Made by a program: the position numbers and the translations under genes. A stretch of 64,000 nt of DNA, taken from contig JAAILG010000027.1 in NCBI GenBank assembly GCA_012026655.1, positions 62,001 through 126,000 of the forward strand, read 5' to 3'. Numbering within the stretch: position 1 is the first letter of the stretch; each line of letters opens with the position of its first letter. The notes beneath the pieces are model-generated. The model ran no database searches. It was not told the origin of the DNA and saw nothing but the letters and a program-made list of their open reading frames with translations. Of the stretch, positions 1-64,000 are shown piece by piece. This DNA comes from Hydrolagus affinis (lineage: Eukaryota).

Positions 1-3000
1 CGCTTAATGCATCAGTCTTTAACAAAGCGAAAGTGGGAAATTCAAAATAGTTCTCTTTGTGTGGGCTGTCAATGTCATCGTCCTGAGGCATAATCGGGCT
101 ATGGGGGAGGTTATAGCCTGCTTGTTTTGCTTCATGCCAATGTCGAGAACGAATATGTGTTTCTAGTGCTGTTTTAGCTTTGAAGAGTGCTCGGCAAAAA
201 GGACATCTCCTGTGAGAATGAGTGGGACCCACGGCACGGAACTGCCCCTTCCTTTCACGAGCTCGGGTGTTCTGAAACCAGACCTGAACCACCCGTTTTT
301 TCAAGCCGACTTCATTCGATATGTGATCTAGCATTTTCCGAGTGGGATTAGAATCCAGCAAGTATTTTTCATACAGGATCTCCAATTGTTCTGGGGTTAT
401 TGTGGTTCGAAGCCTCTTGTCACGCTGAGGTTCATCATTGCTAATCATGCCTTCTTTTTCAATGTGATTGTTTTCTTCCTTTTCTTCCAATTTGCGTTTC
501 ACTGAACCAGAAGCTGCATTGGGTGTCGTGGGAAGTGGTGTACTTGTCTGGGAGGACATCTGTGTCAGTGGTCCAGGGAGCAACTGCCCTGTCATCAGCG
601 GGTTGTTGGGGTCAAAAATCATATAGGGCATATCTAAAGATCGATCCAAAATTTGTGAATGGAGGAACTGATTTTGGGCTGCCAAAAAATGAATGTGCTG
701 GTGCTCTTGCCAAAGTTCCAAGGTTGGAAAGGCATATTTACACTGGTCACATTGGTACTGTAACATCTGAGGAGGTAGACTGTTCTGTAAAGAGGTGACT
801 GGTACAGGCAGGGGGCTGGAAGGAACGGCTGTGGTTTGAGGTTGTGAATGAGGTCTCGCTATTTGTGATTGAGATTGTTTCTGCTGCTGTGATTGAGGTG
901 TTGAAGGCTGCGGCTCTGCAGGAGGTGAAGATGTCGGTTGCATTGGTCTGGCCATTGGAGAGGGTTGAGTAGTCTCGCTTTGCTTTGGTTTTTCTGCTGA
1001 CAAGTTAGATTTGGGTGAACTCTTATCTGTTTCCAGTTTGGGTGAAAGCATGAGAGGAGTACTGGAGCCAGAACCGGAACCGGAGCCAGAGCCAGAGTTT
1101 GCTGTTGTTCCTAGTGGGGGGTTTGTGGAATCTGTTGGGCATGAAGCATCAGGGTGCTTTGACATCATTTGGTCTGTAGCATCCATTGAATCTTCCGTTT
1201 GGCTGTCATCTTGACCCTCATCATCTTCGTCTTTGTAACACTGTTTCTTCTGATGAGTAATCAGATCGAAGATGCGGGGAAACACGACATTGCATTTTTT
1301 GCACTGGTACTGCATGTTACTGGTTCGAATATAGCGCTCGTTGGTCAGTTCTCTTCTTTCACTGTCTTTAGCATCAATTTGATTCTCAAACGTTTTACGG
1401 GCCTTTTGACGTGCGTTTTGAAACCACACAACAATGACTCGGGTAGGTAAGGTTAGGACTGTTGACAATTGTTCGATTTCATCATCTTTTGGATAGGCGT
1501 TGGTATCAAAAAAGTCCTGGAGAACTCTCAATTGGTAGTCTGTGAATCGTGTCCTTGATGACCTCTTAGTTAATGCACCATCTGCCCTGTAATATTCTAC
1601 TGCAGTTAGATAAGTATCATTTGTGGATTCATCCAATGTGGTCATAGGAGGGTTGTTGAAGTTATACGGGGAATCCTTGTTTCTTTGTCTTTCTTTGAAA
1701 AGAGTATTGCGAAACCAATGTTTGATGACCTTCTGGGGCAGGCCTGATTTCTCCGACATTTCTTGGATTTGTTCCTCTGTCGGTGAATTATTGATATCAA
1801 AATAAGCCCGCAAGACCTTCAGCTGATCGTCTGTGATTCTTGTGCGTGGGCGTTTGAACTGGTGATGCCTCAGAAAGTTGGGGTCAAAACCCAACTGCTG
1901 CTGACAGAGCTGGGCAAGTTCAGGAGATAAAGCGTCCATGGTCGGCAGCTGCAGAGTGAGCTGAGCAGGCAGAGAAGAATGCTGCACCATAAGTGGGGGG
2001 AAAAGAGGCAGATCCAACGAGATGGGCATCTGAACCTGGGACTGCGAGGAAGGGGGAGGTGGGGGTGGTGGTGGAGGGGGAGGAGGTGGTGGAGGTGGTA
2101 ACGGCGATTGGGCGGATCCTTGGAGCTTTCCGTTACCTGTTGAGGGAGGGGGCGGCGGTGGAGGAGGAGGTGGAGGAGGTGGGGGAGGGGGTGCGGGTGG
2201 CTCTGGTGAGGACGGAGCTATGGGATACAGTTTGTCGTAAGCTTCTCTGTAGTTACACGCAAACGTTTCCAGTTCTCCAAAGGGGAAAAATTGGCAATGG
2301 ACATGCTCCTGGTGACTCTTCAGAATCAGGATGTTTGAGAAAAACTTGCCGCAGGAGAAACATTCCAGTTTGTCAGAATTGTCATTCTCCCCGTTCTTAT
2401 TCCTCTTCTGCACTTTCTGTTTGTTCTCGTTAAACTGGATGACCAATTCAAAGCCAAAATTTTCCAACAAGGCTTTTGCGGCATTACCCCTCGCGCCAGA
2501 TGGAATACGAGGAGGTGGGAGCTGTGGTTCCAGTGATTTCTGCTTTTTGGCCTCTCTATTCTCTCTTAAAGCATCGGATTCCATTGAAAACTCATGCTGT
2601 GTCATTGTTTCCATTTTCTCCATGGATTCTTCAGTTTCTTTATGGGAATAATTATCTTTTAACATCTGAGCCTCGGATGCACTGGCAGCATTCTGCTCGA
2701 GCTTTGATTGTTTAACTGCTTGGTGCTGTTGCTTTTGTGCAAGCTGTTGAGCTTGCAACACTTGATGTTGCTGCCCATGCTGTTGCAGGATTTGCAATTG
2801 ATGCTGCCCTTGCATTTGCTGTTTCAGATCCTCCAGCAGAGTCCCTGTCATTGCAGACATTCCAAAGGCCCCTGAACCAGGGAGCCCCAGTTCTGTGTTT
2901 AGATTGAATTCGGTGCCTGGGATATAAAAGGGAAACAGAAACTGTGGCTGTTGTAACTGGAGCAAGGTTTCGGCCGTCATGGGGAAGTGCGGCAGCAGCG

Positions 3001-4302
3001 CTGGGTTCAGAAACTGGGTTTGAAAGAATGCTGCTTGCTGTTGCAGTTCGTGCTGCAGCTGCATTTGTGCTTGAGCATGAGCCTGTGCCTGGGCTTGAGC
3101 CTGCGCTTGTGACTGGGCCTGAAGCTGGGCCTGTGCCTGCAGCTGGGCCTGCACATGCAACTGAGCCTGGCTCTGTACTTGTGCTGGCGACTTGGGCATT
3201 TGTTGGATGGACTGAGAAGAAACTGTTTCACTGAACTGTTTTTTGTTCACATCTTTGTTATCCACATTGCTGTCCTTGTGACTGACTGATGGTGCCCCCA
3301 GAGAATCAGCACTCATCTGACCAGTGGAATGCAAGCTACTACTGCTAGCCACACCGCTGTTTCCACCAGTTGTGCTACAGTTCCCTGCTTCCAGTTTGGC
3401 CGCCCTTGCTTTCGTCTGGTGAAGCACAGATCTCATATGTATTTCCAGTGTAGAGCTCTGGCTATATGCAACATTGCAAGTGTTGCATTTATAGGGCTTA
3501 TTATCTACGCTGTTGTTGGACTCTTGAGGAACTGGACTTGATGCCTCTTGCAGAACCTTCTTCAGCTTGTGTAGGTGAGACACTGAATTATAATGAACCA
3601 AAAGGATGTTCTTTTGAGTGAAGGACTCTTTGCACACTGTGCACTTGTATGGTCGAGAAGGATCTAAGAACTTTTCCATTGTAAAATTTGGACCTTTCCT
3701 GAAAGGCAAGGTTCGTTTTGGTTCTGAACTAAATTCATCGAGAATAGAACTGCTGTCACTTCCCGCTGGACTCGCTTTGCCATCCTGATCAGCTTCTTCC
3801 TCCTTATCTGTTTCCTGTGCCAGAATATTATCCTCTTGACCCATGACCTCATTTTCTGGCCAAAACTCTCCATTCATATGATAACTTCCATAGATCTGCT
3901 GAATCTCAGCCTCACTTAGCTCAGGGTGACTCGTCTCTAGGTGTTTCTTTAAAGCCAAAAATGTGCGGAAGCTGCGTTGACAAAGGCTACACATTGTGGC
4001 AGCCCGGATAGCATGGTACTGGGAATGGATCTGAAGTTTCTGCAAGGTCTTGAAAGCCAGGCTACATTGGTTACAGCGGTATTTATAGACATGTCGATCA
4101 GACACAGGCAACTGCTGCCTTTTCTGCATTTCATTTATTTGGTCCTGCAAAGATTCCGAACCCTTAAAGCCCTGGCTTCCATCTTTCTTCCACTCAGGGG
4201 TGTCTGAAGATTCCTTCATTATCCGCTGCTCCTCATTTTTTGACTCAAATCCAGATTTTGAGTTGTCTGCGACTGCGTAAAACTTCCCCTCTGAATTTTC
4301 CC
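1..4302 (-). CDS. ZFHX4: ZFHX4 giant internal coding exon (partial, continues past position 1); C2H2 zinc fingers plus homeodomains 1-3
   Basis: Acceptor ...ttaaacAG|GG at 4302 (phase 1). The minus-strand translation reads ENSEGK...[64 protein letters not shown]1 [26 protein letters not shown]...[13 protein letters not shown] (~1679-1858), HD2 [26 protein letters not shown]...[12 protein letters not shown] (~1391-1570), HD3 [26 protein letters not shown]...[12 protein letters not shown] (~242-421), then finger [24 protein letters not shown]. It is missing from the ORF track, most likely because no stop falls inside the window. Confidence 0.97.
2051..2191 (-). repeat. Two coding poly-proline tracts (16 Pro each) in the giant exon
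   Basis: Codon-by-codon reading gives P16[16 protein letters not shown]16 with mixed CCN codons; G-rich on the + strand. Confidence 0.9.
3040..3185 (-). repeat. Coding Gln/Ala dipeptide-rich tract
   Basis: [50 protein letters not shown]. Confidence 0.85.
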
Positions 4303-4823
4303 CTGTTTAACAAAAATGAATATTATACATAAGAAACATACAGGGTTTAACAATTGCTAACAACAATGGGCACAACAATGGACACAAATTTAGCAATAAG
4401 AACCATACAGATGCGGCCTCACACCTCCTCTCCCCCACCCCACTCCCCTACACACACTCTGATCCTGGCAATAGAAACGTTAGCTCTACCTAATAATCAA
4501 ACCCTGTTGAATGCAGGAGGGGGTAGAGTTAACACAAAATATTACTGTACACTGTAAATTACCGAGATATGCTACCAAATGCCATCTGATCGCTAATTAG
4601 CACTTTCCAAACTATTGTCGATTTTAGCTAATTCACACACGACTTTGAGACTGAGAATCAATCAAGAATTCCCAATACAATAATCAAGGATTGAACTTGT
4701 GTGTGTAGGGGAGTTAGATATGAGCTATAATTACTTGACTGCAAAATGTATCACTCATACGTTGCATGCTATAAAAAGCATTTCTTCTCCCCTAAACCTT
4801 CCCAACCAGCTAGCTTAATCTAT

Positions 4824-4870
4824 CCTAGACATATGCCACCCAAGACATATGCCACCCTAGACATATATCC
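4824..4870. repeat. Short tandem repeat, ~17-bp unit, ~2.7 copies
   Basis: cctagacatatgccacc caagacatatgccacc ctagacatat. Confidence 0.75.
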
Positions 4871-5479
4871 TTAGGAATGTGCAAACCCAGTCAAAAATTT
4901 ACTACCAGTCTCCTAAATGCTGCCTGCCACATTCCCTAGAACTCATCACTGAATTACCAAACTTATTGGGCTAACAAGTGACTTAGTAGCACGCAGAGGA
5001 AAGGAAGGACTGAACCTTTCCTAAATATAAGATGTGATTTGCTATTACTGTGCAAACTGCTTCAAAGGATTGTCGCCTGAAGCATAACTTTCAGCAAAAT
5101 CAATGGGTGGTTATTAAGACAGAAGCCCTATTATAGATCCTTGTTAAAATCAGGAGCAACCAATAGTCAGGCTCACAGTCTCAGACCGGAAACAAGCCTA
5201 TTTGATGACCTCTCCTCATGGAATAAGGATCTTCCAATATAAACGATTTGAGAACCCTGGCACCAGACTGGCCAATGTTTCCACAAATACCACATCAGGA
5301 CTCCAGAAAATTTTACTAAATGCAGAATAATTGAAAAACTCCAAACCGTGTATTTATATCAAGACTAAGAATGCCCCTCCCACCCCCATAAACCTCATTG
5401 TGAGACATCCAACTCAATAAAAAACACAGCTATTTACAACAAATTAAACTATAAATTTACTGGTCGAAAAGTAAACACA

Positions 5480-5627
5480 GATCAATACAGTACTTTAGAT
5501 GTAACAAGACAGTAGAACAAGAGGACATAGGTTTAAAGTTATAAAGGGCAATTTCAGGACAGATACCAGGAAGTTTTTCTTTAAGAAGTGGGTAATCAAT
5601 GACTGAAACAGCAGATTGCCAGGGAAG
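5480..5627 (+). mobile_element. CR1-clade LINE ORF2 C-terminal fragment
   Basis: Encodes SRTRGHRFKVIKGNFRTDTRKFFFKKWVINDW, the characteristic CR1 'RTRGH...RK.FF..RV...WN.LP' C-terminus. Confidence 0.8.
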
Positions 5628-5872
5628 CTGCCCCACCTTCTGGAACTCCATCCCAAAATTCCTTCACCTCGCTCCCTCCCTTGTCTCCTTTAAGGTCCAA
5701 TTCAAGACCCTCCTTATTGACCGTGCCCCCACCCTACCCTACCCTACTGCCTCCACACCCGCACGTTACTGGATCAAGCTGCTTTTTAAAATATGTCTAA
5801 CCACCTTCCCTGGCAATCTGCTGTTTCAGTCATTGATTACCCACTTCTTAAAGAAAAACTTCCTGGTATCTG
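5560..5872. repeat. Perfect 68-bp inverted repeat (arms 5560-5627 and 5805-5872; 177-bp spacer)
   Basis: cagataccagg...gattgccagggaag is the exact reverse complement of cttccctggcaatc...cctggtatctg, checked base by base. Confidence 0.97.
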
Positions 5873-6002
5873 ACATCACTTCCTGTGCACTGTATATGTG
5901 GGTTATGTACAGGAAATGCTGCCAATATCACTTTGTGAAGGAAAGTAACATCAAAACAACAACAACAAAATTACATTTATAGAGCATTATAGAGCATCTT
6001 TC

Positions 6003-6640
6003 CACGCTGCCGAAACACTCGTGCACGCATACATCACCTCACGGCTGGACTACGGAAACTCTCTCCTCGTCGGCCTCCCCAGTTCCTCCATTCACAGGCT
6101 GCAGGTCATCCAAAACTCTGCAGCCCGTGTACTAACCCGCACCCACCTCCGCGACCACATAACCCCCACCCTCGCCCGTCTCCACTGACTACCCATTCTC
6201 CAGAGGATCGAGTTCAAGATCCCCGTCCTCACCTTCAAGGCCTTACAGGGCCTTGCCCTGCCCTACTTAACTGATTTACTTTCCCCCTATAAGCCCACCC
6301 GGACCCTCCGTTCAGCAGGTCTTGGCCTGCTCCAAGCCCCCCGCCCGAACCGCCCCACCATCGGAGGCTGGGCTTTCAGTTTCTCCGCTCCCACCCTGTG
6401 GAATTCCATCCCCCAATCCCTCTGCCTTGTTTCTTCCCTTTCCTCTTTCAAGGCCAGTTGGAAGACTTTCCTCTTCGACCGTGCCTTTTGTTCCCCCCCG
6501 AACTTTTCGACCTCCCCTACGTGTTTTACCCCTTCCCGAACACTCCCCTCCCAGCTCGGGTCACACGCCTCCTGTACAGCGCCTTGGGACGTCCTCCTGA
6601 CGTGAAAGGCACTTTATAAGTTTAAGTTGTTGTTGTTGTT
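6003..6640 (+). mobile_element. L2-clade LINE, 5'-truncated (ORF2 C-terminus, 3' UTR, (GTT)n tail)
   Basis: Reads [25 protein letters not shown]...LARLH*LPILQRIEFKI...; ends cagcgccttgggacgtcc...gtgaaaggcactttataagtttaagttgttgttgttgtt. Confidence 0.92.
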
Positions 6641-6834
6641 CATGTCGGGAAATAGAATTAGAAAGTATTCTAATTCTAATAGAATTTCTAATGCACAGTG
6701 TGCAGAAATAGATGTCAGTGACAATCTTATGACCCATAAGTCAGACCATTTTTGTGGCTTTGCTTACAATGCAAATGTTAGTTATAATGGGTTGCCCTGT
6801 ATTTAAATTACCATTGTTTCACCCTAGCTATTAC

Positions 6835-6952
6835 CTGAAGATTTGCAAGATTCCTCTGTGCTTCCAGCTGCAACATTGCTCTGCAAACATTGCATTTTCT
6901 CTGATGCAAGAGAGGGCATCATCATGGGTGTCATCCCCTCTGAAGACGACAC
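6835..6952 (-). CDS. ZFHX4: ZFHX4 coding exon, 118 nt (phase 0 to 1)
   Basis: ttttgtAG|GTGTCG...TCTTCAG|GTAATA. Encodes VSSSEGMTPMMMPSLASEKMQCLQSNVAAGSTEESCKSS(G) and joins both flanking exons in frame. The length equals the human exon as I recall it. Confidence 0.9.
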
Positions 6953-7297
6953 CTACAAAAACAGAAAGACAGACCAAACAGTAGACCTATTACTAATTGT
7001 AATATTATACATACATAATAACATCAGCACACATCACACAAACCATGGAAGTCATGTTTTGTTTCACTGTGAAATCAATTCCTATTGCTGAATATATTAA
7101 CTTTATTCCTATTAACACATGTATTCTCTGCTTATACTACTCATATGTGTTTATCCCCATTGACTTAGAATGGATGAATTCCCTTCATCTATACTGTATT
7201 TTAGGCAACAAATGGGACACTGGTGTAAGTGGGAACAGAGGGAGAGCTAACATGCACTTTCATTATCATATTGTTTCTTCCGTGCTTATGATGCCAG

Positions 7298-7632
7298 CTT
7301 AGCTCAGTTGCACTCCTGGCTCTGGCTCAGAAGGTTGTGGGTTGAAGTCCAGGTTGTGAATTTGACCTCACAGAGTCAAGGCTAACATTTTGATGTAGTG
7401 GCCTGCATTGCTGGAGGTGTTGTCCTTTGGATGAGGTTACACTGAGGTCCCGTCTGGCTGTTCAGGTGGACATTAAGGATTGCATGGCACTATTTGAAAA
7501 AAGAAGCAAGTTTCTCCTAATGTCTTGGGCCATAATTACCCCCATTAAAATTGCTCATTCACTTTATGGCTAGTGGGACATTCCTTTGCACAAACGGCTG
7601 CTGTGTCAACCACAAAATGCAGTCACTAATGA
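7298..7632 (+). mobile_element. Old DeuSINE (SacSINE1-like) copy
   Basis: tRNA-like head (agctcagttg...agaaggttgtgggttgaagtcc) and Deu-domain-like core (gtcctttggatgaggttacactgaggtcccgtctg...ggtggacattaaggattgcatggcactatttgaa). Confidence 0.7.
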
Positions 7633-7653
7633 TTTGTATTATAATCACATATA

Positions 7654-7950
7654 TGTAGCTCAGTGGTTAGAGCACTCGCCTTGCAAGTGAGAGACCTGGG
7701 TTCAATTCCAGGCAGGGCGAAACCTTGGGCAAGTTTCTTTACTCCACACGCCTAATAATAAGCCCTCAGGAAAAAAAAATCAATAATAATTGGGTCATTT
7801 CAATCCACGACTATTTGTGGGACACTGCTGTGCACAATTGGCTGCCACATTTCGCCCACATATGTAACCAATTTACTTTTCCATATATTCTGTGAAGCGC
7901 TTTAAGATGTCTAGAAGACGTGAAAAGCACTATATCAAGGATTACTATTA
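7654..7950 (+). mobile_element. Young tRNA(Ala)-derived SINE with L2-type tail
   Basis: A box TAGCTCAGTGG, B box GGTTCAATTCC, body jumping to tttgtgggacactgctgtg, tail gtgaagcgctttaagatgtctagaagacgtgaaaagcactata...(ATT)n. Many similar copies occur in the window. Confidence 0.9.
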
Positions 7951-10900
7951 TCATTGTTTTCACATTTTTATTATTATTTAAACAAATGAAAAATTGAACA
8001 CTAGTCAGCAATTTAAAAATATTGGAAAGGATAGAATTAGAAAAATGCCAATCACCCCACAAAGCTATTTCATTTCACAGAACATGTAAAATTCACCCTC
8101 TCGTAGGCTTCAGCCAATTTATTTAGTGACCGAAGGAAATGTACATCAAAATTTCTCTGTGATCCTCAAAGGTAATGGAGCAAATTTCCAGATGTCAATC
8201 TAACCTTACAACTTACATTATTCAACCTTGACCATCTGATAAGTGGTAACTGCACAGCACAGAAATTGTCCGGCTAGGGCCGCACTACATATTAGAGCTT
8301 TGTTTTACATATTAAGGTTACGTTTACACAGCCAAATCCCACTGATGTCACAGTTTATGGTAGACCTGTGTGGCTTTTTAACTGTGCATCTCTCTTCTGT
8401 CAGTTCAACCCCAGGGATACCCTGTGTACGTTTTGCTGCAGGAACGTGTTTTGATACATCTGATAACAACTTGACCTTATTCATTAGAACCTTAACCCCA
8501 GTTATTAGGCCAACTCACTATTCAGCTGGCTCCCTTTCTCATGTTCTGTGTTTTTCATTCAAAATGTAGTGACTAATATCCTAAACTCACTATTGAAGGC
8601 ACCTCCCTAACAAGGGCAAAACAGACCAGTCTACTGACTGCCATTGATAGCTAGTTTCTGTTGTATTTTTAGTCAATGGTCACTAATCATTCCCAAATTC
8701 TTTTCTTTTTTATCTAATGGATAAATATTCATGTTCGATGGTTCCACTTCCAAAGTGCTTTACCTTACAATTATCCACATGAAAATCCATCTGCCGTTCC
8801 CCCCAGCTAAACTGCTTAATTTGTCTTGATTCTTTTGAAAGCTTATCAATTCTCTCCACACTACTACAGATCTGTCCACAGCTTGATGTGCTAATATTAA
8901 CAGAAACATATTCTCCCCCACGTGAATTTTGTAAATAGCGATGGATCCGGGATAGTCCTGCAAAATTCCATTAACCACTGGAGTTGAAAAGAGCACTCAA
9001 TAACACTGAGAAAGCACTGTGACATAAGGGATTTTCCCCTTTGTAAGATTTTGGCACTGAGATCTCAGAGCTGAGATATCGCAGAAAACCAAAATTTACA
9101 TCACATGGTGCTTTTTCTGAGAGTTTCACCGTGGGAGAGTTATTCTCACCTCAAAGTGAACGTTTACCCATTTCTCAACACCTCTTGCTTTCTGTTTGTT
9201 AATTTGCGATCAGCCAACTAACCTGGCAGCAATTTTATGAGTGATAATTTACTTCAAAAACTCACCGATGGAATTTTATCAAATACTGTACTGTATTTTC
9301 TGAAGCTCCAGCTGAACTACAGTGTACGCACTGTACAGTTCTCATTTGAACACTTAGTTACATCCTTAAATATTTTTGTGTCATGACCTATCTCTTTTAA
9401 ATCCATACAGACTACTCTGAGTAACATCTCTGCTCTTCAAGTAAACAGCAATAAGTAACCATAAGATGTCTCTAGATACTCATGTTCTTCGCTACTGAGG
9501 TTAAGGTCTATAATTTCCTTGTCAATGTGGTCTAAAATGTAGCAATTTCAAACAGGGTTTCTTGATAAGGAAACCAGACAGACGCCAAGTCGAGTTGTGG
9601 GAATTCTGCCTGACATGAGCTACTTTCAGAGCGGGATTCCTGTGTCAATGCGACATGCAAACCGTTCTTCCACTTCCTAAAGGAGTCTCTATTCAGATTC
9701 CATATGATGGAATCCTGATAGAAATTGCTGCATATTAACTCCCATGTTTCACTCTTGTTTTAAATATCACAATAACATTTGCTTTTCTCCAGACTTAAGT
9801 CTGTATTATTGTATAAATATTATTGCAAATATTATTATGTGAAAACAAATGTCCTTGGGTTTATGAAACTGCCAAAAATATTAACTAGAGCTATGCCAAA
9901 ATCCTTGTAATTCATCTGGTTCAGGTGTCCCCTAGACATTTAGAACAAAGGGTAGACCCTACTCTAAGTCAGTGGGGGAAACTAACCACAGTGCTTTCAG
10001 TTTCTTTAAAACACATGCTTCACTGACCCCTGTATATGTTATACATTCCTGCCAGAGCCTGTTTTTGCTGCATTTAAAATGTATCCATATTCTTCATTTG
10101 TTAAGACTGACATAAAACATTCTGTCACTTCCTGATATTATCTCTCTTCTTTGCCCCATAATATTTCAGCCAGCCTCTTGTGGATAAATTTGGGTAATAC
10201 ACATTGAAATAATAAACAACGGATGTGTACAAATGTAATCAATTATTTATTTCAATCCTTTCACTGCTGTCTAACAATTTCCTTTTCTTTCTCTTATTTT
10301 TGTTAGTCTTCAAAATCCACAGTCACAGCACTTCATGTGAAGAGCTTGAGATATCCTCACGACATGAAAGGCACTACAGGATATCAAATGAAGGGATTAT
10401 TATCTTCATTACTATTTAATCCTCTTAATTCTTGTACCTATTATAGCTTTCCTCAAATATCTTATGAATATTTGTTTTCAAATAATTTTACTGAACCTTT
10501 GAGGTTATTTCTGACTTGCTTCTTCAGCTATGATGCTTGAATCCTGCCATTTTTGGTCTTGTTCTCAAAGACACACGATTAGTTCCTTCACCCCTTAAAA
10601 CAGCCATAAAATTCTGTGTAGTCAATGGAAACCTGAAGCATTTATTCCCCATATGGAAGGATAATTTTAAAATCATAGCTGCCACTTTTCACCCATTTTA
10701 CACGGCGTACTATTTCATTTCTAAGTAGGAAAATGTGGACCAATATGTCAACTTCTGGTAATGTATGATACTGAAATAGCATAGTGGTTCATCTACAAGT
10801 AAATTAGTAATTATCTTATGGCATAAATCACAACAGGAATGCATTTTGTGCTGAAAAGGGCAATAATCTCAGGCAGATGTGTATTTTAAATGGGACGGGT

Positions 10901-10962
10901 TTTAATTTTGCAGAATCTAGAGCCAATAACGCATTAACTGAGGTACATTTTAAACTGCTTAC

Positions 10963-11163
10963 AGTTATGAGTAGCTTCTCCACACAGTCAGGTGCCACGC
11001 TGTGTAAGTGGGTCAGGTGGAGCTGTAGATGGATCTTGTTGCTGAGGACGTCCTGACAGAGAGGGCAGCAGATGACTGGCTGCATGGAATGTTGGGACAT
11101 GACATGCAGCTGGATTCGGTTTGCATCCTTACTGTTATAATTACAGTAGGGACACTGGTAGAG
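10963..11163 (-). CDS. ZFHX4: ZFHX4 coding exon, 201 nt, two C2H2 zinc fingers (phase 0 to 0)
   Basis: ttgtttcAG|CTCTAC...ATAACT|GTAAGC. Encodes [72 protein letters not shown] and [15 protein letters not shown] are ZFHX4-type rather than ZFHX3-type (CKYSN, PMLRCPLCQDMLNNK). Confidence 0.97.
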
Positions 11164-11808
11164 CTGAAACAAAATAATGTTTAATACAAGGCACATTAAA
11201 AACTGGCGTGTGTGACACACGAGCTTCTCAGCTCTGCTTTTCTTTATTTAAAAAAAAAGTTTTGCACATAACTTAGCTTTGAGGCTAAAAAGATATTCGA
11301 AGTGTTACTTATGAAACGCAAATTCAAACTTAACGCAGTCTTTATCGATGTCAACAGGGGCCAATCCTAGATGTTCAAAAATGGCAGCGACTATTCAAAT
11401 CATTCCTAATTCTTTTTTACAGTCAAGATTTCAGTTTCAGGAGCATATCTTTCACATTGTTCTACACCATTATTATTGTGAAAAATTAGACTCACACGTA
11501 AGATGCTATTTTCAATACTCTCGAACTGGCCCCTGCTTACAGTGCAGGAATTTCTTGCATCCAAGTCAAAAATTCCTTACGGCAATTTCCCTTTAAGTGA
11601 TAATCGAAAACAGAAAATGTTTCATCAAAATGTACCAAAGACAACAACAATATTTTTTTTTTAAAAAGTATGTGAAACTTTTTTTTATATACACGAATTG
11701 GCCAGTAAAAAAAAAACCTCAAAAAATAATTTGCTGTGAATTCAAAGGAAAAAAGATCGGGAGCAAAACAGACCAAAAGAACAATCAACCCTAAGTTTGG
11801 TCTCTTAC

Positions 11809-11942
11809 CTGCTCTTGACTGAGTTTGCTGCTGACACATGAACGAGCCCTCTTGGATGTAAGGTCATCATCTCCTCCCTGCAGGAGTGAGCGCTTTCCTA
11901 CTACAGAACTTCCTTTAGTTTCTGTGCACGGCACATTTGTTC
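11809..11942 (-). CDS. ZFHX4: ZFHX4 coding exon, 134 nt (phase 1 to 0)
   Basis: ctcttaacAG|GAACA...GAGCAG|GTAAGA. Encodes (G)TNVPCTETKGSSVVGKRSLLQGGDDDLTSKRARSCVSSKLSQEQ, stop-free and in frame with both neighbours. Confidence 0.9.
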
Positions 11943-14900
11943 CTGTTAAGAGGATATAATGTCAGCATAAATATATTCATCAGCTGCAATCTATTATTGC
12001 ACCCCCATCAGGTTCCTTATTTCATTCTCCAACAAAATACACAGTCCCTGCCACTTTACAGCACTGTATATCGTGTGAAACGCTTTGTCATGTCCTTCCG
12101 ATGTGAAAGACGCCGTACCAAATGCAAGGTTTATTATTTTTTATTAATTTCAACAGCAAAAGAACAAGCTGTTTGAATCTAGCTTCTCTGTTCAAGAGGA
12201 CCAGTGCTATTTTTGTACACATTTACTTCCGGAAGAATTTGTTTCTCATCACCTAAGGTGGCACACCACTCATCCTGCCTTACAACTGCTAACACAATTG
12301 TTTAAGAAAATTCTGTGCAACGCTACAGAACTGCCCAGCGATATCATTCTATCTGAATTGGGAAACGGAGGGGGGAAAAGAAAGAGAGCGAGAGAGAGCG
12401 AGAGAGAGAGCAGAGGTTGAGAAACCAGCTGCGAGATTTAAGAAGTAAACAAGAGACTTAAATCTGTACTGTTCATTCATCCTTACTTTTAAATAATCGT
12501 TGCAATTGGGTCTGATTGGAAGGTTGTAAGCACCTCCTGCTGGTTGGGCAGCTCCACTGTCAGAAAAATTTGGGTGTCTCTGATAATTAGCGTAAAGCTT
12601 GTGAAAATGTAGGTGCTCGTGAAACAAAACATTGACCCAGCAGTCGATAACACTCTTGACACAGACCAGATAACGTTATATTTTGGTGACTCGGATCACT
12701 TCTATATCCTTTTATTGAATGCTGCCATTTAATGTGTTTGGGGGCAGTGAGGGGAAATTTCAAATGAATTTTGTTGCAGTCTTATTTGACACACAGTGAT
12801 ACATTTCTACATCAAGTGAGGGAGCTACTAGAGTTCAAAGGAGAGGATGTAAAAGATACGAAGAGTTCGATAAGTGTTAATTTTTTTTAAAAGCTGGTTA
12901 AATATTAAATATCAGAGCCAAAGAATTTGCTGATTTTAGAGATATAAGAGAAAAGCAAAACCTGACTAAATTCCAATACACCTTTTCATTTGTATTTTTT
13001 ACATTAAAAAAAATCTAAACAGACCAAGTTGATAAATCGAATAATTACTTTTCAGTTGTTTAGATAACCTCCTGTTAGGTTGGAAGATTAATCAATATCA
13101 TTCTCTGACCAGCGTGGCAGACTGGATTCCAATCGCCTCACTTCAAAACAAATGAAATTCTGTTCTTGACATTAGGTTTGACAAAATGATCAGCCTATAT
13201 AAACATTAACTGAATTTTACGTGCTGAACAGCATTATATGTTTATGTCTGCTGTGCATTCCTAGATCCTTATTGATGGTCAAAGCATTTTTTTTCACACA
13301 CCAATAATTAATGCTGTTCTATTCGACTCGAGTAAAATGCAAGCTCAATCTATGCTATACCTGTGACCCAAATATTTGGATATAAAGTCTAGCCGACTAT
13401 GTGACACATACAAAAAAAATCATGCACATCAGAGACAAGAGCGCAATGCTGATTTCCCAGTGCATCACAGGATTTTTTTCCACCCAATAACAAATTGCCA
13501 GATAATCTCTTCTGCTAGGCTAGCTATTATACTGGCGTTGGGTAGGCATGTCACATATATCTCATGGCAAACAGAAAACCTCATTTACCAACCTTTCCAA
13601 TCTCATCCCCCGCTCAGCCTGACCTTTTTTTTCAGCAGTTTATTATAAGCATTTTCTAATTTTAACTTTCAATTTTCGCCATCTTCCAGTCAATTTAAAA
13701 CTAAATGAATTTGAGGGCGAGGACAGTATCACTGGACAACTGGGGGAAAGTGCTTCTGGTAATGCAATGAAGATGAACGATTGATTGGTATCAGATGCAA
13801 CATAAATATATACAGTTCAGCAGTTATCCAATTGTCTGCAGTGCATGTGGATGCATTTTTACGATTTTTTAAAATCCGTACGTGATTCGTATCTGAACAT
13901 ACTGTATTATGTGCTGAATGCACAATAACTTTAGTTTAAATTAAACATAAGATGGTGAAGCGCCTTTAAATGGATGACAATATGTAAATTTTAATGTACG
14001 TAAATTATTCCTGGTACATGATTTTATAAAGGTCTTTATGACAAGAGCTATCATTAGCAGAAAGAAAAATCATGCCCATCTTTTTGTCTGCAGACAAATA
14101 CGTTTACCTTAGCAATGCTATCTTTTGACAGGCTAGTCCTTAAGCAGTGCACATTACATTTACGGCTGACATTTAATTTTTATTAACACTATGGTTAATA
14201 CTCAGCTTTGGAGCTTGCTGTCATATTCCTTAACATAAAATTGTTTTCTGCTTCTGTGTATATTCCGACCTCATTTTACTTTCAACGTAGAACATTAATG
14301 CTCCATTCCAACGAGCTGGCACATAATGCTTCTGAGAACAACACAGACTCATTCCTGAACCTGGTAGCTTGGTCAATTACAACAAAACAAAATGTGGTGT
14401 GTGATATTTTCACAGCAAGACTCTCGCCTCCAAGTCAGGCAATTAACCTGTCTCCTGATTGCAGCTGTCTGGGAGATTTGATTTTCCAGAATAGCTCTGA
14501 CATTGTGTCTCTACTCCACAATAATATGGCAATATTAACATAGAGCCATCTAGTTAGTATATTGTTCCAATTATTGTCTAGTGGGTGCAAATAAAATGCA
14601 TATAGCTATTGTATCCCCCGTTCACATTGTGACCACCACTAAATTATTTCTGTGACTTATGTTCAAATCTCAATTACCATCTCTTCTTTGTGGTGCAATT
14701 TTTTTTATTTGCTAATAAGAATTTCTGCTGAATTATTCACGGACGTTTTTTAAAAAAATGACACTGGCAGAAATCATCAAATGAATCCTTGAGCCGTATC
14801 CGGGAAGCAGTCATGGTCTGCTATGAACACTAATGGGGTTTATTCTTAAACAAGTAATGGGGGCCCAAGACTGGAGAGCCAAACAGCCTGTTTAGGCAGT

Positions 14901-17647
14901 GAAAAAGGACAAAATGACAATTCCGCAGATAAAGAAATCTAAAATATTCCTATCACTATGATATTGTGAATTAAAAGTAATAAGTAGAACGAGTCAATTA
15001 AGATGCACTTGACTGTATTTAAACTATTAACACAAAATTAAACTTTCAGTTTCCATTCAAAATGTACCTTATTTAAAAGTACAGTATTTGCCCCATTTTG
15101 TAACACTCTATTTAACATAGTGATGAATAGACACAAGCTTTCAGATATTTTGCAGATTAAAATGCAGCACTGAAATACCTTCTAAGTATAAAACACAACT
15201 TTGCAACCCATTTTCATCAAGCAGCTTAAAATAATATTTGTATATAAGTATAAATATTAAAATATAATTTAGATTCTTGTAAGTTACATTGTTTGGAGTG
15301 ATTTAATTCAGTGGGACAAGCGCCTTACCTCAGACAAGCTGAATATATTAAGTAGATTTACATTATCGAGGATTTATATTTACTGGGCATTCATCTCATA
15401 CAATAAAACAAGCTGCGATTTAACCCCTTCACTACCTAACCTGTGTAAATATGGGAATTTATGTTAAATTGCTTCTGTTGAAGAAATATTCCGCATATTT
15501 ATTTCTAAAGCTGAATGCAAAATGAGAGGAATGTGCTGAACTAAAGAACGTTCGTTCCTTAATGCACAGCATCACTAAATACAATTTTATCCATTCAAAA
15601 CTTGTTTTGTTCAATTAATTTGCCGCAGAATAGTCACCATACTCCATCACGGGTTAATGGGTTTCAACCATTTTTGGGAATGACCAGAGTTAAATAGAAT
15701 AAAAAACGTATACATAGTGCTTTTCCATTACATTTTACATCTCTTGTCATTGATGTGATATACAGAGATGGAAAAGTAGGTTAACCATTACTGACCCATG
15801 GTTCAAACGGTGACATTTAAATGTCAGACTAAGTCATGCATCAAATCCTAAGCTCAGTCCAAACTTTGCACTGATGTGTGCCTCAAAACAGTTGAGATTG
15901 TTCAGAAATGCTCCTTGCAGCATTACTCTAGTAATAAACAAAACAAAATGTTTAACTCAGACAACAATTGGAGATTAGAAAAACCTGTGCCCTGGATGTC
16001 TTCTAGTCTTACTTCAATGGGCCAGTCAGAAATTATAATTTCACTTTCAATGCACTTCTAAATTATATTTGGATAATAAAAATAAATTAATGCTTATGAA
16101 TAAGAAAGCCTTGTTCACAAACCACAACATATCTATTGGTAATTTTGCTCCCTATAATGAAGGTTAATTTATATCCTTACTTGTGTTTACTGTATTATTA
16201 AAAAATGTTCCCCTAAGCCATGTCAGAGGCACATAATGTCTATATGCAATGCAGAACTAATCTGGAATTTATCCAGATTAATACATTTGCATTGAAAATG
16301 TAATTTGGATTATAATTAATCTAAAGTGACGTTAGATTAAAATGACAATATAAATGAGGCATTAGTGAGTTCTGCTTCACCAAATGAATATTCAGGCCAG
16401 TAAAAGCTGCATGTGTTTAGGATCTTGAATTCTGCTTTCCCGATTATTTGAATGTACCAATTACTAATATAAACTGATGTACACAACAGCTTGGTGACAC
16501 GAGTATTCTAATGCTGCAAAAACATTGCAAACGTTTACCTACTAAGTGGGTTTTATGTCAGTGTGGCTCATATTGTGGAGACTGTAATGATTGTGAAAAT
16601 TACACTAAAAGGTGCAGATCTATTTTCCTCATATGCACTCAATTTAGGCAAAATTGAAACTGCATCACAGCGGTAGCACAAAAATTGCTACCAATTTATA
16701 TTTATATTCTTACAGAAGGAACCAATTCTTTTAATCTTCCTGCAAAAAGAAATCTTTGTCATATATTTTTTAAAAATCCGAGTATCTATTTCATTTCAGT
16801 GTCTCAGTTTGGAGCTCATGTCTTCTGGGTACAAGGAAAAGATATATGACTACCTGAAACTAATAGTCTCCAGCCTATTTCAGGACTTCTGCTTCACTGC
16901 ATCCAACATAATGTAAATGTGCATAGCGTGCGGCAAAAAAAAGCAGTCAGTGTAATATTCATTTCTGACAGCAGTCTTCCGCTTTCATACAAAATTCAAA
17001 ACATTCAAACTGAAACTTATATATGTGTATATGTATATAGAAAAAAAAATCAGCCAATTGTACACCCTGTGATATCTGCCAAGTAAAATACAGAAAGGAG
17101 CCTGTGGTATTTATACCAGATGCTGGTTTTATGCAAGATGCGATTAAAGCACGACAATTTCTGCAAAAAAACATTAATTCAGAATTTATTGCTCAGGTGG
17201 AGAAGGCTGCTTTGGATTACTAAGGAAAATGAGTTAAAAAAAAGCAGGCTGAAAAGCCTCTGGTCAGAGATACTGATACGCCTCACCATAATGGAAAAAA
17301 TACATGATTGGTATCTAATCCTGCGCTTAAACAAAATTAATATGTCATCAGAGGAATCACAAGTACTGCAAAGATTAATGAAAGGCGCTTAAAATTACAA
17401 GCACGCAAACTTATTTGATTAAAAAATAATCTCAATGGTCATTCTGTAATATTCTTCAACTTATCCGCATCTATCCTGTCAGATGGTTATGATTAAAAAT
17501 AGGTCAGCGTAAGGCTACTGATAGAAATCACATGTAAAACACACATGTGAAGAATATGATTGAGTCAGGGGAGGGGGAACTGAGCAGATAATTTTAAGAT
17601 CAAAAGAAAATTTAATATAGAAAAATGACAAAATCTACAAGTATTAC

Positions 17648-17779
17648 CAGAGTCTTTATCAGACTTCTTGCTTTCTTTGTTGTCATTTTCACTTGTGTCT
17701 TTGCTGTCAGTAGCAGCAGCAGCAGCAGCAGCTGGAATAGAGGTTTTACTTGGTCCTTCCGTCTCCTCGCTCTGCTCTT
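17648..17779 (-). CDS. ZFHX4: ZFHX4 coding exon, 132 nt (phase 1 to 1), with an Ala7 tract
   Basis: tttctctttaattgcAG|AAGAG...GACTCTG|GTAATA. Encodes (E)EQSEETEGPSKTSIPAAAAAAATDSKDTSENDNKESKKSDKDS(G), resembling human EEQSEEAEG...KDTSERDNSEGKNSNKDS. Confidence 0.9.
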
Positions 17780-17929
17780 CTGCAATTAAAGAGAAACACA
17801 GGAGGGATTTGGTTAGCAGATTACAAACTGTGCCGGATTTATTTTATTTTTTTTGGGGGGGTGGGGGGTGGGGGGGAGGATGGTGAGGACTGAAGGATAT
17901 ATTAAACGCTATCCTCTACCTTGCACCTC

Positions 17930-18720
17930 ATTGATAGCATCAAAGTGACAGAACACTGTGTTAATTTGAAAGCTGTTGCTCTGCAGCGGAGATTAATTAG
18001 TTTCCGAGTAACAAATATTATTTGCCATTTGCAAATGTGAGACAAAATATTTAGGAGCATTGCTGGGTGCCGAGAGAAAATTAATTTTGAATTGTTTTTG
18101 ATATTCTCTCACCCCTACCTATAAAATTGCCATTGCACGACATGCAGATCTGCACACTGGAATCAGTTATAGATTGGAAAATTGTCATGTTGATTGTGTG
18201 TGAAGCTTTATTGACAATCGTATAATTGAATAGATCTAAGCAACACATTTTACTGAATGCCACAGTTGAGCTAATTTACCTTTATTCTTGCTCATTTTTT
18301 AATTGATTAAAGAATATTCAATGATTATCTTATGGAAACACATTAACCTATTAACCTACAGGGGGCAGTCTTTGAGATACAATGCAATATTTTTTCCCGC
18401 CAGGGCATGCAGCTAACACCTATCTGTAAAATGCTGGCTACAGACAGATTGCATTAAAACAAAATTGCAGTGGAGCGATTCACACCAATTTAAACAGTTC
18501 TGTATTCTTTCGAGCTGTAATAGTACGGGATTAATCTGTTTATGCAGTTAGTGTATGGCCAGGGTTATGCAGCACTAATCCTTGAAAGACCTACTGTTCC
18601 TTTCCATCCTGTGATCATTTGTCTCTCGCTGTGCTGATGTCACATTTTAATGAATTTTTAGCAGTTTGAGTAATGCCAGATAACCAGGTTCTGTAACTCC
18701 CACAGCACTCCACGCTGTGT
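17930..18720. promoter_or_regulatory. Candidate conserved non-coding element upstream of the 132-nt exon
   Basis: Repeat-free; gattaattag, atttgcaaat, tgacag, tcaaag, aattgattaa motifs. Inference only. Confidence 0.3.
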
Positions 18721-21439
18721 TCATTGCTCTACAAAATAAAAATCATATTTGCAGGTCCTGCTAGGAATTAAACAAATTAGGAGATAGGAGGAAAATGGCG
18801 CAGTGTCGCATCGGTCAATGGGGGTGGGGGGGAACAGAACTCATCAGTTTCATAAAATCTTAATAACCATAAGAATTTACCCGGAGAAGGCAAATGGGTC
18901 CTGAGCACACCAGTGGCCCCATCCGCCATTTGATAAGGGATGCTTTTGTTAACTGGCTGGGACATGTTAACCCTTCAAATCCCACATCACTGGGACTCTT
19001 GACATATTAAGCACAACATATCAGGCTCAGAAATAAGTATAACATAACATTTTCATTGCAAATGCTTCGGTGATTGAAGGGGGAAAAATGAGCCCACTCT
19101 GAATGCTATGTTTTATTGATAGTATTCTGACAGCGGGATGAAATATTCCCTGTCATATGATGCAGCTGGTTGCAAATATTGCTAGTTTAGTAGTCAGATG
19201 ACTTTTGGGTGCCAGCAACCCAAATTGCGAGATACAGAAATAATAACCTGCTTGATCCAGGTAATGACAAATATTCTGGTCGGGTCTGCTATATTATGTT
19301 TTGTTACGTACTGGTACAAATTGTTTCCTATTATTCTCTCAATTCGAAATTAAGTCACTTTACATATTAGATCCGAGATGAGTTGCTTTTCTCCGCACAC
19401 AAAGGGGGAAGAAGCACAGATCATTTTAAACTGATCTTCTTTAATCCACCTCAAGGGTGTGTTAAAAACAGATTGATCTAAATTGATTTGTGCCTTGATG
19501 TACGCAGATTAACCCGATTTAAACTGATTAGGCCTGGTTTCCAAACTGTATTGGACTGCATCCACTTCCCCCTTATCTGTCTCAACAGTAGCATTTCAGC
19601 ATTTTGCCAATCCTGATCCGTAATCAAAGCTGAGTCTCCACAGTCTCACTGGTCACACACAGTAGGTGGAGAAGGCTGTATTTGTAAAGGTGGTAGGGGA
19701 GCATAGTTTGGGCTGCTGAGAGTCTGTGATTATGACCCAATGGGGCTGTGTTAATGCCAAGTGCATACACAGCTCATATCCAGTGTCGGGCCCTACAACC
19801 TCAGCAAACCTTGTGAAAGACCTTTCGCTTCTCATCCTTTGGAATTTATGCATTGTTCTTGCACTGGATTTACTGACCCATTTCCCGTGGGCTAGGAAAT
19901 GAAGTGTCACGGAGTGTCCTTACCTTCGGGGGACATGAAATTTTCAAGGCTATCACGGCACACATTAATAAAACATAGTGTGTTAAAAGGCAAATTATGA
20001 ACCCAGTAAGAGTGACTATCATCTGGGTCTCATCAGTCAGTTTGCTGGGCCCTCTTCTGCCTTTCTGGTATGTGTTTTAAGAGCGAGAGAAATTCCCAGA
20101 CATGTTCTCCGATACATCATCATGGAGTCTGACCCTGGCCTGACCCTCACAACAGTTTGACTAATCTGAATGTGGACAAAGACTGTGTGTCAGCAGCATG
20201 GAGCGACTGTGGAATAGACTATCCCCATCAATTTAATAGCAAACAGCAGTGCTGAGGCTATAACTTCACTGGGTTTCAGCAATGCCACAAACAAATAAAC
20301 CTCTGAGGTCAAACTGTCCACCAAATACATATTTTTATGTGTTTTGTTTAAAAAAAATCTCTTGAATGAAGAGAAAAAAGTAAAACAGGTAATGTATTCA
20401 TAAGAGAGAATGAGCGAAGCATCATTAGGGTTCAGAAGCTAAGTATTTTTTATTGAAGAGAAGATGTATTTTACATCACGAAGGTAGACTCTGAGAGTGA
20501 AATCTGCTTTGGATTGTAATGTTTCCTTCATTGGGTTTCGCAGATCTACCATTTGCTCCCGCTTCTCCCTGTTTTGCGATATCCCTCCTGATTTTCTCTG
20601 AATGCAGCTGCCACCGAACGTGAGATCAAGTACCGCGGAAATGAAAAAGAATGTGTATCGAGGAACATTCCTCTGGTTGCGCCGAAAAGACTTGAGTCTA
20701 TCACTTTGACGGCTGAAGGAGGATGTGGCCACCATATTTGCCTAATACATTTCTCATTAGAAAAACCTGAGACTTTCAAGGCCACAGGGTCTAAAAAGAG
20801 CTCAGAGTGCCTTTAAACGCATAAAGTTTATTAGCCACTGTCGGTACCCAGGTGCACGGCACCATGCACAGCGCTGGAGCTTTTCTTAATTATAATCAAA
20901 ATTAATTAGCAGAAACTCCAGGGTTAAGGTGATCTCCAAATGAGTCTGAAGATATTTTTAACTGTCTTTTTTGGGACTTGATATTTCACAGTGGATCTCT
21001 AAACTGGGGTCGAAATGATAATTCCTTTGCTAATCTGCCTTCATTAAAAATCATAACAAGTTTGAGTATATATTTATACTTTTTATTACTGAATGAAATG
21101 CACTGGAAAAAAAAGTGAATGGTGGTGTGAACAATAGTTTTGACGCAAAACATTCAAAATATGCATTACAGGGACCACCATGCTAATATTCTAAGAGAAT
21201 AACATTAATATTCAATTAAAATTTTAGCCAGGATGGTACAAAATTAGTACTGATCTGTCAAGTGCTTTAATCCACATTTTCCGTTTCCGATCCAATTGAA
21301 CCTCTGAGGAACTTGTGGATTTTGTTAAAATGATTCTGAATATGGAAAGCTTAAAGAAAAGGCCCATTGGGGCCATGGAAGTCTCTCCGTCCACAGACAA
21401 TGCAAAACCAGAGTGTGGGGGTAGAGAGGCTGAATAGTA

Positions 21440-21730
21440 GGGCGGGTCAGGTGGGAGACATGGAGCAGACCGGAGCCCGCTAAGTGGAGAGGGTGGGCAG
21501 ATTGTTATAGAGTTAGCAGGTCGGAGAGACAGTAAGTGGCAAATATGTAGATGGCCTTGAAAGTAAGGACAAGGATCTTGAATTCGATCCTCTGGGGGAT
21601 CAGGAGCCAATGGAGCCGGGAGAGGGTGGGAGTGATTGGGTTGTGGAGCCTAGTGTGGGATAGGAAACGAGCTGTAGAGTTTTGGATGATCTGCAGCTTG
21701 TGAAGAGCTGGGAAGGCCTGGCTATTGCAG
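21440..21730 (-). mobile_element. L2 LINE fragment
   Basis: Minus frame LHKLQIIQNSTARFLSHTRLHNPITPTLSRLHWLLIPQRIEFKILVLTFKA. Confidence 0.88.
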
Positions 21731-23337
21731 CCAGAGTCAGCATTTGTGATTCTGAGTGGTTGTTTCATGAAGTTGTTTCAGGAAGATTGCATCTTAGATC
21801 CTAAATGACATTCTGGAAACAGTGGTTATGAAAGGCTGCGATTGTCTTCTGTGTTGGCCAACGACATCACACTCTGATCTGATGATGCTCTCCTGAGTCA
21901 GTTTGTGAGTTCAAGCTCCACATCAGGATTTGAAATCCACGTAGTCAAGACCAACACTCCATTGCAGTGCTGGGGGTTTGCTGCAATATCTTTTTGAGAT
22001 TTTGATAAAACTATCTAATGTCAGCATGGAATTGTGAAGCAATGTGGCTACAAATCATAAGCAGGTGCATTGGATAGTAATAAGCTTCTCTCTCTCAAAA
22101 CAACATGTTGCTTGAGATGCCTGTATTATGGGGGCAACAATCAGACACCTTTTATACTGAACAACAATACCTTGAACTGTAACCTGAATCTTGTGGTAAC
22201 TAAGGTCCTGTAGTTTAAACAGATGGAGCACGTAGTATGTGATTGACTTTCCTGTGTGAATTACTGAGATTAGAGAACGCTTCTCTTTCTATAAACCTTC
22301 AACTCACATAAACTCCATGTACCTCAATGTAAAGTTAGCTAAGGATTTTCTGTCTTACTGCTGTTCTTACAACAAAAAGAGTCTGCTGTGTAATAAACAT
22401 AAATACGCCATGTGTGAAGGGCACCATACAAGTGCAAGCTGCTGTTGTTTTAAATAAATAAGAAAGTTTCAATTGCAAACAGAAAAAGTGCCAATGGTTT
22501 GCTTTTGCTTCATGTACACTATTCAATGATATTAGGAAAGAAGTGGGCCCCATAAGTGTGTGTGAAACACCCAGCAATTGAATGTTAGTGCACAGGTGCT
22601 GGGCTTGTTCTAATGGCAGTTATTCTTGAGAATACCATTCGGCCGTGGCACCCAATATAAATTTGAATTGCAAGGATTTTTCCATCTGCTCAAAAGGCTT
22701 GTGGTTAGATCGAGCAGAAGGGGTGTGGCATTGCTGGCAGCGCCAACTTTTCAATGTTTGTTAATGTTGACTTGGCACTGTGCCACCCACTGCATGTATT
22801 TTTTTTACATTTTTCCACCAGAGGATGTCTGCAATTGCTGTTGCAAGAGAACGCTGGGGAATTGGTGTCCTGGTTGCAGACCATTTTCGTCTTGCACCCT
22901 GGGGTACAAATGTCATGGAAGTTGTCTTGTCAATGATCCCCCAAAGTAAAATTCACTTCACTGTCATTCACTTCACAGCTCTTTGTGTGACTTTGCTGTG
23001 TACAAATTGGCTCCTGAGTTCACCCACAAAATATACAGTCATCGCACTTCAATGTATGTAAAGTGAAATATTCTACGTCATCCTCCCAACATGAAAGGCG
23101 CTATACAAAATGTAATTATTATTATTACTATTGCCATCTTGCCATGCCTTCAGTTAACTTTGCTTTCAATTAACTGACAAAGCCCAAGAATATAAATCTC
23201 ATTTGTTTGAAGAGACATTCATTGGGGTTTTGCTAAGTTATACCCTCCAAAAAATCAACGTCTTGCTATTTAAAAAATAACAATACATGAGGCTTTCCAG
23301 TTTAATGCTAATTCTGATTTCAAATGTTTCTGTGTCA

Positions 23338-23752
23338 GTTTACCTCAGTTGATATCACTCTTGCCCATTAGTCAGTTATTATGGGTTCAAAGACGTTACA
23401 TTTTGAGCTCACAAAAAAGATGGGCGCTCCAATTCAATACTAAGGTACAGCTGCATTGTTGGATGTGCCGAAATTCAGATGAGGGTCAAACTGAGGGCTA
23501 CATCTACTTGCTCGGTGTTCCCATTTAAGAGTGCCCAAGAGTAGGGTGTTTCTGTAATGTTCTGGACAACAATCACCCAAATAAAATAAGATGACTTTAC
23601 AGCTGTTGGTGTGACAAATCTATGTGCAAATTGGTGGTCTTGTTCACTTAAAAACATACAGTCACTACATGTTGCAGTAAATCCTATAAAGCACTTTCAG
23701 TCTTCCTCCTGATATGAACAATGCTATATCAACTGCAAGCATTATTACTGTT
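23338..23752 (+). mobile_element. Old, decayed DeuSINE-like copy
   Basis: Head cctcagttgatatcactcttgcc...gggttcaaag, core ggatgtgcc...cagatgagggtcaaactgagg, tail aagcactttcag...atgctatatcaactgcaagcattattact. Confidence 0.6.
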
Positions 23753-26304
23753 ATCATTGTTGTTTTTAATTGCATGCAAATTTGCCAATCTCAGTTTTAC
23801 TCTTTTTAATGGTAAAATTGGAGGCAACATTTGTGCACATTTCAGGACCAGGTAAAATGTTGTGGTTTACTGAGATCCCCCACTGATGCGGCTATTTATT
23901 TACATTCATCAACTGTAGGACCATCTTGTCAGGACCAGACGAGTATGCTGACTCTGTCCAGCGGAATCCTTTGATGCTCTTAGCTTTTGGTAATGTTGAT
24001 TTTTAATTTGCACAAACACTTTAGTCATCTTATCAATCAGGTTTCTCCAGAGTTTCCAATTATTCTAAGAAAATATACCAGGCCCCCCACTCTCCTCAAA
24101 GTTGCGAGGATCCTCAAATTTAAAGATAGGGGGTTGAGTGTAAACAAGGTGCATTTTTCCTGCCTCTCAGTTAACCTGCTGTTAACTGATACAAAATCTC
24201 CAAGTGGCAATTACAGAGGTGCCAGGAGCCCAGACTGTCGTGTCCTCTCGAAAATGAAGGATGTCGTGTGGAAGTAAGAAGGAAGCAAAAGGTGATGAAC
24301 AATCAAGCGTCTCACAGGATACTGAATATCTACCTCAGAGGTTTGCTGTGCTATTACCTAAAGAACCCAGTGAGAACGGGAGAGAAATTTAACTCTATTA
24401 TTGTAGCACTTCAGTGTGTGAATTCTGGCTTAAATATGAAATTGGTTTTCTGTACTTCATAAAAAGAAATCTAAAGAATTAAAGGCTTCAAAAATTAAGA
24501 TCATTTGCCAAATTCTACACACTCTGAAAATGTGACATAAATAGAGTAAATCTAGACCCGGCTTGAATTTCTCTCCATATTTGTGGAATAGGAAACAAAA
24601 ATCTGTCCACATCAGGATGTAGCAGGATTCAGGGCTATAGTCTACAGCAGTAACCTATTCCAACACAAACTGGGGGTAATTTGCTCTTAATTTTGGCAGC
24701 TGGTTTACTGCAAAATTGTAGCCCAGAGCAATGGGATAGAACAGTGACTGGGAAGTTCCTTCATTCATGCCAAAGTATTGCCAAAGTAAACTGGAACACT
24801 GGTAGAGTTTGACATTTCATAAATTGAGCACTTTACATCTACTTAACTAACTTGAAGCATTACTGTTAAGAGAGACACACACCTATTTTTGCTCAGATAA
24901 GCTATGTACCTGCTGAATTTGGATTCCTGATTTGGCTCTCTTTGTCTTACTTAATATAGCACAAGCAATTCCGTACCACTGTAAGTCAAAGAGAAAGAGG
25001 GTCTGAATAGCCCCCAGTCTGCAACTGCTGACAAATCTGTCTGATGGCCTCATGTAGTTAAGAAAAAATACAACAGTATAAATCAACTCTGTCAATTTCA
25101 CTGAACCCGAGCAATAAAAAAGATCCAATAAATAAGCAATTTTCTTTTCAAATAGCTTGAAATAGGAAGAAAACGTCTGGGTCCCATCTGTGTATAAGAC
25201 AGATCTTTTTAAAAAAAAAATTAGTAAGCGCACCTTCCACTGCATGAGAGAATTCCACTTTGCCTCAAAGATTTAGGTTTTTAGAAAGTAAATATTATTG
25301 GACAATTGTTAAATTCACTTTGAATTTTGAACCTAGTTATCTAATACACTTCTAAGTCTAGGTCCAGGTGGAATTCACCTCTAACCTACTCCCCCACCCA
25401 CACCCCAGCTCCCGACCCTCTCCTCCACCACATTCAATGAAACAAATGAGCAACTTGGGAGATCCACTATTGGAGCTAAGATTCAAACAACATAACATTT
25501 TCATACATTGTCGATCTTTTTTTTGCAAATCTGTACGGTCTTGTACGGTTTGTGCACTAATAAAAATGCACGGCATCACACTGAGAAACTGAAATGGTTA
25601 TGTGGAAACAAAAACCTCCTCTGTATCCATTTCAGCAGTTTCTAATAGAAAAAAATGGGTACCTGGGAGTGATTACTGGGCTGTAATCTAATCCAGGACT
25701 CAGATGATGTCATCAACCCTGAGAACATAGCTCGAGTGGTTTACAACCATCATCTTAACAACTGAATTAGATTACAGCCTTCAAAATTCCCCCCACGCTA
25801 TCTGTTATTATTTATAATGTGCACCCTTTCAATTTTACGTGGGGTATATTCTGCCTTCGGTTATTGGCCTTTGGTGCCAGTCGTGGCTTTGGGATTGGGA
25901 CATCATCGCTTCATGTCACTGGTTTTGGTCAACAGGCAATGACATCCACACAAGAATTCTAACATAGTGAATATAGTTTTCCTGAGAAACAGTGTATGGT
26001 TCACCCACACCTGCTACAGACACAAACCCACCGCGAGAGAAGCAACTTGAATTTTTATAACAGCACATTATCACATTGTAACATCTCAGCCAATTGCTGT
26101 TGTGTTTTGGCAAGCTATGTGGCTTTAGCTGGTTAGACTCCAGCAATACTCCAATGGACATTCTGGGGTCCCCAAGCGTTTGCTCTTGCCAACCTGAGCC
26201 TAATCCTTTCCGGAATTAGGTAAGCAGGATGCGTCCCTCCAGGGAGAGAGTGTGCATTCCACTGCAACAATCTATCACTGGGATTTCCAATGCATGGAAA
26301 TCTC

Positions 26305-26425
26305 AAACAAAAACAGAAGTCGCTGGGAACATTCAGCAGTTCAGGCAGCATCTATGGAGAACAAGAGTCATGGACCCGAAACATTGACCCACTTTCCTTT
26401 TTCCATAGATACTGGAGTATTTTGT
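26305..26425 (+). mobile_element. Chondrichthyan-type dispersed repeat end
   Basis: aaaaacagaagtcgctgggaacattcagcagttcaggcagcatctatggaga...gacccgaaacattgaccc resembles a common shark repeat end (recall only). Confidence 0.45.
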
Positions 26426-27611
26426 GTTTTGCATGAAAATCTCAATTTGGTTTTGGATACTCTTAAACGCAATGATGGGTTTGCACATGCGTCAAGATAC
26501 CCAGCTGACCCAAAAATATATTTTGAGTGTTGTGGCGGTTTTTGCAGGCAAATATGGCAGCTATTTGTGCCAGCGGAGTCCCAAAACAATCATGAAGTAA
26601 ATGACTAATTCATGCGATGGATTGTTGGCCAGGAAAATGGGAGAAAATCCCTTCTCTTTCTGACTTAGTGCCTTGAGATCTTTAAGGTACACCTAAATAA
26701 CAGGAACATATTTTCACATCTCATGTGCACGAATGGATTATACTGACCTGCATAATGTAAGCTTGGAACTGTACACACCTATTTTACACCAAACAATCTG
26801 TTGATACTATTGAAAACATTTTCACAACAGAATACATAGGAGCCACTTTTACCAGCCAAGAAAACTGACCACATCATTGCAGAACGCTTCAACGTCACTC
26901 AAAGGCTGAACATCAAGGCCACAGATAATCAGCCATTTATCATGAGCTCGGAAAGCCCAGAGTATCATATGTTTAGTGACTACAATTTGTGTTTCAGAAA
27001 CAGCCTGGGGCACCAAGAAATTTCTTACTGTTTTACACCAATATCTTAGTCAGGATATAGCTGTAACATTTAACCAAGGTACAGAGATATACCATTAATG
27101 AAATGATATCAGACATCAGTTTTTATGAGTTTTTAGCAGTATTGCTAAAAACTCGTTTGATATTATGGTAAAATATCCAAGCCTACTGCCTTGTCATGGC
27201 TGCCTGACATTCCAAATGATTGTGTTTATTCCCAACAAACTAGAGAATCACAGGAAACATCCGTAGGTTTAAAGTTGGGTGTAGGTTAAAAAAATATGGA
27301 AATGGTATTTTAATATTCTGTCAGTTAATATTGCTTGCATCGTTCTTCTTGCAATGGGACAGTAAGCCTGATGGAAACAATTATTACTGCATTAAAAATA
27401 ATCAAAATAAAATCCTTTCCATTCCAATTTTTTTTCCCTTCTTCCACCCATGTTTATTAAAGGATGATTTTAAACATCTGCCCCTTAATTGTTTCATCTG
27501 TGCAGAAGCCGAAGGGTAAAAATTTCACACACGCCCTCTATCGTGACCTGTGGTTAGACAGAAAACAGTTTTACCAGTCACCATGCAGCTTCCTGTCTAT
27601 GACTTCTGAAA

Positions 27612-27774
27612 NNNNNNNNNNNNNNNNNNNNNNNNNNNNNNNNNNNNNNNNNNNNNNNNNNNNNNNNNNNNNNNNNNNNNNNNNNNNNNNNNNNNNNNNN
27701 NNNNNNNNNNNNNNNNNNNNNNNNNNNNNNNNNNNNNNNNNNNNNNNNNNNNNNNNNNNNNNNNNNNNNNNNNN
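27612..27774. other. Assembly gap (163 N)
   Basis: Run of N. Confidence 1.
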
Positions 27775-27919
27775 CTCGATCAGACAAATAAGATCTATCA
27801 GTCAAATCTCAAGCCCTTTCCCAATAACTGTGCCTTCACATGTAAAGCCAATATGCATATGAACTAGTGACACAGAGGCATTGTCTTTCTGATTTATTTT
27901 TATATTGCTTTCTTGTGTC

Positions 27920-28125
27920 CTGACCAACAATCTCCCCCGAATAAAATTGGCAATTTATTTCATGGCTGTTTGTATGGCATTGTGGTGCGTAAATTGGACT
28001 GCCGTGTTCATCTACAAAAAACAGTCAATTCACTTCACCGTAAATCTTGTGAAGCGCTTTGGGACGCCCTCCCGACATGAAAGGTGTGATACCAAATGGA
28101 GGATCATTTATTATTTATTGTTATT
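27920..28125 (+). mobile_element. SINE 3' half with L2-type tail
   Basis: aattggactgccgtgtt...cagtcaattcacttcaccgtaaatcttgtgaagcgctttgggacg. Confidence 0.75.
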
Positions 28126-29221
28126 CAAGAAAAGGGAGTAAAATGACTCAGTGATATAGCACTGTGGGTAACACTAATGCAAAACAGGAGTGGCTGCACA
28201 GACTCTGCCAACCTCTAGTGACAAATCCACAGCATGCCAACTTTCATTCAATATCTGATTAGCTACAGAATTTTTTTTACATTACAAAAACTGATACATT
28301 GCCTTGGTTTAACGTTACAAAGCAATCGTAAGACCTGGTTTATATTTGAGAAAATCCACATTGTTTATTATTCCATGGACTGAAACTACAGATGCATCAT
28401 CTGTCAGCGTCCCTCAAACCACTGCAATTACAGAAATGACTACACCAATCATCATTTTCAGAAGAAAACATAATTGGGGGGAGAGAGAGGGAGGGTAGGG
28501 GAGGCGGGGGATTCACATAGTTGCTATGTATTTTTCTCCAGAATGATAAATCTTGATTCCACTTTTCATTTCTTCCTTGGTGAAGGCCTTATTTTCAGGG
28601 GAGGAATTAGCCTTCGAAAATGATGGCTTTTTCTAATATGTAAAACATGTATTTGAGGTTTATTTGACTTGATGTCTAGCAAAACAATCTAATGGGAGGC
28701 AGTGGAATAATAGGTTTGTTAATTTAGTGAAAAGTGGAATTTTTTTTAGAACCATATTTGTATGTTCCTGATTCTTCACTGCTTTGTTTTAGACACAAAG
28801 CTTTCTTTGAGCAAAGGCTGGACAGTGCTGATGTCCCTGCAGCCATGACACAGCAGCCACATGTTGAAAGACACTTGCAGCAGGCATTATTTACCTTGTC
28901 CATGATATTTGTCTACTTTTAGCTAGAGTAGCCTGTTCTTCAAATCCAAATTAAACAATGACATTTGCTTCTGGAACTGTGGGTAGAATGGGGAGGGGTG
29001 GGGAGGGGAAGCGATGGAGAGAACACAGGAGAGAAGCCAATAAAAATAAACTGCTGAGGCTTAACTTCATAAAGACGCACGGAAAACTGTCTATTTCATT
29101 ACAGTCTAAACAATATCATATGTACAGTGGAATAAGTAATGAATCCTGACATATGATTAGGCCGCTTACATAAGTTCCAAATATGCTGTGTGTGTCGTTG
29201 TCCGTCCGTCGCCCGCCCCAC

Positions 29222-29283
29222 CACCAACAACAAAATTACATTTATCGCGCGTTTTACATCAGGAGGACGTTCCAAAGCGCTGA
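29222..29283 (-). mobile_element. Isolated L2 3' tail, minus strand
   Basis: Reverse complement cagcgctttggaacgtcctcctgatgtaaaacgcgcgataaatgtaattttgttgttgg matches the L2 tail at 6577-6640. Confidence 0.8.
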
Positions 29284-29327
29284 ACAATTCAACAATTCAA
29301 ACTCGATGCCTTACATTATTTTGTGAA

Positions 29328-29657
29328 CCTGCCCACCCCCTCGGTTCAGCAGGCTCCGGTCTACTCCATGTCCCCCGCCTGACCCGTCCTACCATTGGTA
29401 GATGGGCTTTCAGCCTCTCTGCCCCCACACTCTGGAACTTTATCCCACAGTCCCTTCGCCACGCTTCCTCCCTTGCCTCCATCAAGGCTGGTTTCAAAAC
29501 CCTCCTCTTTGACTGTGCCTTCTGCTGCTCTCCCAACTCTTTCCCTCCCTTCCCCTGCCCATCTCCCTTGCTCGGGATCCGACCTGACTGTTCAGAGTCT
29601 TGGGACATCCGTGAAAAGCACTCTATAAATGTAGTTTGTTGTTGTAGTAGTTGTTGT
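29328..29657 (+). mobile_element. L2 LINE 3' fragment
   Basis: SAGSGLLHVPRLTRPTIGRWAFSLSAPTLWNFIPQSLRHASSLASIKAGFKTLLF, then tail ...gtgaaaagcactctataaatgtagtttgttgttg. Confidence 0.9.
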
Positions 29658-30149
29658 CTTCATATCATTGTAATATCCATTTGGAAAATCTGGCACCTCA
29701 AAACTGCAGATGTTGCTGCTTGGAAAATGAATGGAAGGGAGATTTCAAAGGAAGATCCATTGAGATGCTTGACGAGATTAAATGCAATAGAAACCCTATT
29801 CCATAGCATTTATTCTTTAGAGAAATAGTATCCAAAGTGGTGCAGTGCACCATACCAGTCTATCGAACGTGCCCTTCAATTGGACACCTCAGTCACGTGG
29901 GCTGTTTACCAGTTCTTGCCTCATACGCTTAATGTCTACCATGCCACTCTGTGAAATTCTCTGCTTCTCCTCCTTATTTGACTCTGAGACACCACTCTGA
30001 AAGGGAGGAAGCCTGATTTTAATCCTTAAAAACGTAGGGTTTTTCATTAAGAAAGTAAGAGCAGCCCCGAGTCTTCCAAGCCTTATGTGAAGGTAGATAA
30101 GATAATACCCACAAGACATTTTAAGTACATCTGTCAATTTTTTTTATGG

Positions 30150-31110
30150 AAGGCACTGATTGTGTGCTATTGATTGTATCTTAAACAAAGTTGTTACAAA
30201 AAACGACCATTAACAATTCACATTGAGAGGGACAATCAATATTTAAATGACTCTTTTCATTGATTTAAAATTAACTTTCAATTAAGAGATCCATATGACT
30301 TTTAAATGCGACACTTATCCATTGCAGAGAAAAGGTACATTTATCGATACTCTTAAACAGCACTCGCTGGTTTTTCATCGATTCGGTCATTTGTGCTGTG
30401 ATTCGTTAGCGTCACCAGACTTTTAAGATCACGAACCACAGCTCCACAGCCACCTTAGTGCGCTGGGAGTGTGCAAACAAGGGCTTGTAACACCGCACTG
30501 GCACGTTTTGTATTGAGATGCGAGCAGCCAGAAAAAATAACAACAGGTAGGACAAATGAAGTTCCAGCTATCTGAAAATGTATCTTAATCTGTATTCATT
30601 GTGCTAAACGTCTTCCGATTCTGAAACACCGAGGTGGTTAGTGGTGCTAGCTCGCCCTGGTCGAGAGCAATCCTTTATTTTGACTAATTAGACTATTGAT
30701 ACCTTTTGTTTTTTGTGAACCAAGCAATGAATGAAATCTTTATCAGCTTTATTGATCATTCTGAAAGCTGAACTATATGTTTTGGCCATGAGCAGCTCCA
30801 GCAAAGATGGTTAGCATGCAGCAGCTAAGATAATCACACTATCACAGACACAGTGTGTTCAGTATCTTAGCGTGAAATTCTTTGTCTTAAGATGGAAAAT
30901 GGCACTTAGAGCTCATTAACTGGAATATTAATATAGTGCAATTAAAGTTATTAGCACTATTTACATGCGGCCTTGTTAATCTGCAAACAATTACAGCTAA
31001 TGCCAGCTTCTAATTAAGCCATGCTGCTGAACAGAAGAGGTGATTAATTAGACGGCATCAGAATTGGAACTACTGTGTGTGCCCTTTAGCCTGCCTGTTT
31101 CACAGTACTT
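30150..31110. promoter_or_regulatory. Candidate conserved non-coding element / intronic enhancer
   Basis: Repeat-free block dense in TAAT/ATTA and SOX-like (A/T)ACAA(A/T) words, e.g. ctaattaagcc...gtgattaattagacgg. Conservation cannot be tested here. Confidence 0.35.
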
Positions 31111-31479
31111 TGTAACTCACTCCACTGTATGTTCCATCCCAGTGAAGGAAGCATTTAAATTAAGTGCAGTCTAACCATGAGGGAAGCATTCTGTGTTTGT
31201 GTTCAGCAGGTGCACCCAGCAAAGCCACTGTTCCTTTATGTTTACCAAACGGACACAGACGAACGAGGAACAAGATGCAACGTTCATTTATTTGAACTCA
31301 AAATGAAAAGTAATAGGATATGTGTGTGGAGAGGGGAGTGGAGGGGGGGGGGTTAAGGTTTCTCTAATTGCCTACGTTTATGTGGAAATTATAGTTATTT
31401 ATGTCAACCAAAGTATGAAGAGTGTTTGTGTGCAATATCTGGATCATGTTTAATTTGCTTTGTAATAATTAAATAATTT

Positions 31480-31792
31480 GTGGAGTCCTGTAGCTCAGAA
31501 GTTGGAGCACTCGTCTTGTAAGCGAGAGACCTGGGTTTGATTCCCGGCAGGGCAAAACCTTGGGCAAGTTTCCTTACTCCACATGCCTGATAATAATCTC
31601 TCAAAAAAAAACACAATAATAACTTGGTCATTTTTCACGACTCTTTGTAGGACACTACTGCGTGCAATTGGCTGCTGTGTTTTGCGCACAAAAATACAGT
31701 CAATTCACTTTACAGTAAATTCGATGAAGTGCTTTGAGACTCCTAGAGGATGTGAAAAATGCCATTTCAAATACAAGGATTATTATAATAAT
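31480..31792 (+). mobile_element. Young tRNA(Ala)-derived SINE, full length
   Basis: gtggagtcctgtagctcag...ctgggtttgattcccggcagggcaaaaccttgggcaagtttccttactccac...gtgctttgagac...caaggattatt. Confidence 0.92.
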
Positions 31793-33217
31793 ACATGCAG
31801 TCATCATCAATGATGGTACTATATTCAGCAATAAGCAACTAGGGAGAGTATTCCATTCAAGTCTTACACACTCTGCAACCGGTGGACTTTTTATTTGAAA
31901 CCAATGCAAATTGTCCTGTGGAACACATGTGCTCACCTTCATTGGTCAGGTAAATGTTCTTAGAGAGGGCAGACTGTGATCGGGAATGTAGAACACACAA
32001 TGCGATTGAACAGGATTTGTAAATATCAAATCCTGCAGGTCGAGAAGTGGCTGTACATCAAGCATAGGATAAGCATAGAGTAAAGTTACCAATCCAGTAA
32101 TGTTGGAAATGCATGCAACCGATTAATCAGCTTATTCCTCAAGTAAGGAAAACCTGCCAAATGACACAAATGTTCCTTCAAACTAATATTTACCCAAATA
32201 GAGACCCCTCTCCAACTCTCGAGGACTGAAAATCGATAAGAAATAAAGGTTCCCACAGGTGTATGAACCAAAATATGAGTTGTTGTGACTCCAGCCGCAG
32301 ACAGCAGAAGCCACATTGAAAACCTCTGTTGGGGCTTTGGGAAATGGTGACTTTATCACTCTGCACATTAATACACTCCGCCATTTTTACAGCACCATTT
32401 TAATCTAAAATGGTCCAGTTAATGCCAACGTGGCTTAGTTGAACACACTTAACCTTTTCAGTTAGTTCCTACCATATAAATCAGTGAGACTCTTTGTATA
32501 CTGAGGATTCCCCAGATTATTTGAATGTTTCTGGTGTATGTATTAAAAGCTCACTTTTGTGTTTGAGGTAGTGGAATATTCAGCTTATTCCTCAAGTAAG
32601 GAAATCCTGCCAAATGCTAAAATGACAAGCGACACAAATCTTCCTTCAAGCTAAAAATATCCAGTAGACCTCTTAAGGCAAGGTGCAAATTTTGGTCAAG
32701 TGTTAAATTCATTCTTCATTCTCAAGCCGGTTATCCGTACTTCTTAAAATAACCGAAAGAAAAACAGCTACAAATGTAAGACTGAATTGAGAATTATCTA
32801 AACTGCGCATGCACTGAAATGCTAAGTTAAAACAATCTTAATTTTGTACCCAGGTGAAATGTCTCCCTAGGCTTCTCCATTGCCTCCCTGTACATTCAGT
32901 TCATTCACTGGTCGCAGCGTGTTTTGAAAATAAAATAATTAACTTTTATTTCCGTTTTATTAAATTCGAATGAGGATCAATATGAGTGTTGAGGGCACTT
33001 TAAAATCCTTAATTAGATTAAGTCAGCCATTCTCTCCAGTGGTTCGCTTGGTGCCAGCTAGAAAAAAATCCCCTAAACAGATATTAAACAGTCGGTTCCC
33101 ACAGGGCGGTGTCGACCCAAATACTGGTTCAATTCACCAGTGGATCATGAAGCCGGTATGGATAGCTAGCAGTAAGTAGGAACCCGATTGTTAGTCGATT
33201 GGCGGATGGCTTTCTGG

Positions 33218-33415
33218 GGTCAATAATCCCTCACAAAAAAATTGGCTCACTCAATCTACGACTGTTTGTGGGACACTGCTGTGCGCAATTGGTTGCTAAG
33301 TTTTGCCCCCAAAATACAAAATCAATTCACTTTACAGTGTAATCTGTGAAGCACTTTGAGATGTCTCAACGATGTGATACAGTGTAATATTATAAGCAAG
33401 GATTATTATTATTCT
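33218..33415 (+). mobile_element. SINE 3' half attached to a non-standard 5' segment
   Basis: aataatccctc...tttgtgggacactgctgtgcgcaattgg...gtgaagcactttgagatgtctc...gcaaggattattattatt. Confidence 0.8.
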
Positions 33416-35844
33416 TCAGGCCTGTGACTCAATATCAGCACACAAATGTGTACGCACAATGAATTAAAATGCACATTTTTCTTATTTGTTATTGTTCATT
33501 GTCTGCACTGAAAACCTTCTCTTCCTGCTTCACTATTTACAAGAAGCTGTGGAGCGAGTCCTCAGCTGAGCACAGCAGAATTACAGGGCTCGAGGAAATG
33601 GGTGGAGAACACTTGGCTGTGATGTGCATACACAGGCTCACAAACATGTGTGATAACCAGGGGGTTTACCGCCAAAAGGATATCCGAACACGTATAATTA
33701 GATAGGCACATATGAAAAGAACCAGTTTGTAGTTTTTTGCTGATAGTAGCTAGAAGCTCGGCGATTGAACTTTATGGATGTTGGAATATTATCATTTTAA
33801 AGTCTAGAGGTTATTTGTAAAATTGATGGGTGAATCAGAGGTCTGCATAATTTCCAGTAGCCAGCTGTGAAACACCAATTTACAAGTGACAGGCGAAAAT
33901 AAAGGGTGGGGGGGGTTGTATGCATTTAGAGCTGAGCGCACTTTCAGCTTGAAACGTCAGGAACTGCAGGTGTCTGGAACAGCAAATGGACAACAAATCA
34001 AGGAACACAGTACTGTACTTCTCTTCCAGCCCTCGAATCACAGCCTCCTTTTCGGCGGTGTTGGCAGCATGGCCGCCCATTACTGTGCAATTACCCCAGT
34101 CTCTTTATCCTGACACCACCATGAGCTGCTGTCACTCAGTCTCCAGCTCACTGCTTTCCCTGTGCCATGGCCTCGCTCTTGTCTGCTCAAGCTGAAGTTA
34201 AGCTCCCCCAGGCCGACCTATTCATTACCTATTGCTTTCCTAGTGATGTAATCCCTGGGAGCAAAAAAAATGCAAGCAGGCTAATTATATAACACATCCA
34301 GGTTTGTTTTTTAATATAATCTGCTCTTTCCTCCTTCACCCATTGGCATACCTTCTTAATACTGTAAATATTTAAACTCCTCATTATGCCGAGTGATCAT
34401 CAACATCGCATTAACGCAAGTCAAATTCCTCACATGAGCTAATGAATGCAGGTTATGTGGCTGAGCCTGCAAACCCTGTGCAGTGCTGTTTTGCAGGAAG
34501 GCTTTCATTATGAAATCGCACGGCTAACATCCAAACATCACTGCGCCTCACGCTCATTCGCAGTTAATGATGTTCGCTCCATTTCTCCACAATAGGGTTA
34601 GGTTACCATTGGAACCCATATACAAAAAATAAAAGCAACCCAATAATGTGACACAATCAATCCACTTTACAGTATACCCTGTAAAGCGCTTTGAGACATC
34701 TCAACAATGTAATAAGGTGCGATTTGAAATGCAAGGATTATTTTATGATTATTATTAAGTGGCTGAATTCATTGTAAGTGGGTGAGTATCACGGCCAAGA
34801 TCAAAGGTACTGATGTGCGAAGTCGATGCCTCAGCCACCCCCTGAAATGTCTAATCGTATAACATGAGTGTGACATAATTCAGCATATATTATGACAGTA
34901 GCAATTACAGAAAAGTGCATGACACCATTATTTCCAACTGGAAATGAGATGATTATGCTAATTAAGTGATAGATAGCAGGTGGCACAAAGCGGCTGTTAC
35001 AAGCCTGTCTGATCCAGGGAGAGACTCGCAGTCAAAGTCTGGACGCCCTAACGCAGGCGGCGAGAGATTCAAATGCAGCTCGGTCCCTCAGTGAGGTCTT
35101 GGCATTTGCTTTGATTTAGCAGTTCCTTATCACATCAAAGAGGTGAAAAGGTAATTTTACAGACTGGTGTGAAAAATCAACTGACACTTCACCAATTCCA
35201 GCTGCTGGGATTTGCCTGCGGATTAGCATATTACCAGTGTTGCAACATTACAGCAAACTAACAGCCTGGTAGCAAATTAATCACTTTTTTTTCCAGCCGA
35301 TGAACCACTCAATTTAACAGATCCCCAGTGCAGTGGAACCACTTCCCATGAAGCTGAAGTCACTGGAGCTCCCTTTATACTGAAACACTTCACCATTGTT
35401 TCACACCGTAAGTGACTGAGAAATGCTGTACTGCTGTCTTATAATGGATTTATGTGGCAAGAATAGGTTCGAATTCAATGGAATCTAAAGAACCCCTAAG
35501 ATGGTAGGGGCTGGAGCCTATTGGTTTGCTGTCTATCTCATTGCAGGACAAAATCCTAATATTTGGGCATTTGCAAATAAACTGAATCCTACATTTAGTT
35601 ATCTGGTAAGAACCCCCCCCCCCAGTCACCCACTCTTCCCACTGGACAAACTCTACAGAGGGCAGTGATGGCATAACCATCGACACCTCAGGCTATCCAT
35701 TGACAAACAAATAGCGGGTGCTCACAGAGGCCATGGGAGGCCGTGTTTATGTTGATCTACAGACTGCTTCCGACAGGCTGGGTGGATCTGTGATGGTGAA
35801 ATTGCCCAGTTGCTCCCCCCTGATCTCTCTCCAGAGACCAGAGA

Positions 35845-35960
35845 CAATAGAAAGTTACAGTATGGAAGGCCATTTGGCCCATCGTTTCTGTGCCGGGTCT
35901 TTTAAGAGCAATTCTTTCAGTCCTGCCCTTTCCCTGTAACTCGATATTTTACTCCTTAAA
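35845..35960 (-). mobile_element. CR1-type LINE 3' end
   Basis: atagaaagttacagtatggaaggccatttggcccatcg...: the ggcc(a/c)tt(t/c)ggccc hairpin typical of CR1 3' ends. Confidence 0.6.
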
Positions 35961-36529
35961 TTACTGCTGCTTGAATCATCCAGGTGTCCCTCTCCATATC
36001 TCTCTTAGAGATCATTGATTGATCTTCCTGTGTGCAGGCAGCAAACGAAGATGGGATCAGGCTCAATTTGACTGTACAACAACACTCACTGTCAAGGCTC
36101 ACGTGTGAAGAATGGCCACTGGGGTGAGATATTGGAGGACACACCCCTCCCTTTTGAGAGAAAAAAAATTAATCAAATGCCTTCAGGAGAGGAGAGGAGG
36201 AAGGGAGGAGGAGAGGGAACGAGAAAATTAGTGTGGGTCTGAAAGCTTTTAACCTTCCACCATCTAGTCCATGAGTAGCGACAGAATTCCCCTCAGTGAC
36301 ATGGAAAGCAGGGCCTCAAGTCATACAGCATTTCTATTCAATGTGAGCAAAAAAAAATCAATTATGTGGCACAGAAATAGCTTGTCTGCTATAAACTCAT
36401 CTACTCCATTTGCAGGTTTTTGTGGTGAGGCTGGGGTTCGGCATTCAGATAATGCAGCGGGGACATGAGCAGTAATGGGAAATACAGATCCACATCGCAG
36501 CAGTGCTGCTGTAACTATTTCATCCCCGA

Positions 36530-36982
36530 CAATAAATAATGCCAAAAATAATCCTTGCATTTGATATAGTGTCTTATCACATCCTCGAGATGTCTCAAAA
36601 CGCTTCATGGGATACACTGTAAAGTGTAGTAACTGTATATTTTGTGGATATCCTCGTGACGTGAAAGGCACTATAAAAATGTAATTTTGTGTTGTTGGAC
36701 TAAATGCGTTAGCCAATTGAGCATAGCAGTATCCCACAAACGTTGTGGATTAAGTAACCAGATTATTATTATTATTATTGCTTGTTTGTTGTTGAAGGTA
36801 CTATTATCCCCCAAAAATCAATGCGCCAAATGACTAACAACCATACTCCTACTTAATGCTTAGAAAAACACAGCTGTCCAGAGAAAGGAAACTAGCCTAA
36901 GGTTTCGCCCCACCCAGGAATCAGACCCGGGTCCTCTCGCTTGCGGGTCGAGTGTGCTAACCACTATGCTATACGACTCCAC
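36530..36982 (-). mobile_element. tRNA-derived SINE (minus) interrupted by a short plus-strand L2 tail at ~36649-36695
   Basis: Tail aatccttgcatttgatatag at ~36550; head ...ctctcgcttgcgggtcgagtgtgctaaccactatgctatacgactccac at ~36935-36981. Confidence 0.85.
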
Positions 36983-37334
36983 AATCTCCGTCTCAAGCCT
37001 GATGGCAGCGACAGTAACCACACTTTTGAAAGACACAAGGAAGATTCTGCACTCAAGAACAGCAATGAGTTAAAAATAGAACTTAAGAGTAGAAATGCTG
37101 TGTCTGAAACAGTGTCTGTGCAGTTTGTTCAGCAAACCACAAAGAGGTTTTAAACATTGGAGAATGGGCTGGGCTGACCTTTCTCTCTAAGTGCCCAGTC
37201 CTACCCACCACTGTACTCCGAATGGAATGATGGCACCATCCCTTATTTAGACTTTTTGAAAAAAATAATGATTCCAGTCGACCACAAGGAATTGGTCTCA
37301 GGGTCGCGATGTTTTGGTGAAAAACATTGTCAAT

Positions 37335-37990
37335 TATAGGTCATGCTCTTCAAAAGTCCTGCACAAGCTGCACTGTAAGGCCCTGCCTGGAGTGTTGTAC
37401 ACTGCCTGGTCACTGCAACACAAGGTCTAGGTACAAGAGACAATTAGAGAAGAGCAACGAGGCCCATGCCAGAGTAACGGGCAGAACTATGAAGAACAAA
37501 ACATGCATTAATGTAGTGATTTCACATTGGGTGAAGCTGCTAGACAATTAGTCTCTTCAGCCTTCAAATGAAAGGTCTCAAGAGAGGACTATTTAAGGGT
37601 ATATAACATGTTAAATTTCACCTGCAAAGTATTCCTTACAGTAAATCCTGCAAAGCTCTTTAAGATGTCTTCTAGACGAGAAAGGTGCTATTTCAAAGCA
37701 AGAGATAGCAAATAAGATAGAGAAAGTAATCCTACTGCAATCATTTCAGACATGTCAAGGCTGCAGGACAAGAGGTCATAGGTTCAGATTTGTGAAGGAA
37801 AACTTTAGGCCAGACACCAGAAAGCATTTCTTTACAAGGAGAGTATTTGACAATTGGAATGGGTTATGAAGAAGGGTGATAGAGGCCTGGAAGCTGGACT
37901 TATTTAAGAGACAACATGATGCTGTAATGAGAGGATGTGTATTCTGGGAGGATGAGATCATCAGCTGAATTTCTCTTGTTCTACATTGTG
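37335..37990 (+). mobile_element. Decayed CR1 LINE 3' region with an inserted SINE tail (~37625-37705)
   Basis: gtaaggccctgcctggagtgttgt... (VRP.LE motif) and caggacaagaggtcataggttc...agaaagcatttctttacaaggagagtatttgacaattggaatgggtta (RTRGH/RKHFF/WN motifs). Confidence 0.75.
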
Positions 37991-40725
37991 TGAAGAAACA
38001 CCTTCAGGTAAGAGAATCTTTGAAGCACCAATATGGAGTAATTTACTAATTCGCCAAGCCTCTTTTGTTGATTTATTTATAGATTTAACACCAGTTTGGG
38101 TTTTTTGATGTTGACGCTTGGACTGCCTCCTTCAGTTGGGAGTTTATCCTGATGTTCAAATTGGCAGCTGCTTTAGCCCACAGAAATACACACAGTCACA
38201 TTGTTATATCCCGTGAAGCACTTTGAGATGACTTGATGATGCCATGAGACACTATCAAATGCAATGATTGTTATTATCAAGTGCATTTGTGAGTGAATTC
38301 ACTCAGAGCGCAGGCAATTCTGGATGGCCTGAAGTGGGCAGGTTCCACGTGGAGTGCCAAAGCAGTCACACTATCAATAGCAATGATGGAGCTGACAGTA
38401 GCAGGCAAGGGAGGGAAATTAAACATAAGTCACCAAAAGAAGTTAGCATAACCAATTACAAAAGGCTTTCTGAATCACATTCTTCCTGCTGTGTTTGTAA
38501 CTCAATATTAGTTACATAGTTACTACTGAAAAACATTGAAACTCTTGCACAATCTGCTACTTAATGGTATGCTATGCAGAAACTCTTGAGCCTCCTCTGT
38601 GGGCTATTTATCATTTTAAACCTTGCCGTTTTTCGGGCTGACTACATAAAGGATTACATATTTAGCGTTTCATTTTTTTGTGACACTCACCAAAACATGT
38701 TTGCTTTTTAATGATGAGGTTAGTTGTAAAGGAAAGAGAATCGAGATTTAGTCGGTTTAATTTTCTTCCAGTTTTGTACTTTGCAATCCATTTTGGTGAT
38801 AAATTACCCCCTCGCTCTTTTTCATTGAGCATACTGTCGATGTTTTAATTAGTTGAAGCATAATTTACAATGGGAAATATTCTGTTTAATTTAGACTGGA
38901 TTTCAAGGGTCCAAGTTGAAGCTCCTCTGGCTCTGGGGCAGGATATTCAAAGGGCGTCTGGGTTCAAAAGCAAAGAGATCACCAAGCAAGGAGATGGAGA
39001 CGCCATTTCTCCTCTTTACTGGACCACCATGTCGTACACATCGGCATGAAGAGATGGCCAAGAAAAACATACCACAGCAAACCCACTACAGAAGCTTTAG
39101 AGTGAACAGAAGCAGTCTGAGCTGAGGCACATCTGTGAAATCAAACACCAAACGAATAGGAGTTAAGAAAACACCCTTTCAACAAGTCAAGCAAAATGAA
39201 ACGACCAAACGAAGGAAGCTCTTCCCCATGCGAGCTGTATTCAAACATTAGAACAGGGTTGTTGGGAGGCCAGACTGGAGCTGTGAGCACATGTAGTCAC
39301 TGCACGTTTACAAATGCAAATGATGTCGGGTCACATCTATAAGAAGACTGTGGACATTGCCAGCTCAGCTCAGGCTGGCATGGTCGGGTGAATACGTTAC
39401 ATATATGGTGTAATTCCTCAAGGTGAAGTCAGGCATATGGATGGAGAAGAGTAAAGCAAAGTGTCTTCTTAACAATTATGACCAACTCCAACAAACCAAA
39501 CACAAATTCTAATGACATATGCAGACAATTATTAGTTCTTCCAATTCCCTGATGAAAACACTTATCTGCATAAGGACCCAAGGATAAACCATTGATACAT
39601 CTGTCCATTCCTCATCCTTTGTTGTACATCAGTCCATTCAAGGCAACAGAAAGGCATTAGCTCGATAACTGCCTTGAGGCAAAGGGGATGGTTTCAGTGT
39701 GTTACACGGGTTAACTATTTTAGGCTGCTATTAGAATTTAATGATGGTATAAATCTCTAGCAACAGATTTTATTTCAGCAAGAATACTGGAAAACCAGAC
39801 AGACTCGTTTTTTTGAGCTCATGTTTTTCTAGATATAATACTATTGCTGTGTTTGTAATGTTTGTTTGCTTTTCTTCATGGAATCTATCCTGATGTTATG
39901 TGCAATTTTGCATTAGCATGCAACTGTTACCACAATCCACTATACTGACAAATATAAGCTTCACCATCACAAAAAGACTTACACCACACAGCCATGTACT
40001 GTATTATTAAACTGTTCCTTTGTTACCCTACATATAGAATGCTGGATTGCACATGCTTCAAGAGCTTGTATTCTCTTATTGAGAACAAGCCCGAGAGAGA
40101 GCAGAGGGAGCAAACAAGTGAGAAAGGAAGAGCATGAGAACAAATGAGTGAAAGGTATGAGAGAGAAAGTAAGAGTGACTGAAAAGAAAATAAGCAAGAA
40201 AGAGAGAGACAAATGTGTGAGCAGCGTACCATAAGGTCTTTCCTTGCTATTGAAATAACCTAGTTTTCCACTTGTTTTCCACTTGTTCCAATAAGGAGCA
40301 TCATGAGTATTGCAGCAGGGGTCAGTTTAATATTCCCAAGTGCGCTGCCGATGTAGATGTAGCCAATGGGCATCTTGGAAAATCCCCACTTGGTAAGCAT
40401 TTTAATGTAGTGCAACATCTCAGATACCCTTCTTTCTTAGTACAGAGACCACTGAATGACAAGTCTTTGAATCGGCAATCTAGCCGAAAGAGATCAGGTA
40501 ATTCAGTGTTTTAAAATCATTGTCCTATCATCTCATTAATCCAGATCCGAATCCAACTCAGAGTGATGGAGGTGAGGGTCTCTCTGTGTTGCTTGTAATG
40601 GTCGTGTGTGATATAATTTGGGCAGTTTCAGCTCAGCGGTGTGGGTTATGGTATAAAGATGTCTGCAAATGATTCACTATCTGGTCATTCCATTTAAATG
40701 TCAGATTGCCTCAGCTGACAGCAAT

Positions 40726-41830
40726 CTTGTCTGGGGGTCAGAAGATGCTGGGTTCAAAGGCTCATGTCGGGAGCTCATTATCCAGGCTGTTGCTTCAGTG
40801 CAATCCTGGAGAAATACTGTATTATCAGATGTGCCATCCTTTGTGTGAGACATCAAATCAAGGACTTATCTATCTTCACTTCAGGTTTTCATTAAAATAT
40901 ACCATGGCACTATTTGAAAATAGGTATTTTCTGCATTATCTCAGTCAACAATTCTCCAGATAATAGTTGAACATTCATTCACATCATGATGGTTTGTGAG
41001 CCCTCCCTATATGTATAGTAGAAGTCTGTTTATCTGTGACTCGATGCACCGGCACTTCCGTATAACCGGCATGCCCCCCCAAAAATCCCCATTCGATAAA
41101 CCGGAACTTATCCAGAACAATAGCGATGGAGCATTTGTAAATGCATAAATAATAACATAATAATAGAATATTGTATTGGTACTTATTGTTAAAACTACTC
41201 TCTTGCGCTTTTCACCTTTGCTGGTAGATGCTGCGCTTGAAGCCATGATGCCGTGGTTGAGGTTTATTGTCCAGCGATTCTTTTATAAATGGAGCATACC
41301 AAGAGGATGAAAAAAACGGAGCGCAACTTTAAAGCCATATTAAAAGGCAGGCCGATTACGCTAGCCAATAACCCACATTGTCGCACAGGTACAGTATTTC
41401 GGTTTGCCGCTAGTAGAGTCTAGGGCTATCGGCTTGCCTCTAGTAAAGTTGCGCAACTTTAAAATCGTGCTGCTGTTTTTTTTCACCCGCTTGGCGTCCT
41501 CCACTTAAAAAAGAATTGCTGGATTGTAAACCTCAATCAGTAAAGGTGAGAAGCACAAAAGAGTAGTTTTAACAATAAGTACCAATTCTGTTATTATCTG
41601 TTATTATTTAGTCTGGCGTGTATAGTGTGTGTTAAAAGAACGTTAATTTTTTTGTAGTGGGTTTTCGGCCACGGGCTACCCGAATATCTGGCAGGCGCTT
41701 TAACCGGCATTGGCCAGGTCCTATGGGTCCCAGATAAATGGGCTTTTACTGTAAATGGTTGTAGCGTTGGCCTAGGAAAATTACTAGAGTGACCACAATT
41801 ACTATGAAGCGTTTTGAGGCGTTTGGATAC
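40726..41830 (+). mobile_element. Old DeuSINE-like copy split by a DNA transposon (parts 40726-41015 and 41752-41830)
   Basis: Head gcctcagctgacagc...gggttcaaag, core gtgccatcctttgtgtgagacatcaaatcaagg...ccatggcactatttgaa. It resumes after the insertion with aatggttgtagcg...tgaagcgttttgag. Confidence 0.7.
41016..41751. mobile_element. Non-autonomous pogo/Tigger-type (Tc1/mariner superfamily) DNA transposon with an internal palindrome
   Basis: TA at 41014-15 and 41752-53. 25-bp imperfect TIRs: TAGTAGAAGTCTGTTTATCTGTGAC versus reverse complement CAGTAAAAGCCCATTTATCTGGGAC. Subterminal (t)aaccggca repeats. Internal remnant MASSAASTSKGEKRKRVVLTI. Confidence 0.88.
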
Positions 41831-42119
41831 GATAAACCAAATTCTTTCTTTCCACAGTATAAAGAGGGCGAAAACAGCAATCGCACCCATCAGGCTGAAG
41901 ATGTGGATTTAGTGTCAAGATGGTTTTGTGACACAACTAGTGTCATTTCTCAATGGGTTTTTGAAGAGGCACGTTAAAGTTCCTGTGGAAAGCTCCGTCA
42001 GAAGGTGTGCAGTTGCAGAAGGAAATACCCGAACCAGTTACAATTCTTCACCAACTTTCTCCTGTGCAACCTCAACTTTTCAGGAGGTGTATTTCAAACT
42101 ACTGTACAAAACAGACATT

Positions 42120-42416
42120 TGTGGTTAGAGCACTCGCCTTGCAAGCGAGAGACCTGGGTTTGATTCCAGGCAAGGCAAAACCTTGGACAAGTTTCCTTAC
42201 TCCACACGCATGATAATAATCTCTCGAAAAAAAATACAATCATAAATTGGTCACTTTGATCCATGATTGTTTGTGGGACACTTCTGTGAGCAATTGGCTA
42301 CTATGTTTCACCCACAAATATACAGTCAATCCACTTTACAGTATATTCAGTGAAGTGCTTTGAGATGTCTAGAAGACGTGAAAAGCGCTATATTAAATGC
42401 AAGAATTATTATTATT
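42120..42416 (+). mobile_element. Young tRNA(Ala)-derived SINE, slightly 5'-truncated
   Basis: gtggttagagcactcgccttgcaagcgagagacctgggtttgattcc...gtgaagtgctttgagatgtctagaagacgtgaaaagcgctata. Confidence 0.92.
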
Positions 42417-42744
42417 GGATATGCAAAGTGATTTACAGGAACATAAGAAAATTGTGCCTGGACAAATTCTGGTATAAACACAACTGGTTAAATGTTGGCA
42501 CTAACTGGAACCTCACAACTGCTCATTTATATACAGTAAATTGAATGGTTAGCCATTCAGCCACAATTCAGGAGGCCAAAACATAAGAAAATGTGGTAAA
42601 GTGAACACAACTAATTAGCTTAAATATTTTCATCCCCTCTGCTGGGACATGAGACCACATGTAGACAGGTGATGGTCACCTTGCTGAACATTTATATTCA
42701 GTTGGTAAGCATGATGACCAGTTTGTAAGCATAATGATGACCGC

Positions 42745-43345
42745 CCAGCAACAGCTCCAAAAGCCTATCAAACCCAACCCACGCCCTGCTCCATTAGCTC
42801 ACCAGTCTCCAGAGAATTGAGTTCAAAATCCTTGCCCTCACTTTTAAATCCAACCACTGTCTTGCCCCACCCTACCGCTGCGACCCTCTGAAACACTACC
42901 CACTTGTCTGTTCACTTCACTTGGACTACTCTGGCCTGTTTCATATCACTCAACCTGCCCATCCCTGCAGTCCTGTAACTCAGTGGTTAGAAGCGTGTTT
43001 GAATCCAGGCAGAGCAAAACCCTGGGCAAGTTTCCTTACTCTCCACAAGCCTAATAATAATCCCTCAAAAAAATAAATTGGTCATTTCAATCCACGACTG
43101 TGGGACACTGTTGTGTGCAATTGGCTGCCACGTTTCACCCACAAATATAGTCAATTCATTTTACAGTACCTTCTGTGAAGCACTTTGAGACGTCTCTAGA
43201 AGACGTGAAAAGCGCAATATCAAATGCAAGGATTATTATTCTTATTATCCCACCATTGATGTTCTGGCTTTCAACTTTTCTGCCACCACTCTCTGGAACT
43301 CTATCCCGGAGTCCTTCTTCATTTCCCCTTCCCACGCCTACTTCA
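42745..43345 (+). mobile_element. Decayed L2 fragment with a young SINE nested at ~42968-43247
   Basis: L2 text ctccagagaattgagttcaaaatccttgccctcacttttaaa...; SINE gtcctgtaactcagtggttag...caaatgcaaggattattatt; L2 resumes cccaccattgatgttctggctttc...ctctggaactc. Confidence 0.8.
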
Positions 43346-44871
43346 ATCTCTGAGTACAATCTTCAATCTACAGCCATCTCCATTTTAGTTTGTCCATACA
43401 CCATTTGCCCTCTCACTTGTGCCTCCCTTCAATGGTGCAGCAAAGCTGGATAGGGTACAAGCTGTTAAAGAAAAGTGTGGGATGCAAACCTGTGTCTAAC
43501 CCAGCTCTGGCACCTCCAGTGGTATCTCCAATGCACTGAGCCGTCTCTCACCTCTACAATTGCAATCATTCAATGCCAGCACAGAGTGGAACTGCAGTCC
43601 CCCATCTAGTGTGCCTACTATTTCACCAGCACACATAAATGTACCACTTGATTCACCCTCAATTCCCTGGAAATAAATATTTATTCTCAATATTTCTTAT
43701 TAGACAATAAATTGACAAAAAATATTTTATTATAGTATATATAATATAATATATTATAATTATAATCTTATACTGTAATACAATGTTATCAAGAGATATG
43801 ACAGAGCTATTCATTTTAAACAATGTATCCTGTTTGACAAATAAATCAGATTAAAAGTATCAGATTTTGCAAATTTTTACAAAACATCCACGGATTACTT
43901 ATTGTTATTGCACAGCACAGAATCAATGGAGTACAGAATGAGTTAATGGCTGCAGGTCATTTAAGTCCAGCCTTTGTATGGTACTGTATTGTGTCTGTAA
44001 CATCTTCTATTCAGTCTTCATTAAGACTGTGTGGAGGATAGGAATGCATCCCTCCCCATTTCGTGAAATGAATATTAGCAGCTCTTCATATGTGGCAGTG
44101 GCAATGAATTCAGTTTTCTATAGCAATCTATGGCATATGGTTTTGATTAATAACACAAACTTTGCGTAATGGCAGGACACAGCAAGTGAAAGTCAATGAG
44201 AATTGTTTGAACTGATTGTGTGACCTAAGAAAACAATAAGACTGGCTCAGGGCCAAGATTATTACCCTGTGCCACTGATTATTTCAAGATCATGATAAAA
44301 TCCTTAATCTTTATCCCTTTATGGGAGTGAACTGGGGTAAGGGGTCACCTGTGTGTGAAATCCACGGAATCTGCTTTTCCTTCAAAGCTCAGGAGATCCG
44401 AACAAAATCAATGGATGTACATCCAAAGCAGTTTTAAAGGTTTTGTGAAACAAATCTTTCAAACAGGCACTGGTTTAGTGTTATTGAGCTTTGTTTCGAT
44501 CTATCAGAGTGAGTAACGCAGAAGCAGTCCAGTTAACTGTGCTCATACTCTAAGAGGAGATTAGCAGGTGCATCTCTCCATAAATACAGCTGTGCCGTAG
44601 CTGAGAGGGCAGACGTCACAATGTTGAATCCACAACTGAGCGCTGGTACAGCTCGGTCTTCATCACCACAGTCCTTAGGTAACTGGTCTCTCACAGAGAA
44701 ATGGTACAGTACTCCTGCTCCACTGCTCCCATAGAGCAGTCTCAAGGGCTCCAAATCACTCAAGGCTAACTTAAGTTTGTTTTGTTAAATATTAAGAAGG
44801 TGCAGCATTTGGAAACTCCTCAAATTCAGATATAACCTCAAAGCTGGCTCTCATTTTAGTTTTTTTTTAAC

Positions 44872-45392
44872 ACCAACAACAAACAACAACTTGGATTTAT
44901 ATAGCGCTTTCCACGTCAGACAGCGTCTCAGAGCCCATCACAATAACAGATCCTGGGCCCAGCAGGGGGAGGGGAAAAAGGTGACCAAAGGTGCGGTTGA
45001 AAAGCAAAGTCTTTTAAGTGCGACCTGAAAATAGGAAAGGTGGGGGCGAGGTGAAGGGAGTGAGGAAGGAAGTTCCAGAGCCTCGGGACATAGTGGCTGA
45101 AGGCACGGCCGCCGACGGTGGNNNNNNNNNNNNNNNNNNNNNNNNNNNNNNNNNNNNNNNNNNNNNNNNNNNNNNNNNNNNNNNNNNNNNNNNNNNNNNN
45201 NNNNNNNNNNNNNNNNNNNNNGAACGGAGGGTCCGGGTAGGCTTGTAGGGGGAGAGTAAAGTGGTTAAATAGGGCGGGGCAAGGCCGTGTAAGGCCTTGA
45301 AGGTGAGGACGAGGATCTTGAACTCGATCCTCTGGAGAATGGGGAGCCAGTGGAGACGGGCGAGGGTGGGGGTTATATGGTCGCGGAGGCGG
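44872..45392 (-). mobile_element. L2 LINE 3' fragment containing a 100-N gap (45122-45221)
   Basis: Minus frame [41 protein letters not shown]...GGRAFSHYVPRLWNFLP; (AAC)n tail at the left end. Confidence 0.93.
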
Positions 45393-45761
45393 AACGGAGG
45401 ATTCGGGGGACAAGAAGGAGGCCAGACCTGGTAGAGTGAAGGCAATTGATACTGTTGTAATTCAATAGTCTCAAGGCCTTTAAACTTAAGCTTGTCCAGG
45501 GCAACTCTGCAACTGATGGGATACATTGTCACATTTTGGGACACAGTGTCATACTATGTGTGGCTAACACATTACGTTGTGCAATCCATCCATCTCAGGG
45601 CTCAGGAAAGTTTTGTGCTGAAAGTGACTCAATACTCACCATCCATCAATCAAGTGACGCGAGGTCAAAGCATTGAACACGGCTGCACCCAGAGGAGGAA
45701 TGTCAGTCACTCTGATCAACGGCAGTGGGTATCAGTAACAGAGTGAAGCTGGTCAAAAACA

Positions 45762-45885
45762 TTTTGTGCGTATCGCCCACATATACACAGTGAATTCACT
45801 TTATAATATACTCTGTGAAGCACTTTGAGATGTCTAGAAGACGTGAAAAGCGTTATATCAAAAGCAAGGATTATTATTATTACTA
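45762..45885 (+). mobile_element. SINE 3' tail fragment (similar tails at ~10315-10410, 12030-12140, 22945-23128, 34650-34756, 38160-38276 on +; 50545-50635, 57830-58010 on -)
   Basis: tcgcccacatatacacagtgaattcacttta...gtgaagcactttgagatgtctagaagacgtgaaaagcgttatatc...gcaaggattattattatt. Confidence 0.85.
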
Positions 45886-47717
45886 TGGTTTATGGTATTG
45901 GTCCTTCATTTCCTGGACACTCAACCAAAGGCTGAACTACATTTCCACATATTAAAATGTGTTGACAGTTCTAAACCGGGATTATTTGCACAGTTTTAAA
46001 TGGAATCTTGCATTTAAAGAACTGAACTAAATATTTTTACTCAGTGGCATATTTAATTAGCAAAGATGTCATCACTAACTTCATAACTCTCCTCCCCACC
46101 TCGCCACCCCCCCACCCCTCCCACTCCTCCTAACCCTCCCAGCCCAAAAATAATTGAAGGTCACAGAATTGTGTTAACAGCCTCACGATTTTCCAACAAA
46201 TTCTGAACCACCGCATTCATTGAAGATTCAGTTTAAATAACCAAAGTAGCAAGTCATACTATCTTTTCCCCAGGAATATTAGAAACCACATCCAATATTA
46301 TTCCCCTCCACCCCCTCCCCCCAAAATAAAAACAAAAACAAAATTGTTTTTTTCATAACCAAGCAGGGAAACTGCGATCCTGTTGGTTAAATATACCCTT
46401 GATTTCTGTCGGTAATAAAATACTTTCACAATTACTATTGACAGTCCTGGATAATCGTGAAGGCTGCATTGCTTCAAGAAGATGAGTGTTACAAATCATT
46501 CTGTGGGGAGAGTAGTAACAGCAGCAGGCAGCAGACAGGTTTCAATTTCACAATGCTGATTATCTCATTCCAAATTCTATGCATGCCTAAATTTGAGAAT
46601 CCTCGAAGCATCCACATGGACTCCTGGTTTTAAAATGCCTATTATGCTTTCATACTTCTGCTGCTTCCTGAAGACTGCCATTTCACCAAGCTTAAATAGC
46701 AGAAAATTACACTGCTTCTTCTCTGCCCATCTTCTCAATCTCTATTAACCTGAGGAAGAACAAAGGACTGCGCTCCAGCACTTGGCAGCACAGGTTGGGG
46801 TGTGGGTTAACTGAAGCTGTGTTTCTTGTATACCCTTCCCCCCTCAAAAAAAAAGCATCAGTCCAGGAATTTTACCAAATAGCGTGAGTGTGTGGTTATA
46901 TTTCTGAGCTTTCTCCACTGGCCACAGCTTAAAACTCTCCCAAATCAAACAAACACAACCATATCATTAACATGATGTTATTTGTAAAGATTTATTCACT
47001 TCAACAGCCTACCAGTGTTTCTTTATGAAATTGTTACTGAACCATTTGCATTTGCAGAGCTATAGACACTGTATACAGATATAAAATGCAATACTCGCTG
47101 CCTCTGATGAAACTGATGTTTTGGTGAATGATGAAGTGCCTTAACGAGACTCTTCAAAACTGTAACATTGATTTTGATGGCTTGGATAAAATAGACAAAA
47201 AAAATCACTCACTTTCGTTTCTCTGACATTCCATCAAGGTACAGCTTGTCAAAATTAAGGGATGGTGTAAAGATTTTATTTTACAGCTGCTTTTACGCTT
47301 ACCACAACTTTACTGTAAGGAACACTCTGCAGGAATTTCTGTGAGGCAAGCATTTCGTAAGTGGCACACAGAATACTGCGAGAGGCAGATTATTTATTTA
47401 ACATAAGCTGACAGAATACAATTTAATATAAACCCAGTTGCCCAACGACCCTTTAAACACCCAAACCTTCTTTAAACACAGCAATGCTCATACGATGGTG
47501 TCACTGCAAATTCCACTCACTATTTCATGCTGTTTTATCTCTGGTTTAGAAGGCATATGTTGAACTGTTTGAATTAAAATTGGAGTTACTTTCTACTGAA
47601 ACATTCAGTTATGTCAATAGCGCTTCTTATGCAAAACATCCATGTTCACAAATGGGATACTAGGGCCCAGTTTGTGGGTTTGAGTTAGCAACGCATGCTC
47701 AAAGTATGCATCGCATT

Positions 47718-47800
47718 TCATAGAATGATATGTACGTTAACAGGCCATTTGGCTCAACTAGTCCATGCTAGTGTTTATGCTTCACACCAGCCTCCAACCC
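47718..47800 (-). mobile_element. CR1-type LINE 3' end
   Basis: tcatagaatgatatg...aacaggccatttggctcaactagtccatgctagtgtttatgct. Confidence 0.6.
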
Positions 47801-47833
47801 TTGCTGGAATACCCACATACTAATACATACAGT

Positions 47834-47874
<41 letters not shown>
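47834..47874. repeat. (TAAC)n microsatellite, ~10 units
   Basis: taactaactaactaact... seen directly. Confidence 0.95.
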
Positions 47875-48001
47875 GGTTAAAAGGATCACTGAATAGCAAT
47901 ACAGTAATAATAATCACCTGTACATGTGGCTAACACAACCAGCACATTTTGCACATGAATTACACCAGCCCACAAATTACTGTTTCAAATAGTCATAATA
48001 G

Positions 48002-48089
48002 CCCAGATAGAAAGCCCATGTGGGGCCCACATGGGCATGGATCAACCCAAATTGGCCCATATGGGGCCCATGTGGGCTTGCTACCTGGG
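48002..48089. mobile_element. 88-bp palindromic mini-transposon, CCCAG...CTGGG termini, 2-bp TSD (AG); CMC/EnSpm-like non-autonomous element
   Basis: AG|CCCAGATAGAAAGCCCATGTGGGGCCC...GGGCCCATGTGGGCTTGCTACCTGGG|AG, with internal (GG)CCCA(T/C)ATGGG repeats. Confidence 0.72.
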
Positions 48090-48392
48090 AGGTTTCCTGT
48101 TCTCTGTGGTTTTGTTTTAGCATTATCATGTGATCGCTGCTTCTACTTCCCATTATGCCTACGCACAGATAGGAAGTCTGAGTTGTGGCTTTTTCCACAC
48201 ACAAAAGAGGCTTGAGAACGAAGGAATCCAGCTTGTCCTTACCAACCACAAGTGCTGTGATAACCTGCTCATTGTTTGCTTCGGAACTTAATGAAGAACC
48301 AAAAGTGCTCTGCGTGTTTTCTCTAAACAGTGCACACTTAAGTTTAATAATCTGATACAATTTATTAAGTGTGAAGTTTGCTGATCCCTAAA

Positions 48393-48772
48393 NNNNNNNN
48401 NNNNNNNNNNNNNNNNNNNNNNNNNNNNNNNNNNNNNNNNNNNNNNNNNNNNNNNNNNNNNNNNNNNNNNNNNNNNNNNNNNNNNNNNNNNNNNNNNNNN
48501 NNNNNNNNNNNNNNNNNNNNNNNNNNNNNNNNNNNNNNNNNNNNNNNNNNNNNNNNNNNNNNNNNNNNNNNNGCAGNNNNNNNNNNNNNNNNNNNNNNNN
48601 NNNNNNNNNNNNNNNNNNNNNNNNNNNNNNNNNNNNNNNNNNNNNNNNNNNNNNNNNNNNNNNNNNNNNNNNNNNNNNNNNNNNNNNNNNNNNNNNNNNN
48701 NNNNNNNNNNNNNNNNNNNNNNNNNNNNNNNNNNNNNNNNNNNNNNNNNNNNNNNNNNNNNNNNNNNNNNNN
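48393..48772. other. Assembly gap with a 4-bp island (gcag, 48573-48576)
   Basis: Runs of N. Confidence 1.
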
Positions 48773-51700
48773 TTCAGGGTATACATAAATTGTCTGTTTT
48801 CTTTTATCAAACAGGGCATTTATTTCTATCCTGCTTGGGTAGAATGTCACTTGCTTCCAAATTCAGTCCCACAGCAGTCTGACACTAATGTGTGCCAAGG
48901 TTTGGCCAAGTGCACTGACCGTCCTAATTTTATTTCCTAGGTTTGTACGTTTAAAACCTTTTTTTCCTTCTGACTCCTTTGGTGGAGGAATCTTAAGAGG
49001 TCAGGGTCTATTCACCGCTAATTTTACATGCCACGACCCTCCTCCGAGCACAGTGTGATTTCTCTGCGAAACTGTATTACAGCTGAATAAATTAACACAA
49101 ATGACCCAGACAGCTCTCTTCCTGATTTGTCACGAGTCCAACATTTCCTTCACAGCTTCCAGCACACAGTTTTTTTTTGGGGGTGGAGTGGAATTCACAC
49201 TATCTTCTATTTTTAAGCAATCTGATGTGTAAGTGTGTGAAATAAAGTACCACCTGAATTATCCTGCACAAAGTGCTGGGACACAAGAAAATAAATTCCA
49301 AGGAATAATATTTTGACGGGAATTATTTTTCCACATTTACCCAGCCCAGTATCCGTTCCTCACGCCCTGCCCTCTCTTTCTCTTTCTCTCTCTCCCTCTG
49401 CAGCCAGCTTGTTTCTTTTTCAAGCTGTGAGTGAGAATGCCCTTTATTAAAAATATCAGCGGTAGGCTTGGATTTCACAACTAGCAAAGGACCGTTCAGC
49501 TTCACCGCCTGTTACCCTCGAACGCTGCGATGCAACAGATACATTTCAGATCAAGAATATCCCTCTGTCCCCCCCCCACCAATATTCCCCTCTGTGCTGC
49601 TGCTCAGTGTATCTACTTCACTGCCAGCAAACGGTCGGAGCCCAGGTTATTCCAGTGCAAGGACTCAGTGCAATTAAACATTTATAAAAAGATATTTGTT
49701 AAGCACAACAAATATCAGTCATTGCATGTTGTTTCTTCACATCAGCACAAGATCAATGTGCTCTCAAACCAGGTACCCAAGGCACAGAGAGGGGAGTCAA
49801 CAAAGGAAGCAGAAAGGCGGGTCCTGGATCCAACATTGGAGAATGCAACCAAACAGTAGAGTGATTGTTATATTAAAAAAAACAGGAGAATGCTGGAAAT
49901 GTGCAAGTCAACAGGCATCTGAAAGAAAAAGGTTAATGTTTCGAGGAGGATTCTTTGCCTGAATTAAAACGGCTGGGGTGGAACAGCCCCCTTTATATGC
50001 TACATGAGGGCACTGCAGGCAAATAAAGACCAGTAGCTTTTGAAGGAAAGAGCTAACAGTACACAAAGGGGCTAACCTTTGGATCATTAACAGATTATGA
50101 GGTGCTGGCATTCAAGGCTGGTGCAGGTAGAACACAGGTGGGTGTGTAAGAAAGCACAAAACCTTTGTACGGATCTGGATTTAAAATAATAATCTGGGGT
50201 GGGGTGGGTGAGGGGTGTGGAAATGGAGGAGGCGGCTAAAGGTTAGAAGGGCTGAAAAGGAAATCTTGGGCCCCTAGAAATCTGAGGTTAAAAGCAGAGA
50301 ATGCTACAAATGCACAGCAGGCAAAACAGCATCTGAAAGAGAAAGACAGGAGGACAAAGCCTCGGAAACCCCAGGGTGATTGTTATTAGCTGCGCTGCTT
50401 ATTGCTGCTTTAAATGTGAAAGATGTCCTTATTTTTTTCATAAAAAGAGAGAGCTGCCTCATCCCCTGCTGAAGTGTACCACTCGAGTGAGTGGCACATG
50501 CTAGCAATTACACCTCACTCCTATCCTGCCCATTGCACCAAATAAGAATAATAATCCTTGCATTTGATATAGCGCCTTACCACTTCTTCGAGGTATCTCA
50601 AAGCGCTTCACAGAACATACTGTAAAGTGATTTGACCATCAGACACCAGTATGAGCACCAGTCACAGAGTTGCAGGAGGGAAAACACTACCAGCGTTTGT
50701 TTGATATCTTGTTCCTTCTTTTATATATCAAAAACAAAATAAAAAAAACAATATTACCACTGCGCTATGAGATTGTTTTTGCCATCATTATTATGGAAAC
50801 CTGAATTGAGCCCCGAGTCAAAACTTGCATCCTCATTGTTCTTTCTTTGGGGGAAAGAAAATGTGATAATTAAGTAAAAGTTCTTGCTTTCATTTTCCAG
50901 TTTGAGTGGCTTTCAACCTCCTCCCCTATTTCCAGCCAGTGTTTAATTGCATGGCAACTTAGCATGCGTCAGCGTTGTGGGAGTGTGGTGGGGAAAAATG
51001 CATCTCATGACATTGCAGATAGAATTAAACCATCCTGTTTAGTGATTCCACCCAGAAAAAGAAATTTAAAAAAAGTATTTTTTTTAATGATGTGCAGCAT
51101 AAACCGAATATTGTACAGGGAAATTGGTGGAATAACCAGTGTTTTCCCTTTACGACTTGACACTTGTGAGTTATTTTCCTGAAGCAAAGCCTTGGTTCCA
51201 CTATTCCCCTTCGGATCAAATATTAATCCTCAGAGCCTTGCGGATGAGCTATCTTTTCTGAGCACGATCATATTGCACGCAGCACCAATCAGTTGTCCAG
51301 TTGTGTGTAGCATTTCCTGCTGTGATCCTTTAAAGTGTGTCTAAACTTAATCTTAGAATTTTAAACATGGACCGGCTGAAAAAAAATGGCCTTTTGGAGC
51401 AAGCGTACCAACAGGCCAATTGTTTGGCATGGTGTATACTTGATTAATTGTGGTGCACTGAGGAGCGGGAGTCTTGGGGAGATGCCACATTTAGATCCGA
51501 AAATAATCATGAATAGGTTTAGAGTTAGAACAGCATTTTCATTGGGGTCAGGGTTGGGAGTGAGGAGAGTAGGAGAATAGGAGCAACTGTAAAATAATAA
51601 AACTAAAGAGCGGTAGGAAAGAGGAGCACTGGAAATGGATTTAAGAGCTTCAGTTGATGAAATTAATTTTGCGATGTGAAGGCATCGTTCATTTGGTTCA

Positions 51701-52673
51701 ATACAAAATGATGTGACTTGATTTTAGTTTGCAAAAGAACACAGACAATTCAGGAAGACTGAAAGTCCCTGGTGCTTTTAAGAATTCATCCTTTGAGAAC
51801 TGTACCAGCAATTCACCAGCATGGACGAAGCATTCAGAGGCACTAATTAACCAGTGAAGTAAGCAGTGCTCTTCTGTCTGGCACAGTCTATTTTATGATG
51901 CCCACTATTCGATATCACTTCTACTGAAGGTGAATCAAAGCGCAGGAAAGTGCGTTTGGGGCTCAATGTAAACATCTTGTGATCTTCAAAGCGTTAAACC
52001 TAGAGACTCTGACCCCCATAATCATTTTGAAGGCTATGTGGAGAGAGAAAAAAATTGAAGTCTAATAAGGCTTCAGAATAAAGGTTGACCAGTGTACACA
52101 ACAGATCCTTTAATCAGGGGATCAGGAGAGTTTGGACATTTTTCTTCAGTTTATGAACCGACCAGATCACCATTTTCTGCTGCTGTTGATCCTCCATATC
52201 CCATCTGGAATGCTAACCTGCCATTATACCTCAGCAAGTCTATCTTTACCACCTGGACTATTCAGTCTTCCAAACCCCTTTATTTGTCCTCGAGGCTCGC
52301 TGCAAAGAACTTAATACGTGTTGCTAGGCAACTCCGCAGATGAGAAAATATGTTGTTTAGGCTACAATTTTTTTTTAGATCATACACTGGCCCTAATGCC
52401 TTGACAATAGGCTCTGCAAACTATACACTGATAATTCTCTGCAAATTTTACAAAAGATTGGGGAAGAGTATTAATTGATGCTGAAAATAATGACACAGAG
52501 AGGCACAACTGAGGCTTAGTGTGACTGGCATGTGATAATCTTCCCAAGACAGTCTAATGCAATACACACATCTTCTCCAAACACCACTAACTCTGAAAAC
52601 AGCAAAACAAATTGTGTTACTTTGATTGTATTTTTGTGGACCATTTGGACAGCGTTTTTGTTTTAAAATTACA

Positions 52674-52980
52674 GGGAGTCTTATAGCTCAGTGGTCAGAG
52701 CATTCGCCTTACAAGTGAAAAACCTGGGTTCGATTCCCAGCAGGGCAAAACCTTGGACAAGTTTCCTTACTCCACATGCCTGATAATAATCCCTCAAGAA
52801 ATAAAAACAATAATGAATTGGTCATTTCAATCCACAACTATTTGTGGGACACTATTATGCACAATTGCCTGTTTTGTCCACAAATATAGTCAATTCACTT
52901 TACAGTCTATTCTGTGAAGCGCTTTGAGACATATAGAATACATGAAAAGCGCTATATCAAATACAAAGATTATTATCATT
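52674..52980 (+). mobile_element. Young tRNA-derived SINE, full length
   Basis: ggagtcttatagctcagtggtcagagcattcgccttacaagtgaaaaacctgggttcgattcccagcaggg...gtgaagcgctttgagac...gattattatc. Confidence 0.92.
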
Positions 52981-55900
52981 AAATAACACTTTGTGTTATC
53001 CCTCTTTGCAGATTAAATTTAATCTTGTGTTATGTTTCATCAGACCGAGGAATAGCTTTGAAATGTACGCTGAAATGCTGTTAACAAAGTTGTTGGGTGT
53101 ATGGAATCCATTCCTTAGTAATAGCAGGAGTAGATGAACAATGATGAAAAATACTAACACAGCAAGAGAGTTCACAAACCACAGCTTAATATAATGGACT
53201 TTCAGATAGAGGTGGGGATAAAATATCTGTCATTTTCCCACTGCTTACCTAGGTAGGACCACCTTACTTGTTAGGCTTGTAGTGTTAACAGGAGCTGAAT
53301 GAGAAGAATCCCTGTAAAAAAAATTAATTCTGCATGCAGAGATCTGAGCATTTGTACTGGACTGCCTCAAAAGACTGCCTCAATCAAAGTTTGATTGAGA
53401 TATTTGAACGAGAAATGATAAGATATTTGGTAAGCAGATATTATGGGATATGAGGAAAAGGCATGTAAAATGGAATTAATAAAAGTGGCTAAGAAAGCAA
53501 CAATTTTAATACAACAAATTTCATCATACAACAGAATAAAAACAAAAGTACATTTATAGAGCGCCTTCCATGTTGGGAGGACGTCCCACATGATACAAGG
53601 AAAAGCAAACACTCAAGAAGCAGACAAGAAACAGCTATTTCTTACGTCCTACGTAACAACTGTTTATTCCAGATTCATGTGCAAAACTGCCATCAGTTAC
53701 TCCTGATTCAATGCTCTATTACTAGCAGAAACTATTCTCACCTCAGTGAGTGAGAGAAGCTTCTCTGCTGCTTCAAATCTCCTTGATGAACCTACGACAA
53801 TCCAGTTCCTCTTCAATTAGACCCTCTCATGGTTCACACCTCTCCCCCTAATCCACACAGCTTCTCAGTAGCCATTATCTTGGTCTAGACTCCTCGCTAA
53901 CAACAACAAATAGTCCAGATCTGCCAGATCAATTACTTCTCCTGTTCAAGTCCATTACCCATAAGCAATTTCTCTCAGAACCTGGTAGAGGAACAGAAGC
54001 TACTGTCAGTGGAAGCTCCATGTAGTTTGTAGCAGCTCATTTCAATGATTTGAAACAGTGAAGGCAACCTCTGTGACTGAAATTTGAAACACAGACTTAA
54101 TGCCTCCCTGTGTCCTGCAGAAATTAATCTTTGAAAAAAAGGATCCATGTCTTTTTTTAAAAAGCGAAAAATACAATTCACTTTTAAGTCTTTTTACCTC
54201 CCCACATCACCCCACTCCACCACGCTGTGCTCCAAAGATTATTATTAAAGTAAAAGTCAAATTGAAATACAAAATAGGTGTAAAAATATATGTGAATCCA
54301 ATGCATCAAGCGATGACAGAGTATCAAAAACATTCTGATTGTGATGTGACCTTCATAACCCATGAAGGATGAATATTTGGGGTACTCAGTGATTCCCTGG
54401 GGGATATCTTCTATTAATTCACTAGACATTCAGTACAGCTTAGCATCAGTGATTCAGTAGCCCAGTTGCAATACCATTTTGAATATTGTAAAGATCATCT
54501 TCTGTCTTATTGAGAATGAGAATAAAGCAAATCACTCAGATGTTAATCTTAATGTACTGGATTAATGGGTTGAACGCAGTAACAGCTACCAGCAAAATAT
54601 TAGTGTAAAACACATCTGATCTTGAACTGTATGCAGAAAATGGTTAAAATAAAGCAATAGACAACGTGTTTTTTTGCTGCTTAATGAAAAGAATGGTAGC
54701 AAGAGCTCAAACTGCTTCACTCTTGCAAGTGATTACCTCTACATTTTATTTAAAATCTGTGCTAACTGCTACTTATATTTTTTTAAATGCAGAATAAAAG
54801 GTGCAAGTTCGGATCCCACTGAAACAAGTTAATGGCCACAAGAATCTTTAAGAACAGCCCACTTGATTCCTTGCGTCAAAATCCTAAAAATATTCTATAG
54901 GAAAACAATCCTGCATCTTTCCACATCTGTAAATCCAGTTATGCTTAATGATGAACAGCAAGCAAGTGGTGGAGCTGAAATACAGCCCACACAATGACAT
55001 GGGTAACACCGAGGTGGTGTATTTTGAGTTGCCTTGATTTTTACCTTGAATGCTCTTTGTGGAGCAGATGAATCCTTTCACACACTCTTTGGCATCTGAC
55101 GATGAAATGCCCTGACACACTGCATCTAAGCACATGTGTGTCAAGCGGATTGTCCGACTAGCCTGGTCAAGCCATAACCATAAGGTCATTCACCAACTTG
55201 ATAAGTGAAAATGGGAGTGGGGAAAATCCACTCACTGCTTTTGTCCTATTTTCAGTAATGGTCAGAATCAGTGCTAATTAGGGCCCTAGGGGGAGTTGTT
55301 TCTGTGTGTGGTGTGATGCTTGCGGGAATGGGAGGAGAACGAGAGGGACAGTGAGCAAGTAAAAGAAGGAGAAGCCAGTGATTGAAGACAGAATGAAGTA
55401 TAACTTTTAAAAGAATGCTCCAAGACTCTCCAAGACCGCATGTGAAGGCTGCTAAATAAATACTTGTCGTTGTTGTTGAATGTCCTTTATTGGAGACGAC
55501 TTGAGTAAATGCCACACTTACAGCTTCAATAACACTTCAGCATTTATTTGACGAGGAATGAAACCATTAATGACACAGAAGTAAAAGATGGCAGCTTATT
55601 ACTGCAGCTAGATGTTAACCACAACAAGCTTCAGATTTCATCTGTGAACCTTCTGGCTAATTTCTCTGCCCCCAGGCATAAAACTAAACTGGAATCCATA
55701 CAAAAATGGTCACCGCATTTTGATCTATTGGAACCCAAGGATACATAGCACCTGCACAAATGACTAATTGCTGGAAACCCATTAGGAGTCCTAGTGTGCA
55801 CTTGCTTCAATAGAATTCCTTTCTCCTTTCTGACACACCTGTAAATCCTATAATTGCCATTGTGTTTACCAATGAAACCACTGTGACTTCTGAACAGGTC

Positions 55901-56049
55901 TTATGCTTCTTTAGATACAACCTAATGATTAATCTGACAAGGTTTTAAGAAGCCTGCAAAGAAAAAGGAAAATAAATAAAATACAGTTTGTATTTATTTG
56001 GGAAGAGGGCTGATGTATTTTGTGAATGACATCGCTACCTGATATTTGT

Positions 56050-57275
56050 GATATCTGTGACCAGGGTTCCCTCTGCCTCCTTATCCTCCTGGACCTGTCA
56101 GCTGCCTTTGACACAGTCGACCACGCCATCCTCCTCCACCGCCTGTCCTCCGCCATCCACCTCAGTGGGACCGCACTCGCCTGGTTCGAGTCCTACCTCA
56201 CAAACGTTTTTTCCTCCCGCACTCACACAGTTACCTGTGGGGTACCCCAGGGATCCATCCTTGGTCCCATCCTTTTCCTCATCTACACGCTTCCTCTTGG
56301 GGATGTGATCCGCAGACATGGGGCACACTTCCACATGTACGCGGATGACACCCAACTCTATCTCTCCACTTCACTGTGACCCCCAGTCCCCCGATGTTCT
56401 GTCAGCCTGCCTTTCAGACATCAGGGGCTGGATGAGTGCAAATTTCTTGCAGCTGAATGTTGACAAGACGGAGGCCATACTCCTTGGCTCTCGTCAATGT
56501 CTCCATTCGCACGGCTCTCACCTCCTCCACCTTCCCGGCCTGCCCCTAAAACTCACCGAACCTGTGCGCAACCTTGGCATCAGGTTCGACCCCCAACTGT
56601 CCTTCCTCCCCCACATCCGGTCCGTCACCAGCACTGCCTTCCACCACCTCCGATGGATCACCCGTCTCCGGCAATACCTCACCTTAAAAGCCGCCAAAAC
56701 CTTGGTCCACGCCTTCATCACCTCTCGGCTGGACTATTGCAACGCCCTCCTCGCCGGTCTCCCCTCCACCACAATCCACAAAATCCAGCTTGTCCAAAAC
56801 TCTGCCTCCCACATACTCACCCACACCAAGCTTCGCTCCCCCATTACCCCAGTCCTTGCCAGACTTCACTGGCTCCCTATCCCGGAGAGCATCGACTTCA
56901 AGATCGTCACCATTGTTTTCAAATCCCTCCATTCCTCTGCACCCCCTATCTCTCTGATCTCTCTCCCCAACCCAGCACCCGCTGCCTTCGCTCCTCTGGG
57001 TCTGGCCTCCTCCATGTCCCCCGAGTCCTCCGCTCCACCCTCGGCGGCCGTGCCTTTAGCCACTACGCCCCGAGGCTCTGGAACTCCCTTCCTCACTCGC
57101 TTCGCTTCGCCCCCTCTCTTCCCAGTTTCAGGTCACAGTTGAAGACCTTTCTCTTCGACCGAGCTTTTGGTCACCTTCCCGCCCCTGCCCCTGGCTCGGT
57201 CCCGGGATCCGCTACTGTGAAGCGCTCTGAGACGCCGTCCGGCGTGGAGGGTGCTATATAAATCGAAGTTGTTGT
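56050..57275 (+). mobile_element. L2 LINE, 5'-truncated, with degenerate reverse transcriptase and 10-bp TSD
   Basis: RT motifs [39 protein letters not shown] (YADD 56338-56349), WMSANFLQLNVDKTE, FITSRLDYCNALL. Frameshifts near 56375 and 56945. (GTT)n tail. TGATATTTGT at 56040-49 and 57276-85. Confidence 0.96.
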
Positions 57276-59534
57276 TGATATTTGTATTCGATTCTTTTAA
57301 AGACAACATCTGCCGGAAAGTGTTTTATTTCAGGGACATCTCACCGTCAAGTGAGGGAGAATGCAATGTTCCCCCAGCGTATATTTTCCTGTTGAGAAGT
57401 ATGCAGATAATGAATGGCAATGCCAATTCTGCTCTTTATCCAGCCAGTAAAGGATAATAGTAGAATAGGAACAATCCGTATTGACCATCCTCTGTAGATA
57501 AGGTATTTGTTCACTCTACAATATCTCCCTGTACAGTGACAGGCCTGAGCATGACTGGGGTCGGGGGGTGGGAGGGGTCAATTTCCTTTTTCACACCTTG
57601 TCTCCATTGGTGCCGTAACACCTGGAGACAGCTGCTCCTCAATCTTTGAAATGATAAACTGGAGGCGGTCTCCTCAGAAACACGCCTTTACTATTTCAGG
57701 TTATGAAGAGTTTGAACCATTGTGAACTTGATCGTTATCCCCAATAATCTGCATTGGGCACTCTTCACGAGGAATGAATGCAACAGGCAGCAATATACAG
57801 GACGTGAGCACGGATAAACACCACAGATTTGATAGAGTGCCTTATTACATCATTGAGACGTCTCAAAGCACTTCACAGGATACACTGTAAAGTGGCATGA
57901 CTGTGTATTCCTGTGAGCGTAGCTTGCCACAGTTGCACACAGCAGTGTCCCACCAACAGCCGTGGAGTGACCAATTTTGTTTGGAGAATTGTTAGCCAGG
58001 ACACTGGCCAAAAACACAAGATAAACATAAAAGCAGCTCAGCTTTTTAACCAAAATAACTTAAATATACTTCATTAGCAGTCCTTGCAGTTAAAACTATC
58101 AGTGAAAGAAGGCTCAGAATATATTCCAGAATTGCTCCACAAACACAATTATATAGCATTCGATATAACTGAAGTTATTCAAAAATGCTGCAATGCTGCT
58201 TTAATGGACAAAATCTCATTGTATTGTAAAATAAATGATTGGGTCCAGACAATAGAAAATAGAAATGTATCTTTATTGCCTATTAATTTTTCATGCAGAA
58301 ATATACAAATGTGCATCTAACTATTGTTCTGGATCCTGGTCTCCATTTTCAGGCCTCAACTGTAACCTTAGGGCATGCAAACATGTAGATAACTGTGGCT
58401 AGCATGAATCGTTTACGTGGTAAGTTATCTGTTAGAAAATTGTGGAAAACTCTTTGATTTCTTAAATGGGGTCGAACTGAATACGTGCGTTGCACCAAGT
58501 TTTCAATATGCTGCTCAAGTGATCCATCAAGCGGTACAAAACTGCATCGGTGACTGCACTTCCCCCAATCCCTTCTCTGATATCTGGCAGGAATAATGAA
58601 CCACATTTTTAGCAATAAAATTCAGTGACCAGCTGTCCAACGAGGTAGGTCTGTGAGCGAAGTCCTCATGCCTTATTGCTCGCTAAATAGGCTACACTGT
58701 GCTAATTTTCGAAAAATGTTGGCAATTACCATTTTCCTCAGCTTCCATGCTAACAGTGCTTCATACAAGCGCACATGAGCCAAAACAAACATCCCCAATA
58801 AATTCTTTTAACATTCACACTGTAGCCGCTGAACCTGCTGAATCATAGGCCATGGCAAACTGGCTGGCGTGATGTCTTCTAACCAGATTTCACATCCGTC
58901 ACTATAAAATGTTCAGTGGTTCAAGGGCTTGTTCCATTCTGGAGAAAGGTCAGTGTTAGCCACCTTATGGCTGTAACCCTTTCAAATGGAGAAGCCTGAC
59001 TCAACCCTGGCTGACGGGAAGTCACACAAATTGCTAATTTTACTTTTAGATATATTTATAGACAGCGGTTACCAGAATGAAGATGGATTGATAACTTCTA
59101 TTGCAGGATCACTTAAGCCTGAAAGGAAGATCGTGCAGTATATAAAAGATAACCCAAACGTTTCTTTATCAGGCCTAACTCAGCAGAATATGTTGTTTTT
59201 TCCAAACATCTCGCATGGCTTTTCCAAACTGCCTTAATTGCCATGCTGTACACAGGTTTTCGAAAAGGGAAATAAAGTGCTCACAAAAGCTTTGAACTCA
59301 AAGGTAATTCTCCGATTCCAGCTGCTCATTCCAATTGTCCAGTGTAAAACTGCCGAGTGGGTCTCGCCTTTCATTCATGTGTATCCATTCCATTGTGTGA
59401 GAAACAACATGGTTTAAAAATGCTCCTATTAACACGACTGACCGGGGGCTGGTAAAACGGCCCGAATTGAAACGTGGATTGTCGATTGTCAACCAAAATC
59501 TATCTAGGCACACGTAGACATGTATGGGGAATAA

Positions 59535-59851
59535 TAACAGTAATAATCCTTGCATTTGATATAGCGCATTTCATATTTTATCAACGTTCCAAAGCACTTC
59601 ACAGAATATACTGTAAAGTGAATTGACTGTATATATTTGTGGGCAAATCGCGGCAGCCAATTGCATACAGCAATGGATTGAAATGACCAATTTTATTATT
59701 GTGTGTTTTTTTGGAGGGATTATTATTCGGCGTGTGGAGTAAGGAAACTTGCCAAGGTTTCACCCTGACCTGCCTGGATTCGAACACAGGCAGCTTGGTC
59801 TCCCCAGCTTGCAAAACAAGTGCTCTAACCACTGAGCCACAGGAGCTCCAC
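59535..59851 (-). mobile_element. Young tRNA-derived SINE, full length, minus strand
   Basis: taataatccttgcatttgatatagcgc...gtggagtaaggaaacttgccaaggttt...tgctctaaccactgagccacaggagctccac. Confidence 0.92.
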
Positions 59852-61534
59852 AATATATTGCATGCTGTTCTTAAAGCATTTCAGTCCACTTCGACAAGAC
59901 CAGTCACAGATCTGGAAGAACATAGCAGCTAATCTCTATTATTTCTTTACAACAAACTGTAAACAAAACTTCCTGGATACTTAGTAAGATGAACTTTGAC
60001 TTGAAATATCACTAATAATTGATAGCAAGTTCTGGCTAGAAACATGCAAATCAAATAGTGGGACACATGCCAATCTACAATAAGGCACACACTGGCTTCG
60101 ATTCACCCCCACTCTTTCTCTCTATCTCTGTGGTGAACAAGAGTAATTCCTGAAACAAACAATTCAATATTCCTAGGTCTGTTGAAATGATTTCCCAATT
60201 TGTATCTCTCCCATCTCCGATCAAGATCCCTTGATCTCGTGCCATTGGGTCAGCTCACCAATACAGGGCCATGTCCATCGCTGTTGTTTCTATTGTGGCA
60301 ATATAACAACTGCTGTTCCTCCCACTCCCAATCCAATATCACTTCACATCAATTTCAAACGTTCACTTTGTATCTCACCGATTATGAAAACCACAGAAAT
60401 CAGAGCAATAACATCGTACTGCCAGCAACTACACTGTTGTTTACTAAACACGTAAATCATTTCAAAGGGTCCTAGATACTGTGAAGCACACACAGACCAG
60501 TGAGAGTATTTCGGAACAGGGTTCAAGTGGAGAGCTCCTTTGGAGGAGCTAGCACTAACACAGACACAAGGTGGAAAGAGTAGGGGAATTAGATGCGAGT
60601 CAAATTTTAAGATTAGCTAGGTTGGTATGTTTGAGGGGATTATGTGTAGGTGGCTGTATATGGATGGTGGTTGGTTGTGTACATGAGTGAGGCGGGGAAG
60701 GAGAGCGTAAGAATCCCCTTTGCTGAAATTCACTGCCAATTGGAGCTCACAGACAGCGAGGCATTCGGACAATGTTGTGCCTAAAGATTTGATAGTATTT
60801 ATTGGCATTTCACAGAATTCTTCAATGTGTTTGCAAACGAGAAGTGTCACAATTCAATGCTTAGTTCCAGTTCCGCTTGTTAAACTATCAATCAAAAAGC
60901 CAGACAAAAATAAGACGCCAAAAGAAAAACATAAATAAAAGTGGCAGAAAGAGAAAATGAAAAGACATAAAAACACTTCAAATGTGAGAAAAAGAGACGA
61001 TCAAAAGGAAAAAGAAAAATATTGAATAAACCTGATTAAACACAAAGTTCTCTGTTTAAGATTTGTGTTCCACACATGCAAGCATGCTATTGCTGTATCA
61101 CTGAAAAGGCATGAATTTGCTTGCAGCTAAATTCATCTGATTTTTTTTAAAAACTGAGATTCAGTGAAAATTAAAATGTTGAAATTCAAAGGAGGTAAAG
61201 ATAGCAACCACAAACTGATCAATTTGTCAGTTATCGGCTAAGTTAAAGCACCAGTGTAAAATAGTAGCTATGTTTCAGTTTGAGCAAACCAGCCTGAAAG
61301 CTAAACATCCCAGGCGGATGAAGAAACCCCTATGGTCCATCTGATCTCATCACTCCACAATATCTCCACTGTCCTCCCCAACATCAACCATTTTTTTTTC
61401 CAATGAGAATGAATCCCAAATAAATATTTACATTGATATGGTTCCATTCATGTAAAGGCATCACATTACAACTGCCGTTGTGGACACTGAGCAGGAGAGT
61501 AAAGAGATTTGAAGAGATGCTGACAAAGATATTA

Positions 61535-61856
61535 TTATAATGATAATAATTATAATAATCCTTGCATTTCATATAGTGTTCTTCACATCTTACAGATGTC
61601 TCAAAGCGCTTCACAGAATATACTGTGAAGTGAATTGACTGTATATTTGTGGGCGAAACACGGCAGCCAATTGCGCACATCAGTGTCCCACAAACAGTTG
61701 TGGATTGAAGTGACCCATTTATTATTGTTTTTTGAGGGATTGTTATCAGACATGTGGAGTAAGGAAACTTCACCAAGGTTTTGCCCTGACTGGAACTAAA
61801 CCCAGGTCTCTCACTTACGAAGTGAGTGCTCTAACCACCAAGCTACAGGACTCCAC
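61535..61856 (-). mobile_element. Young tRNA-derived SINE, full length, minus strand
   Basis: ataatccttgcatttcatatag...cccaggtctctcacttacgaagtgagtgctctaaccaccaagctacaggactccac. Confidence 0.92.
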
Positions 61857-61861
61857 GTTTG

Positions 61862-61919
61862 ATGACATGGCCTAGTCACCTCTCTCCCTGCCTGGAGAGA
61901 GATGACTAGGCCATGTCAT
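61862..61919. repeat. Near-perfect hairpin, 26-bp stem, 6-nt loop
   Basis: atgacatggcctagtcacctctctcc ctgcct ggagagagatgactaggccatgtcat; one mismatch. Confidence 0.95.
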
Positions 61920-63337
61920 AAAAGTTTGGGGTTTGATGGTGGAATAAAACAAGCAGGGACCGAGCAGTACAGTAAACAAAAACCAAGGACAATATCACAA
62001 ATACCTGAAGCCAAGCTGTTACTGTGTACACAAAAGCCTGCATGTTGGGTACAAAACATGGCAAATTACATGCATGCCAAACAAGCTTTTACCCTCCATC
62101 GATGGCGTCAATGGAAATATGTATTAAAAATAATCAATACATTTATTTTTCTGTAAACTGTCCATTAGAGTTTCTGATGTTAGCCTGGAGCTATATAAAA
62201 TGGTTATCATTTCAGACCTGCTCATTTAGCCTGGGTTAGAAACATCCAAGGGGATTATCATTCACAAAAAAACAAAGGCTCAAGACAACCGTGCCGTGCT
62301 CTTTATTCTTTAAATGCACACAGAGGCGGCAGTGGCTCAAGCATCATTCGTCTCGGAAGTCAGACCAGCTTTTGTTTAAGCTACTTTCAAACAAAAGACA
62401 TTTCCTCCCCCTATTTTAATGCACTGTGCGGGATGTTTCTAGTTAAAAAGATGCTCTCAATCAAAATTACCCCACCCCACCTCAATAAGATCCATCTCTA
62501 ATTTGTACAAGTCCTTGAAAATGTTGCTGGAGCTGCTAGTGAAAAGCTCAAGCAGTGCATTCGAGTCGCTCCAGCAGGCAATAATATAGATAAACAATAG
62601 GCAGGAAGGAGTAATCTCATCAGCGCTCTTAATAATGGCATAAGACGCAGACAAAAGCTTGCAGCAGGGCTGTAACTCGCTCTGGTTTAGCGGAGATGAT
62701 TGCGACTGATGTATTCAAACAGATTAATTAATACCATGAACAACATTTGAAAAGGTTTAAACAATTTTTTTTTGGAGTAGCTTGCAGGCTGGATTGCAAT
62801 CCTCGGCTCCCTTAGTGCTCTCTCCTTGTCTTGTAAGCTCCAATCTAAAAGCTCTTCCACAAGCTAAAAACCCTGAGGGAGATACTCTTTGCAAGAGGTG
62901 TTGTGTGTTTGTCTTTTCGTGTGTATGTGGGGGAGGTAGTTATTCTCCACCGATATTAATGTCTGTGTTACACCTGAAACTGACTGCAATCTTAGAGTGT
63001 TTCCCAACCTCAGGAAAAGAAAATTTATGTGTGTCACCCAGGTGTCTGACAAACGCAGAAACCCATTACCATTCTTAAAGGTATCCAAACCAGATTCAGA
63101 GTTTCACATACGTACATCACTCAACTCAGGAAAGGTTTAAGACACAAATTGTTAAAGGCCATGGCTTGGCAATCCCAGATTGTGTGTTGAAATACTGCTG
63201 GAGTTTAACAAATTTAAATCATATACTGTAACTTGTCATTGCGAGCACTGTCCGCAAGCTTCATGCTAGCTGGTCCACCCTTGCAATTAGGACTTGCAGA
63301 GTTAATAGTGTCTAAATGGAAAGAATCATTTTGGCTC

Positions 63338-63480
63338 ATAGGAACAGGATTAGGCTAATCAGCCCTTCAAGCCTGTTCTGCCATTTAATTAGATCATGGC
63401 TGATCTGTACCTCTACTAATCTTTTCAATTCCAATTTCAATTGGCTCCTGATGACAAGTCAGGCTGGCAGGTCTATCATC
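63338..63480 (-). mobile_element. CR1-type LINE 3' end
   Basis: cataggaacaggattaggctaatcagcccttcaagcctgttctgccatttaattagatcatggctgatctg. Confidence 0.7.
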
Positions 63481-63484
63481 ACCA

Positions 63485-63886
63485 ATGTTCACTTCATCAT
63501 ATTGTCAAAATATCTCAAAGCGCTTCACAGGATTAAATAAATATAGTGCAGTGACTGTGTATTTTGTTGTCAAATGGGGCAGCTAACACAACAATGTCCC
63601 ACAAACAGCCATGATGTGAATGACCAAAATTATCTGGAAGATTATTGGCTGGTACACTAGAAGTAACTCCCTTCTCTTTTTCTGCAGGGTCATACAATCT
63701 TTAGTGTCCATCTAAACAGGAAGAAGGGACTTTGTTTTAATATCTCATCTGAAGGACTTCATCTCCAATAATGCAGTGCACTCCCATCGCTGCACTGGAA
63801 TTACAGACTAATACAGTCCTATCCAATGGAGGGATGGAACCCACAATCTTGTGACATAGAGGTGAGATTGTTACCAACTGAACTAG
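63485..63886 (-). mobile_element. Old DeuSINE (SacSINE1-like) copy, minus strand
   Basis: Tail tctcaaagcgcttcacag, core ttttaatatctcatctgaaggac...aatgcagtgcactcccatcgctgcactgg, head gaacccacaatcttgtgac...gttaccaactgaacta. Confidence 0.72.
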
Positions 63887-64000
63887 GTGAACAGCTGAGT
63901 GCATAACTGATGAAGTGAGTGAATTGAATAGAGTAACATATAATATTGATGTGACACTGGGTGGAAAGGTGCATAAGACTGAAAAATCACAAAGTGGACT

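Follow-up and report, generated by a model that had tools for sequence, protein, structure and literature searches.

A likely dead Tigger element with an internal palindrome of JRK-like transposase start sequence in the ZFHX4 region of Hydrolagus affinis

The 736-bp element at positions 41016-41751 of the stretch analyzed here (64,000 nucleotides, referred to as the window) is a non-coding, decayed remnant of a cut-and-paste transposon, real but most likely an inert fossil. We consider it likely that it is a dead non-autonomous Tigger of the pogo superfamily from the 'Tig1-like' lineage that is sister to JRK, a passive fossil in neutral decay. At its center, two inverted copies of a transposase 5' untranslated region (5'UTR) and translation start form an imperfect palindrome, which is distinct from the terminal inverted repeats of the element.

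Results

Boundaries of the element and its insertion site

The element is flanked by TA on both sides, with a left target-site copy at 41014-41015, supported by the sequence and by an empty-site alignment, and a right copy at 41752-41753, read from the sequence. Its terminal inverted repeats (TIRs) are located at 41016-41040 (plus strand, a 5'-type end) and 41727-41751 (minus strand, a 3'-type end) and are identical at 19 of 25 positions. The first base of the left TIR is T, where its relatives carry C. Apart from this base, these are short TIRs (up to 40 bp) of the CAGT type, in line with the type-1 TIR definition of Gao et al. (2020; PMC7386202), and the TA target-site duplication (TSD) is that of a Tigger. 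An earlier note on this DNA had reported the TA duplication, TIRs of 25 bp and an insertion into an older SINE, all of which we recovered.

The 5' part of this older SINE lies at 40699-41015 (plus strand) and is recognized by its match to 23333-23700 and 63600-63881, and the 3' part continues past the TA at 41754-41827 (plus strand). We take it to be a Deu/SacSINE1-like SINE of the Deu-domain type. The empty site was reconstructed in silico by removing the element together with one TA and joining the flanks. It aligned through the junction, without a gap at the TA, to another, independent copy of the old SINE, at 23333-23700 (E=7e-10). Against a profile built from six young SINE copies with this tail in common, the empty site matched at E=1.7e-4, again with no gap at the TA, in comparison to E of about 0.015 for either the filled site or the right flank alone and no match for the left flank alone. 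Including a further copy at 7291-7561, the older SINE copies in the window are mutually 59-62% alike. No second copy of the element was found within the 64-kb window. Within the element there was no internal TIR-like match, with only the two ends recovered at four or fewer mismatches.

The host gene, on the minus strand, was identified as ZFHX4 (best matches of its large exon to ZFHX4 at 66-70%) and has exons at 17783-17646, 11922-11803, 11166-10957 and from 4306 downward. No further upstream ZFHX4 exon was found in the 64-kb window beyond 17783-17646, and about 1100 ZFHX4 residues fall outside the window; from these two observations we infer that the element is positioned in an intron of ZFHX4. 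ZFHX4 as the host gene had already been named in the earlier note. In a quick tree of 16 rows, the large exon that ends at 4306 joined the four bony-vertebrate ZFHX4 rows with 100% SH-aLRT support and branched outside those four (97%) in the absence of a chondrichthyan reference, a position that fits a cartilaginous fish.

The repeat landscape of the window comprises a young, tRNA-headed SINE, which shares its 3' part alone with the older SINE, and LINE fragments that are presumably L2-like. The six young SINE copies (7654-7955, 31480-31792, 42118-42416, 52675-52981, 59531-59859 and 61545-61856, in addition to fragments) have a mean pairwise identity of 81%, and their heads are tRNA according to both ARAGORN and Rfam. 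At gathering level, Rfam identified tRNA-like SINE heads only, and near the element it gave one chance match (E=0.85). LINE 3' fragments are present at 56026-57258 (plus strand) and at about 5950-6640, 21410-21720, 29220-29650 and 44880-45450; a frameshifted RVT_1 match is found at 56026-56376 (E=4.6e-17), and the LINE pieces at 6143-6313 and 45222-45392 are an inverted pair of 92% identity inside ZFHX4. A second hairpin in a ZFHX4 intron has 71-bp arms at 5560-5630 and 5802-5872 that are identical at 70 of 71 positions, a 171-bp LINE-like spacer and no TIR-like ends that we noted; its arm is presumably a CR1-type 3' fragment, and it would form far more perfect double-stranded RNA (dsRNA) than the arms of the Tigger. 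The large ZFHX4 exon contains tandem repeats at 3066-3169 and 2051-2188 (periods 6-24), the former encoding a QAQ-rich run. Assembly gaps are located at about 27600-27780, 45120-45220 and 48390-48780, with 639 N in total. This SINE and LINE landscape fits the description of Callorhinchus milii, where a young SINE shares its 3' tail with an older one as the CmiSINE/SacSINE1-CM pair (PMC5499810), and would thus suit a chimaera.

An internal palindrome between two different ends

Inward of the left TIR, a 5' subterminal region (41041-41145, plus strand) with three ACCGG motifs (41048, 41065 and 41100) leads into the left arm (41146-41364, minus strand), a 55-bp loop (41365-41419) and the right arm (41420-41610, plus strand), all delimited by self-alignment, and then into a 3' subterminal region (41611-41726, plus strand), assigned by eye by comparison with a published Tigger 3' end. 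The arms are identical in 150 of 180 aligned columns (83%). The left arm carries the inverted 5'UTR, the ATG, about 21-22 codons and the AT-rich segment that follows the deletion. The right arm, in the element's own sense, lacks 32 bp facing 41222-41253, the stretch that holds the ATG (CAT at 41244-41246), and retains the remnant SKGEKHKRVVLTI at 41539-41577 (plus strand). Arms and loop were located where the earlier note had described them, the loss around the ATG of the right arm that it had pointed out is now measured, both arm peptides translate as it gave them, and the head-to-head duplication of the transposase 5'UTR and start codons is supported.

A chance origin of the palindrome was rejected, given a self-alignment score of the arms of 194.5 when 500 dinucleotide shuffles averaged 25 and did not exceed 44. 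The element also had the top self-alignment score among 604 N-free 740-bp segments of the window. RNA folding gave z=-18.7 for the plus and z=-14.8 for the minus strand, with none of 20 shuffles as stable on either strand. The longest perfect match between the arms is 27 bp, there are seven perfect 21-bp windows, and folding predicts an uninterrupted helix of 34 bp on the ZFHX4 pre-mRNA strand.

The earlier designation as a fold-back element is appropriate for the shape, a hairpin, but not for the class. The long repeat lies inside the element and not at its ends. Past the TIR, the outermost 130-140 bp of the two sides are different and not mirror images of one another, for which reason we rejected membership of the Foldback class. 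By eye, the left 130 bp of the element resemble published Tig1-like 5' ends, and the right 140 bp resemble 3' ends. Having a 5'-type end on the left and a 3'-type end on the right, it reads along the plus strand, opposite in sense to ZFHX4. Judging from the sequence, the original copy, in sense orientation, is represented by the right arm, with the left arm as its putative inverted duplicate.

Both arms exit the coding sequence at one common point and then enter a common AT-rich stretch. Since they share this junction and the AT-rich sequence downstream of it, the internal deletion preceded the duplication. Inside the right arm, an 18-bp perfect palindrome (41444-41461) overlaps 13 bp (41451) that repeat, in direct orientation, the top strand of the left arm (41321), and the two together are a possible template-switch footprint. 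The register near 41444-41474 is ambiguous, and realignment of the inner arms with cheaper gaps left it unsettled.

The transposase remnant and its affinity to JRK

The N-terminal transposase remnant of the left arm comprises 21 codons (41184-41246, minus strand), assigned by translation and by comparison, by eye, with the published ORF starts of Tiggers. Its ATG is preceded by A at -3 and followed by G at +4. From this ATG, an open frame of 79 amino acids extends to a stop ending at 41007 (41007-41246, minus strand); it has the sense of ZFHX4 and crosses the left TIR as well as non-coding sequence. By shuffling, a stop-free run over the 55 non-coding codons has p of about 0.02.

Aligned by eye and without gaps, the remnant matches the start of the Pelodiscus Tig1-like ORF at 15 of 21 amino acids, and over SKGEKRKRVVLTI it matches alligator at 34 of 39 nucleotides, with four of the five differences synonymous. 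Its KGEKRKRVVLT is identical in opossum JRK. The string GEKRKRV occurs 104 times in the PMC7386202 table of domesticated proteins (first 400 characters of each cell), and all 104 are in the JRK sheet, because occurrences 1-2 and 101-104 are there and the sheets are read in order. Residue 21 of the remnant is I as in platypus JRKL, where JRK has L, and the left TIR matches at 19 of 23 positions (by eye) that of coelacanth (Latimeria) Lach-Tig1-like1, an element listed away from JRK. We conclude that the remnant likely belongs to the JRK lineage. Because of residue 21, the closer match of the left TIR to Lach-Tig1-like1 and a remnant too short for a tree, this link is one of resemblance rather than of proven phylogeny. 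The derivation of a non-autonomous pogo/Tigger element from the JRK source lineage, as put forward earlier, thus keeps its support from the TA TSD, the TIR type and an N terminus like that of published Tiggers, and stands short of a tree.

The element contains no intact coding sequence for CENP-B_N, HTH_Tnp_Tc5 or DDE_1, and none of its 26 segments of 20 amino acids or more gave a Pfam match. No partner transposase domain was present in 150 of the 151 long open segments of the window, and the remaining segment is covered by the Pfam scan of the element. A 40-amino acid query with the remnant against longer proteins returned three candidates, none at E≤10, and a 30-amino acid query against 1.84 billion representatives returned no match. 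There was no match of the remnant peptide in the PDB and no usable match in the Atlas. For the 79-amino acid frame, there was no candidate among proteins of similar length, and the Atlas recognition score was low. The peptide searches came back empty because the remnant is too short.

Divergence of the arms

The non-CpG divergence of the arms is 26/170 (15%), in comparison to 16.5% for the 15 pairs of the six neighboring young SINE copies. Transitions outnumber transversions by 20 to 10 among the differences between the arms. The transitions result in 11 G-U pairs on the plus and 9 on the minus strand, indicating no strand bias and thus no sign of selection on the fold of either strand.

One CpG is kept in both arms and four in one arm only, and the corresponding counts for the SINE pairs are 21 and 102. 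The CpG observed/expected ratio of the element is 0.93, the highest of the 604 segments, compared with 0.40 overall and 0.39-0.57 for the six SINE copies. The surrounding 40800-42000 is the peak of the same 604 segments, with values of up to 0.96 in comparison to 0.40. The high ratio suggests a younger or unmethylated copy, the arms of which had already diverged in the master element. Identity is 64/69 in the outer part of the arms and 86/111 in the inner part (Fisher p=0.007, for a post hoc split), and this unevenness could result from gene conversion or selection. The high CpG content, the contrast between outer and inner parts and the 79-codon open frame count against pure old decay. For this single copy, they fit either a younger copy of a master with diverged arms or conversion.

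Discussion

The history we favor would begin with an autonomous element that lost nearly its whole transposase gene, by which codon 21-22 became joined to AT-rich 3' sequence. A template switch in the course of gap repair or replication would then probably have placed an inverted copy of the block of 5'UTR, ATG and junction beside the 5' end. With a transposase presumably supplied in trans, the element inserted at a TA inside the older SINE, probably in what is an intron of ZFHX4. Subsequently, the arms would have drifted apart without evident selection, in the course of which the sense arm lost its ATG. On transcription of ZFHX4, the arms would pair passively in the pre-mRNA into an imperfect stem about 180 bp long, with no evolved role. 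Long intronic stems of this kind may be edited by ADAR. Other sources of dsRNA in ZFHX4 include the 70/71 hairpin at 5560-5872 and many inverted SINE and LINE pairs. The roles proposed in the earlier note, an endo-siRNA source for silencing or a divergent promoter, are not supported by the sequence, in which the arms appear to decay like their neutral neighbors and G-U pairs show no strand bias.

It is unlikely, in our judgment, that the element is instead a chimera of two related Tigger derivatives placed head to head, the arms of which would be paralogous 5' ends from different subfamilies. Such an origin might explain why the coding part is 93% and the UTR 77% identical, why the TIRs are alike at 19 of 25 positions with the left one resembling another published Tigger, and why CpG retention is high despite an arm divergence of 17%. 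However, one deletion junction and the non-coding sequence downstream of it are common to both arms, the left end is 5'-like by eye although its arm is antisense, and an internal TIR-like match is absent.

By analogy to Mu killer of maize, the palindrome might be a feature of the family, and read-through from a host gene such as ZFHX4 might generate hairpin siRNAs directed against the 5' end of an autonomous transposase, making the element a mobile killer. We regard this as quite improbable. The arms span exactly the 5'UTR and start codons, the match between them is closer in the outer, coding part than in the inner one, and the 34-bp helix on the pre-mRNA strand, the 27-bp longest match and the seven perfect 21-bp windows are compatible with such a role. 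Yet identity between the arms is 83% and a 32-nt bulge lies over the ATG, G-U pairs lack strand bias, and a partner transposase domain is absent from the long open segments of the window (150 of 151, the other one having been covered separately). Vertebrates dice long intronic dsRNA poorly except in special cell types and their germline relies on piRNA, which further argues against this role. The precedent itself (PMC3440606; PMC1784062) has two copies of one TIR, whereas the element has two different ends.

Even less probable is co-option in cis, with the element acting as a divergent promoter or enhancer of ZFHX4 or encoding a 79-amino acid micropeptide with a basic KRKR motif in the ZFHX4 sense. 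This would be in line with the highest CpG observed/expected ratio of the window, the good Kozak context and the stop-free frame (p about 0.02). However, the product has no relative in the protein search or the Atlas, where its recognition score is low, and a younger DNA transposon would be expected to be rich in CpG. An inverted misjoin, conceivable in a draft assembly with 639 N bases in the window, was rejected and has a negligible probability, given that a misjoin would give near-identical arms whereas here mismatches occupy 30 of 180 columns, in addition to several indels, and that the TIRs are intact, the TSD is present and the SINE flanks are collinear.

A wider reading, again by analogy, would be that the palindrome is a stable, amplified trait of non-autonomous JRK-lineage Tiggers, common by descent or recurrence to a cartilaginous-fish family and to mammalian Tigger13a, and that such elements act as mobile suppressors resembling Mu killer. 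We hold this to be very doubtful. If it were true, these Tiggers would jump by means of the transposase, settle in transcribed introns and give rise to small RNAs against its 5' end, a self-limiting path to extinction for the lineage that left JRK. A palindrome that is family-wide and a source of small RNAs would be a mobile vertebrate counterpart of Mu killer, and self-silencing of DNA transposons would become testable in vertebrates.

Tigger13a, a mammalian non-autonomous element, is presumably of similar length and the same layout, with a central palindrome containing two inverted JRK-like transposase starts. It is listed as a human consensus of the Mariner/Tc1 class (PMC5753468, Table 5). 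We found no description of the element or of the structure of Tigger13a in the literature searched, which is weak evidence of absence given that Repbase, Dfam and most subscription papers were outside its scope. MER6 was considered as a precedent for an internal palindrome but had no support in the literature consulted and was dropped.

The closest published relatives are the Tig1-like elements of PMC7386202 (Table S1 and Fig. S5), comprising Pesi-, Chmy-, Chpi- and Mate-Tig1-like1 and Tetr-, Apsp-, Almi-, Alsi- and Gaga-Tig1-like. According to these listings, the turtle and crocodilian elements are 2.2-2.8 kb in length, most of them with transposases of 520-600 amino acids. Fig. S5 places all of the set except Gaga next to JRK, with platypus JRK on one side and the JRK pseudogenes of fish and frog on the other, in an order of labels rather than a topology. 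A mobile JRK-source lineage is thus already known, since full-length Tig1-like Tiggers are published and listed beside JRK. The element shares with them the TA TSD, TIRs of 22-26 bp starting with CAGTAAAAGC or a close variant, the N terminus MAS...SKGEKRKRVVLT (in rows with a visible start, by eye) and similarly placed subterminal motifs (within the first 400 bases of each, by eye). Also by eye, its right TIR matches that of Pelodiscus Pesi-Tig1-like1 at 17 of 22 positions, gharial Gaga-Tig1-like carries at the corresponding place of its 5' end the same 9-mer as the element at positions 49-57, and a 9-mer at 43-51 from the right end of the element recurs in the 3' end of Chelonia Chmy-Tig1-like1 at positions 42-50. 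Unlike these elements, it is 736 bp in length, retains 21 codons, contains an internal inverted duplication and resides in a cartilaginous fish. JRK, by contrast, is a host gene without TIRs, which the element possesses. Callorhinchus, Hydrolagus and Scyliorhinus are missing from the PMC7386202 transposon table, in which the single Rhincodon row belongs to another clade. As a single data point, the element suggests that JRK-lineage Tiggers were mobile in cartilaginous fish too.

Palindromic non-autonomous DNA elements are common in vertebrates, accounting for 24 of 238 MER consensus sequences (PMC5424272). Palindromic MITEs and MERs such as Made1 and MER53 form hairpins on read-through, and some gave rise to miRNAs (PMC1784062; PMC5424272). 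The stem of Made1 consists of its TIRs, whereas the stem described here is internal and holds coding-start sequence. In Mu killer, the 5' part of a transposase gene is duplicated in inverted orientation and read through from a host gene; it carries TIRA twice, forms a hairpin on the kilobase scale and has been demonstrated to silence (PMC3440606; PMC1784062). The element resembles it in its inverted duplication of transposase 5' sequence and, through its probable intronic placement, in a read-through position, and differs from it in having one 5'-type and one 3'-type end and arms of about 200 bp that are 83% identical.
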